Counted from the first letter of the stretch, positions 1 through 64,000 are shown. The stretch: 64,000 nt of DNA from an uncultured Gammaproteobacteria bacterium (GCA_947258975.1 CAMYKK010000001.1:86451-150450); one strand, 5' to 3'. Notes: generated from the sequence alone by a model not told the origin. Program-made: numbers and translations.

Positions 1-2
1 TC

Positions 3-1313
3 TGCACCGCTGTCGCGTCCAATGAAGACCACTGCTCGGCGTGCCACATCGGTTATGGGTGGGCCGATGATAAGTTCGACTTTACCGTTCAGGAGAATGT
101 CGACTGCTTAGTGTGCCACGATACCACCGGTGCCTATAAGAAGCTTCCCGGCCTGGCGGGTCACCCCAACTATGAAACCATGGAATGGCCGCCGAAATCG
201 GGCCGCTTACGGCCACCGACGGATCTCAAGAAAGTGGCGCAAAATGTCGGCCAGACGAGCCGTAAGACCTGCGGCGCCTGCCACTTTCGCGGCGGCGGCG
301 GTGACGCAGTGAAGCACGGTGACCTGGACAGTTCGTTGGAGACTCCGCAGCGTTACCTCGATGTGCATATGGATGCGGATGGTCTGGATTTCGCTTGCTC
401 CAAGTGCCACGTTACCGACGCGCACGAAGTCCCCGGCAGCCGTTACGCACCGACTACCACCGACACCAACGGCGCACAGATGCGCGGCAGTAAGAAAATA
501 CGCAACCCGGTGACCTGTCAGGCATGCCACGGCAGCGCGCCCCATGGCAAGGCCGACGCCAAGCTCAACGACCATACTAAAAAGATTGCCTGTCAGACCT
601 GTCACATACCGGCCTATGCCCGCGGCCCGCGCCACGCGAAGATGAGTTGGGACTGGTCAACCGCGGGAAAGTTGGATGAGCACGGCACACGCATCAAGAC
701 GCGCAACAGTATTGGCAAGGTCGAATACGACAGCAATAAAGGTCATTTTACTTACGACCGTTACGTGATCCCCGAATACCAATGGTTTAACGGCAAAGTG
801 AAATACACCCTGTTCGGCGACCAGATCGATGCGTCAAACGTCGTCAAGATCAACGAGTTCTTGGGTGGCCCCGAAGACCCTGATGCCCGCATCTGGCCGG
901 TGCGCGTGTTCCGCGGCAAGCAGATGTATGACAAAGGACTTAACACCCTGGCCGTGCTCCACACCGCCGGGAATGACGACACCGCTTATTGGAAGAATTA
1001 CGACTGGGACAAGGCGTTGGCGGCGGGGATGAAAGCGGTCGGCGCCGAATACAGCGGCAGCATGGGTTTTGTTGCAACCGAAATGAGTTGGCCTATCACG
1101 CATATGGTGGCGCCAAAAGAGGATGCGCTGAAATGCGAACAGTGCCACGCCAAGGGCGGCCGCTTGGCCGGCATCGACGGAGCCTACATCCCGGCGCGCG
1201 ACCGCATCGTAGCTATGGACATGGCCGGTTTTTCCCTCGCGTTACTCGCGCTAATCTCGGTGCTTGTCCACGGCGCGATGCGCATATTTGTTAGCAGCAA
1301 GAATAAGGATTGA
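3..1313 (+). CDS. Multihaem c-type cytochrome, 5'-partial (octahaem tetrathionate-reductase-family-like) with C-terminal membrane anchor
   Basis: The frame of track ORF 111..1313 stays open back to nt 3 (CTAVASNEDHCSACHIGYGW..VDCLVCHD). Seven CxxCH haem motifs are visible (CSACH, CLVCH, CGACH, CSKCH, CQACH, CQTCH, CEQCH). There is a hydrophobic C-terminal helix FSLALLALISVLVHGAM. The Otr-like family call rests on motif pattern and memory only. Confidence 0.85.
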   Translation, partial: CTAVASNEDHCSACHIGYGWADDKFDFTVQENVDCLVCHDTTGAYKKLPGLAGHPNYETMEWPPKSGRLRPPTDLKKVAQNVGQTSRKTCGACHFRGGGGDAVKHGDLDSSLETPQRYLDVHMDADGLDFACSKCHVTDAHEVPGSRYAPTTTDTNGAQMRGSKKIRNPVTCQACHGSAPHGKADAKLNDHTKKIACQTCHIPAYARGPRHAKMSWDWSTAGKLDEHGTRIKTRNSIGKVEYDSNKGHFTYDRYVIPEYQWFNGKVKYTLFGDQIDASNVVKINEFLGGPEDPDARIWPVRVFRGKQMYDKGLNTLAVLHTAGNDDTAYWKNYDWDKALAAGMKAVGAEYSGSMGFVATEMSWPITHMVAPKEDALKCEQCHAKGGRLAGIDGAYIPARDRIVAMDMAGFSLALLALISVLVHGAMRIFVSSKNKD

Positions 1314-1316
1314 ACC

Positions 1317-1910
1317 ATGCAACGCATATACATTTTTAAAAGGTTCGAACGTTTTTGGCACTGGTCACAGGCGATGTTGATCATGTTTATGATGTTGACC
1401 GGTTTTGAGATCCACGGCACCTACACATGGTTTGGATTCCAGCGCGCGGTGGCGTATCACACCAGCGCCGCCTGGGTGTTGATCACATTGTGGATTTTCG
1501 CGATATTCTGGCACTTTACGACCGGGGAGTGGAAGCAATACAAACCCACAATGGAGAAGGCTGCGGCGGTGTTGCGGTATTACCTTACCGGAATCTTCAC
1601 CAACGCACCGCATCCATTCCGGCAGTCGACGTTGACCAAGCACAATCCACTGCAGCGGTTGGCGTATCTGTTTGTCAAGCTGGTGATCAACCCGTTGATC
1701 TGGTTGACCGGCCTGTTGTATTTGTTCTACGGCTCTTGGAGTAGCTGGGGCTTGAGCTGGCTCAGCCTGGAGTGGATAGCCATGGGCCACGTCATCGGTG
1801 CATTTTTGATGTTGATCTTCTTTATCGCCCACGTCTACCTCGCTACCGTTGGCCACACACCGACTGCGCACATCAAGGCAATGGTGACTGGTTGGGAGGA
1901 AATCGACTAA
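1317..1910 (+). CDS. Membrane b-type cytochrome subunit (PhsC/FdnI/hydrogenase cytochrome b-like)
   Basis: 197 aa with several TM helices. The N-terminal FKRFERFWHWSQAMLIMFMMLTG signature and the His-bearing helices (HVIGAFLMLIFFIAHVYLATVGH) are typical of prokaryotic cytochrome b561/PhsC-type subunits. It starts 3 nt after the multihaem cytochrome stop. Confidence 0.8.
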   Translation: MQRIYIFKRFERFWHWSQAMLIMFMMLTGFEIHGTYTWFGFQRAVAYHTSAAWVLITLWIFAIFWHFTTGEWKQYKPTMEKAAAVLRYYLTGIFTNAPHPFRQSTLTKHNPLQRLAYLFVKLVINPLIWLTGLLYLFYGSWSSWGLSWLSLEWIAMGHVIGAFLMLIFFIAHVYLATVGHTPTAHIKAMVTGWEEID

Positions 1911-2009
1911 TCCGCATGTTTAACCAAGGCGCCCAGCCGCCCGATCCATTCGCCATCGTGCGCAGATCCTGTGTGCAATAATTGGCTTGGATGACCGATC
2001 GGCCTTATA

Positions 2010-2474
2010 TCAGCCGGCGGCCAAAAACGCCTCGAGTATCTCGTATTGTTTCCTTGCCTCGGTGTCATCCGCACCCACCCCGTCGGCGATCTTCGCACAC
2101 ACCCGCGCCATGCGTGCGTTCATGGCCGTGCTCCATGCGACGCTACCGCCCGATCCGGCCTGCGGTTCGGGCGTCAGGCAGGCAACTGCGGCCGCGGCCA
2201 CGAAATGACTGGCCTGGCGGCGCCAATCTCCTTCCCGTCCGCACAGGGTATAGCTGTCTATTGCCGCTGCTTTGGCGGCTTTATAGCCGTCGGCGATCTC
2301 AGCTACCTCTGGCGGCTCGCTGGCGGCAACAAATGCCGCCGCCTTGGTCACCCGGGGATTGTCCGCAAGCTCAATGACGTGATCGATAAAGCGCTTACCG
2401 ACCCGTCTTTGCTGCGCCAAGGACAGTCCGGAAAGGGCCGCCTTGAACTCTGTATCGGAATGAATCCTGGTCAT
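2010..2474 (-). CDS. Hypothetical protein (154 aa)
   Basis: Track ORF 2010..2786 trimmed to the internal ATG at 2474 (MTRIHSDTEFKAAL..). The upstream 104 codons are Arg/Cys/Gly-rich and look non-coding. The remainder has a balanced, helix-rich composition. No family recognised. Confidence 0.45.
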   Translation of the reverse strand: MTRIHSDTEFKAALSGLSLAQQRRVGKRFIDHVIELADNPRVTKAAAFVAASEPPEVAEIADGYKAAKAAAIDSYTLCGREGDWRRQASHFVAAAAVACLTPEPQAGSGGSVAWSTAMNARMARVCAKIADGVGADDTEARKQYEILEAFLAAG

Positions 2475-2971
2475 GTTCTGGTCTTCGCCCCGGAACGTTT
2501 CGTCTTGATTCGATCCATCGCCGCATGTGCCCGGCCTGCGGTAAGCTGCCGTGATCCCGCCGGTTCCAACGCGCGCCCACGGCGTCCACGCGCCGCACTT
2601 TTTTATCACTGCCGCATCAATCCGGCTTTGACGCAAATCAAACTTACGCGCGGTCGCATCCAAGTAATGTGGAGCTGCAGGAGCAAGAATAAAAGCGCAT
2701 AGTTTCGTGGACCCATGCCTTTGCGGCAGGCACGTGCAAGGTGCGGTTGAATTTTGCGTATTCACGTGCCAACAGATGCCGCACAAGATTAAGGCCGGCC
2801 CTTGCGGCGTCTGATCGGATCCTTGATTTTAGTCTTCGATCACAGTCCGATTATCGTCCATAATCGCGGATCACGTACCGTGCCGATCTGCGCTGCACGT
2901 GTTGGCCACAAACTGCGTCAAGCGCGAAGAGACCATAAATAGTAATAACAACCAGGACCGAAGGCTGACTT

Positions 2972-3685
2972 ATGCTGTCATTGATTAGATCGAGCATTCG
3001 CGATCTTCTGCCAATATTCCTGGTCGTTGCTTTCTTCCAATTTGTGATTTTGCGCCAACCGATCCCGAACATGGATGATCTTCTAATCGGTGCCGCACTG
3101 GTCGTGTTTGGACTCACGTTTTTCACGCGCGGGTTGGAACAAGGTTTATTTCCCATCGGCGAGTCCATCGCGCACGCATTCGCGCGTAAGGGGAGTTTGG
3201 TATGGCTGCTGATATTCGCATTCGCCCTTGGATTTGGCACCACGATTGCCGAGCCGGCGCTGATCGCCATCGCCGACGAAGCCGCCAAAGTGGCCGCGCA
3301 GACTGGTGCCATAGAGTCAGATGCGGCGTCAATGCGTAACTACAGCCGCGGGTTGCGGGTGACGGTGGCATTTTCTGTCGGCGTCGCCATTGTGGTTGGT
3401 GTGTTCCGCATTCTCAAGGGATGGCCGCTCCACTACCTCATCATTGGTGGCTACATCGGGGTGGTGTTAATCACTATTTTCGCCCCACCGGAGATCATCG
3501 GTATTGCCTATGATTCGGGGGGGGTCACCACCTCCACCGTTACAGTGCCGATGGTGACGGCACTGGGTGTCGGCCTGGCCACGAGCATTCGCGGACGAAA
3601 TCCCTTGACGGACGGTTTTGGACTGATCGCCTTCGCGTCGTTGACGCCGATGATATTCGTGATGATCTACGGGATGTTCATCTGA
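2972..3685 (+). CDS. Polytopic membrane protein, DUF1538-like (copy 1)
   Basis: 237 aa and multi-TM. It shares GLE(Q/R)xLFPxG, TT(I/L)AEPALIA and [15 protein letters not shown] motifs with the next gene. I recall this signature as DUF1538 (from memory). It overlaps the next gene by 1 nt (TGATG). Confidence 0.8.
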
Positions 3686-4485
3686 TGGATCTCGCCACCG
3701 CACTCGCGCATACCTTATACGCAACGCTGCACGACGTATTTCCCATTGTCGCGGTGGTGATCGGTTTCCAGGTCCTGGTACTGCGGCGGCCAATTCGGAA
3801 TGCCGGTAAATCGCTCATCGGATTCGTGTACGTCTTGATCGGCCTCACGCTGTTTTTGGCGGGTCTGGAACGTGCTTTATTCCCGCTCGGTAAATTAATG
3901 GCATACCAGCTGACGAGCCCGAACTTCCTCGGGGGTGACCCAGTTTCCACCGAGGGGCTGGTGCGCTGGCAAGACTATGTGTGGGTCTATGTATTCGCCG
4001 CGGCGATCGGTTTTGCCACCACCCTCGCCGAGCCGGCACTCATCGCGGTGGCGGTCAAGGCACAGAGTGTCTCCGGTGGCACTGTCCGGGTGTGGGGGCT
4101 GCGGGTGGCGGTGGCGCTGGGGGTGGCCCTGGGCGTTGCGCTCGGTACGTATCGCATCGTAACCGGCACACCTCTCCACTACTACATCATCGCCGGGTAC
4201 GTGATCGTGGTCATACAGACGGTGTTTGCGCCACGGTCGATCATTCCACTTGCCTATGACTCTGGAGGCGTGACGACTTCTACGGTGACTGTGCCGTTGG
4301 TCGCCGCCTTGGGATTGGGGCTTGCGAGCACGGTCCCCGGGCGCAACGTGTTGATCGACGGATTCGGGCTGATCGCATTCGCGAGTTTATTTCCGATTAT
4401 CACCGTGATGGCGTACGCCCAGCTCAGCGAGTGGTGGTCCGGGCGGCATCGGCCGCAGGCAGACTCGAAGGACAACATCAACTAA
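3685..4485 (+). CDS. Polytopic membrane protein, DUF1538-like (copy 2)
   Basis: 266 aa paralogue of 2972..3685 with the same three motifs ([39 protein letters not shown]). Confidence 0.8.
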   Translation: MDLATALAHTLYATLHDVFPIVAVVIGFQVLVLRRPIRNAGKSLIGFVYVLIGLTLFLAGLERALFPLGKLMAYQLTSPNFLGGDPVSTEGLVRWQDYVWVYVFAAAIGFATTLAEPALIAVAVKAQSVSGGTVRVWGLRVAVALGVALGVALGTYRIVTGTPLHYYIIAGYVIVVIQTVFAPRSIIPLAYDSGGVTTSTVTVPLVAALGLGLASTVPGRNVLIDGFGLIAFASLFPIITVMAYAQLSEWWSGRHRPQADSKDNIN

Positions 4486-4513
4486 GGCTCATAACTACGA
4501 GAGGTAGATCATC

Positions 4514-4864
4514 ATGCATTTCAAGTTACTCATCGCGCTCGTGGACGACGACAAGACCAAAGCTGTCATGAATGCCGCGCGCAAGGCGGGTGCTACCGGC
4601 GCCACGGTGCTGAATCAAGTCCGTGGTGAAGGCCTGGAGGCACCCAAGACTTTTCTCGGCTTGAGCCTCGAGACCCAACGGGACATGCTGTTGTTTCTCG
4701 TAGAGGAACATCTAAGCCGCAACATACTCGAAAAAATCGCCGAGATTGGTGAGTTCGATCGCCAGCCGGGAGCCGGCATCGCGTTTCAAATCGATGTCGA
4801 AGATGCCGTGGGAATAGCTCATCAGATGGAACAACTCACAGAGATCGTTGAGGAGCGGTTATGA
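4514..4864 (+). CDS. P-II-like signal-transduction protein
   Basis: 116 aa. The N-terminus MHFKLLIALVDDDKTKAVMNAARKAGATGATVLNQVRGEG follows the GlnB/K beta-alpha-beta pattern, with a short T-loop region. It has a 4-nt ATGA overlap with the downstream CBS gene. Confidence 0.7.
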   Translation: MHFKLLIALVDDDKTKAVMNAARKAGATGATVLNQVRGEGLEAPKTFLGLSLETQRDMLLFLVEEHLSRNILEKIAEIGEFDRQPGAGIAFQIDVEDAVGIAHQMEQLTEIVEERL

Positions 4865-5262
4865 CAAATCGAGGCATAGTTCGAGCGCGCGACGTCATGA
4901 CCGATAAGTTCCAGACTGTAGATGGCCTGACCACCGTACATGATGCGCTGCGGGTCATGAAGCAAGAAGGTGCCGAGGCCTTGCTGGTCGACAAGCGCAG
5001 TGAAGACGACGAATACGGTATTGTATTGTTATCGGACATGGCCCGTCAGGTGCTCGCCCAGGACCGTTCGCCGCGACGCGTTAATATTTACGAAATCATG
5101 TCGAAACCCGTCATCTCGGTGGACCCGGACATGGATATTCGCTACTGCGCGCGGCTGTTCGACAAATTCGGTCTGGCGTTAGCGCCGGTAATTGATCACG
5201 GGAAGTTGGCCGGGCTGATTAGTTATGCCGACATGGTCATGTACGGTTTCGATGTCGATTAG
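4861..5262 (+). CDS. CBS-pair domain protein
   Basis: 133 aa with two CBS-type repeats (VMTDKFQTVDGLTTVHDALRVMKQEG.. and IMSKPVISVDPDMDIRYCARLFDKFGLALAPVIDHGKLAGLISYADM). Confidence 0.8.
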   Translation: MTNRGIVRARDVMTDKFQTVDGLTTVHDALRVMKQEGAEALLVDKRSEDDEYGIVLLSDMARQVLAQDRSPRRVNIYEIMSKPVISVDPDMDIRYCARLFDKFGLALAPVIDHGKLAGLISYADMVMYGFDVD

Positions 5263-5297
5263 CGAGTAGGCAATATCAGCCAATGTTCAGCGGCGGA

Positions 5298-6266
5298 CTA
5301 GAATCGAGCGCGGAAACTGAGCGCGAGAAAAGCGGCGTCTTCATGTTCATCCTCAAGGATTCGATTACCGCTGTTGTCGTCGAGGCGAAGCTCCCCTTCC
5401 AGCTCCATACCGCCCACGATGGTCAATTCAGTCGTGGGATTGAAGCGATACGTTGCGCCCAGAAAAGTCGGGAGCGAACGATCCTCACCGACGCCCCGTG
5501 GCGCAGGTCCGTTCTCATCAAGGCGGAAACGGAGTTTTTCGTAGCGGACGCCCAGCAGATATCTCCATTTACTGTGGGTCCGCCAGTTTAGTGTAAGCCC
5601 GGGGCCCGCTGTCGCCGCCAACCCGCGGCCGGTTTCGAGACTGAGCCGATCGGTGATCTTCCAGTTGATCAACACGATCGGAAATATGTCGGTACTATCT
5701 TCGATACCCGTCAACACCCCAACACCGGGTCCGATACTCAGGCGATCGCTGACGCGGTAGCTAATACCGCCTAGAGCGCCGCCACTAACGCCGTCATCAA
5801 GACTGGCGCTGCTCTCCGCCGCAAAACGAAGCGTGGGCAAAATGAACATCGTGTATTTGTCATCGAAGCGATAACGCACCGGCAAACCGAATCGCAGTGT
5901 ATCGATGTCTTGCCACGGTGCGAGACCACCCAAACCGGCTGTCCCCGAAAAATCATAACTGTGGCGGCCATAACCGATCGAGATTGTCACGCGCCGGCCT
6001 GGTGTCGGCGTATGCGTTGCGCCACCTTGAATGAAGAAACGCTTGACGCTGAATGCCCCCCCGGCGTTCATGTCGGTGTCAAATTGACGGACCACCCCGC
6101 CTTGTAATGATGTTGACCAACCTGGCCGAAAATTGCCTACTGACGCGCTGTCACCGGTTTTGGCTTGGTCGGCTTCCACGATACCTGTCGCCGTGAGCAA
6201 CACCAACAGTACTGTAAGCGGTAGACAACGACCGGATCGGCTATTCGATTTGTTGGTTGCACGCAA
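5298..6266 (-). CDS. Outer-membrane beta-barrel protein
   Basis: Signal peptide (..LPLTVLLVLLTATGIVEA), alternating hydrophobic beta-strand pattern, Gly/aromatic-rich composition, and a C-terminal ..LSFRARF with terminal Phe typical of OMPs. Confidence 0.65.
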   Translation of the reverse strand: MRATNKSNSRSGRCLPLTVLLVLLTATGIVEADQAKTGDSASVGNFRPGWSTSLQGGVVRQFDTDMNAGGAFSVKRFFIQGGATHTPTPGRRVTISIGYGRHSYDFSGTAGLGGLAPWQDIDTLRFGLPVRYRFDDKYTMFILPTLRFAAESSASLDDGVSGGALGGISYRVSDRLSIGPGVGVLTGIEDSTDIFPIVLINWKITDRLSLETGRGLAATAGPGLTLNWRTHSKWRYLLGVRYEKLRFRLDENGPAPRGVGEDRSLPTFLGATYRFNPTTELTIVGGMELEGELRLDDNSGNRILEDEHEDAAFLALSFRARF

Positions 6267-6683
6267 TAGCGAATTCAGGCCCCAGGGTTGTTGTTCTCGT
6301 CGTTCGAATTATGCCACGTCTCGTCTATCCGGGTGTCCCGCACGGAGTGTATGCCGGGCCGTGTCCCGCTTGCAGTTCTCGGCATCAGTTACTCCATGCC
6401 GCAGTCGTCGATTTATACTACCGCGTAAGGTACAGGGGTTAACCGCACTGCCGCGGTGCAACGGCGGCGAAACCTTCCCTTGAAACCCATCAATTTACAG
6501 GGGAATGGGACGTAATCTCATGCTGGAATGGCTTTATTGCTTGCCACCGACGGGGCTCATGGTTTATACAGCCGTCTAGCGGGCGTTAGACGCGTGCACA
6601 CAATCGTCACGTCAGGTAAATTACCGAGAGGGCGCCTCCTGTGTCCTCCAAGCCCTCGAACGACAACGTTTTAAGGAGCACCA

Positions 6684-6977
6684 ATGAATAAGAATGAGAT
6701 GGCCGAGAAACTCGCCAAGAAATGTGACCTGTCACAGGCCAAGGCCCAAGAGGTCGTAAGTTGTATTTTCGACACCAAGCCGGGATCAGGCGTGATCGCC
6801 ACCGAGCTTGATGCCGACCGCAAGGTGCAGATTGCCGGGTTCGGTACCTTCGGCGCCAAGAGCCGTGCTGCGCGCCAGGGGCGCAATCCAGCCACCGGCG
6901 CAACGATTACCATCGCGGCGAAGAAATATCCTTTTTTTAAAGCGGGCAAGGGACTAAAAGATCGAGTCGAACAGTAG
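6684..6977 (+). CDS. HU-family nucleoid-associated DNA-binding protein
   Basis: 97 aa. MNKNEMAEKLA.., the arm motif GFGTFGAKSRAARQGRNPATGATITIAAKKYPFFKAGKGLK matches HU/IHF. AAGGAG Shine-Dalgarno upstream. Confidence 0.9.
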   Translation: MNKNEMAEKLAKKCDLSQAKAQEVVSCIFDTKPGSGVIATELDADRKVQIAGFGTFGAKSRAARQGRNPATGATITIAAKKYPFFKAGKGLKDRVEQ

Positions 6978-7360
6978 TTCGGATTGGTCTTGCTGAGGCG
7001 ACCGGTTATCGCACGGAAGACCATCAGTGTTTGACTCCGTCGCGACACCAGCGTCGCGCGTAGCGGGCATAAGACACCGGTCGCGGAGGCGAAACAGGTT
7101 TCCCGTGTGTATGGTACGGGCGCCTCTTCGGTGGCAGGTATAGGCTGCGCTTGCAAGGCAGCTCGCTGCGTATTCAGACTGGCCGTCAACGGGATTGACG
7201 GGGCAGGTGGGCGGCTGGTGTGTGCGGGGTACGCTCACACCTTAACGCGCAGTGCGCGGTCGCCCTGGAAAGTGTCTGCTGCTCGATCCCTTGTTCATCT
7301 TCCGGGACCCTTGTTGCCATAGACGGACTAGCGTCATGGTCACGTAGTTCGACCACCCAC

Positions 7361-8902
7361 ATGCTGCCGGCGCTCGCTTTGGCGTCTGGTTTTCTGTTGG
7401 CGTCGTTTACCGAAAGCACGAGCGGCGGGGTTCCCGGATTTGTCAGAGTTAGCGGCGACAAGGTGCTTGATGGCGCCGGAGCGGCTCTGGTCTTGAAAGG
7501 CTTCAACATCGCATTCAAGGATTTCAAGGACACGCTCGGAGAGACCGATCTGCAACGTGTCGCGGCCACGGGCGCAAACAGCATTCGGTTGGTCCTAAGT
7601 TACCGCCAATTGGAATCATCGCCCTTCCGGTACGACGAGGCGGGCTTTGCGCTCCTCGATGCGATTGTCGCTTGGTGTGAAAAGTATAAAGTCTATCTGA
7701 TCCTGGACATGCACCTCGCTCCGGGCATACAGAACCCTCACGACTTCGTTGTTCACCGGGAAAAGTCGTATCGATTTTGGCGTGAGACGCAATACCAGGA
7801 GCGCTTCTACGCGTTGTGGAAGGTGATCGCCGCACGCTACGCGCAGCGGAAAATTATCGCCGCATACGACCTGCTTAATGAGGGGACGGCGCCCGATGCC
7901 GCGCAATATTTAAAGGTCATGAACACTGCCGCGGGTGAGATTCGCATGCACGATGGCAATCATATGTTAATCGTCCAAGAGGCGGTGTCGCCAACTCGCG
8001 GTAAGCGGCTGCTTCCCATAGAAGATGACAATGTCCTCTACAGTATTCATTTTTTCTACCCGCCCCGGTTCACGTTCTATACCACGACCCGGGAACGTCC
8101 AATCACCCGCTATCCCGGGCGGATGGTGACCAGCGGGGAAGTCATTGCGGTTGCGGGATCAGAACGTTTGGCGGGAAGCGGCGACTGGCGGCGTTTGACG
8201 CTTGAAGCGATGCCACCTGATGACGCCGAAATATTGCGGGTCATCCTGTCATCGGACGAGCCCCATGGCGCCGTTTGGTTCGATGATGTGGTACTCGAGG
8301 CCGACGGACATGCCGTTGACCTGCCCGCACCGTTGGTGGCAAACAATTCGTTCGAGATCGATTATCCAGGGATCAGCTGGGAGAGTCGTGGCGCTTGCGG
8401 GCGGGTCGCCGATACCGATGCAAGAGTCGGACGCCGTGCAGTGGTGTTTTCGCAATGTACCGGGCGGGGCTCCATGCTCAGCAGCCCTATTGAAGTGGGA
8501 AGCGGCGCGTATACACTCTCTGCGTGGGTCAAGACGGATCGCGCGCGCGGGGATAATCGTCTCGTGCTTTCCTGGCACAAGCGTAAGACGCTGGCAACCA
8601 TCAATCGGTCAACGCTGCGGAAAAGAATCGACTATGCCTTGCGCTTCAAGTCCCGCCACCGGGCGCCGGTCTATGTGGGCGAGTTCACTGCCCATGCGAA
8701 CCCGACCAGCGACAGCGCCAACAATTACCTGAAGGATATTCTGGACATTATGGAAAGCGCGGGCCTGCACTGGAGCTACTGGACGTATTACTCCGAATAT
8801 CCGGGGATTGGGATCTACACCGGTGAAGATCCGTATCTTGCAAGGGCCGACAGTCTGCAATTGATCGAAAGCTACATGTCAAAGTCCACACCAACGCGTT
8901 GA
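7361..8902 (+). CDS. Glycoside hydrolase family 5 (cellulase-like) with inserted CBM-like segment
   Basis: Trimmed to the ATG at 7361, which gives the signal-like MLPALALASGFLLASF. GH5 motifs present: NSIRLVLSY, YLILDMH, acid/base LLNEG, HFFYPP, nucleophile VYVGEFTAH. A ~170-aa segment carrying WFDDVVLEADG and NNSFE..YTLSAWVK lies between HFFYPP and GEF. Confidence 0.8.
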   Translation: MLPALALASGFLLASFTESTSGGVPGFVRVSGDKVLDGAGAALVLKGFNIAFKDFKDTLGETDLQRVAATGANSIRLVLSYRQLESSPFRYDEAGFALLDAIVAWCEKYKVYLILDMHLAPGIQNPHDFVVHREKSYRFWRETQYQERFYALWKVIAARYAQRKIIAAYDLLNEGTAPDAAQYLKVMNTAAGEIRMHDGNHMLIVQEAVSPTRGKRLLPIEDDNVLYSIHFFYPPRFTFYTTTRERPITRYPGRMVTSGEVIAVAGSERLAGSGDWRRLTLEAMPPDDAEILRVILSSDEPHGAVWFDDVVLEADGHAVDLPAPLVANNSFEIDYPGISWESRGACGRVADTDARVGRRAVVFSQCTGRGSMLSSPIEVGSGAYTLSAWVKTDRARGDNRLVLSWHKRKTLATINRSTLRKRIDYALRFKSRHRAPVYVGEFTAHANPTSDSANNYLKDILDIMESAGLHWSYWTYYSEYPGIGIYTGEDPYLARADSLQLIESYMSKSTPTR

Positions 8903-9243
8903 TGCGACGTTATGACGCCGCCGCGGTGGGCCGATTCCGCGGTAAAACGCACCGGCGAACAGCTGGCGAATTTAGCATCTCAAACTGAGGCCTGGAGATG
9001 CCTGTTGACGGCGCGCCCGGCAGAGCCAATATATTAACGCCGCAACGCATTTATAATTCCTTCCATTAACACGATAGCGCAGACTTTGCCGGCTGATGAG
9101 CGCGTGTCTCAGTAGTGCAGCATGTCAGCGCGTGGCGCCTTGGCGCTAGAGCAGCTCGGATGGTATCGGCGGCGCCGATGCTGAACTTTTAGTCTAGTTT
9201 TTGGTCAATTCGTGAACTTCTATTTTTGTCAATGGAGACTTGA

Positions 9244-9819
9244 GTGTTGATAAACACGAAATCACTTGTGATCAGCGGAGCGCTTCTCACTGCGGCAACA
9301 CAACCGGTGCAGGCAGCGGATTACAAGATCGATCCCTCCCACTCCTTCGTCGAGTTCCGTATTCAGCATCTCGGTTATAGTTGGTTGTATGGCCGCTTCA
9401 ACACCATCAGTGGGTCGTTCAGCCATGACCCCAATGCACCCGAAGACAACAAGATCTCGGTCGAGATCGATACCGCGAGTGTGGACACCAACCATGCTGA
9501 TCGCGACAAGCATCTACGCAACGAGGATTTTCTGCATGTAAGGAAATTTCCCAAGGCCACGTTTGAAAGCATCAAGTTCATTGGATCAGTTGACGAAGGC
9601 GTACTGCATGGGACATTGACACTGAACGGTGTTAGCAAGCCGGTCGAGATCAAAGTGAGGAAGCTGGGTGAAGGTAAGGATCCCTGGGGCGGTTATCGTG
9701 CTGGTTTTGTCGGTACTGTGAAACTGGTGCGCAAAGATTTCGGCATGACATACCAACTGGGTCCCCAAAGCGAAGACATGGAGCTGGAACTCGGTATCGA
9801 GGGTATTCGTCGGAAATAG
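9244..9819 (+). CDS. YceI-family periplasmic (polyisoprenoid-binding) protein
   Basis: Signal peptide ..LLTAATQPVQA. YKIDPSHSFVEFRIQHLGYSWLYGRF and NHADRDKHLR are typical of YceI-like proteins. Non-ATG (GTG/TTG) start. Confidence 0.85.
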   Translation: MLINTKSLVISGALLTAATQPVQAADYKIDPSHSFVEFRIQHLGYSWLYGRFNTISGSFSHDPNAPEDNKISVEIDTASVDTNHADRDKHLRNEDFLHVRKFPKATFESIKFIGSVDEGVLHGTLTLNGVSKPVEIKVRKLGEGKDPWGGYRAGFVGTVKLVRKDFGMTYQLGPQSEDMELELGIEGIRRK

Positions 9820-10100
9820 GAAATAGCTCGGTGGCATTGCGTGTCAGGCGGCTGACAACTACCCTCGCGCGTTTGCGCATCGTTGGCGAAGCAGTCTCAC
9901 TGCAACATAGCGCTACTGATTGTCGGGGTCATATGGTGCGGTTGATATGAGGGTGATCCGTGTCGCCGCCGTCCATGGCGTGGCGATCCGCTGATCGCGT
10001 ATAAATGGGGGACGTAATCGTGCCGGCAGGTGCGGCGGACGAACTGATGTGGAGAGGGTTGTGCTAATTTGGCGGAGTGGCGTGAGCGGATGCGGATTCG

Positions 10101-10886
10101 ATGCACAAAGATCGTAGTGTTTTAGCATGGCTCAGATGGCCGCTGCGTGCTGTGGCGCTGGTTGTGATACTGCTGCTTGGCCCGTTGGGAGTGCTCGCCT
10201 TTGGCGATTTGGATCTCGAGACGCACTGGAGCGCAGCCAGCCGCGCCAGCAGTGATCAGGCCCCGAATCCCCGCGATGAGCCCGCGGCGCTGATCCAGGT
10301 GTACGGGGCGCGTGCCTATAGTTGGCGGGGTGCATTTGGCATTCATACCTGGATCGCCACCAAGCGCCGTGCCGCCGCGCAGTACACGGTGTATCAAGCG
10401 ATTGGATGGAATTTGTACCGCGGTCGTTCAGTGGTGACCGTGAGCCGCGGCGGGCCGCCCGATCTGCTGTGGTTCAACGCCGAACCCGAGATATTATTGG
10501 AGCGCCGCGGACCCGCCGCGGAGGCGCTTATCGGCCGCATCGAGGCGGCGGTGGCGGCTTACCCCTATGTGCGCCAATACCGCGTGTGGCCGGGGCCCAA
10601 TAGCAACACCTTCACCGCATTTGTCGCGCGGCAGGTTCCCGAATTGGGGCTAGACCTGCCGCCCACCGCGATCGGCAAGGATTACTTGATTGACGGTCAG
10701 CTTATTGGCCGCATGCCCAGCGGTACGGGGTGGCAGGTTTCACTGCATGGTTTATTGGGTATCGGCCTCGGTTGGGAGGAGGGCATCGAGTTCAACATCC
10801 TCGGCCTGTCCGCCGGTATCGACCTCAAGGACCTCGCGTTACGCCTTCCCGGCATCGGGCGGTTCAGCGTGTTTCCCCGTGGCTAA
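10101..10886 (+). CDS. Membrane-anchored protein, DUF3750-like (family recalled from memory)
   Basis: 261 aa with an N-terminal TM helix (LRAVALVVILLLGPLGVLAF). The segment VYGARAYSWRGAFGIHTWIATKR resembles what I recall of DUF3750. Confidence 0.5.
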   Translation: MHKDRSVLAWLRWPLRAVALVVILLLGPLGVLAFGDLDLETHWSAASRASSDQAPNPRDEPAALIQVYGARAYSWRGAFGIHTWIATKRRAAAQYTVYQAIGWNLYRGRSVVTVSRGGPPDLLWFNAEPEILLERRGPAAEALIGRIEAAVAAYPYVRQYRVWPGPNSNTFTAFVARQVPELGLDLPPTAIGKDYLIDGQLIGRMPSGTGWQVSLHGLLGIGLGWEEGIEFNILGLSAGIDLKDLALRLPGIGRFSVFPRG

Positions 10887-10924
10887 CCCGTGCAGTGCGC
10901 AAGCATTCCGGGGGCAACATCGGG

Positions 10925-13141
10925 TTAGCGGAACTGGGTGCCCAACAATAGATAGACACTGTCTTGGCCTCCCTCCGCCACACCGTATCCGGCGTAGAAG
11001 GGACCTAAAATGGTATCCAAACCAAAAAAGACACTGGCCGCGGTCAGCGTTGCGTCGAACTCGATGTCATCTTTGTTTTCGAACACGTTGCCCTGCTGCA
11101 GGGTCCCGCCCCAATATGCCGGGATTGACGCCACGCGGCCGAAGGCCCGCATATACCCGGCGCGCAACAGGACGACATTCTCGCCGTTGAGTGAGTCGTC
11201 GACGAAACCCGGCAGGTCGAACAGCCCACCGAGACGAAACCGGCTTTGAATGGGCGCCTCGCCGTTGTAGGTCGTAAAATACCGGGCTCCCCACAGCAAG
11301 GTATTTTTCCCCCATGATCCGGTGCCGTACATATCCAGCGTCGCCTGGTCGAAGTCCGTATCCGCACCCAGCGAGGTGGACGAGCGACGTATGCCCAGTG
11401 TTCCCAGCACACCGGAGCGAGGAAAGTTGGCGTTATCGAGGGTGTCAAAACGCAGGCGCGCAAACCATTCACCGCTGTCGACGTCTCCTTGTGGAACAGT
11501 CTCGACGCCGATGCGTAGGTCCACGTCCCCGGCGGATCTGGAGACACCGGCCTCGAACTGTCCCCAGGTGCCGAAATCCCGGCCCACCGCCAGGCTGCCA
11601 CCGGCATCGCGAACCCGATTCTGGGCGATGATCTGGCCCTCCTCAAAGGTGTTGAACAGGCGCCGGGTGAAGAACAGGCGTGGCCGGACGAAGTACGGGG
11701 ACCCCACGCCCACGGGTTGGTAGAGGTCGGCCACGAACGTGGGTTCATCGCCCAATTCGGCGATGAACTGCAACTCGCCGTTGAGGCGATTGATGGGCAC
11801 GCGCAGCACGCCGAAACGCAGCGCGAGGCGGTTCTGGTCGGCAGCATCGCTGGAAAATTGCAGACCAAATTGCAGGTAGTTGGGCCCCCACGGTCTTTCT
11901 TGCACGGATATTACAACGCCGGTGCGGCCGTCATCTTTGACCGCGCTGTAACTCACGTTATCGAACACGTCCAGTCCGTAAATCGCGGCCAGATCCTCCT
12001 CGAGCTGTGGTGTATCCAGGGGCTCACCGATCTCCACCCGCAATAGGGAGCGAATGACCTCATCGGCGACGCTGGAATCATTATTGAGGCGTACGAAGTC
12101 GATGATTGGCAACCCGCGTTCACGCGTTTCACGCGCCGCCATGTGATGTGCAAACGCCGTTTCGCTCACAGCCAGCCGTTGCAGCGCCGCTTGGTTGACG
12201 CGTGCCGCTGTGACTCCCATCTCTACGCCCTCTGCCGCCTTGGTGAAATCGCCGGTGGTGATAGACCCGAGATCGGGCACGAGCAGGACATCGTTATCGG
12301 ACAGTGTGGCCAGTTGCGCCTCGGTGTTACCGCGGGTCATGATTCCAGTGAGTTGCAGCACGATGGAAAATACGCTTGCGAGTGCCTCTTTGGGGGCCAA
12401 CGGCGTACTGATATCCACCACGATGGACACGTCGGCGCCCATCTGCCGAACTACATCGACCGGTAGATTATTCGTCACGCCGCCGTCTACCAGCAAGCGC
12501 CCGTCAATCTCCATCGGCGCAAAGAAACCGGGGATCGACATACTGGCGCGAATCGCCGCCGCGAGATCACCCGAAGCGAGTACCGCGGGCTCACCGGTGG
12601 CGATGTCGCTGGCCACCGCACGAAATGGGATGCTCAATTGATCGAAATCGGTGACGCCGGATACCGGCAACGTCAGGTCCTTGAGTTTTAGGTACATCTT
12701 GCGACCTTGGATGAGCCCCCTTCCCAGCTGCAATTTACCGTCTTTGAAACCGACGTTTTTATTGATGAGAAAGAACGCGTCGTCAAATTTACGGTTGGTG
12801 GACAACTTCTCGCGTGGGGCCCGATCGCTGAAGATGTCGTCCCAATCGATCTCGACCAATGCCTTCTCGATCTCGTCCGTGGACATTCCCGACGCGTACA
12901 AACCGCCGATGATGGCGCCCATGCTGGTGCCCGCAATGTAGTCGACGGGTACCCGGAGCCGTTCGAGTTCCTTGAGAATACCGATATGCGCTGCGCCGCG
13001 GGCACCGCCGCCACTCAAGACGAGCCCGATCTTGGGATGTGATCGCTCGCCGGAGAGTCGTTTAGCCGATGGTGCCTGCGCGGCAAGCGCGGTGGTTACC
13101 AGGCTTAATAGGCAGATTATTGCAGTAATCGTCGTCTTCAT
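10925..13141 (-). CDS. Patatin-like phospholipase fused to Omp85/BamA-type beta-barrel (PlpD-like, type Vd autotransporter)
   Basis: Signal peptide MKTTITAIICLLSLVTTALAAQA. Patatin motifs: GLVLSGGGARGAAHIG (oxyanion hole), GTSMG (GxSxG), VDGGV (catalytic Asp). There is a POTRA-like middle region and a C-terminal Gly/aromatic-rich barrel. Confidence 0.85.
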   Translation of the reverse strand: MKTTITAIICLLSLVTTALAAQAPSAKRLSGERSHPKIGLVLSGGGARGAAHIGILKELERLRVPVDYIAGTSMGAIIGGLYASGMSTDEIEKALVEIDWDDIFSDRAPREKLSTNRKFDDAFFLINKNVGFKDGKLQLGRGLIQGRKMYLKLKDLTLPVSGVTDFDQLSIPFRAVASDIATGEPAVLASGDLAAAIRASMSIPGFFAPMEIDGRLLVDGGVTNNLPVDVVRQMGADVSIVVDISTPLAPKEALASVFSIVLQLTGIMTRGNTEAQLATLSDNDVLLVPDLGSITTGDFTKAAEGVEMGVTAARVNQAALQRLAVSETAFAHHMAARETRERGLPIIDFVRLNNDSSVADEVIRSLLRVEIGEPLDTPQLEEDLAAIYGLDVFDNVSYSAVKDDGRTGVVISVQERPWGPNYLQFGLQFSSDAADQNRLALRFGVLRVPINRLNGELQFIAELGDEPTFVADLYQPVGVGSPYFVRPRLFFTRRLFNTFEEGQIIAQNRVRDAGGSLAVGRDFGTWGQFEAGVSRSAGDVDLRIGVETVPQGDVDSGEWFARLRFDTLDNANFPRSGVLGTLGIRRSSTSLGADTDFDQATLDMYGTGSWGKNTLLWGARYFTTYNGEAPIQSRFRLGGLFDLPGFVDDSLNGENVVLLRAGYMRAFGRVASIPAYWGGTLQQGNVFENKDDIEFDATLTAASVFFGLDTILGPFYAGYGVAEGGQDSVYLLLGTQFR

Positions 13142-13525
13142 TTCTTGGGTCCTGGCATTTGCCGAACGCCCACAAGGTCATCGACTATCGTCTGTATCGG
13201 GTAGCGTGCAATCTGTCTGCGCGCGTGCGCAAATCCGCTTGCATCACGGCGGGTGCTACGACGGTTGCAGCGCCAAAGTGTTATCACTACAGTCGACAGA
13301 ATTACTATTTCAATCAACGTCATAGCTCCATATTTTACTGCCTTGGTGCAATATCCGGGTTAGTTGCAACACGCGCTATCCCACCTCCATGCCGGCGGTC
13401 GCCGCCCAGATTGCCGGTTTCGAGACGGATCGGGAGGATAATCTATTTCTAGATACGGTGCGTTCGTCGCGCTAGACAATGTGCCGCCATGGCCTAGCAG
13501 AACAACCGGAATACCCCGATTGTCT

Positions 13526-14224
13526 TCAGTCGAAATCCGGGTTTGTCCAACCCGGCTTGGCAAGCAGCTTTTCCGGTGGGCGCAACCGTGACACGTAATC
13601 CATGACCGCCTTGAGGTCGCGGTTGGTGAATCGTTCGAGCTGCCCGATCTTGACCTGGTTGGCGTTACGGCGCTTACCGTCACGGATCCATCTGAACTGA
13701 CGGAGCAAATAATGGTAGTGTTGTCCATGAATGCGGGGATAGTACTTGTCGCGGTCACCTTCGCCTTGTAAACCGTGGCACTCGACGCAGTTTTCTTTAT
13801 ATATCTTCTGCCCGTGTTCCAAATCATCGCCGGTCCCGACCCCCGGTGTCGGGTTCATCGGCAGCTTGGCGATGTAAGCGGTGACATCGGCAATTGCCTG
13901 CGCGCCGCCCAGCGCGCTGGGTATTGCGAACGGATACATGGTCGGGTTGTCGCGATTGCGTGCGCGGATGTCCGCGAGTTGTTTGATCAATACGTTTCGA
14001 TGCTGGCCGGCGATCACCGGCAAACTGCCGTCGGCTTCGCCCCAACCCTCTGCGGCGTGGCATACTGCGCAAAGCTCGTACAACTCTCTGCCCCTGTTGA
14101 GATCCGGCGTTAAGTTCTTGGCGCCTGTTTGATCGTCGACGCTTTCAAGCCCCGCATCGGTGAGCGTAGTCATACCAAGCGTGACGCAAATCACCAGGGC
14201 CCGCATCATTCGTCTTGTATTCAT
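13526..14224 (-). CDS. Dihaem c-type cytochrome (cytochrome c4-like)
   Basis: Signal peptide MRALVICVTLGMTTLTDAG and two CxxCH motifs (CAVCHA, CVECHG), each in a ~100-aa class-I cytochrome c module. Confidence 0.8.
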   Translation of the reverse strand: MNTRRMMRALVICVTLGMTTLTDAGLESVDDQTGAKNLTPDLNRGRELYELCAVCHAAEGWGEADGSLPVIAGQHRNVLIKQLADIRARNRDNPTMYPFAIPSALGGAQAIADVTAYIAKLPMNPTPGVGTGDDLEHGQKIYKENCVECHGLQGEGDRDKYYPRIHGQHYHYLLRQFRWIRDGKRRNANQVKIGQLERFTNRDLKAVMDYVSRLRPPEKLLAKPGWTNPDFD

Positions 14225-14328
14225 ATTAATCTATGCGCTGATGCCGATGCTTGTCGGGTCTGTCCTCCGATAACGGATTATTCCCATGTTGCCGGCAAAG
14301 TACCGAACAAACTGATCGCCGGTGTACA

Positions 14329-14973
14329 TTAGCGGCCTTTGTTCTTTATCCACTCGGTCTGCAAACGCCGCGACTCGGCAAGTTGCATCGAGGTCATTTC
14401 CTGTTCAATCAGTTCCCGCGCTTGTGTCCCCTCCGCGAGTCGCTGGTCTGCCGCGAGGCTCAACCACATATGTGCCCGGATATGATCCTGAGGGACGCCT
14501 GCCTGGCCATGCGCATAGCTCATACCTAGCCGGTACTGTGCATCGGCGTAGCCGCGCTCCGCTGCCTTGCGAAACCAGTTGGCAGATACCTTATGGTCCT
14601 GTTCGAGCCCGAATCCATTCGCGTAATACTCGCCAAGTTTGTATTGCGCCTTGGCAACGTCCTGTTCGGCCGCACGGCGATACCACTCGGCTGACTGTGT
14701 GCGATCCTGAGGCATGCCCCTACCCAACTCGTATAACCGGCCGAGCCGGTATTGGGCGAAGGCAATACCCTGACTAGCGGCGCTGCGGTACCACTTCGCC
14801 GCTTCGGCATAATCCTGCGCGACGTCCTCGCCCGTGTCGTACATAAACGCCAACGCGAATTGCGCCCGAGCGTCGCCACTTTCGGCCAACGTCTTCAGCG
14901 GCCGAAGATCGCCGCATTCAGCGATCAGCGAATGGCTGATTAGAGCGATCACGATAATCGTGTTGATCTTCAT
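14329..14973 (-). CDS. Sel1-repeat (SLR/TPR-like) secreted protein
   Basis: Signal peptide, then tandem ~36-aa repeats of the form AQ(F/Y)xLGxxYxxGxGVxQDxxxAxxWYRKAAEQG (e.g. AKWYRSAASQGIAFAQYRLGRLYELGRG). Confidence 0.85.
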   Translation of the reverse strand: MKINTIIVIALISHSLIAECGDLRPLKTLAESGDARAQFALAFMYDTGEDVAQDYAEAAKWYRSAASQGIAFAQYRLGRLYELGRGMPQDRTQSAEWYRRAAEQDVAKAQYKLGEYYANGFGLEQDHKVSANWFRKAAERGYADAQYRLGMSYAHGQAGVPQDHIRAHMWLSLAADQRLAEGTQARELIEQEMTSMQLAESRRLQTEWIKNKGR

Positions 14974-15395
14974 CTAACTCGGATGTTGCACCGAGGATAC
15001 CGGTCGTTGATGCACGGGTCGGGCGGCGGGGGGCCGCACTCGTCCGATGGAAAACTGGGGTCGTTGGCGGCGATTCCGGCTCCTGCATTGCCATCGAGCG
15101 ATGCGCAAGTGCAGGCGCCCGAGACCGCACCAACACTGGACTGCCAATTACACCGGCGCCAGGCGTCACGCTGGACATTGATCGGATTTCTTATTCTCAA
15201 CAACATGGCCTTTGCTCTTTGCCGCCATGGTGCAGTATACGTGCGAAGTCAACACTGCAGCTAAAGGTGCCCCATGGCCTTGGAGAGCGATTTTTTGGAT
15301 CAATCGCTTGATCCATTGTCTTTCAGTACGTGCCTATTTCGCGTTGATCCAGATCAATGGAATCCGCTGCCGGGATACTGTCCACGGACTCCAAC

Positions 15396-15762
15396 TCACA
15401 CATCCCCTATTCGTTTCCCGGTTGCCGCATCAAACAAATGCAGCCCCCGCTCGGCAATGCGTAATGCCAGCTGCTCACCTTCGGTGATCCGTGGGTTGCC
15501 CGGCGGTCTTATCGCGACATTGTCTTTCATGTTGTCCGGTGTCTGCTTGGTGCGGCCATTGCCTACCACGAAACCATCACCAGGCTGTTGAACAGCATGC
15601 GCATCACCGGCACATTGACCCCGGAAAACAGCGCATCTTTATAGTTGTCGATGAGATGCAGGCCGGGCAGCAACGGCAGCGGTGGATGCACGATCTCCTC
15701 CTGGGTCACAGTGGAGGCGACCAGCTGGCAATAGAAGGGTATGGTTGCCTGGAGTTTACGTC
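15396..15762 (-). pseudogene. Remnant of a sugar ABC transporter: permease N-terminal fragment joined to a MalK/UgpC-type ATPase C-terminal fragment
   Basis: My own minus-strand translation gives two fragments. 15762..15563 reads ..TIPFYCQLVASTVTQEEIVHPPLPLLPGLHLIDNYKDALFSGVNVPVMRMLFNSLVMVSW*, the N-terminal pattern of a carbohydrate permease. 15530..15396 reads MKDNVAIRPPGNPRITEGEQLALRIAERGLHLFDAATGKRIGDV*, typical of a MalK-type C-terminal regulatory domain. Neither is long enough to be functional. Confidence 0.45.
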
Positions 15763-15940
15763 AGTCCGTGAGGGACATCTGGAACTTGCAATATCATACT
15801 GGAACACGCTCGAACAAATTGGGCTATGGAAGCAAAACACGGAGCATCAAGCAGCCCAGGAACGAGGAAAGTCAAAATGGTACCAGTCGTATCAGGTGCA
15901 AGTAGTTGAGATCGTGAGTGAGTATTGCGAGGGCGCCTAA
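15755..15940 (+). pseudogene. C-terminal fragment of an ABM (antibiotic-biosynthesis-monooxygenase-like) domain gene
   Basis: The tail of track ORF 15491..15940 reads FTSVREGHLELAISYWNTLEQIGLWKQNTEHQAAQERGKSKWYQSYQVQVVEIVSEY, which matches the second half of ABM domains. The upstream part of the ORF is Cys/His-rich junk that is antisense to the permease remnant. Confidence 0.4.
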
Positions 15941-16520
15941 TCCGTTACGGCAAGATGCGTCGTTCGGAAAACCTGGACGCCTGGGAGCATGGACGCAAAC
16001 AAATAGAAATCCTCTCGGGAACGGTAGAGATCGGTGCTTCACCGGATCGACCTTGTGTGCCTTGCGGGATCGCTGCCGTATAACGGTTGAAATTATTCAC
16101 GCTCGTAGTGAACAGCGCTGCAAAACGGCCTTGCGGTTAGCAAACCAGATATCAAGTAGTTGACAATGCAAAGCCATAATTTGCGGTGGGCCTTGACGAT
16201 GTAAACAAAACAACACAAGGAGATGTACATTTATTCAACTTTTCGGATTGTGATCAGAGTCACGGAGGATTCGTCTGGCTTTTTGTTAGCATCATTGTGG
16301 CAGCGGTGGCTGTGTGGGGGTCGCCCTTTGGTTGATGTGCGGCGAAGTAGAAGGCGCTAGCAGTGAATGAATGAGCGGATTGGGATTCATAGCTATCTAA
16401 ACTGAAGAATCGTCGAAGTGGGTCGATTGTCCCGCCGCCGCAGTAGATTACTCCTAAGTCCGACCGACTGCCGGGTTCACTATACGATTTTGGGCAAACG
16501 CATTTCAGGGGGATAAACAT

Positions 16521-16927
16521 CATGAGCAAGCACGGTCAGTTGATGGCCGCGATCGCGTGCGGCGTGGTTCTTTGGTAGCCCGGCGCAGGCCGATCGCGGG
16601 GCAGGCGCCAATGTGCGCGATGAAGCGTCGGCGGCGGAGTCAGCGACAGTTACGAATCCAGATGTTGCCGGCGGTTTGGTTTTTGCCGCTAAGCTATTCT
16701 CGAGTGAAGTTATTGCCGCCCGGGATGGTCGCGGCAACTCGCACACGTCAGGCAATGATGTGGATAGCCTTATGATTGCCAAAGACGACAAATCCAATGA
16801 GGACGATCAATCCAGATTGGATGACGATAGATCCGACGTATTCGAGGCGCTTGAGGAACCTGAAGGGCCGCCCTTCAAGCCCAAAAACCCAAAAAACCCA
16901 AAAAGCCAAAGAAGTCGTAAACTATAG
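16521..16927 (+). pseudogene. Small secreted acidic protein gene interrupted by a +1 frameshift (or homopolymer sequencing error)
   Basis: ATG at 16521 with a purine-rich RBS gives MSKHGQLMAAIACGVVLW*. Removing one T from the cttt run near 16571 joins it to track ORF 16613..16927. The joined product is MSKHGQLMAAIACGVVLFGSPAQA|DRGAGAN.., a textbook Sec signal peptide with an AxA cleavage site. Confidence 0.3.
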
Positions 16928-17123
16928 TTCGAAGCTGACCGGATTTCTTGGGGTCTGCCCCCTCCCGCTCGCTCGTAATAGAGAAGATTACGCAAAACTT
17001 GAATGATCAAAACTTGTCAGCCCGTATATTGCACCAAGGCAGCCCGCCGCTATTTGTGCCAAGCGACCTAAGATTGCGCGCTACCTGGTTGGAAGCCGGT
17101 GCGCGCGGGCAAAATGCAGTGCC

Positions 17124-17585
17124 TCAACAGCAGCGGCGTGCTCGCTGCTTGTTGGTGACCGTGCCCGGCGGGGGATCGCCGAGTTGCGCGGCCAATTCCG
17201 CCATCCCATTGGCACGGCCCAAGGTTGTTATCAACCGTGGCGAATCGATCGGCAGGCTATGGTAGTCGTAGCACCGCTTGATTATGAGCCCGGCGACGCG
17301 CGGCGAGTTGAGGCAATCGCGGTGAAGCACCTGCACCCACTTAATGCATTTTTCAGTTGTGATGATGTCTTCGATCCACGGTGGAATGCACCCACCACTG
17401 CAGTTGTCTAGAATTGCCAGACCCACATGAAACTGATAGCGCTCCAGTGTGACGCGTGCCTTTTCGAAAGAGTTCGCGATGTGCACATCCCAACGGGCTG
17501 CGACAATCGACTGTGTGAGCCGGATGTCAACGGGACCATGTACCAAGATTAAGAGTTTACGCATTTTGTGCCGTTCAACGTTCAA
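17124..17585 (-). CDS. VpsR-like receiver-type N-terminal domain only (truncated sigma-54 activator?)
   Basis: 153 aa. KLLILVHGP..., and CYDYHSLPIDSPRLITTLGRANGMAEL resembles the N-terminal domain of VpsR-type enhancer-binding proteins. The ORF stops right after it, and I could find no AAA+ or HTH coding sequence in the 200 nt downstream. Confidence 0.5.
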   Translation of the reverse strand: MNVERHKMRKLLILVHGPVDIRLTQSIVAARWDVHIANSFEKARVTLERYQFHVGLAILDNCSGGCIPPWIEDIITTEKCIKWVQVLHRDCLNSPRVAGLIIKRCYDYHSLPIDSPRLITTLGRANGMAELAAQLGDPPPGTVTNKQRARRCC

Positions 17586-18079
17586 TATCTTCGCTTACCA
17601 CAGACCCCGTAAATGACGCGCGACGCAGATCATTCCTGTTTTCGGATCGCCAACCGCCGGGATCGCTTCCTGCGTGCCCGGGACGCCAGCATGTTTGCAT
17701 TTTCGTATACCGATATCCTGTCATATCTTACCTGTTCAGGCGGCCCCGCAATTGTAACTTTCTGTGATATTCAGCTTTCCACGAAACCCGAAATTGCCGG
17801 ATGCCGGACTCTAGACACGTGTGCTCCGACGGGTACGCGGCATGACGTCGCGGTGCGGCAAACGGGAGTCGCGGCTAGTTCAGCCGGGCTTGCAGAAAAG
17901 CGGAACCGCTTGGAAAAGCGCATTGGAATTAAGCACGATTGTGTGTCAGGAGGAGCAGCCACCTGCGCACTTACACGTGATGTTGCGATCGTGCGCACGA
18001 AGCGGTCCCTTTGACGGATTGTCCAGCTATGGCATGATGTCGCTTGACAGGTCCCAACAATTGGGCGCAAGGTGAACTT

Positions 18080-18763
18080 GTGCAACTGACTGACACCCTT
18101 CGTCGGATCCCCATCTTTTCCTCGCTGACGGAAGCGGACCTCGTGGATCTAGCGGACCATCTCCAGAGAGTCGAATACGAAAAAGGCAGTACGATCATCT
18201 CCGTGGATGACCCAGGCACCAAGTTTTTCGTGGTGGTGACAGGGAAAGTCAAGGTGGTTTTATACAGCGCTGATGGACGCGAGGTGATCTTTTCGTTGAT
18301 GAAAGATGGTGACTTCTTCGGCGAGATGAGCCTGTTGGACGGTAAGCCGCGAAGCGCTACAGTCATCGCGCAGGAAGGCGTGTCTTTGCTGACACTGGAG
18401 CGCGACGACTTCATCAAATGGTTGGAAGGTCATTCATCTGCCTTTATGATGCTGGTGTCTGAGCTGAGCTGCCGCCTGAGGGATGCTGATGAACAAATTG
18501 GATCCCTTGCGCTGCTTGATGTGTATGGCCGCGTTGCCCGCAGATTGCTGGACTTGGCGCGCAAAGAAGGCAAGCGGGTCCCCGGGGGGGTTCTCATCGC
18601 GGAGCGCCCCTCGCAGGTTGAACTCGCGGGCCTGGTCGGCGCATCGAGGGAAACCGTCGCGCGCGCGATGAGCGAGATCCAGCGCCGAGGTTTTATCCGC
18701 AAACGCGGACACGGTTTGCTTATACTGGGCGGTGAAGATCTCGAAGCGGAAGTGTTGAACTGA
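18080..18763 (+). CDS. Crp/Fnr-family transcriptional regulator
   Basis: cNMP-binding fold (IPIFSSLTEADL.., FFGEMSLLDGKPRSATVIA) and a C-terminal HTH (ASRETVARAMSEIQRRGFI). The start is set at the GTG at 18080, downstream of an AAGGTG-like RBS. The track ORF begins at a TTG at 18044. Confidence 0.85.
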   Translation: MQLTDTLRRIPIFSSLTEADLVDLADHLQRVEYEKGSTIISVDDPGTKFFVVVTGKVKVVLYSADGREVIFSLMKDGDFFGEMSLLDGKPRSATVIAQEGVSLLTLERDDFIKWLEGHSSAFMMLVSELSCRLRDADEQIGSLALLDVYGRVARRLLDLARKEGKRVPGGVLIAERPSQVELAGLVGASRETVARAMSEIQRRGFIRKRGHGLLILGGEDLEAEVLN

Positions 18764-18845
18764 GCACCGCCGCCCGTCATCCACGCAGATCGGACGCGGG
18801 TCAGCACGTCCACAGATCCCGGTGAGGTCGACAGATAAGCTTTTT

Positions 18846-19883
18846 CTAGAGCGTTTTGTCGACCGAACCGAATGCGCTTCTGATCGCATGCCAGGAGAAC
18901 TTCGGAACTCCGAAGCGTATGACACCGAGCATAAATCCCGCCCCCCAACTGAGATGAATCAGTGCAAATATCACAGGAAGTAGCGGCAAGTATCGCCAGC
19001 CGCGTAGAGCGCCGGCACGCAGCGATGCGATCGTTGCCGCAAGCATATAAATGGCCGGCATGATGGCGCCGGCAACCGGCGAAAGGGGCAAGACACAAAC
19101 AGAACCCAGCAGGGAGAATATAAAAACCGGCGGTACAAGCTGACGCCACCGTAATGCCTCCGGGTGAAGCATCAGGGTACGGACCTTCCACTGCCCGTAG
19201 CGCAGGTATTGGATATGTAACGCGAATAAGGTACCGCGCACGAAGTATTGGCAGCGCAGCTGAGGTGACAACAGGATGTGGCCACCCCTTTGGCGCAACC
19301 GATAATTGAATTCGTAGTCGGAATTGATGGTGCATTTTTCGTCAAATCCGCCCAGTTCTTGGAGGGTAGTTTTCCGCCAGGCACCGCCGAAAACGGTATC
19401 GACCCAGCAGGGTTGTTCCGCATAACGATAGCGCGCATCGCCGACGGCGAAAGGTGTGCATGCGGCCACCGCAATTGCACCTCCGACATAACCGTCGCCG
19501 GCGGCTTCCAGGACGCCGCCAACACAAGCGGCGCCACTGCTGCGTAGAAGCTCCACCGAGCGCCGTATGTAGCCGGCGTTGTAAACCGCGTGGGCGCTAA
19601 GCCACACAACAATGTCGCCGGAACTCGCTTGTATGCCGAGGTTCATCGCTACCGGGGTGACGCCCTTACGGTTATCGATGATGCCTATTTGTGAAAATCG
19701 ACGCGCGTAACGTTCCGCTATCTGGCGCGAACCATCGTTACTCATGCCGTCGATCACTACAATCTGCAGATTTTCGAGGGGATACTCGCCATGCAGCACA
19801 GATTCCAGACATGCTTCGATATATTTCGCTTCGTTCCACATCGGAATCAAGACCGAAACCTTCGGTAGATTATGGGCTGACAT
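18846..19883 (-). CDS. Family 2 glycosyltransferase with C-terminal TM helices
   Basis: PKVSVLIPMWNEAKYIEACLESV..QIVVIDGMSNDGS is a GT-A N-terminus. The C-terminal third is hydrophobic. It overlaps the upstream gene by 14 nt. Confidence 0.85.
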   Translation of the reverse strand: MSAHNLPKVSVLIPMWNEAKYIEACLESVLHGEYPLENLQIVVIDGMSNDGSRQIAERYARRFSQIGIIDNRKGVTPVAMNLGIQASSGDIVVWLSAHAVYNAGYIRRSVELLRSSGAACVGGVLEAAGDGYVGGAIAVAACTPFAVGDARYRYAEQPCWVDTVFGGAWRKTTLQELGGFDEKCTINSDYEFNYRLRQRGGHILLSPQLRCQYFVRGTLFALHIQYLRYGQWKVRTLMLHPEALRWRQLVPPVFIFSLLGSVCVLPLSPVAGAIMPAIYMLAATIASLRAGALRGWRYLPLLPVIFALIHLSWGAGFMLGVIRFGVPKFSWHAIRSAFGSVDKTL

Positions 19884-21141
19884 GCGGGGTCTCGCGGTTC
19901 ACAGGAAGAGGAACGAATTGCCGATACACGCCGAGTAGCGCCTTGCTTTCTGTCTGCCAACTCAACTGGCTGCGTGCTGACATGACACCGCGCCGAAAAT
20001 GTTGCAGGTGGTTTGGATCTCCCAGCATGCGGTCAATCAACGCAGCTAGAGATCGCGGGGACTTGGTGTCCCCAACAAGACCTAGTTCATTCGTTACAAT
20101 TAGTCTGCGCAGCTCCGGCAGATCCGTCGCCACCATGGGTACCCCCGCCGCGACGAACTCAAACAACTTGTTCGGCGTACACAAGCGATTGTTTTCGCAG
20201 TTAGGTTGATACGGAATGACGCCCGCATCCCCACTGGCCGTATATGCCAGCAAACTGTTCTGGGGCACACGCGGATGCAGGTGAATGCGGTCCTGAAGAC
20301 CGTGAAACACAGCAATTCTCTGTAACCGCGCAGCCAAAACGCCGTCACCGAGCAGCACCAAATGTAAATCAGATGTGCGCACCAGGCCTATGGCCTTTGC
20401 CAGCACCTGTAGGTTTCGATCCGACGACAATCCTCCCTGGTACAACAGGATTTTTGCGCTCGCCGGCAGATCAAAGTGTTGATGAAATAGCCGTCCCCGT
20501 GCCGGCGCATCCTCGCTCACGCGTTCCGCATTGTGTACGACATGCACTTTGTCGAGTTGATAGCGGCGCTCCAGTTCAGCAGCAATCGATGGATTTACCG
20601 TAATGACCGCATCGCACCGATGTATGTAACGACTCTCGATCGCAGTCCATATGCGTTTTTCACGGCGCGTGAGCTTCTGTTCCACGTGCAATTCATGACT
20701 ATCGAACACGAGCGATCCGCCGCTGCGCCGTGCGGCGGCGGCTGCCACCGGTAGGGTCGACAGGCTATGTGCCACCGCAATATCGGCCGGATAACGTGCT
20801 GCCGGCTCACGGAACAGCTCGAGAAAAAATGTCTCCGGATTCACGACCAGGAACCAGAGCAATGCGCGTAATCGGCGCATTGCCACGCTGTTCATTGGAA
20901 TCCAATGCCGTAGTCGGCGGTACGCGAGGGCGGCCAGGGAATGTCGATTCTTGCCGACGCTGCCGGATACGGCGATGCGAACGACCCGTGGGTCCTCGTC
21001 CGATTCCGGGGTATTGACCGGCATGGCAATGATCACGACCCGCCATCCAGCGGATTCTAAAGTATCCGCCTGCAATAGAATGCGGCGATCGATTTGCCGG
21101 TCCGTGGTGAACATCACGATCTGTCCCGTACTAGTGACCAA
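19870..21141 (-). CDS. GT-B glycosyltransferase (family 4-like)
   Basis: C-terminal glycos_transf_1-type region (ILLYQGGLSSDRN.., PNKLFEFVAAGVPMVATD). The N-terminus MFTTDRQIDRRILLQADTLESAGWRVVII is paralogous to that of 25892..27325. Confidence 0.8.
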   Translation of the reverse strand: MVTSTGQIVMFTTDRQIDRRILLQADTLESAGWRVVIIAMPVNTPESDEDPRVVRIAVSGSVGKNRHSLAALAYRRLRHWIPMNSVAMRRLRALLWFLVVNPETFFLELFREPAARYPADIAVAHSLSTLPVAAAAARRSGGSLVFDSHELHVEQKLTRREKRIWTAIESRYIHRCDAVITVNPSIAAELERRYQLDKVHVVHNAERVSEDAPARGRLFHQHFDLPASAKILLYQGGLSSDRNLQVLAKAIGLVRTSDLHLVLLGDGVLAARLQRIAVFHGLQDRIHLHPRVPQNSLLAYTASGDAGVIPYQPNCENNRLCTPNKLFEFVAAGVPMVATDLPELRRLIVTNELGLVGDTKSPRSLAALIDRMLGDPNHLQHFRRGVMSARSQLSWQTESKALLGVYRQFVPLPVNRETPHVSP

Positions 21142-23053
21142 TGCGGTTGTTCACGTCGCCGTCAATGAATAGCTGGTGCCAAAGTTCCAGACAGAGAACT
21201 CCCCAAATTTCACGACCAAATACCTGCTCGCGGCGCAACATATGTTGGATTTTGTCGTGGTTGTATATCCCCCGTTGTCGAGCGCGATCGGAAAAAAGCG
21301 TGTCGCGCACAAAATCACGCCCGCTGGATCGGTACCAACGCTGCAATGGAACGGGAAAGCCCATCTTGTCCTTACGATCTAGAATGCTCGACGGCACGCG
21401 ATTTCTCAGCGTCTTGCGCAATAGATGGCGCAAGCGCCCGTTCGCGAATTTTATGCTTGTGGGCACCGCCGCCGTGAATTCCACCAAATGGTGGTCTAGA
21501 AGCGGTACGCGGGATTCAATGGACGCCGCCATACTGGTCCGATCCTCAACATGTAACAAAGCTGGCAGCGATTCCTTGAGATCGAAATATTGCATCCGGT
21601 TTACGATTGAACCGAGATCAGAGCGGTTGAATATCTCCTGGTATGCTTCGTAACTGGAATACGGGGTTGCCGTGACATCGTCTGTGTACACGCTATTGAC
21701 GCCATCGCCGCGTTGGATGAGACGAAAATAACGTTCGCACGCCTCTCCAAATACGCCAGCGCTAAAATAATTCTTTAGCATGGGAATGTAGGATTGGAGC
21801 GCAGTCAGGTTGGGTGCCAGAGATGCCAACGAGGCCGTTCCGTGAACATCGTCTCTATTGTCAAAGATGGCTGCCTTCAGGCAATGCTCCAAATAGGCGA
21901 CAAGGTAACGGGCGTAGCCGATAAATACCTCGTCTCCTCCTTGTCCGCCCAGCACGACCTTAACGTGTTCGGCCGCCATCTTTGAAACATAGTATTGCGG
22001 CATCAAACCGGGCCCGGCTGCCGGCTCATCCATGTAGTAAATCAAATCCGTGATTACGTCACTGAACCCTGATTCCGGAATGTAGATCTGGTAGTTCTCG
22101 GTCTGCGTGAATTCGGACACGGTTTTGGCGTGGCGTGTCTCGTCATACTGTTCGCCGCGAAATGCGCCGGTAAAACTCTTGAACGCTGAATCTTTGAACA
22201 TCGGTGCAGCCAGGCACACGATAGCGCTCGAATCAATACCGCCGGACAACTGTGCCCCAAGCGGCACATCGGAGCGAAGGTGCAACGTAACCGACTCCTC
22301 GAGCTGAGACGCCAACTTGTCTCTAAAAAAGCGCTCATCGTGCTCGTCATCGACGGTGTAGGAGACGTCCCAATACCGGCTTGTATTCAGGAGTAATCGT
22401 CCTCGTTCGATTTCTGCAACGAGATAGAATCCCGGTTTCAGTTTATGAATTCCTCGAAACAGGGTCTTATCTCCAAGGCAGAAATGGAAAGTCACATAGT
22501 CCTGCAACGCATTAACATCGACCTGTGCATCATGGAGTCCGCTGGTGATTATCGCCTTTATCTCGGAGGCAAAAACGAGGCGTTCATCAGTCACGGAAAA
22601 GTAAAACGGCTTGACGCCAATCCGGTCTCTGGCGCAAAAGAGTCTGTTACGCTCCTGATCCCAAAGCGCGAACGCGAACATGCCGCGAAACCGTGTCGTG
22701 CAACCGTGTCCCCACTCAGCGTAGGCGTATAAGATAATCTCCGTATCGCAATGGGTTTTCAACGTATGGCCACGTGCGACCAACTCCCGGCGCAATTCCA
22801 AGTAGTTATAAATAGCGCCATTGAACACCACTGTAAGTTTGCCGTCAGGGGTGGTCATGGGTTGATGTCCATGATCCGGATCGAAAATAGACAGGCGGCG
22901 GTGGCCAAGAATCAACGACGGTGTACCGCGCCGAACATAGATCCCGGAATCATCCGGGCCTCGGTGGCTCATTACGGTGAGCATTCTATGCATCGATGCA
23001 TCGTGCTCGCCAGTTCCTCCGGGTGGTCCAAAAATTCCCGCTATTCCACACAC
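21131..23053 (-). CDS. asnB: Asparagine synthase (glutamine-hydrolysing) family amidotransferase
   Basis: MCGIAGIFG gives the N-terminal nucleophile Cys, and LSGGIDSSAIV is the PP-loop. 640 aa. Enzymes of this family in glycan clusters typically amidate uronic acids. Confidence 0.9.
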   Translation of the reverse strand: MCGIAGIFGPPGGTGEHDASMHRMLTVMSHRGPDDSGIYVRRGTPSLILGHRRLSIFDPDHGHQPMTTPDGKLTVVFNGAIYNYLELRRELVARGHTLKTHCDTEIILYAYAEWGHGCTTRFRGMFAFALWDQERNRLFCARDRIGVKPFYFSVTDERLVFASEIKAIITSGLHDAQVDVNALQDYVTFHFCLGDKTLFRGIHKLKPGFYLVAEIERGRLLLNTSRYWDVSYTVDDEHDERFFRDKLASQLEESVTLHLRSDVPLGAQLSGGIDSSAIVCLAAPMFKDSAFKSFTGAFRGEQYDETRHAKTVSEFTQTENYQIYIPESGFSDVITDLIYYMDEPAAGPGLMPQYYVSKMAAEHVKVVLGGQGGDEVFIGYARYLVAYLEHCLKAAIFDNRDDVHGTASLASLAPNLTALQSYIPMLKNYFSAGVFGEACERYFRLIQRGDGVNSVYTDDVTATPYSSYEAYQEIFNRSDLGSIVNRMQYFDLKESLPALLHVEDRTSMAASIESRVPLLDHHLVEFTAAVPTSIKFANGRLRHLLRKTLRNRVPSSILDRKDKMGFPVPLQRWYRSSGRDFVRDTLFSDRARQRGIYNHDKIQHMLRREQVFGREIWGVLCLELWHQLFIDGDVNNRIGH

Positions 23054-23205
23054 TTTCTTCTGTTCCGTTCAAATTTGGCCGGTCATTATCTAAAAAAAGC
23101 AACATCCAAGCCAAGGCTGCGTCATGGCGTGACGCTGGTTTTACTTTCGGATTTACGCGCGCACTTTGCCGAATTCAAGCTGCAATACGTCAACACATGA
23201 AGACC

Positions 23206-25857
23206 TTAGAGCGTGGCATGTCTTTTGAGGTAAGTACCGATCACCTTGGCCAATCGCAACCGGTTCCCTATTGACATATCGCGCGGTAGTCGTTCGAGCA
23301 CTTTGTCGATCTGACCTTGAAGCCGTTTCTCCAAGAGCGGAGACGGTGACCAGCCGAGAAATTCACCGATCGACGCCATGATTCCGTAAAAGGCGTGGCG
23401 GTGGGCGGGACCCTCAATTCCCCCCAAATATCGCAACCGATCCAAGGCACTGTGCCGCGTCAGGTGATCCGTCGTCGTTTCGATTTCGTCGGTACTCAGT
23501 TCCGCCGCCAATCCGATCCGTTTCAGTGCGCCGATCAGGCGAAAGTCGACCGCAGCATGCCCGGAATCTTGTACGACTTGGCTGGTGACTCCGTAGGGCC
23601 AAATCAATCCATTGCGAGCAAGCGGATCTTCGTCGATATGACCGAGAAATTCATTGTATAACTCAAGAGACCGGTGCAGAAATTCCTTATTGCCGTCGAG
23701 CAGGAACCGTTGCAGCCACACATAACTCATTGCAGTCGTTGTGTTGATCACCACTTTATTGTCGTGTGGGTGCTCGCTGTACCAATAGTGTCCTTTGCCG
23801 GGAGCGCTCTTGACGTAATGCCGCTCCCACGTGTTCAGAATCTTGTGCGCTTTGGCCTTTATAATATTGGCACGCTCCTTTTGGGCTCGCGATAGTGTTG
23901 TGTCCGCGCGTAGCGCCAGCAGAGCATTGTAGATCGCGGCAAGTGCGGAGGATGTCTGAAATACATACTTAGTCCGCTTATGGTTGACCGATCCGTCCTG
24001 AAACGCATCAAATTCGGCGCCCTTTACCCAGCCATATGGCTCTCCCGCAAACACGTCAGGGGCTGATAATAGTTTTTCACTGAGAACAAGAATGCGCTCG
24101 ATCAGGTCCCTAGGCTCTGCTTGGCTGTGTGTGCAGAGCCCCTCATACGTAAAAAAATCTGCAAGGCTGGATAAAAATATGCCAATGTTAAATACATCAG
24201 TCGCAACAGGCAGAGTGTTCCCCCTGTAGCCATAGACGTTCCAGCCACGGTCGAGAATGGATATCCAATGGTCAATGTAGCGTTCATCTTCAGGCCGGCA
24301 ATCGATTGCGATGCTACGGGTGATTTCCTTCCGGTTCCAGTGAATTTGTTCCGATGGACTGATATGCCTTGGGATAATCTGCGAACGAACCGGGGGCAGG
24401 TACGACATCTGGTGGCTGTCGGCCTGATCTGTTCCATATAAATAGTAATAGTAGAAAAATGCGATAATGCCGCCGTCGACACCTCTTTTCAATTGCTCCG
24501 CACGCACTTCCGGTTTTAGGAACCAGTTATAGAATCCGTATATGCGATGCTCTGCAATAAGCTCGCTCAAACGTCTCTCCGGGGCGATGCCGGTAAGTTG
24601 GTAGTTATCGCCCACGTGAAAGGCCATATTGGTTTCACCGTCCACGATCAAACCTGCCGCTTGCACCAGTTGATGGCCTGCAAAAAAGTCTCCGAGTGCC
24701 AGTGTTGATTTCCAGGCATGTGATTCGAAGCGCCAAGCATATCCGATAATTCGATGGGGAATTTCCCAGAGCGTCAGCAATGTTGACACCAGGTTCGCGA
24801 TCTCCGAAGAATCGCCGAGATCGTTGACCTGAACAGCAGTCTGTTTTCCCAGCCGGGTGTTGAATGTTCCGAAGCGGAAATAGCCGTGCACCAGATTCAT
24901 GACGTCCAATACCTTGTACTGCTTCGGTGTCAGTCCGGCATAGGTGCTACGTATAAATTCGACGTTTCTGTGGAAATTCTTGTTCAGTCTGTCACGGACG
25001 AACTCCCATGCCCGTTTGCGGGGATATCGCAGTCGTTTGATGTCGCCGAGCCAGGTAGCGTAGACATCCTTGTATTTCGATGTAAACGCCTCAAACGTTG
25101 CTTGACTATTGAAGAACAGCGCCTCATGAAACTCGCGCGGTAAATGGTCGATGTGGCGCCGGCTACCCGATTGGTCAAGCCAGGGCGCATGGGACAAGTA
25201 GGGTGGGACTTCTCCTGACCATGTATGACCCTTTACGGTAACCGGTGCGCGTTTTCTCGACGGGCCGTCCCGATAGTGTTTGTTCAAATAGACAAGTCTT
25301 GGGTTGAACCCATTGGGAAACAAAGCCTCGGTATCGAGACTTATCTTGAGCTCCCGAAAACGATTATCCTGTCGATGGGGCTCGAGGCGCGCGTGTTGCA
25401 CATAGCGCGTGCCGTTGAAAATATTAAACGATACCGGCGCCCCCCTGAGGAATCTGTAGATCACGGTTATTTCGGCGTTATCGACAGCTAACAATCGAAC
25501 CGCACTACTAGCGATAATTGCGGCATGCCGATCCGTGGGAAATCGCACGAATGCGCTGCGGTATGAGTGCTGTTGTGCGCGATGCACGTTGCCCCAGCCA
25601 TTTAGGCGATTGACCGGAAATTCGCGGGGCGAGTGTACGTCCGATCTCCATAGCACATGAGCATTCACGCTCAGGACGACGGACCTGACATGCAGTTCCG
25701 GTAGCGCTTGTTCGGCGGTAAATTCGGCCGGTAAGGAAAAGTTGACGATAAATGGACGGGCTGTTGCGGGTAACGGTGCAATGATCTCCGCTGACCAAGT
25801 TTGCCCGTTATGCAACCACAGCAGAAAACACAACCAATGGGTCAAGCTGCGAGGCAT
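23206..25857 (-). CDS. Large secreted protein of unknown function (883 aa) inside the glycan cluster
   Basis: Track ORF 23206..26016 trimmed to the ATG at 25857 (MPRSLTHWLCFLLWLHNGQTWSAEI, signal-like), 35 nt downstream of the previous stop. No family recognised. A possible transglutaminase-fold-like stretch GDSSEIANLVSTLLTLWEIPHRIIGY..SHAW..VDGE has Ser where Cys is expected. Confidence 0.6.
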   Translation of the reverse strand: MPRSLTHWLCFLLWLHNGQTWSAEIIAPLPATARPFIVNFSLPAEFTAEQALPELHVRSVVLSVNAHVLWRSDVHSPREFPVNRLNGWGNVHRAQQHSYRSAFVRFPTDRHAAIIASSAVRLLAVDNAEITVIYRFLRGAPVSFNIFNGTRYVQHARLEPHRQDNRFRELKISLDTEALFPNGFNPRLVYLNKHYRDGPSRKRAPVTVKGHTWSGEVPPYLSHAPWLDQSGSRRHIDHLPREFHEALFFNSQATFEAFTSKYKDVYATWLGDIKRLRYPRKRAWEFVRDRLNKNFHRNVEFIRSTYAGLTPKQYKVLDVMNLVHGYFRFGTFNTRLGKQTAVQVNDLGDSSEIANLVSTLLTLWEIPHRIIGYAWRFESHAWKSTLALGDFFAGHQLVQAAGLIVDGETNMAFHVGDNYQLTGIAPERRLSELIAEHRIYGFYNWFLKPEVRAEQLKRGVDGGIIAFFYYYYLYGTDQADSHQMSYLPPVRSQIIPRHISPSEQIHWNRKEITRSIAIDCRPEDERYIDHWISILDRGWNVYGYRGNTLPVATDVFNIGIFLSSLADFFTYEGLCTHSQAEPRDLIERILVLSEKLLSAPDVFAGEPYGWVKGAEFDAFQDGSVNHKRTKYVFQTSSALAAIYNALLALRADTTLSRAQKERANIIKAKAHKILNTWERHYVKSAPGKGHYWYSEHPHDNKVVINTTTAMSYVWLQRFLLDGNKEFLHRSLELYNEFLGHIDEDPLARNGLIWPYGVTSQVVQDSGHAAVDFRLIGALKRIGLAAELSTDEIETTTDHLTRHSALDRLRYLGGIEGPAHRHAFYGIMASIGEFLGWSPSPLLEKRLQGQIDKVLERLPRDMSIGNRLRLAKVIGTYLKRHATL

Positions 25858-25891
25858 GGCGCGACCATGGGAACGTGCTACATAATGCCCT

Positions 25892-27325
25892 TCAATGGAC
25901 CGCTCCGGTTGGCGGCCGTGGATCGAGGCATTTTCCATATATTTCCAACAGGCGTTGCGATTCGTGATTCCAATCGTAAAGATGCTTATTTTCGCGAATA
26001 TTTGATTTAATCGCATCCAAGTTCTGCAAGGGAAAAGCGTTCACCGCGGTTGCGAACGCGGAATCATTTTGCATGTCTGCGCAGTAACCGAATCCATGCC
26101 GTTCTACAACCTCTTGAACGAAAGGCAGCCGGTTAGCGAGAATCGGTAGCTCTGCGGATATGTACTCGTATAATTTGTTCGGTGAACAATTGTGTGTATT
26201 GATGTCCCGTCCGTAGGGATAGGGTATGAGACCGATGTCGGCCGATGCGGTATAGGCCGGTAACTCGTCCCAGCCTTTGCTGGGCACAAATAACACTCGG
26301 TCACCCACAGTATGTTCTTGTGCAAGCTGTTTCAGCGAGTCGGTGTAGTCGCCATAACCCATCAACACAAGCAAAAAACGCTTGTTGATTCGATGCATGC
26401 CGCGTATCAACGACTCCAGGTTGCGGCCGGGAGCGAGCCAGCCTTGGTATAGCAGGATGATCGAAGACCGCGGCAACCTTAACTCTTTACGGAACCGGTC
26501 CGGTGTGCCGATGTTGTTCATTGCCGGCACGGCGTTCTGCACCACATCGATGCGAATGCCCGGATATCGATCTTCCATGATTCGCGCCAGCACGGGATTG
26601 ACCGTTATGATGTGATCCGCGTCGTAAATGTGTTTTCGTTCGAATCTGCGCAGTCGTCGTCGGTCTCCCTCATTGACGCGCGGCTGTTCCGGGTAGAATT
26701 CATGGGCATCATAAATAAGCGGAATCCTCAAGCGCCGCTTCACGAATACCCCTGCCGCCAAATAAGGCAGATCATGCACGTGCACGACGTCCGGGTCATA
26801 GAAGAGAGCTCGTTCCGCAATGATTGTCTCGCGAGATGGCAACCGCTTAGAATGCCGCGCGAGCAGATACAAAGTGGTTTTACTCAACGCATATACCGTG
26901 TGTCCACAGAGTGTGTAGGCCTTGAGCAAGAACTTCAGAGTCAGCGCGACCAGCCTGTTCCATGTCAGTAGAACCTTGCCAAACACCTTACGCCAGATTG
27001 ATGTGGGGACGGCACTAATCAAGCTCTCCATATGGCCGGTTGTCGCGAGTATTTGATTGCGAAAACCGGTCTGCGTTTTGGCCGATAGCCGGTTTATAAG
27101 GTCTATGGCCGAATTTTGGATACGATTTACCCGGGGTGGCTTACCCTCGGCAGCGACAGGGCAACAACGTTCTATCTTGACTCGACCGATCCGCTCGTAT
27201 ACGGGGATACCCTGATCGCTATTTGCCAACAGGATGACTTCATGCCCCGAGTCCATTAGGGCGTCCGCCTCCAGAATGATGCGCCGGTCGATGATCGTGT
27301 CGGGAGTCAACATCACGACGCGCAT
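25892..27325 (-). CDS. GT-B glycosyltransferase (family 4-like), paralogue of 19870..21141
   Basis: Trimmed to the ATG at 27325 (MRVVMLTPDTIIDRRIILEADALMDSGHEVILL), 7 nt after the upstream stop. Contains ILLYQGWLAPGRN and SPNKLYEYISAELPILAN. Confidence 0.8.
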   Translation of the reverse strand: MRVVMLTPDTIIDRRIILEADALMDSGHEVILLANSDQGIPVYERIGRVKIERCCPVAAEGKPPRVNRIQNSAIDLINRLSAKTQTGFRNQILATTGHMESLISAVPTSIWRKVFGKVLLTWNRLVALTLKFLLKAYTLCGHTVYALSKTTLYLLARHSKRLPSRETIIAERALFYDPDVVHVHDLPYLAAGVFVKRRLRIPLIYDAHEFYPEQPRVNEGDRRRLRRFERKHIYDADHIITVNPVLARIMEDRYPGIRIDVVQNAVPAMNNIGTPDRFRKELRLPRSSIILLYQGWLAPGRNLESLIRGMHRINKRFLLVLMGYGDYTDSLKQLAQEHTVGDRVLFVPSKGWDELPAYTASADIGLIPYPYGRDINTHNCSPNKLYEYISAELPILANRLPFVQEVVERHGFGYCADMQNDSAFATAVNAFPLQNLDAIKSNIRENKHLYDWNHESQRLLEIYGKCLDPRPPTGAVH

Positions 27326-27332
27326 ACGGGTG

Positions 27333-28388
27333 TCAAGTCCTGGACGATTGTTGATTGGATGCCGGGCCGTATGCGTCGATCGTCCTGCGCGCGACGATGT
27401 GGCTGTCGTGTATTGCCTCGGCGTAGCGCGTGCCACGCTCTCCAATGAGGTGCAAATGCTGACGATTTTCATAGGCGTTACGCAGCACGTGCGCGATATT
27501 GCCGGGATGGGCGTTGATGATGGGCAGCTCGGGAGGATACAGATCCACCAGGTCATCACGTAAGAAACAGACCACAGGCTTTGCCAGCGCCATCATTTCC
27601 ACCGCAAACAGGCCATAAGAACCCACTAACAGCTGATCCACAACAAGATCCGCCCGCACGTAACGTGTGAGTGCCTCGTGGTGCGGGATGTCTTCTATCA
27701 ACACCAGCTCGATCGGTAATCCTTGATTTTTGAGTTCATCGACGGCGTTTTGCAAATGACGGGTGCCTTTGATCAGACGGTTGGAGGGGCCATGTGCGAC
27801 AATGAATTTATCGTGCTGGTTCTCGCCGGCAGGCTCTGTTGCAGCGCGCTCATCCCGCGCCGCTGCGATGGCCTGAAGATCGACCGGTTGCGGCAGCCAG
27901 GAACTATCGGGCGCGAACTCCAGGAGATCCGGGGTGCTGACGAATATTCCGTCGGCATAACGAGACGCCGTTGCCAGCGCTGATTTCCGATTCGCGCTGC
28001 ACGCCATCGGCCAGCACTCACGGCAGGCGCTGATCTCATACTTCGCGATGGTGGCCTTGCTGTCGCGGATATCGCAGCCACAAAAATTAAAAAACACCTT
28101 TTTCCCCAGGGCCTTCAGCCAGCGGACATCCGTCAGCCGGGCGCCGGACAGCGATTCGCCAAAATAAAAATGAAACACTTGTATATCGAGGCAGTTGCGA
28201 AGAACGAACCGACATGTTTCGATGGTCCTGCTTGATAGGGAGCCCGGTTGCAGTACGCGGTCCGATTCGTAATGATAGGGCCCAGTCGGCAAACAATAGG
28301 ATATGGCGTCTACGCCCAGATCCCGTTGCGCACGCGCCAGCACGCCCGCCATCCCTCCGATGTTTTGTATGCCGTGGAAAACCTTCAT
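27333..28388 (-). CDS. Probable GT-B fold glycosyltransferase
   Basis: Trimmed to the ATG at 28388 (MKVFHGIQNIGGMAGVLA..), which makes an ATGA overlap with the wecB stop. The C-terminal half (FIVAHGPSNRLIKGTRHL..LVGSYGLFAVEMMALAKPVVCF) looks like a glycos_transf_1 domain. Confidence 0.6.
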   Translation of the reverse strand: MKVFHGIQNIGGMAGVLARAQRDLGVDAISYCLPTGPYHYESDRVLQPGSLSSRTIETCRFVLRNCLDIQVFHFYFGESLSGARLTDVRWLKALGKKVFFNFCGCDIRDSKATIAKYEISACRECWPMACSANRKSALATASRYADGIFVSTPDLLEFAPDSSWLPQPVDLQAIAAARDERAATEPAGENQHDKFIVAHGPSNRLIKGTRHLQNAVDELKNQGLPIELVLIEDIPHHEALTRYVRADLVVDQLLVGSYGLFAVEMMALAKPVVCFLRDDLVDLYPPELPIINAHPGNIAHVLRNAYENRQHLHLIGERGTRYAEAIHDSHIVARRTIDAYGPASNQQSSRT

Positions 28389-29452
28389 GATAAGCAGTTT
28401 TCCATCGCGGTAACGATCCTTGCGGCCGCTGTTCCCTGGCCGTAGATATCGTACCAATTGCCGGGCGTGTTGAGTGCCTGCCGATAGCAATCTAGGAGTG
28501 GAGTTGCGCCGGGTGGGGCAAGCACCGACCATCCAAGGTCCACCTGTTCCGTCCATTCCGTGTTGTTACGCAATACCACGCATGGGGTCCGCGTGAAGTA
28601 CGCTTCGCGCTGCACCCCACCGGAGTCGGTAATGATACATTGCGCGTTGTTTTCCAGGGACAACATTTCCCGATAGGGCACCGGATCAATCAACCGCAAA
28701 GATCCTGTCCATCCACGATGCATATCATAGTCCTCGATCAGCGAGCGCACGCGGGGATGTACCGGAAACACTACCGGCAACGGAAGAAGTGACAATTCAG
28801 TTAAGATTGCGCGAAAGAGCCCGGCATTGTTGGTGTTTTCCGCGCGATGTATGGTGGCCAGGATGAACCCGCCGGATTCGACACCGACGTCATCCATGAC
28901 TGCGTCATTGGCGGTTGATCTGAAATTCAAGAAACAGTCGTAAAGTAGATCACCGGTCTTGACCGTGCGCCCGGACAATCCCTCGCGCCGCAGATTTTCG
29001 ACTGCGGTGTCGGTGGGGGCGCACAATAACTCTGCCACGTGATCGGTGATAACTCGATTGATTTCTTCGGGTGAAAAGCGGTCGTGGCTGCGCATGCCGG
29101 CTTCGATATGCACCAAGGGGAGTGGCAATTTTGCACCTGCCAGGGCCCCCGCGAGGGTGGAGTTGGTATCACCATCCACTACTACCGCATCGGGCGAGTA
29201 TTGCGCAATCACCGCGTCCAATGCCGCCAGCATACGCCCGGTTTGTGCGCCATGTCCCGCCGAACCTACGCCCAGGTTTACGTCGGGCTCGGGTAGCCCC
29301 ATTTCGCGAAACAAACCCGCGCTCATGTTTGTGTCGTAGTGTTGGCCCGTGTGGACCAGAATCTCTCGATGGCCACGACGTTCAATTTCTCTGCGGAGCA
29401 TTGCCGCCTGCATGATTTGGGGCCGCGCGCCCACGATCCGGCAGAACTTCAT
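28385..29452 (-). CDS. wecB: UDP-N-acetylglucosamine 2-epimerase (non-hydrolysing)
   Basis: MKFCRIVGARPQIMQAAML..HTGQHYD..DTNSTLAGALAGAKL..ITDSGGVQREAYF are canonical WecB/MnaA motifs. Confidence 0.9.
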   Translation of the reverse strand: MKFCRIVGARPQIMQAAMLRREIERRGHREILVHTGQHYDTNMSAGLFREMGLPEPDVNLGVGSAGHGAQTGRMLAALDAVIAQYSPDAVVVDGDTNSTLAGALAGAKLPLPLVHIEAGMRSHDRFSPEEINRVITDHVAELLCAPTDTAVENLRREGLSGRTVKTGDLLYDCFLNFRSTANDAVMDDVGVESGGFILATIHRAENTNNAGLFRAILTELSLLPLPVVFPVHPRVRSLIEDYDMHRGWTGSLRLIDPVPYREMLSLENNAQCIITDSGGVQREAYFTRTPCVVLRNNTEWTEQVDLGWSVLAPPGATPLLDCYRQALNTPGNWYDIYGQGTAAARIVTAMENCLS

Positions 29453-38367: not shown

Positions 38368-39618
38368 TCAGTCGCGTCCCCCGAGCACGCGCCCCAACCG
38401 CTGGATTGCCACCTGCACCGCCGCCTCCGACTCGGACGCGTAACACAGTCGAAAAAAGCCCGGTTCAGCGATGCGGCACGCCTCTCCGGGCGTGAGGTTG
38501 ATATTCGCCTCGTCCAGGATGCGGCGCCACAGCCGCTGTTCCGCCTCCCATGTCGGCGTGTCGAGGTGTGGGCGCAGGTCGCAGATCAGGAAGAAGCCCG
38601 CCTCGGCGGGCAGGTAGGCGATCGCCGATGCGTCAAGACTCTGCGTCACCCGCTGGTATGCCTGTTTCAAGTCGGTTCGCATCCGCTTGATATAGTCGTC
38701 CACAACCGCCCGGTCCGACACCAGTTGTGAGAGCAGGTATTGTGTGTGCCCCGAACAACCTGACCAGTATGCGAGCTCGCTAACGGCGCGGAGCACGTCG
38801 TCATTGCCGCTGATCAGGACGCCGCAGCGAAGCCCGCTTGCTCCGAAGTCCTTACTGAAGCCCCAAACGATATGTACGCGCGCGCCGAGTTCCGTGCGCA
38901 AGCTCGCGGCGCTCACGAAGGGACGATCACCGAACACAGAGAGCGCGTAGATCTCGTCGAAGACGACGTGAAAGCCCTTGCCCTCGGCCCACGCGAGAAC
39001 ATCCTGGAGTTCCGCGCGCGAATACACGCGGCCAAGCGGGTTGTCGGGTGTGGTAAAGAGCAGCGTGCCTACCGGGACGTCCGCATTGGCCGTCGCCTCG
39101 TCGAGTAGCGCCGGTGTGAGCCGGAAATCGTTGCGGCTGCTGCACTCAACCGGCACGATCGAGAGGCCATCGCGGATCTCAAGGTCGGGCCAAAATCCGG
39201 CGTAGCTCGGCGTCGGAACGAGCACCCCTGCCCCCGGATCGGCGATGACGTAGAACAAGATCTCCAGCACGGAACCCGCTCCGGCGAGGACCGCGATGCG
39301 CGCGGGATCGACAGCGCGGCCCAGGAAGCTGCGGCTCATGAAGGCGGCGAGGTTCCGGCGGAACGCCAAGTTGCCGGTCACGTCGTCGTAGCCGAGTACC
39401 GCGCTGGGAACGTCTCGGTAGCGGTCCAGACATCTGACGAGCCGCTCGGCCATGCGCTTGTTCTCGGCAATGCAGAGTGAGATGTATCCGTCGGGGCGCG
39501 AGTCGGGGTCCCAGGGCCGGTGAACGCGTTCGAAGTGCTCCGCGATATAGCGCGGGCGGGGCGGCGCGTCGACCAGCTTTCGGCCGCGGCGCGAGAGTGG
39601 GGACGTGGGCGAGCTCAC
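38368..39618 (-). CDS. Class I/II PLP-dependent aminotransferase-fold enzyme, ACC-synthase-like subgroup
   Basis: GYISLCIAENKRM (compare LAENQL of ACC synthases), the PLP-lysine motif GFSKDFGASGLRCG, and C-terminal PGEACRIAEPGFFRLCYA. The GTG start overlaps the upstream stop (GTGA). Confidence 0.85.
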   Translation of the reverse strand: MSSPTSPLSRRGRKLVDAPPRPRYIAEHFERVHRPWDPDSRPDGYISLCIAENKRMAERLVRCLDRYRDVPSAVLGYDDVTGNLAFRRNLAAFMSRSFLGRAVDPARIAVLAGAGSVLEILFYVIADPGAGVLVPTPSYAGFWPDLEIRDGLSIVPVECSSRNDFRLTPALLDEATANADVPVGTLLFTTPDNPLGRVYSRAELQDVLAWAEGKGFHVVFDEIYALSVFGDRPFVSAASLRTELGARVHIVWGFSKDFGASGLRCGVLISGNDDVLRAVSELAYWSGCSGHTQYLLSQLVSDRAVVDDYIKRMRTDLKQAYQRVTQSLDASAIAYLPAEAGFFLICDLRPHLDTPTWEAEQRLWRRILDEANINLTPGEACRIAEPGFFRLCYASESEAAVQVAIQRLGRVLGGRD

Positions 39619-42600
39619 TTGTGCTGGAGCATCTCGAACCCCCGCCAGTCAAAGGGAGGGGCGTTTGCGGCGTAGCGCTTCGCACGCGCGGCGAACAGCG
39701 ATAGGACCGCGTCCTCCGGATCGAGCGCCAGGGCCGCGGTGAAGATCTCGTGGGCCGTGGTGAAGTCGCGGGCGCAGTAGCGCTCCATGGCGATGTGCAG
39801 CCGATCCCGCGTCGACTCTTTTGCAGCGCAGCGTCCGGGGGGCTCGCCGTCGAGTACTTCATAAAGCGGGACGCCCCGCTCTTTGCCCCTGACCGCGACG
39901 CGGTCGACGATGCGCAGGGAGAATTCCTCGGGCGCGCGCAGGCGTTGGTAGGTGCGTTCCCCGATCAGGAACGGCGCATGGTAAAACTTGGTGAGCTGCT
40001 CAATGCGGGAAGCCATGTTGACGCAATCCCCCACCACGGTGCATTGCAGACGATCTTGCGCGCCTACCGTCCCCAGTACCAGTTCGCCGGTGTTCACCCC
40101 CACACCCATCCTCAGGGTAGGGCCTCCGCGTACCGCTGACTCGCGGTTGAGGTCTTCCAGCGCGCGGCACATCTTGATTCCCGCCTGCACCGCCCGGTCG
40201 GCGGACAAACCGAAGAGCGCCATGATCTCGTCGCCGTTATAGGAGTCGACAAACCCCCCGGCTTCGGTGATCGGCTCGATGAGCCGGCTGAACAAGCGAT
40301 TCAACAGTTCAATCACCGCGCGTGCGCCCAGTCGTTCTGCGAGCGGTGTGAAATCGCGCAGGTCTGCGAACATCACCGTCATTTCCCGGGCGACGTACTC
40401 GCCGAGGCCAACTTGCGCAATGTCGTGGTGGCCCAGGCTCTCGAGGAACTGGCTGGGCACGAAACGCTGCTGTGCCTCGGCCAGGCGCAGTTGGTCCGCG
40501 AAGAGCTGGGCGTTCTCGATTGAGATCGACGCCTGCGCCGAGAGCAGATTGATGATCTCGACACGCTCTTCGGTGAAGACGCCGGTGGTGAGATTATTCT
40601 CCAAGTAGATCGCCGCCAGAAATTGACCGTGTCGGAGGATCGGAATGCAAAGGACTGACTTTGGTTGGCGCATGACGATGTAAGGGTCCGTTGCGAAGCG
40701 GCCGGACTGTGTGGCGTCGTTCAATACCAGCGCAGTGCCGGTGCGCAGTACGTTATTGACCACCGAGACGGGCAGCAGCGGATCCCCGCCGGGCGCCTGT
40801 GCGGGAATGTTCGCGGCATGCACGGGTCCGTCGCGACCCGCTTCGCCCTGGGCCCGGATCATGAGCTGGTCGCCCTCGCGAACGACGAAGTATCCCTTCT
40901 GGCCGCCCGCATTCTCGAGCACTATTTGTATCGTCGTCATCAGCAGCTTCTCGACGTCGATCTCGCCGGAGATGGCCTGCGAGGCCTTCACTACCGAACT
41001 CATGTCCAACGCAGCCGAGTCCAAGGACCGCGTCATCGTAAAGGAGGTCTGCGTGTCCGGGCCACCACCGCGCGCCGGTACCGGCACGCGCAGCATCTGC
41101 GGGTACTTCCGCTCCAGGTGTTCGACCTTGCGGTGAGCTCCCCAACGGTAGTAGAGGTAGTGAGCCGCGCCCAGGTAACCCTCGGCTGCCTTCGACAAAC
41201 CGGCGCTCTCGAGGTATTTGGCGGCCAACTCGTTGGCCAGGGCCTCATCGCGACGGAACTCGTTGTTTTTAGCGGCGGCGATCGCCTGCTCGTATCGTTG
41301 CAGTGCATCCGGCATCCGGCCCATCAGCCGGGCCAGCTCGGCCCGCATGATGAGACGCAGGTGATCGAAGTTTTCCGGACAATTGTCGGCCCATATCGTC
41401 ATCTGGTTCAGGTGCGCCTCTAATACTCCGAGTGTCTTCTGTTGTTGCGTGTCCTTCATGTCCGCATAGAGGGCGGCGCGCGTCAGGAAGGCAACCAGGT
41501 GGAACCGCACGAGCTGAGGCAGCGACATGGAGGATGCGACGAGCTCGTCCTGGCGCCGCACGTGCTCGAGTGCGCCTTGGAAGTCGTCGTAGAAGAAGTG
41601 GATTTCCGCTTTATAGATATGGTAGTTGGCGATACCGGTCATGAATTTCCGCCGCCGCATTCCCTCGACGCACCGTGTTTCGTCGAAGGAGGCGTCGTTC
41701 ATCGAGTACAACTCCTCTGTCAATCCCTGGAAATTGAGCTGCAACTGCAGGAACAAGGTCCCCGAGTCCAGTGAGTCCTGATACTCGCAGTCTCTGACGA
41801 CAGCAAGATTCTTGCGATGCTCTTGAGAGGCCGTTTCCAGATCGAGTGTTGGGTCCCAAATAATGCAGTCCTGTGCGCTGTAGGCTAGGTACAGCAGATC
41901 TCCGGACTGGTACCCTGCTTCAATTCCTTTGCGAAACCACGGGGTCATACTGGACCAGCTCTTGCTCCAGTGATGGATGAACATCGTGTAAACGTAGATG
42001 ATCCTCGATTTGAGTGCGACGTCGTTGAAGCGCTCGTTCATCGCCACTGCAAGCCGGCCGTACTCAAAGCCCAGCGCCGGTTGGTTCAGGGCGCCGCACA
42101 GGAGCATCCCGTAGGCCGCGTAGGCGAACGCGGATTCGGGGCTGTTGCCGTGACGCAGAGAGAGGTTAACGGATTTCAAAACGAGGTACGGAAACAGGTC
42201 TCCACTCCCCGACAGGAACGCCGCGGGGAAGATCTCCATCAGCAGGCGAATCGCGACCCGTGCCTGCGGGTCTACGAGCCCGGGTGCGTCGATCAGTTTG
42301 GGGATGGAACGCTCCTGGAGATTCTTCTCGACCTGCGCGAACTCGTCGGCGACGGCATCGGAACCGGGATTTGCGAGCAGGTCGATACCCAGCAGCGACA
42401 AGCCGGCGATCGCCGCCTGAATGGACTCGCGCATTTTCCCGATGGTCGCATATTGGCGCGTACGGGCCGACAGAATCTCCGCTTTCGCCAATGGCGTCTG
42501 TGCGTGTTCGAGCATCGTCTCTGTCCACGCTTCGGCTTCTTTGTAGTCTCCGGTCAGATACGCGCACTGCTGGACCTCCTTGCTGAGCGCCAGCATGAGA

Positions 42601-45008
42601 TCGTGGTCGTTGTCCCACGCGTCCCCAGGGAGCACCTGTTGGCCGATGCGAAGAAAGTCGAGTGCGGAGCCATACGCCGAGGATTGCCGGGTCTTGACTC
42701 CGGCCTGGAGATTGAGGTCGGCAAGCTCGCGGCGCTCGGTGGGATCCTCGATCAGTTCACGTCCCGCGTTCAGATGTCCCACGATGGCAATGAGCCGCTC
42801 TGCGATTTCTTCTTGCGTGCCATGGCGTTGCATCAGCCGCCCGACCGACAGGTGGACCGCCTGTTTCCGGTGGCTATCGATGAGTGCATAGGCGGCCTGC
42901 TGAACGCGGTCGTGCTGAAACTTATAGAGAGGTATCACCGCGTCAGATCCGTCTCCACCCGCGGCGTCCGGGCTGACGAACTTATAGCTTTCATTCAGGG
43001 GAATAACCATATTCCGCTTGAGTGCCTCATGAAGCGCCGCGCTGGTCTGTGCCATCGATCGCTCGTGGATGATCGACAGGGTCCTGAGGTCGAAGGTATT
43101 GCCGATGCACGCGGCGAGCTGCAGCACCTGCTGTGTGGAATCGCGCAGGCGACGCAGGTTCGCAACCATGAACTCGACGACGTTGTCCCCCACCTCTGCG
43201 CGCCTCACCGCGTCCATGTCCCAGTCCCAACGCCCACACTCCGGGTCAAAGCCGATCGCCGCGTCCTCGTTCAGGCTTTTGAGCAGTTCCTTGATGAAGA
43301 ACGGGTTGCCCTGGGCCTTATCGTAGAGGAGTTCGCTGAGGCACCGCGAGCGTTCCGGATCGCTGTGCAGGGCGTCGGCGATCAGTCGATCGACGGCGGC
43401 CCGCCCCAAGGGCCGCAGGGAGAGTTTGGTGAATTCCCGTGTCTTCTGTATCTGGTCCAAAGCCATGCGCAGCGGATGGCTTGCGTCGACCGCGTTGCTG
43501 CGGTAGGTGCCGATGACGAGAAGGTGGTGCAACTCGCGTGCCGTGACCAGGCGCTGAATCAGGTTCAGCGTGGGGATGTCGCTCCACTGGAGGTCGTCCA
43601 TGAAGATGACCAGCGGGTGCGGCTCGGTCGCGAACACCTTGACGAAGTTCAGGAAAACGATCTGGAAACGGTTCTGCGCCTCTGTGGGCGGCAGCTCCGG
43701 AACGCGCGGCTGCGCCCCGATCACGAGCGCGAGTTCGGGTATCAGGTCGATAAGCAGTTGCCCATTGGGCCCCAGGGCTGCTACCAGGGCCTCGCGCCAG
43801 CGGTCCAGTTGCTCCTTGGGTTCGCAGAGTAGCTGCTGCATGAGGCCGCGAAACGCGAGCGCGAATGCACTGTAGGCGGCGCTGCGCTGGAATTGGTCGA
43901 ATTTTCCCTGGATCAGGTAGCCCTGCTCGCGAACGATCGACTTGCCGAGCTCGTTGACCAGCGCCGACTTGCCGACGCCCGCATACCCCGATACCAGGCA
44001 CAGTTCCGTCGCACCATGGGCCACGTCGTCGAACCGGGCAACGAGTTGCCCCAGCTCCTCCTCGCGGCCGTAGAGTTGTTGCGGGATTTGGAACTTGCGT
44101 GAAATGTCCTTTTGCCCCAAGGCAAAGGGTGTGACCGACCCTGTATGCGCGCGCTCGTCGCGACAACGTTCAAGATCGGCGATCAGGCCATAGGTGCTCT
44201 GGTAGCGGTCCTCAGCGTTCTTGGCCATGAGCTTCGAGATGATCCGTGAGAGCGGCTCGGGTATGTCGTCGACGACCGCATGTGCCGCGGGTGCCGGATG
44301 GCTGATGTGGCGATGCACCCACTCGAGCGCGTTGTCGGCGGAGAAGGGGAGTTCGCCGGTGAGCAGCTCGTAAAGTGTGACACCCAACGAGTAGTAGTCC
44401 GAGCGGTAATCCAGGTCGCGATTCATCCGCCCCGTCTGCTCCGGCGAGATATAGGGCAGCGAGCCCTCCAGACGTTTCGACAGCGTGATGCTTTGACGCT
44501 CGCGGGAGAGCTCCGAGGAGATGCCGAAGTCGATCAGACGCAGCCCGCCCGTTTCCGGGTCGATCAGCACGTTCCGTGGCGTGACGTCCTTGTGCACGAC
44601 GTCTAGCTCGTGCAACCGGCCGAGTACCTGCGCGAGGCGAACGGCGATCGAGAACACAAGGTCGAGGGGCAGCGGTTTACGATTACGCTGCGCCATTAGG
44701 TCGGCCAATGAGAGGCCGAACGGCTCCATCTCAATGGCCAGGTTGTCCGCGCCATAACTCACGAGCGAATGCACGCGAATGACTCCGTCGACGCTCAATT
44801 TGTTCGCGATCTGGAACTCGCGCCGGATCTCCGCCACGTCCTGCTTGCGTGGGTACTGGGCACGCAACGTCTTGAGCATAACTTCCTCGCCGTCCACCTT
44901 GCGCACGGCCCGGTAGATGACGCGCGGGCCCGATTCGTGGACGACGTCTTCGAGGTCGAACCCCGGAATGCTCACCGCTGTGACACGCGTGGCGCGGACC
45001 GCTTTCAT
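39615..45008 (-). CDS. 1797-aa multidomain signalling protein: Ser/Thr kinase + P-loop (AAA_16/STAND-type) NTPase + helical repeats + GAF + class III nucleotidyl cyclase + short TPR-like tail
   Basis: Kinase: VMLK, HKDVTPRNVLI, DFG, SPE. NTPase: Walker A GYAGVGKSALV, Walker B LVIFMDDLQW. GAF: ..VLCIPILRHGQFLAAIYLEN. Cyclase: VMFADLRDFTPLAE, GDEIMALFG, RMGVGVNTGELVLGTVG, VVGDCVNMASRIE. Confidence 0.85.
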   Translation of the reverse strand: MKAVRATRVTAVSIPGFDLEDVVHESGPRVIYRAVRKVDGEEVMLKTLRAQYPRKQDVAEIRREFQIANKLSVDGVIRVHSLVSYGADNLAIEMEPFGLSLADLMAQRNRKPLPLDLVFSIAVRLAQVLGRLHELDVVHKDVTPRNVLIDPETGGLRLIDFGISSELSRERQSITLSKRLEGSLPYISPEQTGRMNRDLDYRSDYYSLGVTLYELLTGELPFSADNALEWVHRHISHPAPAAHAVVDDIPEPLSRIISKLMAKNAEDRYQSTYGLIADLERCRDERAHTGSVTPFALGQKDISRKFQIPQQLYGREEELGQLVARFDDVAHGATELCLVSGYAGVGKSALVNELGKSIVREQGYLIQGKFDQFQRSAAYSAFALAFRGLMQQLLCEPKEQLDRWREALVAALGPNGQLLIDLIPELALVIGAQPRVPELPPTEAQNRFQIVFLNFVKVFATEPHPLVIFMDDLQWSDIPTLNLIQRLVTARELHHLLVIGTYRSNAVDASHPLRMALDQIQKTREFTKLSLRPLGRAAVDRLIADALHSDPERSRCLSELLYDKAQGNPFFIKELLKSLNEDAAIGFDPECGRWDWDMDAVRRAEVGDNVVEFMVANLRRLRDSTQQVLQLAACIGNTFDLRTLSIIHERSMAQTSAALHEALKRNMVIPLNESYKFVSPDAAGGDGSDAVIPLYKFQHDRVQQAAYALIDSHRKQAVHLSVGRLMQRHGTQEEIAERLIAIVGHLNAGRELIEDPTERRELADLNLQAGVKTRQSSAYGSALDFLRIGQQVLPGDAWDNDHDLMLALSKEVQQCAYLTGDYKEAEAWTETMLEHAQTPLAKAEILSARTRQYATIGKMRESIQAAIAGLSLLGIDLLANPGSDAVADEFAQVEKNLQERSIPKLIDAPGLVDPQARVAIRLLMEIFPAAFLSGSGDLFPYLVLKSVNLSLRHGNSPESAFAYAAYGMLLCGALNQPALGFEYGRLAVAMNERFNDVALKSRIIYVYTMFIHHWSKSWSSMTPWFRKGIEAGYQSGDLLYLAYSAQDCIIWDPTLDLETASQEHRKNLAVVRDCEYQDSLDSGTLFLQLQLNFQGLTEELYSMNDASFDETRCVEGMRRRKFMTGIANYHIYKAEIHFFYDDFQGALEHVRRQDELVASSMSLPQLVRFHLVAFLTRAALYADMKDTQQQKTLGVLEAHLNQMTIWADNCPENFDHLRLIMRAELARLMGRMPDALQRYEQAIAAAKNNEFRRDEALANELAAKYLESAGLSKAAEGYLGAAHYLYYRWGAHRKVEHLERKYPQMLRVPVPARGGGPDTQTSFTMTRSLDSAALDMSSVVKASQAISGEIDVEKLLMTTIQIVLENAGGQKGYFVVREGDQLMIRAQGEAGRDGPVHAANIPAQAPGGDPLLPVSVVNNVLRTGTALVLNDATQSGRFATDPYIVMRQPKSVLCIPILRHGQFLAAIYLENNLTTGVFTEERVEIINLLSAQASISIENAQLFADQLRLAEAQQRFVPSQFLESLGHHDIAQVGLGEYVAREMTVMFADLRDFTPLAERLGARAVIELLNRLFSRLIEPITEAGGFVDSYNGDEIMALFGLSADRAVQAGIKMCRALEDLNRESAVRGGPTLRMGVGVNTGELVLGTVGAQDRLQCTVVGDCVNMASRIEQLTKFYHAPFLIGERTYQRLRAPEEFSLRIVDRVAVRGKERGVPLYEVLDGEPPGRCAAKESTRDRLHIAMERYCARDFTTAHEIFTAALALDPEDAVLSLFAARAKRYAANAPPFDWRGFEMLQHK

Positions 45009-45011
45009 GGA

Positions 45012-45728
45012 TCAGACCGCGAACAGGCGCGCGAAAGTGCTTTGGAAGTGCTCTCGAGCGGTGTCGCGGAGTGGGCTCCCATGTCCGCACAGCGCGTGCT
45101 TGAAGGGCACCGTCTTCAGCCGGACGAAGTCCGGTGCCTGCGGCTCGCTCGCATGCACCCACGCCAGTCCCAGGTTCGCGCGCGTGAAAAAGCCCATCTC
45201 CCGCATGGTCGCGACGGTCTCGTCGCCGAAGAACTTGTCCGGCTCGACCCAGTTCTGCAGCGAGTCACAGGCGATCATGATACCGCCCTCGCGGTCGAGA
45301 CGCAGGATGCCTTCGGGCCGCTTAGCGGTCTTGAACTCGAACAGGCTGCAGTTGCTGAAGGGCATCTCCCCGTCGGCGATGAGCGTCTTGTCGGTCTGTA
45401 GAGGGTCCTGGATTTCCATCTCCGGCAGCGCCCAGAAGGTCGCTGCGTAACGGTCGACGTAGAAGGGGTCGTCGCTTCCATGCATATCACCTATCCTGAT
45501 GACATTCACCACCGAGCCGAGTGCGTCGAGGGTGGCCAGCCCCTGGTTGTCGAGCCGTACGGCGTTGATTATCGTCAGCCGCTCACCTTCTCGAACGACA
45601 GTCATGTTGCGGCTGAACTGCCACATCGATCCGAAAAACTCGTTCTTCATGGTCCCGGTAACGAAGAAGACGTCGGGAAAGACCTCTTCAATCGTACCGT
45701 GCGGCATGGCGTCGGGGAATGTAGCCAT
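45012..45728 (-). CDS. Metallo-beta-lactamase-fold-like protein with degenerate metal motif
   Basis: Start set at the ATG at 45728, with GGAGA 7 nt upstream. NVIRIGDMHGSDDPFY sits where HxHxDH is expected. Later IACDSL and CGHGSP resemble the remaining MBL motifs. Its stop is 3 nt before the kinase gene's ATG. Confidence 0.5.
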   Translation of the reverse strand: MATFPDAMPHGTIEEVFPDVFFVTGTMKNEFFGSMWQFSRNMTVVREGERLTIINAVRLDNQGLATLDALGSVVNVIRIGDMHGSDDPFYVDRYAATFWALPEMEIQDPLQTDKTLIADGEMPFSNCSLFEFKTAKRPEGILRLDREGGIMIACDSLQNWVEPDKFFGDETVATMREMGFFTRANLGLAWVHASEPQAPDFVRLKTVPFKHALCGHGSPLRDTAREHFQSTFARLFAV

Positions 45729-45793
45729 TGTTGGTTCTCCGAATGTGTTGTGCCAAGGATATTTGGCGGAGCGCGTCGGCCGCACCGCGCGGG

Positions 45794-46582
45794 CTATTCA
45801 TACGCATAGCGGCCGACGTAACGGAACTCCGTGTCGTACTCGTGCAGGTAGGCGTTGAGGTAGTTGCGGCCAGCCGCCGAGATGCGGCCGCACTTGATGT
45901 CATCGAGTGTCTCGCGCCCGTCACTGGTGTCGAGCCGCTTGAGATGGAACAGAGTCATGTCCTTGCCGCCAAAGAAGTCGTGCAGGCAGTGGAGGTCCTG
46001 ACGGGCGTCGGTCATGTCGAACACGGCCCCGGCAAGCGCAGTGTACAGCGGATGTCGGGTGAGCGTCCCGTGGTTGAACACCGGCGTGAATACGGGGGGG
46101 TGTTGGAACGGCGGGTAGTACTTCTGGGGATGGACCGGATGCCGGCGGAGTTTGTCGATGTAGGCCGCGTCCAACCCCGCGCTGAGCGCGCCCTTCACGA
46201 GAATGTTGAGGTAGCGCCGCGTGGGCAGGCAGCGGTCGTCCAGATAGGAGGGAAGTCCGATGTAGGTGAGCGCGCGCCGCGATCCGCCGGCGGTCTGCGG
46301 CTCGACTTCGATGCGATCGTAGCCGACCCCGTAGGATTCCACCGCGTCCAGCAGAGGCAAGTGTTCGTCCGCACACAGATGCACGAGGCCTTGCACGTGG
46401 TCCGCGGGTGTATCGGACGGGTGGATGTTGCCGACGCCGCCCTCGTGGCGGAACCAGTGGTGCACATTGAACAGCAGCCGCCAGCCATGGAGTGTGGCGG
46501 CTTCGGACCGCACCGGTTCCACTCCCTTTGCTCGCAGGGAGGCCAGATTGAGATTCGAGCCGTAGCCAAAGTAATAGAACAC
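45794..46582 (-). CDS. Gamma-glutamylcyclotransferase (GGCT/AIG2-like) domain fused to an unrecognised ~110-aa C-terminal domain
   Basis: The MFYYFGYGSNL N-terminal motif and LDAVESYGVGYDRIEV (catalytic Glu context) are typical of the GGCT fold. Residues ~150-262 (..FDMTDARQDLHCLHDFFGGKDMTLFHLKRLD..) match nothing I recognise. Confidence 0.7.
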   Translation of the reverse strand: MFYYFGYGSNLNLASLRAKGVEPVRSEAATLHGWRLLFNVHHWFRHEGGVGNIHPSDTPADHVQGLVHLCADEHLPLLDAVESYGVGYDRIEVEPQTAGGSRRALTYIGLPSYLDDRCLPTRRYLNILVKGALSAGLDAAYIDKLRRHPVHPQKYYPPFQHPPVFTPVFNHGTLTRHPLYTALAGAVFDMTDARQDLHCLHDFFGGKDMTLFHLKRLDTSDGRETLDDIKCGRISAAGRNYLNAYLHEYDTEFRYVGRYAYE

Positions 46583-46876
46583 GCGTGTCGCTTACGAAGA
46601 TGTTGGAGTTTCTGCCTTCGGCACTTATGTTATCAGACCGCTTGAGTTTTTATACGTTCACCGCATGACGCGCGTGCTCCGTAGCATCACGTCGTTGCCG
46701 ACGCCGTGCTTCCGCCCGCCCGACGCGAGTAAGTGTTGGTTGCTGATCTCCGTATGACGGCAGTATCCTGATTACGGCAGCCGGCAGCAGCGGCTTGAAA
46801 TAGACAGCGCGAAGTGGTTCCCTATCGTCAGAGGGAGCGACAACCCGCCGCTCAGAGCTTGCCAGCAGGTGCCAAT

Positions 46877-49270
46877 ATGCCCACGAACATCAACCGGTTT
46901 AACAACGACTACGTCATCAGCCGCAGCACCAACGACGATGCCTACGGCTTGTGGAGATTCAATCCCGAGGCCGCCGAGCTGTTCACGCCGGCCCCACTCA
47001 ACGCCGCTGCCGGCTACGATCACCGCAACAGCTTGGTCTGGATCGGAGGATATTTCCTCGAGTGGGGGCCCGTTCAGGACGCAACGGGCGGTCCTTACTT
47101 CCGCTACCGGTTGTTTGAATTCGATGCGAACAGCGACGACCCCTTATCGGTTCCGCCGGTACAACACGGCGAGTGGTCGAAGAGGAAGTTCTGGGGCCGA
47201 GGGGCCGATTTCGGCAATCCCCAAGGCGGTCACGAGCAGTACGACCAGGACAACACGCTGCGTCTGATCCCGCTTGGCAGCTATCTGTTGAATTTCGTAC
47301 CCACGACGGACCGGGGCACCTACGCGCTGTGGAACTTTGACCCCTGCGCCACCTCGCCCGGCACGGCGGATCCGGTTCCGGGAAAACACCCGTACACACC
47401 GCGGGGGTCGTTCCGGGGAATACAGGAGGGGCACGAACTGATCCCCTTGAACGGTTTCGTGCTCGATCGTGAGGTCGACACCAGCGACTACCGGTTGTGG
47501 AGCTTCGACCCGCAGGCCACTGTGCCGCTGGTGTATCCGGCGATCCAACAGGGGCGCTGGCCGCATATCGACAAGGAGCATCGGCTGGTGCCGATCGGAG
47601 ACTATGTCCTCGACTGGATCCCCGCCGACCGCAGCTACCGCCTATGGCAGTTCGACCCGCAGAGCGCGGATCCCCTGATCGGCCCGGTGCGCAACGGCAA
47701 TCTTCCCGATACGTTAACGGCGGACTCCGCGCTTATAGGCTTCCAGCCGAAGATTCCGGTGCAGGACGCGCGCGCAGGCGTTCCCGGCACCATGGACTTC
47801 ATGCGATCGAAAATCAAACACGTCGTGTACTACATGCTCGAGAACCGGTCCTTTGATCACGCGTGCGGTTGGCTCTACGCGAACGGTGCGGACGATGTGC
47901 ATGTGATCGGTCCCAACGGGCCGTTCAAGGGTGCGAGCGAAGAGTATTACAACTTGCACGGGGACAAGAAGATCAAGCTGAGCAAGTACGAGGACGGAAA
48001 GCTCAGCACCGATTACTCGCTGGAGATGTTCGAATTCGATCCCTATCACGACAATTCGGATGTCATGCGGCAGCTGTTCTTCGCCAACGCGAATGGCTAC
48101 ACCGAGCGCGCTGTCCCCGATATGGGTGGCTTTGTCGCGAACAACGGCAGCGATCAGGTGATGCAGACCTTCAGCCCCGAGCAGCTTCCGGTGCTCAACG
48201 GGCTCGCCAAGAGTTTCGCCGTCTCGGATGAATGGTTTTGCTCGATGCCTACCAGCACCGACGTCAACCGGGCGTTCGCGCTCACCGGCTCGGCGATGAT
48301 GGAACTGAACAACTTCATGAGTCCGCCGCAGTACTTCTATTGGCCCCAGCAGCCGCACCGGGCTTCGATATGGAAGGTGCTGTGGGCCAACGGCTTCACG
48401 GACTGGAAGATCTACAATTCCACCGAGTGGATCGAACACGTCTTCACCTATCAACTGTACCTGGAAGGACAGATTCCCACTGTCGACGCAAACGTCGCGG
48501 CGAAGAAAACGGACTACATCGCAGACATCGAGCGGTTCTACCAAGACGTGAAGAGTGGAAATCTGCCCGCGTTCAGCTATCTGGAGCCCGTGTGGATCGC
48601 AAAGACCGGGACCACCTCCTATCATCCGGGTGAAGACATCGTGCCCGGTGAGGTGCAGTTGAACAAGGTCTACAACGCGCTCCGCGAAGGACCGGACTGG
48701 GAAAACACGCTGCTCATTGTCACTTTCGATGAGCACGGCGGCATCTACGACCACGTGCCGCCTCCCTACGCAGAGAATCCATGGCCGAACGACGTCAACG
48801 ACGGATTTCGCTTCGACATTATGGGTCCGCGGGTGCCGACGATCCTGGTCTCCCCGTGGATCGAAGAGAAGACGCTGTTCCGCTCGGAGACGGACGTAGC
48901 CTATGACGCGACGTCCTTCCTGGCCACGCTTCTCCACTGGGCGGGCATCCCGAAGTCGAGGTGGTTCCTGGGGGAACGCACCAACCATGCACCGACGTTC
49001 GAGGGCGTGCTCACCCGGTCGGAGCCGCGGACGGACGCGCCGGCCTTGACGCCACCCTACGACAAGAATTTCCCGCCGACCGGGGAACGTTCGCCGACCA
49101 AGGCTGTGCACGACCTGCACCTGCACGTCGCCCACCAAGTGGTTGCGTCGATGGCACGTGGCAAGTTGCCGCCCGCGGACATCAGCAGGCTCTCGCACGA
49201 GGTGGCGCAAGAAACGGACCTCGATGCGCTGACGGACCGGCTCAATATGCTGCAGGAGCGCCTTGCCTGA
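46877..49270 (+). CDS. Phospholipase C / acid-phosphatase-type phosphoesterase with N-terminal five-fold repeat domain, no signal peptide
   Basis: Start at the ATG at 46877, with an AGGTG RBS. Five repeats carry YxLWxFDP-type cores. The phosphoesterase motifs are IKHVVYYMLENRSFDH and LLIVTFDEHGGIYDHVPPP. Confidence 0.8.
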   Translation: MPTNINRFNNDYVISRSTNDDAYGLWRFNPEAAELFTPAPLNAAAGYDHRNSLVWIGGYFLEWGPVQDATGGPYFRYRLFEFDANSDDPLSVPPVQHGEWSKRKFWGRGADFGNPQGGHEQYDQDNTLRLIPLGSYLLNFVPTTDRGTYALWNFDPCATSPGTADPVPGKHPYTPRGSFRGIQEGHELIPLNGFVLDREVDTSDYRLWSFDPQATVPLVYPAIQQGRWPHIDKEHRLVPIGDYVLDWIPADRSYRLWQFDPQSADPLIGPVRNGNLPDTLTADSALIGFQPKIPVQDARAGVPGTMDFMRSKIKHVVYYMLENRSFDHACGWLYANGADDVHVIGPNGPFKGASEEYYNLHGDKKIKLSKYEDGKLSTDYSLEMFEFDPYHDNSDVMRQLFFANANGYTERAVPDMGGFVANNGSDQVMQTFSPEQLPVLNGLAKSFAVSDEWFCSMPTSTDVNRAFALTGSAMMELNNFMSPPQYFYWPQQPHRASIWKVLWANGFTDWKIYNSTEWIEHVFTYQLYLEGQIPTVDANVAAKKTDYIADIERFYQDVKSGNLPAFSYLEPVWIAKTGTTSYHPGEDIVPGEVQLNKVYNALREGPDWENTLLIVTFDEHGGIYDHVPPPYAENPWPNDVNDGFRFDIMGPRVPTILVSPWIEEKTLFRSETDVAYDATSFLATLLHWAGIPKSRWFLGERTNHAPTFEGVLTRSEPRTDAPALTPPYDKNFPPTGERSPTKAVHDLHLHVAHQVVASMARGKLPPADISRLSHEVAQETDLDALTDRLNMLQERLA

Positions 49271-49330
49271 CCTGATTCGGTCCCGTCGTCGTATTGTTTC
49301 GGGGATCGGGGTCTGACACCCACGTTGGGG

Positions 49331-49528
49331 GGGGGCGGACCCGAATGGCACTTACTTAAGCCTTACAGAGGCTAAAAAGTGCTGAATTGAGGGAGAATTT
49401 CCGGGACCGTCGCCAGCAAGGATGCCGGCGCCGAGCCTACATGGGGGTATTAACGGCGTGTCCCGGGAATTGTCGCTCGGTTCAGCGTGTCGTGATCCCT
49501 TAAGTAAGTGCCATTCGGATCGGACCCC
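49331..49528. repeat. MITE/ERIC-like long imperfect palindrome (~200 bp)
   Basis: The outer arms ccgaatggcacttacttaag (49341..49360) and cttaagtaagtgccattcgg (49499..49518) are perfect 20-bp reverse complements. The inner arms 49381..49414 and 49455..49486 pair imperfectly (gctgaaTTgagGgaGaattTccgggac.. versus the reverse complement gctgaaCCgagCgaCaattCccgggac..). The central loop is ~40 nt. A G9 run abuts the left end. Confidence 0.55.
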
Positions 49529-50027
49529 CGTGTTGCGCTTGGGTCAAACGCGAATCACCAGCGCAGCGAATGTTTGGCCGACCATGATCGGTCAGGCGCT
49601 GTTTGATGCTTGGTTGTCACCATCAACAAACAATAACAAGGAAGTATTTCACAAAATGGACATGCGATTTTTGCGTTGCTTTTACATACGCGCGGGAGTG
49701 CAATAGGAATACAGACCATAGCTGACTCAAAGCGCAGCGATGTCCTGCAGCAACATAGTGAGTTATATCAAGGCATCGAGATATCTTTTCGGCACCATAC
49801 GAAGATCGCAAGCCGAGAGCGGCGAGATCTAGCTTTTTCTCACGAGAACCGCCGTGAGTATGATTGGTAGGAGCAGCAGGGTGATCGTTGTATGCTGGAA
49901 ACAACTGTTATGCCAAGCGCCGCGCTCGGCGCTACGACGATGAATCGGCATGCGGCGGTGGGACCCGGGCGCAACGGCCCCAAAGCGATTTACTGGTTTA
50001 ACGTCAACAACTTAAGGAGTAATGACT

Positions 50028-51533
50028 ATGGCGAGATATATCATGGCCAATCGAAGAGCCGGCAAATTTCGGGAGAACGAGAAAATTGCCGCGCGTGAAA
50101 GTGTCGGCATATCGCTCAGCAGTATCGCCGCGGACATAGACGTCGTGAAAGACCGGCAGCCGGAGGATCCCACCGCCCGGCGGATCGTTGTTTTTGACAC
50201 CGAACCCGGAGAAATGGAGGCAATGCTGGCGACGATGCCCAACGACGTGATCATCGAGCCGGAGATCCTCCACTGGACAACGACGTTGCCGCTAATGGAT
50301 ACGCTACGCAGACGTCGCCGTTTGTCGGATGACAGCAAGCTCGTGGGCAGCGGCGCCCGGACACGAGTGACTGTCGAGGGTGACGGTAATCCTCTTGAAG
50401 GTGCACAAGTCGTTCTCTCCCTCCGGGGCCCCGGCCAGTTGGAACGCACATTGCAGAAGACGACTCCGGGCTCCGGGCGTGTCACCTTCGAATTCAGCGC
50501 GTTTTGGAGACCCGCGTACATTATTGCCGTCCCTGCCGGAGATTACTGGGCCACGGTGTTGCTGGGTCCTGACGGCAGCAACATCACCGTGAGTTGTCCG
50601 GCGTTGCCACAGGACGGGCCCACCGGGTGGTGGCATGAGGTGCACGGCGTCAGACGGCATGGCGTACGGCGGGGAAGGGGCATCCGCGTGGGCGTTGCCG
50701 ATACGGGCATTGGACCTCATCCTTGTTTGGAGCATGCCACGGATATCGGTGCCTTTATTGAAGGCTCCCACGATCCTGACGGAGGCGCCGACGCAGACTC
50801 ACACGGGTCGCATGTGTGCGGTACCATCGGCGCGCGCCCGCAAGCGGATGGACACTACGCCGGAATTGCCCCTGGCGTGGCATTGTTTTCCGCGCGGGTA
50901 TTTCCACCCAATTCCGGTGCCAGACAAGATGATATCGTTGCCGCGATAGACGCGCTGTCGCGGGACCATGAGGTGGACTTGATCAATTTGAGTCTCGGCT
51001 CCGAGGTACCGTCGGAAATCGAACGGGACGCGATCATCGACGCACTGGAACGCGGCACGGTTTGTGTTTGCGCCGCCGCCAACAGTGCGGGCCCGGTGGA
51101 ATGGCCCGCCGCATTCGAGGAAACGGTTGCCGTATCGGCACTGGGGCTGGAGGGTTGGGGCCCGCCGGGAACGCTGGCCTCATTCCGGCGGCCGGAGGAC
51201 CCGGAAAAATTTGCCGATGACAATCTGTACCTTGCCAACTTCAGCTGCTTTGGCCCCGAAATCACCTGTGCCGGCTCTGGTGTCGGCATCATCTCTACTG
51301 TTCCAGAGCGCTTTGGTTTGAGCGCTCCCTACGGCGCGATGGGAGGAACGTCGATGGCCAGTCCCGCGGCATGTGCGAGCCTGGCGGCCGTGCTCAGCGA
51401 ATCCGCTGAATACAAAAACCTGCCCCGTGATGAAACCCGGGCAGAACTGGCCAAGTCCTTGTTACGTAACACTTCTCGTGATATTGGATTACACTCTGAT
51501 TTTCAGGGTCGCGGGATCCCGCTGGTGACGTGA
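50028..51533 (+). CDS. Subtilisin-like serine protease (S8) with N-terminal I9-like prodomain and Ig-like middle domain, no signal peptide
   Basis: Catalytic motifs: VGVADTGI (Asp), HGSHVCGTIGA (His), AAANSAGP (Asn), GGTSMASPAA (Ser). AAGGAG lies 8 nt before the ATG at 50028; the track start at 50022 is only 2 nt from it. The in-frame stop at 50013 excludes an upstream signal peptide. Confidence 0.85.
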   Translation: MARYIMANRRAGKFRENEKIAARESVGISLSSIAADIDVVKDRQPEDPTARRIVVFDTEPGEMEAMLATMPNDVIIEPEILHWTTTLPLMDTLRRRRRLSDDSKLVGSGARTRVTVEGDGNPLEGAQVVLSLRGPGQLERTLQKTTPGSGRVTFEFSAFWRPAYIIAVPAGDYWATVLLGPDGSNITVSCPALPQDGPTGWWHEVHGVRRHGVRRGRGIRVGVADTGIGPHPCLEHATDIGAFIEGSHDPDGGADADSHGSHVCGTIGARPQADGHYAGIAPGVALFSARVFPPNSGARQDDIVAAIDALSRDHEVDLINLSLGSEVPSEIERDAIIDALERGTVCVCAAANSAGPVEWPAAFEETVAVSALGLEGWGPPGTLASFRRPEDPEKFADDNLYLANFSCFGPEITCAGSGVGIISTVPERFGLSAPYGAMGGTSMASPAACASLAAVLSESAEYKNLPRDETRAELAKSLLRNTSRDIGLHSDFQGRGIPLVT

Positions 51534-51898
51534 GCGGGAAACGGTGGCGATTGTTTTCTTGTCCGTTAACCATAAAGCGATGCACGCTGACACTCGTTGT
51601 CAGCGTGCCGTTGTTCGGCGCCGTGGGAATCCTCGTTGGGTGTGCCGACAAAAATAGCCCAGAGACCATAATGTCTGAGTATATTGTCGCCGTAAAACGG
51701 GAACAGAGAGGCCAGGTGCCGGCCGACTGGGCCGACGCGCTCGAGGACCTCGACGGCGTCACGGTAACAAAACGCAGCGGTAAAAACCGGTTGAGCGTGC
51801 AGGCGACGCCAGAGGGAATCGAAGCGCTGCGAAAAAAGCTCGGCGGCTTCTGTCATATCGAGCCGGTTATTGTGCATCACCCGATACGGTCGAGGTAA
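51530..51898 (+). CDS. Small protein homologous to the protease prodomain; long form has a lipoprotein-type signal peptide
   Basis: The GTG at 51530 overlaps the protease stop (GTGA). The N-terminus ..TLTLVVSVPLFGAVGILVGC has a lipobox (LVGC). The domain MSEYIVAVKRE..KNRLSVQATPEGIEALRKKLGGFCHIEPVIVHH aligns with protease residues MARYIMANRR..ARRIVVFDTEPGEMEAMLATMPNDVIIEPEILH. An alternative short start is the ATG at 51671. Confidence 0.5.
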   Translation: MSGKRWRLFSCPLTIKRCTLTLVVSVPLFGAVGILVGCADKNSPETIMSEYIVAVKREQRGQVPADWADALEDLDGVTVTKRSGKNRLSVQATPEGIEALRKKLGGFCHIEPVIVHHPIRSR

Positions 51899-51913
51899 AC
51901 GAAGGCCACCCAC

Positions 51914-53344
51914 TTATTTCGTCGCTGACGGTGGTGTGTAGCAGTTCGGATAGGCTTTGTTCTCAAAGCACGGGTCGTAGGTTTGGTTGGTGGCTTGTTG
52001 GCACCAGCGTTGTGCCTGCTGCTGGGTGCACATTGGAGCAATCTCGTTGTGATTGAAGTAGAGGTCGACCTGGGCCAGCGTGCAGATGGTGAGCATTTTG
52101 TCCGCGGCGGGTTTTGGGGCACCGCGGCAATCGCTGTTTCCAAACCACTGCAGGCAACTGTTCCGTTTTGCGTCCGCCGGGTTGATTCCCGGAGCGTCGT
52201 TGTATTGTTTGAGGAAGCTTGCCGTGACGAGGTCTTCGGCTTCATATCTTCTGATGTCGGGTATGGCGCCGGGGTCGTTGGTGCAATCCCCAGTGACGCC
52301 GGCGGCGATCATGTGGTTGGCGCCCATGTAGGGAGTCGCTTTGTTACTGCGTGCATCTATTTTTACCGCCCCCGCCTGGAGTACCTTCATTTGCGGGATG
52401 CCGGGGGGGTTGGTGGGCATTTGATCCCGGTAGCGTACCCGGAACCAGCCGGGGGCTTGGGGATCGTAAAGGGGTGATCCGGCGACCAGCAGGGGTAAGG
52501 TGTAGGGATTGTTGTGATTATGCGGTGGGTTGAGCATCAACTCCATCATCGCGCGAATGTAACTCTTGTCGATGTTGTCGTCGTCGAAATAAACTGATGA
52601 GAGCATGATGGGGAAGTAGTCGTTGGGATATTCAGACTGGCCGGAGCCCGGGGCGGCGATGGGATTTACGTCCAATATGGCATCATAGAGCAAGTGCTCT
52701 TGCGGCGGGATGCCCGCGGCGGTGATGAGGCGCTGCCAGCGCTCCAGCGTCATGTTATGCAGGTAGTCGGCGTTCTGCATGGCTACGTATGGGGGGTAGT
52801 GCAGCAGGGTGAGCGCTTTGTGGTTGACGATGGGCATGCCCAGCGGCAGGTAGGTGTACCATTTGACGTCGCCGTCGTGTTTGTTTACCGGGTAGCCGGA
52901 CATGGGGTTCCAGCACCCCGGCGTGTTTTGGCATTTTTCAGCGCCTGCAACGGCCAGTCCGGCGTGTTGTCGGTCGAGTATGGCGGGGTGCATGGTTGCG
53001 TAATGTTGGCCGCGCGCTTCGTGTCCCGCTTCGGTTTCAAAGTGAATTCGATAGCGGTTGCTGCCGTTGATGTCGGTCACTTTGAGGGAGTTGGGAACGA
53101 TCTTGATGCCGTCCGCGTGGAGTGAGCTTGCGGTGAAGTGCGCGATCACCTTCTCCGGTGTGGTGAGCCCCAGTTGCGGGTTGATCAGCGCGGGGGCCGG
53201 GTACAGACGGCTCTGGTAAGCGGCGTCTCCGGGCAGGTCATAAACCACGAGAGCAGAGGGCGGTTCGCCTTGGGCTGTCGCCCAAGCGTTGCACACAAGG
53301 AAGACGATAACGACGGATAAAGCGTGAAATTTTACTTTATGCAT
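51914..53344 (-). CDS. Secreted protein of unrecognised family with Cys-rich C-terminus (paralogue of 36949..38223)
   Basis: Trimmed to the ATG at 53344, giving signal peptide MHKVKFHALSVVIVFLVCNAWATAQG. Contains LLHYPP, NPIAAPG and GANH motifs. There are eight Cys in the last ~85 aa. Confidence 0.65.
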   Translation of the reverse strand: MHKVKFHALSVVIVFLVCNAWATAQGEPPSALVVYDLPGDAAYQSRLYPAPALINPQLGLTTPEKVIAHFTASSLHADGIKIVPNSLKVTDINGSNRYRIHFETEAGHEARGQHYATMHPAILDRQHAGLAVAGAEKCQNTPGCWNPMSGYPVNKHDGDVKWYTYLPLGMPIVNHKALTLLHYPPYVAMQNADYLHNMTLERWQRLITAAGIPPQEHLLYDAILDVNPIAAPGSGQSEYPNDYFPIMLSSVYFDDDNIDKSYIRAMMELMLNPPHNHNNPYTLPLLVAGSPLYDPQAPGWFRVRYRDQMPTNPPGIPQMKVLQAGAVKIDARSNKATPYMGANHMIAAGVTGDCTNDPGAIPDIRRYEAEDLVTASFLKQYNDAPGINPADAKRNSCLQWFGNSDCRGAPKPAADKMLTICTLAQVDLYFNHNEIAPMCTQQQAQRWCQQATNQTYDPCFENKAYPNCYTPPSATK

Positions 53345-53640
53345 GGTTGTTATCCTCTTTTGATGGGTTGTTTGCGGGTTGACATGCAAACGTCGCATAG
53401 ATTGTGAACAGGTCCGCAAAGTGGATATGTTTTAGAAAGTTATCGGCGCCGAACTTTGATCCATGTGTGCGAAGACAAAAGGTCCAATCGATCCAAAGCC
53501 GGAAGAATACAATAATTCGACGTGAGCCTGGTCTCAGCATCTGGGAGGATATGCGGCTCCAAACAGGCAGGCATAGTTGGCCCGTTTGGGCCGGTTAACC
53601 GGCGGGTCAAATTGCAATGCCGGTTTGACAGCCAGACGAA

Positions 53641-55599
53641 TTATCGGGACGCACGCCGCGGGATCGACTGCTTGAGGCTTTTTCGCTTATACATCGCCTT
53701 GTCGGCGCGCAAGATCAGTTCATCAATAGACACGATGTTTGTTGTATTATGAGTTGAGAATCCGACGCTGATCGACAGGGTATAATTTTTGTCGCTTGCC
53801 GAGTTGAACGCTACAGCGTGTTCCTCAATGTGGCGTATCACCACTTTTTCGACATCTGCTGTCTTTAAGCCCGTCAACAGCACGACGAATTCGTCCCCGC
53901 CGTAACGCGCGATAATATCGGATTCGCGCACAGATCCCTGCAGAATCTGTGCGACCTCCTTGAGCGCCCGATCTCCTTCCGCGTGGCCGAATTTGTCGTT
54001 AATGTGTTTCAGGTTGTCCATGTCGGCGAACAACACAACTATGGGCGAGTTATTGCGGATGGCCATTTTCATCTGTTGCTTCGCCAAAAGATACAATCCT
54101 TGCCGGTTAAATACCCCGGTGAGCGTATCGATGATCGCGGATTCCTCGTATTTCACCGCGTCGGCGCCCCGGTAACCCAGCAACTCGCCGCTCTTGCCGA
54201 GTACCGGTATCCCGCTCGTTGTCAGCCACACGGATTTGCCGTTTTTATGGACGTTGCGGTTGATGAACTCGCGGAAAGCCCCCTTTGATGCAAACACCTT
54301 GAACGCCTCCTGCTTTAATGTTTCGCGGTCATCGGGATGGAAGAAATCATAAAAGTACCTGTTCAGCATTTCTTCGGATGTATAACCCAGAATCTTCGTG
54401 ATTGTTGGGCTGGCGTAGGTGTATTTGCCGTTGGCATCGACCTCCCAGATCCATTCATTCGCATTCTCTGCGATGTCAATGAATCGCCGTTCACTGACCC
54501 GCAACGCAGATTCAGACATTTTCCTGATGAGACCCAAGCGCGACAGATAAACCGCGCCGGGGACCAGAAGCAAGAATGCGAAGATAGCTATGGGCAGGAA
54601 CGCGCGTAATAGTTTTTGTCGCCCGGCGCTGAGGATATCCGGGGCAACTTGAGCCACCACCGTCCAGTAGTAGTCCTCGGCACCCGCTGCCGCGTTACCG
54701 GATGCGGAGAGGCTATCCGAGATCGCAGCGAACCGCCGCGCTGCCATTAAGGGGTATACGGTAGTGAACGTGAATAGACCGAAGTCGCCCCGAAGTTGCC
54801 CAGATTGATTGGTGGATATTGTCCGCCACGCGTCTGGAAACATGCGTTGGAACGTCTTGTCCCGTCTTTCCTCAAACATGAAGCCCCACTCATCCTCCGG
54901 GGTCGGCCCCTTTAGCCAGTAACCCTGCGCGTTGAGGAGCATGATCAGGCCTGAGCCACGATAGAATTTGTCGAGGTTCTCGAGCAGGTGCGAACCAAAG
55001 TAATTAAGAACCACGATCCCGATCTTATTACCCAGATTATCGAAGACCGGAGTGCCAAAACGGATCAATGGTTTTATGGGCAGTTCTATCTCTCCACGTT
55101 CAATATTCAGGTCCAATGGGGAAACAAATATCTCTCCTCTGTTGAGAACAAAGGTGTCCTTGAAATAATAACGCCCGGCCTTGTTCTGAAGTTTCCCTGT
55201 TGGCACAACGGTTGGGTTGCCATTTTGGTAATTGACACGCACGACCTCCATCCCGGTGTGATCAATAAAGCGTACTTGATCATAGATCTTTCTTCTTCGC
55301 GAAAACGACAGATAGTCAGAAGCCAGATCCTGGGTCTGCTGATCGGTGAGGGTTCCCTCGAGGTTGTTTAACTCGTGGTGTTCAGAGAGGAATATCAGCT
55401 CTGAAACCGCAATATCGAAGTCCGCCGCAACGATATTCTTGATGAGATTTACGTTATTGACCTCATCAGCATCAAGGACAGACTTCTGGCCCTTGAGCTC
55501 GGTGCCATAGATCAATACGGTGATAGCAACAAGCAGCGCTGTGGCAGGCAGGATGATCAGCAATGACCGTTTTACGACCAACCAAGGATCTATTTTCAT
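53641..55599 (-). CDS. Diguanylate cyclase with periplasmic Cache-like sensor, PAS and GGDEF domains
   Basis: Start at the ATG at 55599 (MKIDPWLVVKRSLLIILPATALLV). There are two TM helices flanking a ~270-aa extracytoplasmic region, and a PAS region (FIDIAENANEWIWEVDANGKYTY). The active site is RYGGDEF, with an RESD I-site 5 residues upstream. Confidence 0.9.
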   Translation of the reverse strand: MKIDPWLVVKRSLLIILPATALLVAITVLIYGTELKGQKSVLDADEVNNVNLIKNIVAADFDIAVSELIFLSEHHELNNLEGTLTDQQTQDLASDYLSFSRRRKIYDQVRFIDHTGMEVVRVNYQNGNPTVVPTGKLQNKAGRYYFKDTFVLNRGEIFVSPLDLNIERGEIELPIKPLIRFGTPVFDNLGNKIGIVVLNYFGSHLLENLDKFYRGSGLIMLLNAQGYWLKGPTPEDEWGFMFEERRDKTFQRMFPDAWRTISTNQSGQLRGDFGLFTFTTVYPLMAARRFAAISDSLSASGNAAAGAEDYYWTVVAQVAPDILSAGRQKLLRAFLPIAIFAFLLLVPGAVYLSRLGLIRKMSESALRVSERRFIDIAENANEWIWEVDANGKYTYASPTITKILGYTSEEMLNRYFYDFFHPDDRETLKQEAFKVFASKGAFREFINRNVHKNGKSVWLTTSGIPVLGKSGELLGYRGADAVKYEESAIIDTLTGVFNRQGLYLLAKQQMKMAIRNNSPIVVLFADMDNLKHINDKFGHAEGDRALKEVAQILQGSVRESDIIARYGGDEFVVLLTGLKTADVEKVVIRHIEEHAVAFNSASDKNYTLSISVGFSTHNTTNIVSIDELILRADKAMYKRKSLKQSIPRRASR

Positions 55600-56222
55600 T
55601 TCTATTCCACGATACGCCCGAACTGCTCGCGACAGGAGCGCGAGTCCGCGCAGCATACGGTTAGCGGGTGTCAACTCATGCCGGCTTTCGCCCCACAAAA
55701 ACGGGATACTTTGATTGTTGCGCCGTGATGTGCCGTATACCTATGGCCGCTCCTGATTATGATCAGTATAGGACCGAATGTCGCCGGTAGCCGGGACGCG
55801 GGCTGGATTTCGTCGTATGCCCGACGCATTCAGTCGGACTTTCAAGTGTTAAACGCTGTCCTGCCGAAGAAACAAGATGCCCTCCGAGCGCTGGTTTTTG
55901 TGTCCCCTGTGCCGGTAAATGCGTATCCAACTTCCGGCCGGACGATGCGGGCGGGTCCGCTAGTCGTCGCGCTGCTTATATTGGGGCTCCTCTCAGGCTA
56001 CGGTGTCAGCTGGACGACCCGCAATAATACTCAGCCGGGCTCATCGCCTGCAGGCTTTCACACCCTCGAGTCGTTCCGCAGTTCGGATGGACCCAACGCA
56101 GCGTTGAATCCCGCACGATCGCTCTTAGACTGGCGAACTTCTCTTCGACCTGCCAACCACTTAGATGCGCCTTCAACGTTCGGCGTATATTGCGTTGTCG
56201 TTGCTGTGGACGTCAATCAGGG

Positions 56223-56807
56223 CTATTGCTTTTTGCGCTTGAAGGTATTTTCCCAAGTCTTATAGATCACCCACTCGGACTGACCGGCGTTTTTTACAGA
56301 CAAATCGCCGATTTGTCTGAACTCGGTTCCTCCGTGTTGCGGCTGCCAGATGATGTGGCTTTGGTAACGCTGTTGGTGGCCTGGCTTTGCCGTGACATAG
56401 CTGAAGCGGCACTCGGAAGTGTCACAATAGCCGGCGCCCACGTCGTCAAAGCGTTGTGTGCGGCGGTTGATTTTGTAAACATCAAATTCCACCCGGCCAG
56501 ATTCCGCGTTCCTGGATTGTGCCGGATGTTTGACCAGCCACAGCTTGTTGGTAATGGTGAACGGTGAGGTGTGGCCACTGCCCTCGGGTGAACGAACCTT
56601 TATCAGCAGTTGCAGCTCAATGATATCGTGTTCCTTTACAACCCGCATTTGTACGTCCTGTGGAATGTTGCGCCACCGGTCAGCGCCAATCTTCTCTCTG
56701 GCAATACTGCCGGGGCTTTCATACAGACCCGCCAAGGGGAGGGGTATCTCATCGCTGGCGAAAGAACAGTCAGCGAGTAACAGCAGCCAAACCAGGAGAC
56801 GCTTCAC
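56223..56807 (-). CDS. Lipoprotein of unknown function
   Basis: MKRLLVWLLLLADC carries a lipobox (LADC). 194 aa, beta-rich. No family recognised. Confidence 0.6.
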   Translation of the reverse strand: MKRLLVWLLLLADCSFASDEIPLPLAGLYESPGSIAREKIGADRWRNIPQDVQMRVVKEHDIIELQLLIKVRSPEGSGHTSPFTITNKLWLVKHPAQSRNAESGRVEFDVYKINRRTQRFDDVGAGYCDTSECRFSYVTAKPGHQQRYQSHIIWQPQHGGTEFRQIGDLSVKNAGQSEWVIYKTWENTFKRKKQ

Positions 56808-57032
56808 CCCACCGCCTCCCAGGTTGATCGCGGTTTGATGCCGGGCAAAATCATCAGATCAAGGACCGTCGTACATGGCCTAAAAATCGGTCAGCCGGTA
56901 CCCCGTGTTCGGTATACTGCGCGGCAACGGTTTAGGCGGCACATTGTCGCACAAGTAAACAGGCCGCGGCGCGTGTGGATACGTAGTGCGGGCAACAAGC
57001 CGGCGTGGACGAACCGCTGTTGTAAGCCAGTG

Positions 57033-58904
<1,872 letters not shown>

Positions 58905-59139
58905 TCATGCTGCGTTGAACAGCACGTCAAACAGGCGCAGGCTTGTCGGTGTTGAATTACCGATTTTGCTGCGAGCGGGAGTTGGACCAATCCGCGGCAA
59001 TATGTCTGCCATTGGAAATCGTCGGTCTTCGCACACCGGATCTTGGGTGCGCCAGTAACTTCTGCCGGAGTATCTTCACGGAGCGATGCGGAGGTACCCC
59101 GGTCAAAGTCAGCGATGAACCTCTGCGCCGGACAGGCTC

Positions 59140-59452
59140 TCAATATTTACTCGGCCAATCCAGCAATCTGAATTCATTTTCGCATGTACCTCCGCCACAC
59201 GGGCATTCCGTCCAAGTTTCATCCGGTGTTATGACAGTACAACAATCTTCTGGATTATTGTAATTAGCCATCAAACAAGCCCCTTTGAGAGGAATATCGA
59301 TATCATTTAAATTCCGGATCATTTTTTTGGCTTCTTGTAAGACTACAGATTGCTTGCTGAATTTCGTCGAAGGCCTTTTTTATCCGCAAGAGAAATATTA
59401 GTTGCCGGAACAAAAAACAAAATTGTACTCAAAGTAAGAAATATCTTATTCA
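59140..59452 (-). pseudogene. Small secreted Cys-rich protein gene split into three frames at two poly-A runs (pseudogene, phase-variable, or homopolymer assembly errors)
   Basis: GGAGG lies 6 nt before the ATG at 59452, giving MNKIFLTLSTILFFVPATNISLA (signal peptide). The frame breaks at an A6 run (~59372) and an A7 run (~59325). Removing one A from each yields a ~103-aa product ending ..NYNNPEDCCTVITPDETWTECPCGGGTCENEFRLLDWPSKY, which is track ORF 59140..59322. Confidence 0.4.
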
Positions 59453-59818
59453 TGGAAATCCTCCGTATCGTGACTACTTGGTTCTTCGAAATAACGGGCG
59501 CCGTTCTCGCCACACGGACGAAACAAACCTGGATTCACTAGTTCGACACCGGTGTGCTCCGGGGTCTACAATACCTTGCGACAAATCCGCTCCGGTCATA
59601 ATGAACGGATGTTGGGTGGTTACATGCTGGACACTGAAAGCGGAGCAATAACTTCACGCATCCGCAATACAATAGGTTTAGGCATTGACATGACCTGTCG
59701 TGGGCGGAATGGTCCTTGGGCTGCCGTTAGTCTGCACAGATCACAAACTGCGCGTCGACGTGCCGAGTGGTATCGCATAAGCCGGGGATAGCGGCGCGCG
59801 CCACACCGGAGGATTGCC

Positions 59819-60769
59819 ATGCCATCACGCACGCCCCTGACCCGCTTGCAATCGATACTCAAGCGCAGCGGCGATCCGGCCCGCCAGGCCGTCGCCATTC
59901 TTGAACTTGCTCCCGATTTGCCGGATGCCGCGATCGATATGATGGACGCCGCACTGGACGGCGCCGATCCGTTGCTACAGGTCGCGATCATGGACGCCTA
60001 CTTCGAAATGACGGGCGACAATTATCACCAACAGGACCTCGAGAGTATTCTTGACAAGGCCCGTAGCATGGGCGACGACGGCGAGCAACTCTACATGGCT
60101 GCCCGCATCGCACTCGGCCATATTACAGGCCTTTCCGCGGATCGGCTCGATGAATGGGGTGACGGTCAGCTGGAGATCACGGCAACCGCGCAGCGACGCC
60201 GCCGGGCGCGGCGGCGCGGTCGACCATCCGTCGTCGACGAGATCACGATCATTATCCATGGGACCTGGGCTGCGGACGGCACGTGGTGGCGGCCGGGCGG
60301 CGACTTCTTCGAGTTCACCAGGACCGAGCTGGGCCGCGATGATCTCTACGGCAAAGCCGACCAATTCAAGTGGTCGGGCAAGAACAAAGACCGCAAGCGC
60401 CGCCAGGCAGGCATCGCCCTCGATAAGTGGTTGCGAGATCATCCGGCCCGCGAGGTCAACGTGTTCGGCCATAGCCATGGCGCTAACGTGGCGATGCTGG
60501 CCACGCACCAGGGCCTTCGCATGGACCGGCTGATTATGCTGAGTCCGCCGGTGCGGCGCGACTATTTCGCGAACTGGAGCAACGTCGGTCAGGCCTATAA
60601 CATCCAGGCGTCCTTCGACCCGGTCGTCGCCATAGCACACGGTGGCCAATGGTTTCGAAACAGCCATGTGATCGAGAAAAAACTGGAAGCCAGCGGACAT
60701 TCTGCGTCGCACGAGCCGCCCGTCTGGCGACGGGAGAAGATCGCGGAATTTGTTTCCATACCCTGGTGA
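59819..60769 (+). CDS. HEAT-like N-terminal region + alpha/beta-hydrolase (lipase/esterase-like) domain
   Basis: GGAGG lies 7 nt upstream of the ATG. The N-terminal helical repeats resemble the next gene. An Arg-rich linker RRRRARRRGR follows, then IIIHGTWAADGTWW.. and the nucleophile elbow GHSHGAN (GxSxG). Confidence 0.6.
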   Translation: MPSRTPLTRLQSILKRSGDPARQAVAILELAPDLPDAAIDMMDAALDGADPLLQVAIMDAYFEMTGDNYHQQDLESILDKARSMGDDGEQLYMAARIALGHITGLSADRLDEWGDGQLEITATAQRRRRARRRGRPSVVDEITIIIHGTWAADGTWWRPGGDFFEFTRTELGRDDLYGKADQFKWSGKNKDRKRRQAGIALDKWLRDHPAREVNVFGHSHGANVAMLATHQGLRMDRLIMLSPPVRRDYFANWSNVGQAYNIQASFDPVVAIAHGGQWFRNSHVIEKKLEASGHSASHEPPVWRREKIAEFVSIPW

Positions 60770-60776
60770 CTGCCCG

Positions 60777-61259
60777 ATGGCGTCGTCGCGTACGACACTA
60801 ATGCAATCCCTCGCAAGCAATAATCGGTATCAGCGCGCAACAGCGGCCATCGAGCTCGGCAAACGCAGGATCCGCCAAGCGCTGCCGGAACTGCGCAGGT
60901 TGACAACCGACAGTGATGATATTGTCGCAATCGCAGCGATGTACGCGTGCTGGGAGCTCGGAGAAGACCTGATCTCGATCGAGCGTATCGTCGCAGCGCT
61001 CGAATCCGACAGCGAGGAAGACGTGCAGCAGGCGGTCGAGACCGTCGGGGCGATCGGCGAGCCCTTCGTTGCAAAACTCGCCCCGCTGTTGATGCAATCA
61101 CCCGACCGGGCCAGGCTCGCGCTAAAGCTTCTGGACGAAATTGGTGGACCGGAGGCTCGGCGGCTGGTTCAATTCATGCGTAGCGACGATCCCGATGTTG
61201 CTGCGCTGGTGCGGGAAATACTCGACGATTGGGAGGACGCGGCGGACGCTGTTCCATGA
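60777..61259 (+). CDS. HEAT-repeat protein
   Basis: 160 aa. Repeated ~30-aa helical units (RATAAIELGKRRIRQALPELRRL.., VQQAVETVGAIGEPFVAKLAPLL.., ALKLLDEIGGPEARRLV..) are typical of PBS-lyase-type HEAT repeats. It begins 7 nt after the upstream stop. Confidence 0.6.
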   Translation: MASSRTTLMQSLASNNRYQRATAAIELGKRRIRQALPELRRLTTDSDDIVAIAAMYACWELGEDLISIERIVAALESDSEEDVQQAVETVGAIGEPFVAKLAPLLMQSPDRARLALKLLDEIGGPEARRLVQFMRSDDPDVAALVREILDDWEDAADAVP

Positions 61260-61855
61260 TGTACGCGAAACGGAGTAGGTGGGGCAAGACCCACATATCG
61301 AACGCGGACGCCGGTGCCTGGCTGTGCGCGCAAGCGCCGAGAACGGTAAAAAAAAGCAGACTGACAATCCGTGCCGCAACCGTCAGGGATCTCGATGCTC
61401 TTGTCACGATCGAGACGGCCTGCTTCGGCGGGATTGGACCGTATCGCAATCATGTGTTCGGCGAATCCCAGTTTCGCTATTATCTGCACCGCGACCACGC
61501 GATCACATTGCTCGTGACGTGTGATGGGACGCCGATCGGCAGTGCCATAGCGACCATCGGCCGCCGCGCTCGATCCGGCAGCGCTAGAATCCTCAGTATC
61601 GCGGTCATCACCGGTGAGCGCCGGCAGGGCCTGGGCAGGCGCCTGCTGCGGCGTTTGGTGCGCGACCTTGCTGCGCGCGGTTGCGAGCGCATATATCTAG
61701 AGGTAGCGGTTCAGGCCGACGCGGCACGGGCGTTTTTCCAGGGCGAGGGTTTCGAGACGGTGCGTCGCCTGCCGGACTATTACGGGCGCTCGATCCACGC
61801 CTGGCGAATGGCGCTTGCAACCGGACGGTGCCGGCGCTCCGGAAACCCAGAGTAA
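61256..61855 (+). CDS. GNAT-family N-acetyltransferase (RimI-like)
   Basis: The ATG at 61256 overlaps the upstream TGA (ATGA). The acetyl-CoA motif is RRQGLGRRLL, and there is a typical C-terminal FFQGEGFETVRRLPDYY. Confidence 0.8.
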   Translation: MMYAKRSRWGKTHISNADAGAWLCAQAPRTVKKSRLTIRAATVRDLDALVTIETACFGGIGPYRNHVFGESQFRYYLHRDHAITLLVTCDGTPIGSAIATIGRRARSGSARILSIAVITGERRQGLGRRLLRRLVRDLAARGCERIYLEVAVQADAARAFFQGEGFETVRRLPDYYGRSIHAWRMALATGRCRRSGNPE

Positions 61856-61872
61856 TCGTTGGAGGTAGCAAG

Positions 61873-64000
61873 ATGCCCGCCAGGAAGAAAAAACAACACA
61901 CCGCGCGCCGCAAGACTAAAAAGACCAGCAAGAAAACCTTCGCACGCCCGCAACCCAAAAAATCGAAGAAGAAGTCATCGAAGACCGCGGTGAAGAAGAC
62001 CGGCGCAAAAACCACGGCACGGAAAAGGCCGTCGGCGAAGAGAGCCGGGCAACCGATGAAGCGGACGAAATCGAAGAAAAGCACATCCGGTGACATTGCC
62101 AATGGGCTGATGGTCACATTGTCCAACGACGCTGGCGCGTCAGCCACGATCCCTTGCGACGAGCGTCTGCAGGAACTGGCGATGCGCTGGCGCTACGTGC
62201 TTTCGCGCCGCCTGCGCTGGAAACGCAGCGCACGCATGAAAATGCGCGCGCGCGCGCACGACGATCTCATCAACCTGCTATCCTCCGACACAACCCGCGC
62301 GGCGGAAGTTCTCGGCGATGGGCAGGTCGTTGAGATCCGAGTCCCGTATCGCAACGAGCGCAGTGGCTGGGAGGGCCGCGTTGCGCCTTGGGAATTCCTG
62401 ATCAGCGCCACGGCCAGCGGTTTGGGGAACCAGAAACCACTGACGATCGTGCGGCATCTCGACACCAACCGGGTACCCCTGCCGCCGCTCGGGGCCCCCA
62501 AAGTACTCTATGTGCAGTGCGCCCCCGGCGTCCTGGCCGAACACTACGAGTTTACCAGTGAGCGCAGCGCACTGGAGCGCCTGTTCCCCGGCGCCGTCGA
62601 ACCGTGCATCAACCCGACGATCGCCACGCTCCGCCACGAGATCACCCGGCGTCAGCCGAATGTCATCCATCTCGCCGGAATCGATAACATTCAAGCAAAG
62701 GAATTGCTGCAGGACGAGGGCAATCTGCCTGTTGACTGGTTCGAGTCGAAGGAACAGGACGGCATCGTATTCGCCACCGAGGAGTCGCGCTCCACCAGTC
62801 CCGAAGTCGGAGCAGACGGCCAAATGCCGCTGGGTATCGCGCCGATCGACGCACAAACGCTGGCCCAAGTTCTGAACTCGGGCGACTCGCCACTGCATCT
62901 AGTCATGGCCAACGTGTATCACTCGGCGGCGCGCATTTGCGCGCTTGCCGTTGCCGAAGGCGCCGGGCTCGCGCTCGGATTTCAAGATACGGTCAAGGAC
63001 TCGCTGGCGGAGATTTTTCTGCGTGAATTTTATTCGCATTGGCACACCAGCTATGACCCGTTGCCGGCGTTTGTCAGTGCGCTGGACAATGCCCGCGCGT
63101 CGGTCGCATTGTCCGGCACGGGATTCGTTTTGTGGAGTGCGCAATCGTTGCTGGACGGCGCCGTGAAGCGCATTCGCGACAGCCGGGAGTCGCGGGATCC
63201 CGACCGCCAAAGGATGTTGTCGCTGGATGACGACGATGGGGACTACTCCAAATGGTTCAGTGTCGATGTGCAGATACGCGATCGACTAAATTATTCGCTG
63301 CTGCACAACGACAGCGGGGGCTTGTTCGAAAAGCTGGAGTTCCGCAAGGAAAAAGAGGGCGTGCTTCCGGACGTCGGTGTCGAAGTCGTGCTGTATCTCG
63401 GATCCGAGAGTCACCCGTACAGCGCCAAATTCACGCTGACCGAGTTTTTGACGCCGGTTGACGATCAAATCAAGGTGCCGCTTACTTCGTCGATCATTCG
63501 CACCGTTGCCGAGCCCGTGCGCACCAGCCTCTATGTGCGCATTACGGTCGGCGAGAAGGTCGTATGTCAGGAGACGCACCGCGTCACGCTGCTACCGGCA
63601 GACGAATGGAAGGATACGGATGCCGACCGCATCTGGCTGCCCTCCTTCGTGCTGCCGCGCGATCCCGCGGTCGAACTGATCATTGACCGTGCGCAGAAAC
63701 ATCTAATCACGCTCGCGGATGATCACACGCGTGGCTTTGACGGTTATCAGAGTATCGACCCGGATGATCCGGAATCACTGGCCGATGTCGACCTGCAGGT
63801 GCAGGCCATCTGGGCGGCCGTGGTCAGCGATTTCGGCATCCGCTACATCAATCCGCCGCCAAGCTACTCGCGTCTCGGGCAACGCCTGCGCACGCCGACA
63901 CAAATCGTGCGCGGCGGACGAGGCACGTGCATCGATCTCGCTTTGCTGTTGTCGGCCTGTCTTGAATACATAGAGGTCTATCCGGTGATTTTTCTGCTGG
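61873..64000 (+). CDS. Large multidomain protein, 3'-partial (>709 aa): Lys/Arg-rich tail + CHAT-like region without catalytic dyad + transglutaminase-like Cys core
   Basis: Not in the supplied ORF track because there is no stop before the window end. My own translation from the ATG at 61873 (GGAGG 7 nt upstream) has no stop through nt 63999. It begins MPARKKKQHTARRKTKKTSKK.., contains ..NVIHLAGID..LHLVMANVYHSAA..VKDSLAEIFLREFYSHW.., and ends ..GGRGTCIDLALLLSACLEYIEVYPVIFLL. Confidence 0.7.
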   Translation, partial: MPARKKKQHTARRKTKKTSKKTFARPQPKKSKKKSSKTAVKKTGAKTTARKRPSAKRAGQPMKRTKSKKSTSGDIANGLMVTLSNDAGASATIPCDERLQELAMRWRYVLSRRLRWKRSARMKMRARAHDDLINLLSSDTTRAAEVLGDGQVVEIRVPYRNERSGWEGRVAPWEFLISATASGLGNQKPLTIVRHLDTNRVPLPPLGAPKVLYVQCAPGVLAEHYEFTSERSALERLFPGAVEPCINPTIATLRHEITRRQPNVIHLAGIDNIQAKELLQDEGNLPVDWFESKEQDGIVFATEESRSTSPEVGADGQMPLGIAPIDAQTLAQVLNSGDSPLHLVMANVYHSAARICALAVAEGAGLALGFQDTVKDSLAEIFLREFYSHWHTSYDPLPAFVSALDNARASVALSGTGFVLWSAQSLLDGAVKRIRDSRESRDPDRQRMLSLDDDDGDYSKWFSVDVQIRDRLNYSLLHNDSGGLFEKLEFRKEKEGVLPDVGVEVVLYLGSESHPYSAKFTLTEFLTPVDDQIKVPLTSSIIRTVAEPVRTSLYVRITVGEKVVCQETHRVTLLPADEWKDTDADRIWLPSFVLPRDPAVELIIDRAQKHLITLADDHTRGFDGYQSIDPDDPESLADVDLQVQAIWAAVVSDFGIRYINPPPSYSRLGQRLRTPTQIVRGGRGTCIDLALLLSACLEYIEVYPVIFLL

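Follow-up and report, generated by a model that had tools for sequence, protein, structure and literature searches.

Alpha/beta-hydrolases, transglutaminase-like peptidases and caspase-type domains recur in predicted bacterial conflict systems (PMC8195603). The best matches to g4, the largest protein of the locus described here, are CHAT proteins: SAVED-CHAT of CBASS/type III CRISPR (8tl0) and Csx29, the TPR-CHAT protein of Craspase, which have the same caspase-like fold. A second relative, ProA, is a giant DUF4011/SF1-helicase/REase/DUF3320 protein related to Hhe, for which NCBIfam gives the name 'anti-phage protein ProA'; our guess is that it is part of the 'Prometheus' system named in PMC13078230. 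Transglutaminase-like/papain-fold enzymes (TG2, BTLCP-type peptidases, PNGase) have a Cys at a helix N-terminus, a His on a beta-strand and an acidic residue in a canonical order that is also found in g4, and TG2, like g4, has a beta-sandwich ahead of its core. Finally, DUF7379 (PF24096), T6SS Tle-type and PGAP1-like lipases are built on the serine-hydrolase fold; their HGT oxyanion motif and (H)SxG elbow form a pattern that recurs in the g1 hydrolase domain. DUF7379 is a family without assigned function and no mention of it was found in the literature searched.

Four genes at the 3′ end of the window

The window, the whole stretch of DNA that was analysed, is 64,000 nt long, and at its 3′ end four genes, g1 to g4, are closely packed in one direction (+). 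The first, g1 (59819-60769, +, 316 aa), has GGAGG 8 nt 5′ of its ATG and is followed after a 7-nt gap by g2 (60777-61259, +, 160 aa). The stop of g2 and the start of g3 (61256-61855, +, 199 aa) share the ATGA at 61256-61259, and a 17-nt gap, again containing GGAGG, precedes g4, which starts at 61873 (+) and is open at the window end. These coordinates agree with the spacings and GGAGG sites given in a first-pass annotation of the same DNA. A consensus scan (10/12 matches) found a promoter-like site, TCGACA-18-TACAAT, at 59543..59572 (+), about 250 nt 5′ of g1 at the edge of an AT-rich islet, and no intrinsic-terminator-like sites were found on the + strand within the operon. No signal peptides and, by Kyte-Doolittle scan, no TM-like segments were found, as had been claimed; the single hydrophobic peak falls on a helix buried in the core of the g4 transglutaminase-like domain. 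An operon-like unit of cytoplasmic proteins is supported. Its GC3 (0.68-0.74) is that of the neighbouring recQ (0.70), so a compositional sign of recent transfer is absent.

Homologue alignment, AF2 modelling and profile searches divided g1 into a HEAT-like N-domain (aa 1-104), a linker (aa 106-132) and a hydrolase domain (aa 139-316). In the AF2 model (pLDDT 87) the N-terminus consists of six helices. No direct Pfam match was found for this domain; its family profile matched alphaRep with E 4e-5, and alphaRep/HEAT structures ranged from E 4e-5 to 3e-3. The linker is disordered, contains the sequence RRRRARRRGR and, as an Arg-rich element, is missing in some g1 homologues. Behind it, as first noticed from a GHSHG sequence, lies the motif HGT...HSHG(S219)...D267...H294, with Ser219, Asp267 and His294 invariant in 35 homologues. 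The domain has no lid and its structural matches are cutinase/esterase/YdeN-like folds (probability 1.0 for cutinase/esterase). With a Ser elbow, an acid and a His completing the triad, and the fold as modelled, g1 is a predicted alpha/beta-hydrolase with predicted activity. Each individual Pfam alpha/beta-hydrolase model scored g1 under its cut-off, among them Tle3 (E 0.056) and Lipase_3 (E 0.024), and sequence similarity to DUF7379 was not significant (E 0.17).

The second gene encodes a small all-helical HEAT-repeat protein (Pfam HEAT_2 2.7e-10, 40.8 bits against a 27.7-bit cut-off). The HEAT-like repeats that it was said to share with g1 were recovered by hhalign (probability 76%, E 2e-5), which makes the two distant relatives; pairwise BLAST of g2 against the g1 N-terminus detected nothing. 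The two genes are paired in every locus holding either one. The acetyltransferase assignment of g3 was borne out by a GNAT match (Pfam Acetyltransf_1, PF00583, 3e-16, 60.1 bits against a 20.7-bit cut-off), and the protein is RimI-like (TIGR01575 59.2 bits, under the 86.4-bit equivalog cut-off). This GNAT is known only from the window and a relative 84% identical to it (L165). The six loci with g1/g2 found among the 94 with enough upstream sequence do not have it, nor does L170. It is an insertion, specific to this lineage, that separates g2 from g4.

Domains of g4

The full-length g4 protein (P0001) is 836 aa, rather shorter than the 'giant' first described, and ends at ~64383, so the window lacks just its last 127 residues; the codon of His712 is expected at about 64006. 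Residues 1-77 (61873..62103, +) form a disordered polycationic tail (23 K, 8 R, 1 D/E; pLDDT below 50), and most homologues carry K/R-rich tails of variable length.

Residues about 80-425 (62110..63147, +) comprise an N-terminal subdomain and a CHAT-like (caspase-fold) domain. Foldseek matched this region to SAVED-CHAT of 8tl0 (E 1.9e-8, probability 1.0) and further to Csx29, separase and DdvA, and the g4 profile matched 8tl0 with E 6.8e-6; the score against Pfam CHAT, PF12770 (18.0 bits, E 0.002), was under the gathering score of 24 bits. Judged from the model, the caspase-like CHAT fold is real. Aligned to 8tl0 by HMM, g4 has I270 and Y349 in place of the catalytic His and Cys. At position 270, 171/175 relatives have one of the six commonest residues (V, F, I, L, M or C), and His is not among these six; position 349 is Cys in only 5/175. 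The dyad thus appears from the alignment to be missing in nearly all g4 relatives. A CHAT domain without its catalytic dyad more probably has a scaffolding or regulatory role than a proteolytic one. The CHAT-protease systems also differ from g4 in that it has no SAVED, TPR or CRISPR component and has an extra transglutaminase-like catalytic domain. Like them, g4 shares an operon with separately encoded effectors/adaptors, and genuine CHAT domains occur next to, or fused with, relatives of its partners.

A beta-sandwich domain at residues about 462-573 (63256..63591, +) was delimited by AF2 secondary structure and has UNC119-type and TG2 N-terminal-type matches. It is followed by the transglutaminase-like core, of which the window holds residues 598-709 (63664..64000, +), including Cys686 at 63928-63930; His712 and Glu776 fall past the window end. 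Among the relatives Cys686 and His712 are invariant (175/175 each) and Glu776 is nearly so (173/175). In the AF2 model the Cys opens a helix, the His lies on a strand and the Glu closes a strand, so that alignment and model point to a Cys-His-Glu triad in the canonical transglutaminase-like order, with g4 differing from the other enzymes in having Glu as its acidic residue. The Foldseek match to TG2 (6kzb/4pyg) is weak (E about 3e-3, probability 0.57-0.72), and no Pfam transglutaminase model was significant (DUF553 E 0.2). Of the composition first proposed for g4, therefore, the polycationic tail, CHAT fold and transglutaminase-like Cys core stand, and the CHAT catalytic dyad is missing.

The C-terminal half of g4 (residues about 484-830) is homologous to the N-terminal ~330 residues of ProA (E 4.6e-38). 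The common region begins at the beta-sandwich, the Cys, His and Glu of the two cores align, and the invariant loops WLPSFVLPRD and YINPPPSY..QRLR are specific to the g4 family and ProA among transglutaminase-like enzymes. Identification of g4 as ProA was nevertheless rejected: only the N-terminal transglutaminase-like domain is common to both, and g4 scores 130.4 bits against model NF058533 (cut-off 1500 bits), at positions 11-226 of 1903. A true ProA (L166) scores 2372 bits and has DUF4011, an SF1 helicase (AAA_11/AAA_12), an MTES_1575 nuclease and DUF3320, none of which was found in g4.

Gene neighbourhoods and distribution

A DUF7379 serine hydrolase gene lies directly 3′ of the g4 homologue in 94 of 110 non-redundant loci, with a median gap of -4 nt (gene calls made in this analysis) and intact catalytic residues. 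An HExxH-motif protein fills the same slot in 6 more loci, suggesting effector swapping. The relative L165 contains the end of g2, the GNAT, g4 and the start of DUF7379, in that order; its DUF7379 starts 8 nt inside the end of g4, so a DUF7379 gene very probably lies just past base 64000 here, in keeping with the expectation that more genes would follow. This main conserved partner is outside the coordinates covered by the first-pass annotation. The order g1-g2-g4-DUF7379 was found in L001, L007 and L170. The g1+g2 pair is beside g4 in one clade only (6/94 loci, counting those with enough upstream sequence) and stands alone in L168, and g4 has no conserved neighbours besides these.

The conserved unit, then, is not the four genes in the window, as scaffold plus three catalytic chemistries, but a module of two genes, the first for a g4-family protein and the second for a serine hydrolase. 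Co-conservation elsewhere holds for g1-g2-g4, within a single clade, and not for the GNAT. The locus is best explained as the form that a widespread, undescribed g4 + serine-hydrolase module takes in one clade, and the order in its lineage is inferred to be g1, g2, the inserted GNAT, g4 and then DUF7379 past 64000. The first-pass observations of the sequence were thus confirmed and their interpretation partly supported.

The spread of the g4 family is patchy: 226 matches among 185,579 species genomes (about 0.1%), in at least 8 phyla. It has 967 representatives at E <= 1e-30, the best 150 of which all cover most of the profile and are 578-980 aa long. PADLOC-DB v2.0.0 gave no match for g1, g3, g4, DUF7379 or the HExxH protein and only weak generic HEAT matches for g2, and the only NCBIfam match of g4, to ProA, is partial-domain. 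This supports the earlier statement that no described system matches the locus.

On the Ruegeria pomeroyi megaplasmid a DUF7379-CHAT fusion lies directly 5′ of a SIR2-PtuA/PtuB Septu system, beside an IS5 element. In L167 a g1-g2 pair is 5′ of a protein of 2076 aa that has AAA_5/nSTAND3-like domains and whose CHAT domain is intact, with HG and C kept, and the L001 module is flanked by a KAP NTPase (QatA/PifA-like, 2e-22) and a Tle1-like hydrolase. When 130 flanking genes at about 35 loci were surveyed, most were heterogeneous housekeeping genes and PADLOC matches were generic only, so defence-island enrichment is not demonstrated. The link to defence is circumstantial.

A possible role in intracellular conflict

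A widespread, unstudied protein that combines a dyad-less CHAT fold with a conserved transglutaminase-like core travels with lipase-like serine hydrolases, and their operon looks like a candidate undescribed bacterial conflict/defence module. Operon packing, synteny, the intact catalytic residues, the dyad-less CHAT domain, the fusions and associations, the homology with ProA, the patchy spread and the flanks in L001 all point this way. The reading that we tentatively prefer, as a possibility somewhat short of even, is a new conflict module of CHAT type whose effectors are hydrolases and whose role is in intracellular conflict, as anti-phage defence or as regulated suicide of the cell. The conflict-type role proposed at first pass is in this sense the best-supported one.

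In such a module g4 would be the central sensor/regulator. Its CHAT fold, having lost protease chemistry, may serve as an assembly or ligand-binding scaffold, with the Cys-His-Glu centre providing the active chemistry as a cysteine peptidase or a transamidase/deamidase. The effectors would be the lipase/esterase-like serine hydrolases: DUF7379 and, in the clade of the window, g1. In both, an N-terminal adaptor domain is joined to the catalytic domain by a linker that is basic and disordered, as would be expected if g4 releases or switches on hydrolases that are otherwise kept inactive, perhaps by cleavage in the Arg-rich linker. Through the related HEAT-like domains g2 could be an adaptor or inhibitor of g1. 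The Lys-rich tail might anchor g4 on a polyanion, be it DNA, RNA or acidic membrane, and in this lineage the GNAT might tune the tail through acetylation.

A rather unlikely alternative is that the module has a housekeeping role in the cytoplasm and none in conflict: a transglutaminase-like enzyme that modifies proteins, by cross-linking, deamidation or peptidase action, would work with esterases/lipases on an endogenous substrate. This might be a lipidated/acylated protein, storage-polymer granules or membrane in turnover, with the Lys-rich tail localising the enzyme. Such a role would suit the flanks, which are ordinary metabolism/signalling genes and different at each locus, as well as the native composition and the lack of PADLOC matches, and a family so large and architecturally uniform is compatible with a stable cellular function. 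However, the scattering of so rare a family over many phyla, the swapping of the downstream slot and the modular gain and loss of g1-g2 argue against it, as do the detectable domain relatives and fusion partners (ProA, SAVED-CHAT, CHAT-ATPase, the Septu neighbour), all of which are conflict-associated.

It seems improbable that the hydrolases (g1, DUF7379 and the Tle1-like neighbour) act as Tle-type T6SS phospholipase toxins against bacteria, with g2 as immunity protein or chaperone and g4 as an accessory or delivery factor. The weak Tle3 and Lipase_3 matches of g1 and the Tle1-like DUF2235 gene 3′ of DUF7379 in L001 are consistent with a toxin-immunity cassette, and the lone pair in L168 resembles a toxin-antitoxin pair. 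Yet the Tle matches are far under the gathering scores, the Tle1-like gene is missing from other loci, the proteins have neither signal peptides nor TM segments, and no Hcp, VgrG, PAAR or other T6SS genes were found in the annotated flanks inspected.

It is very improbable that the four genes are adjacent without common function, as GNAT co-conservation stopping at the closest relative might suggest, or that the locus is a plain member of the ProA (Prometheus-type) anti-phage family, as the NCBIfam match of g4 might; both are largely refuted, by the low-scoring, partial ProA match and missing ProA domains and by the g1-g2-g4-DUF7379 order and spacing, which are repeated in several distinct MAGs.

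Layout of the operon and models of its products

The first-pass annotation, read from sequence alone, had described four co-directional genes with their spacing and domains. These observations were confirmed, the genes and their spacing by ORF listing and direct reading. On the + strand, g1 (59819-60769, 316 aa) encodes a HEAT-like domain with an alpha/beta-hydrolase and is followed after a 7-nt gap by g2 (60777-61259, 160 aa), which encodes a HEAT protein. The start of the GNAT gene g3 (61256-61855, 199 aa) overlaps the g2 stop as ATGA. After a 17-nt gap g4, encoding a Lys-rich CHAT-like/transglutaminase-like protein, starts at 61873 and runs beyond the window end. GGAGG is present upstream of g1 and of g4, a promoter-like site lies upstream of g1 at 59543-59572, and no terminator-like site was found on the + strand within the operon. 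The GC content of the operon is 0.61 versus 0.47 for the islet upstream (59000-59750), and the GC3 of g1-g4 (0.68-0.74) is at the level of the adjacent recQ (0.70).

In the AF2 model of g1 (pLDDT 87, pTM 0.86) an N-domain of six helices (residues 6-103) is joined by a disordered linker rich in Arg (106-132) to a lid-less alpha/beta hydrolase (139-316), the last with likeness to cutinases, esterases and YdeN-like hydrolases. HGT147-149, S219 (in HSHG), D267 and H294 are invariant in 35 g1 homologues. The N-domain profile matched alphaRep/HEAT structures (E 4e-5) and g2 matched HEAT_2 (2.7e-10); comparison of their profiles shows the two to be related (hhalign probability 76%, E 2e-5), a relation not detected by BLAST. 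The g3 product is a GNAT (3e-16), RimI-like with a score under the equivalog cut-off.

Full-length g4 (P0001) has 836 aa, and the description of it as a giant was dropped. Its AF2 model (pLDDT 77, pTM 0.73) shows a disordered, Lys-rich tail (residues 1-77), an N-subdomain and CHAT-like domain (~80-425), a beta-sandwich (462-573) and a transglutaminase-like domain (598-815). The top Foldseek matches were SAVED-CHAT 8tl0 (1.9e-8), Csx29, separase and DdvA, and TG2 was also among the matches (E ~3e-3). In a profile alignment to 8tl0 the CHAT catalytic His and Cys correspond to I270 and Y349. In 171 of 175 family members the residue at position 270 is one of V, F, I, L, M and C, a list without His, and only five of the 175 have Cys at position 349. 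Around this former active site (residues 266-271 and 347-351; window ~62668-62925) four residues are near-invariant: H266 (175/175), D271 (168/175), N347 (156/175) and S351 (168/175). A role as a ligand-binding pocket or as an alternative catalytic centre is possible for them. The transglutaminase-like core has C686 and H712 in all 175 members and E776 in 173.

Spread of the g4 family and gene order around it

An exhaustive profile search gave 967 representatives of the g4 family (50%-identity clusters) at E <= 1e-30. The best 150 of these 967 have lengths of 578-980 aa, and in nearly all of them the match extends over most of the 770-position profile; the g4 architecture is therefore common to them. 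Scanning of 185,579 species genomes revealed 226 g4 loci, and metagenomes added a further 315. The hosts, mostly soil and sediment bacteria, belong to at least eight phyla; the loci from the species genomes are distributed over Pseudomonadota, Verrucomicrobiota, Acidobacteriota, Gemmatimonadota, Planctomycetota, Eisenbacteria, Myxococcota and Chloroflexota.

Synteny was assessed in the 134 loci that were left once near-identical ones had been removed. Counts were made by tblastn; our own gene calls gave antisense artefacts in high-GC loci. The downstream slot was scored in the 110 loci where 1 kb or more of sequence was available there, and the upstream slot in the 94 with at least 1.6 kb. A DUF7379 serine hydrolase lies directly 3' of g4, on the same strand, in 94 of the 110 loci, with a median gap of -4 nt by our own gene calls. 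Loci with the minimal g4-DUF7379 pair include those of Pelomonas or Albitalea isolates (L078, L079, L055). DUF7379 proteins retain HGTFS, S220 (in HSRGG; L001 numbering), D390 and H423, and have an N-domain of their own followed by a basic linker. A 511-aa protein with an HExxH motif takes the slot in six loci, and neither protein follows g4 in the remaining ten, three of which have g1 and g2. Upstream, g1 and g2 occur in only 6 of the 94 loci, always as a pair, and all six belong to a clade whose g4 proteins share at least 47% identity with that of the window. No other conserved neighbour of g4 was found in the surveyed loci. The conserved core is g4 together with its serine-hydrolase partner. 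The idea that g1 is a displaced DUF7379 was not supported, the similarity between the g1 hydrolase and DUF7379 not being significant.

The HExxH protein (~510 aa; L013 12516-14051, also L014, L026, L085, L092 and L093) carries the motif HEVGHALLD. Pfam, PDB and PADLOC gave no match to it, and it may be an alternative effector of the metallopeptidase type.

Look-ups of the exact products of g1, g2, g3 and full-length g4 gave no match. The window's contig was absent from the genome and metagenome collections scanned, whose top matches had 65% and 42% identity, and the gene downstream of g4 was therefore deduced from relatives. The closest is L165, with a g4 84% identical and 85% nucleotide identity across 2.9 kb: here the end of g2, a 199-aa GNAT (73% identical) and g4 are followed by a DUF7379 start that overlaps g4 by 8 nt. 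At a second locus, L170, the operon consists of g1, g2, g4 (819 aa) and DUF7379 (443 aa, 8-nt overlap), where it ends; a GNAT is absent. Given the gene order in these two and in the surveyed loci, the window operon very probably goes on with a DUF7379 gene after g4, and its GNAT is a recent insertion.

Relationship to ProA and to other conflict systems

Residues 484-708 of g4 matched the NCBIfam model for the anti-phage protein ProA with 130 bits versus a cut-off of 1500. The match is confined to model positions 11-226 of 1903, that is, to an accessory domain only, and g4 is therefore not a ProA. A true ProA, encoded on a Pseudomonas aeruginosa plasmid (L166), has 2221 aa and scores 2372 bits; its unannotated N-terminal domain is followed by DUF4011, an SF1 helicase, an MTES_1575 nuclease and DUF3320. 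The alignment of g4 to ProA covers residues 166-370 of the latter and keeps Cys, His and Glu, so what the two have in common is an accessory N-terminal domain made up of the beta-sandwich and the transglutaminase-like fold. The homologous plasmid stretch (L166 7506-8900, ProA residues ~43-400) has no Pfam annotation. Proteins with a ProA-type N-terminal region are encoded in 79 plasmid records, and among the rows listed most contain DUF3320 or DUF4011 by annotation. In the literature searched for ProA, Prometheus and DUF7379 no account of the ProA architecture or of the g4 module was found; the primary Prometheus report is said to be that of van den Berg et al.

A viral structure library and a phage tblastn search gave nothing bearing on the finding except MT836269.1, an 11-kb contig from human faeces that is unannotated and designated 'Bacteriophage sp.'. 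A stretch of it (10461-11120) shares 29% identity with g4 residues 528-743 (E 2e-16), which puts a transglutaminase-like domain of the ProA type on a contig putatively from a phage.

Parts of the module also occur in other combinations. At L167 (8184-17596) the gene after the g1-g2 pair encodes 2076 aa, with a strong and apparently active CHAT domain (9e-30; HG and C retained) and a C-terminal AAA_5/nSTAND3-like ATPase; at L168 the pair stands alone. The L167 pair is flanked by unannotated 265-aa and 255-aa genes, with a Transposase_mut gene upstream. On the Ruegeria pomeroyi DSS-3 megaplasmid NC_006569.1 (L169 6404-13208) a 966-aa protein fuses DUF7379 (7.5e-42) to CHAT (2.8e-53). This gene is directly upstream of a Septu pair, PtuA with an N-terminal SIR2 domain and PtuB (6e-47 and 1e-66), and beside an IS5 transposase; fusion and pair may constitute a three-gene variant system. 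R. pomeroyi DSS-3 is a cultured, genetically tractable host. At L001 the module is flanked by a KAP NTPase (QatA/PifA-like) and a Tle1-like hydrolase.

Possible function and surroundings of the operon

The g4 module is assembled from known conflict-system parts, and no description of it was found in the libraries and literature searched; PADLOC has no model for its components. The evidence, all of it from sequence comparison and modelling, favours a conflict-type module without proving it. The interpretation in the first-pass annotation was partly supported. Against a conflict role stand the lack of PADLOC models and the neighbourhood census: 130 flanking genes (PADLOC, Pfam) had mainly diverse housekeeping functions with no clear defence enrichment, and the defence-island line therefore gives no support. 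The likeliest rival is a housekeeping modification or lipid module, which, if true, would make the module a new conserved enzyme pair. A secreted toxin-immunity cassette comes next, while plain ProA membership or chance adjacency is largely excluded. On the conflict and the housekeeping reading alike, the g4 family is a large and uniform one that is wholly uncharacterised.

In a conflict-type module, the dead CHAT domain of g4 would be the scaffold, the transglutaminase-like centre the working chemistry and the serine hydrolases the effectors. Regulated release of the hydrolases is suggested because the adaptor-linker-hydrolase layout is common to g1 and DUF7379; this step is inferred, as are the roles of g2, the g4 tail and the GNAT. 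A more specific proposal, which we regard as improbable, is that g4/DUF7379, to which g1-g2 would be an accessory, represents a new and widespread family of bacterial immune or programmed-death systems. Its CHAT scaffold, catalytically dead, would link a transglutaminase-like cysteine enzyme with zymogens of the lipase type and activate these via their Arg-rich linkers, and in the anti-phage helicase ProA the same transglutaminase-like module would be the head that regulates or senses. Were the conflict reading true, it would add an unrecognised, fairly common entry to the catalogue of bacterial immunity. Its logic would be unusual, in that lipase-type effectors would be under the control of a pseudo-protease scaffold together with a transglutaminase-like active centre, and a function would be provided for the unannotated ProA N-terminal domain and for Pfam DUF7379.

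Upstream of the operon, a sensor-PAS-GGDEF diguanylate cyclase (53641-55698, -) and a full RecQ helicase (57033-58904, -; DEAD, Helicase_C, RecQ_Zn_bind, RQC, HRDC) look like ordinary chromosomal context. The AT-rich islet between recQ and the operon was scanned for tRNAs, Rfam families and flanking repeats, and none was found. It has two small minus-strand ORFs (59140-59322 and 59343-59513), one with an internal start that gives the signal-peptide-like MNKIFLTLSTILFFVPATNISLA and the other encoding a 60-aa Cys-rich peptide with six Cys. About 15 kb upstream of the operon lies a STAND-type signalling giant (39615-45008, -) of 1797 aa, which combines a Ser/Thr kinase, an AAA_16/nSTAND6-like NTPase, TPR, GAF and an adenylate/guanylate cyclase domain.
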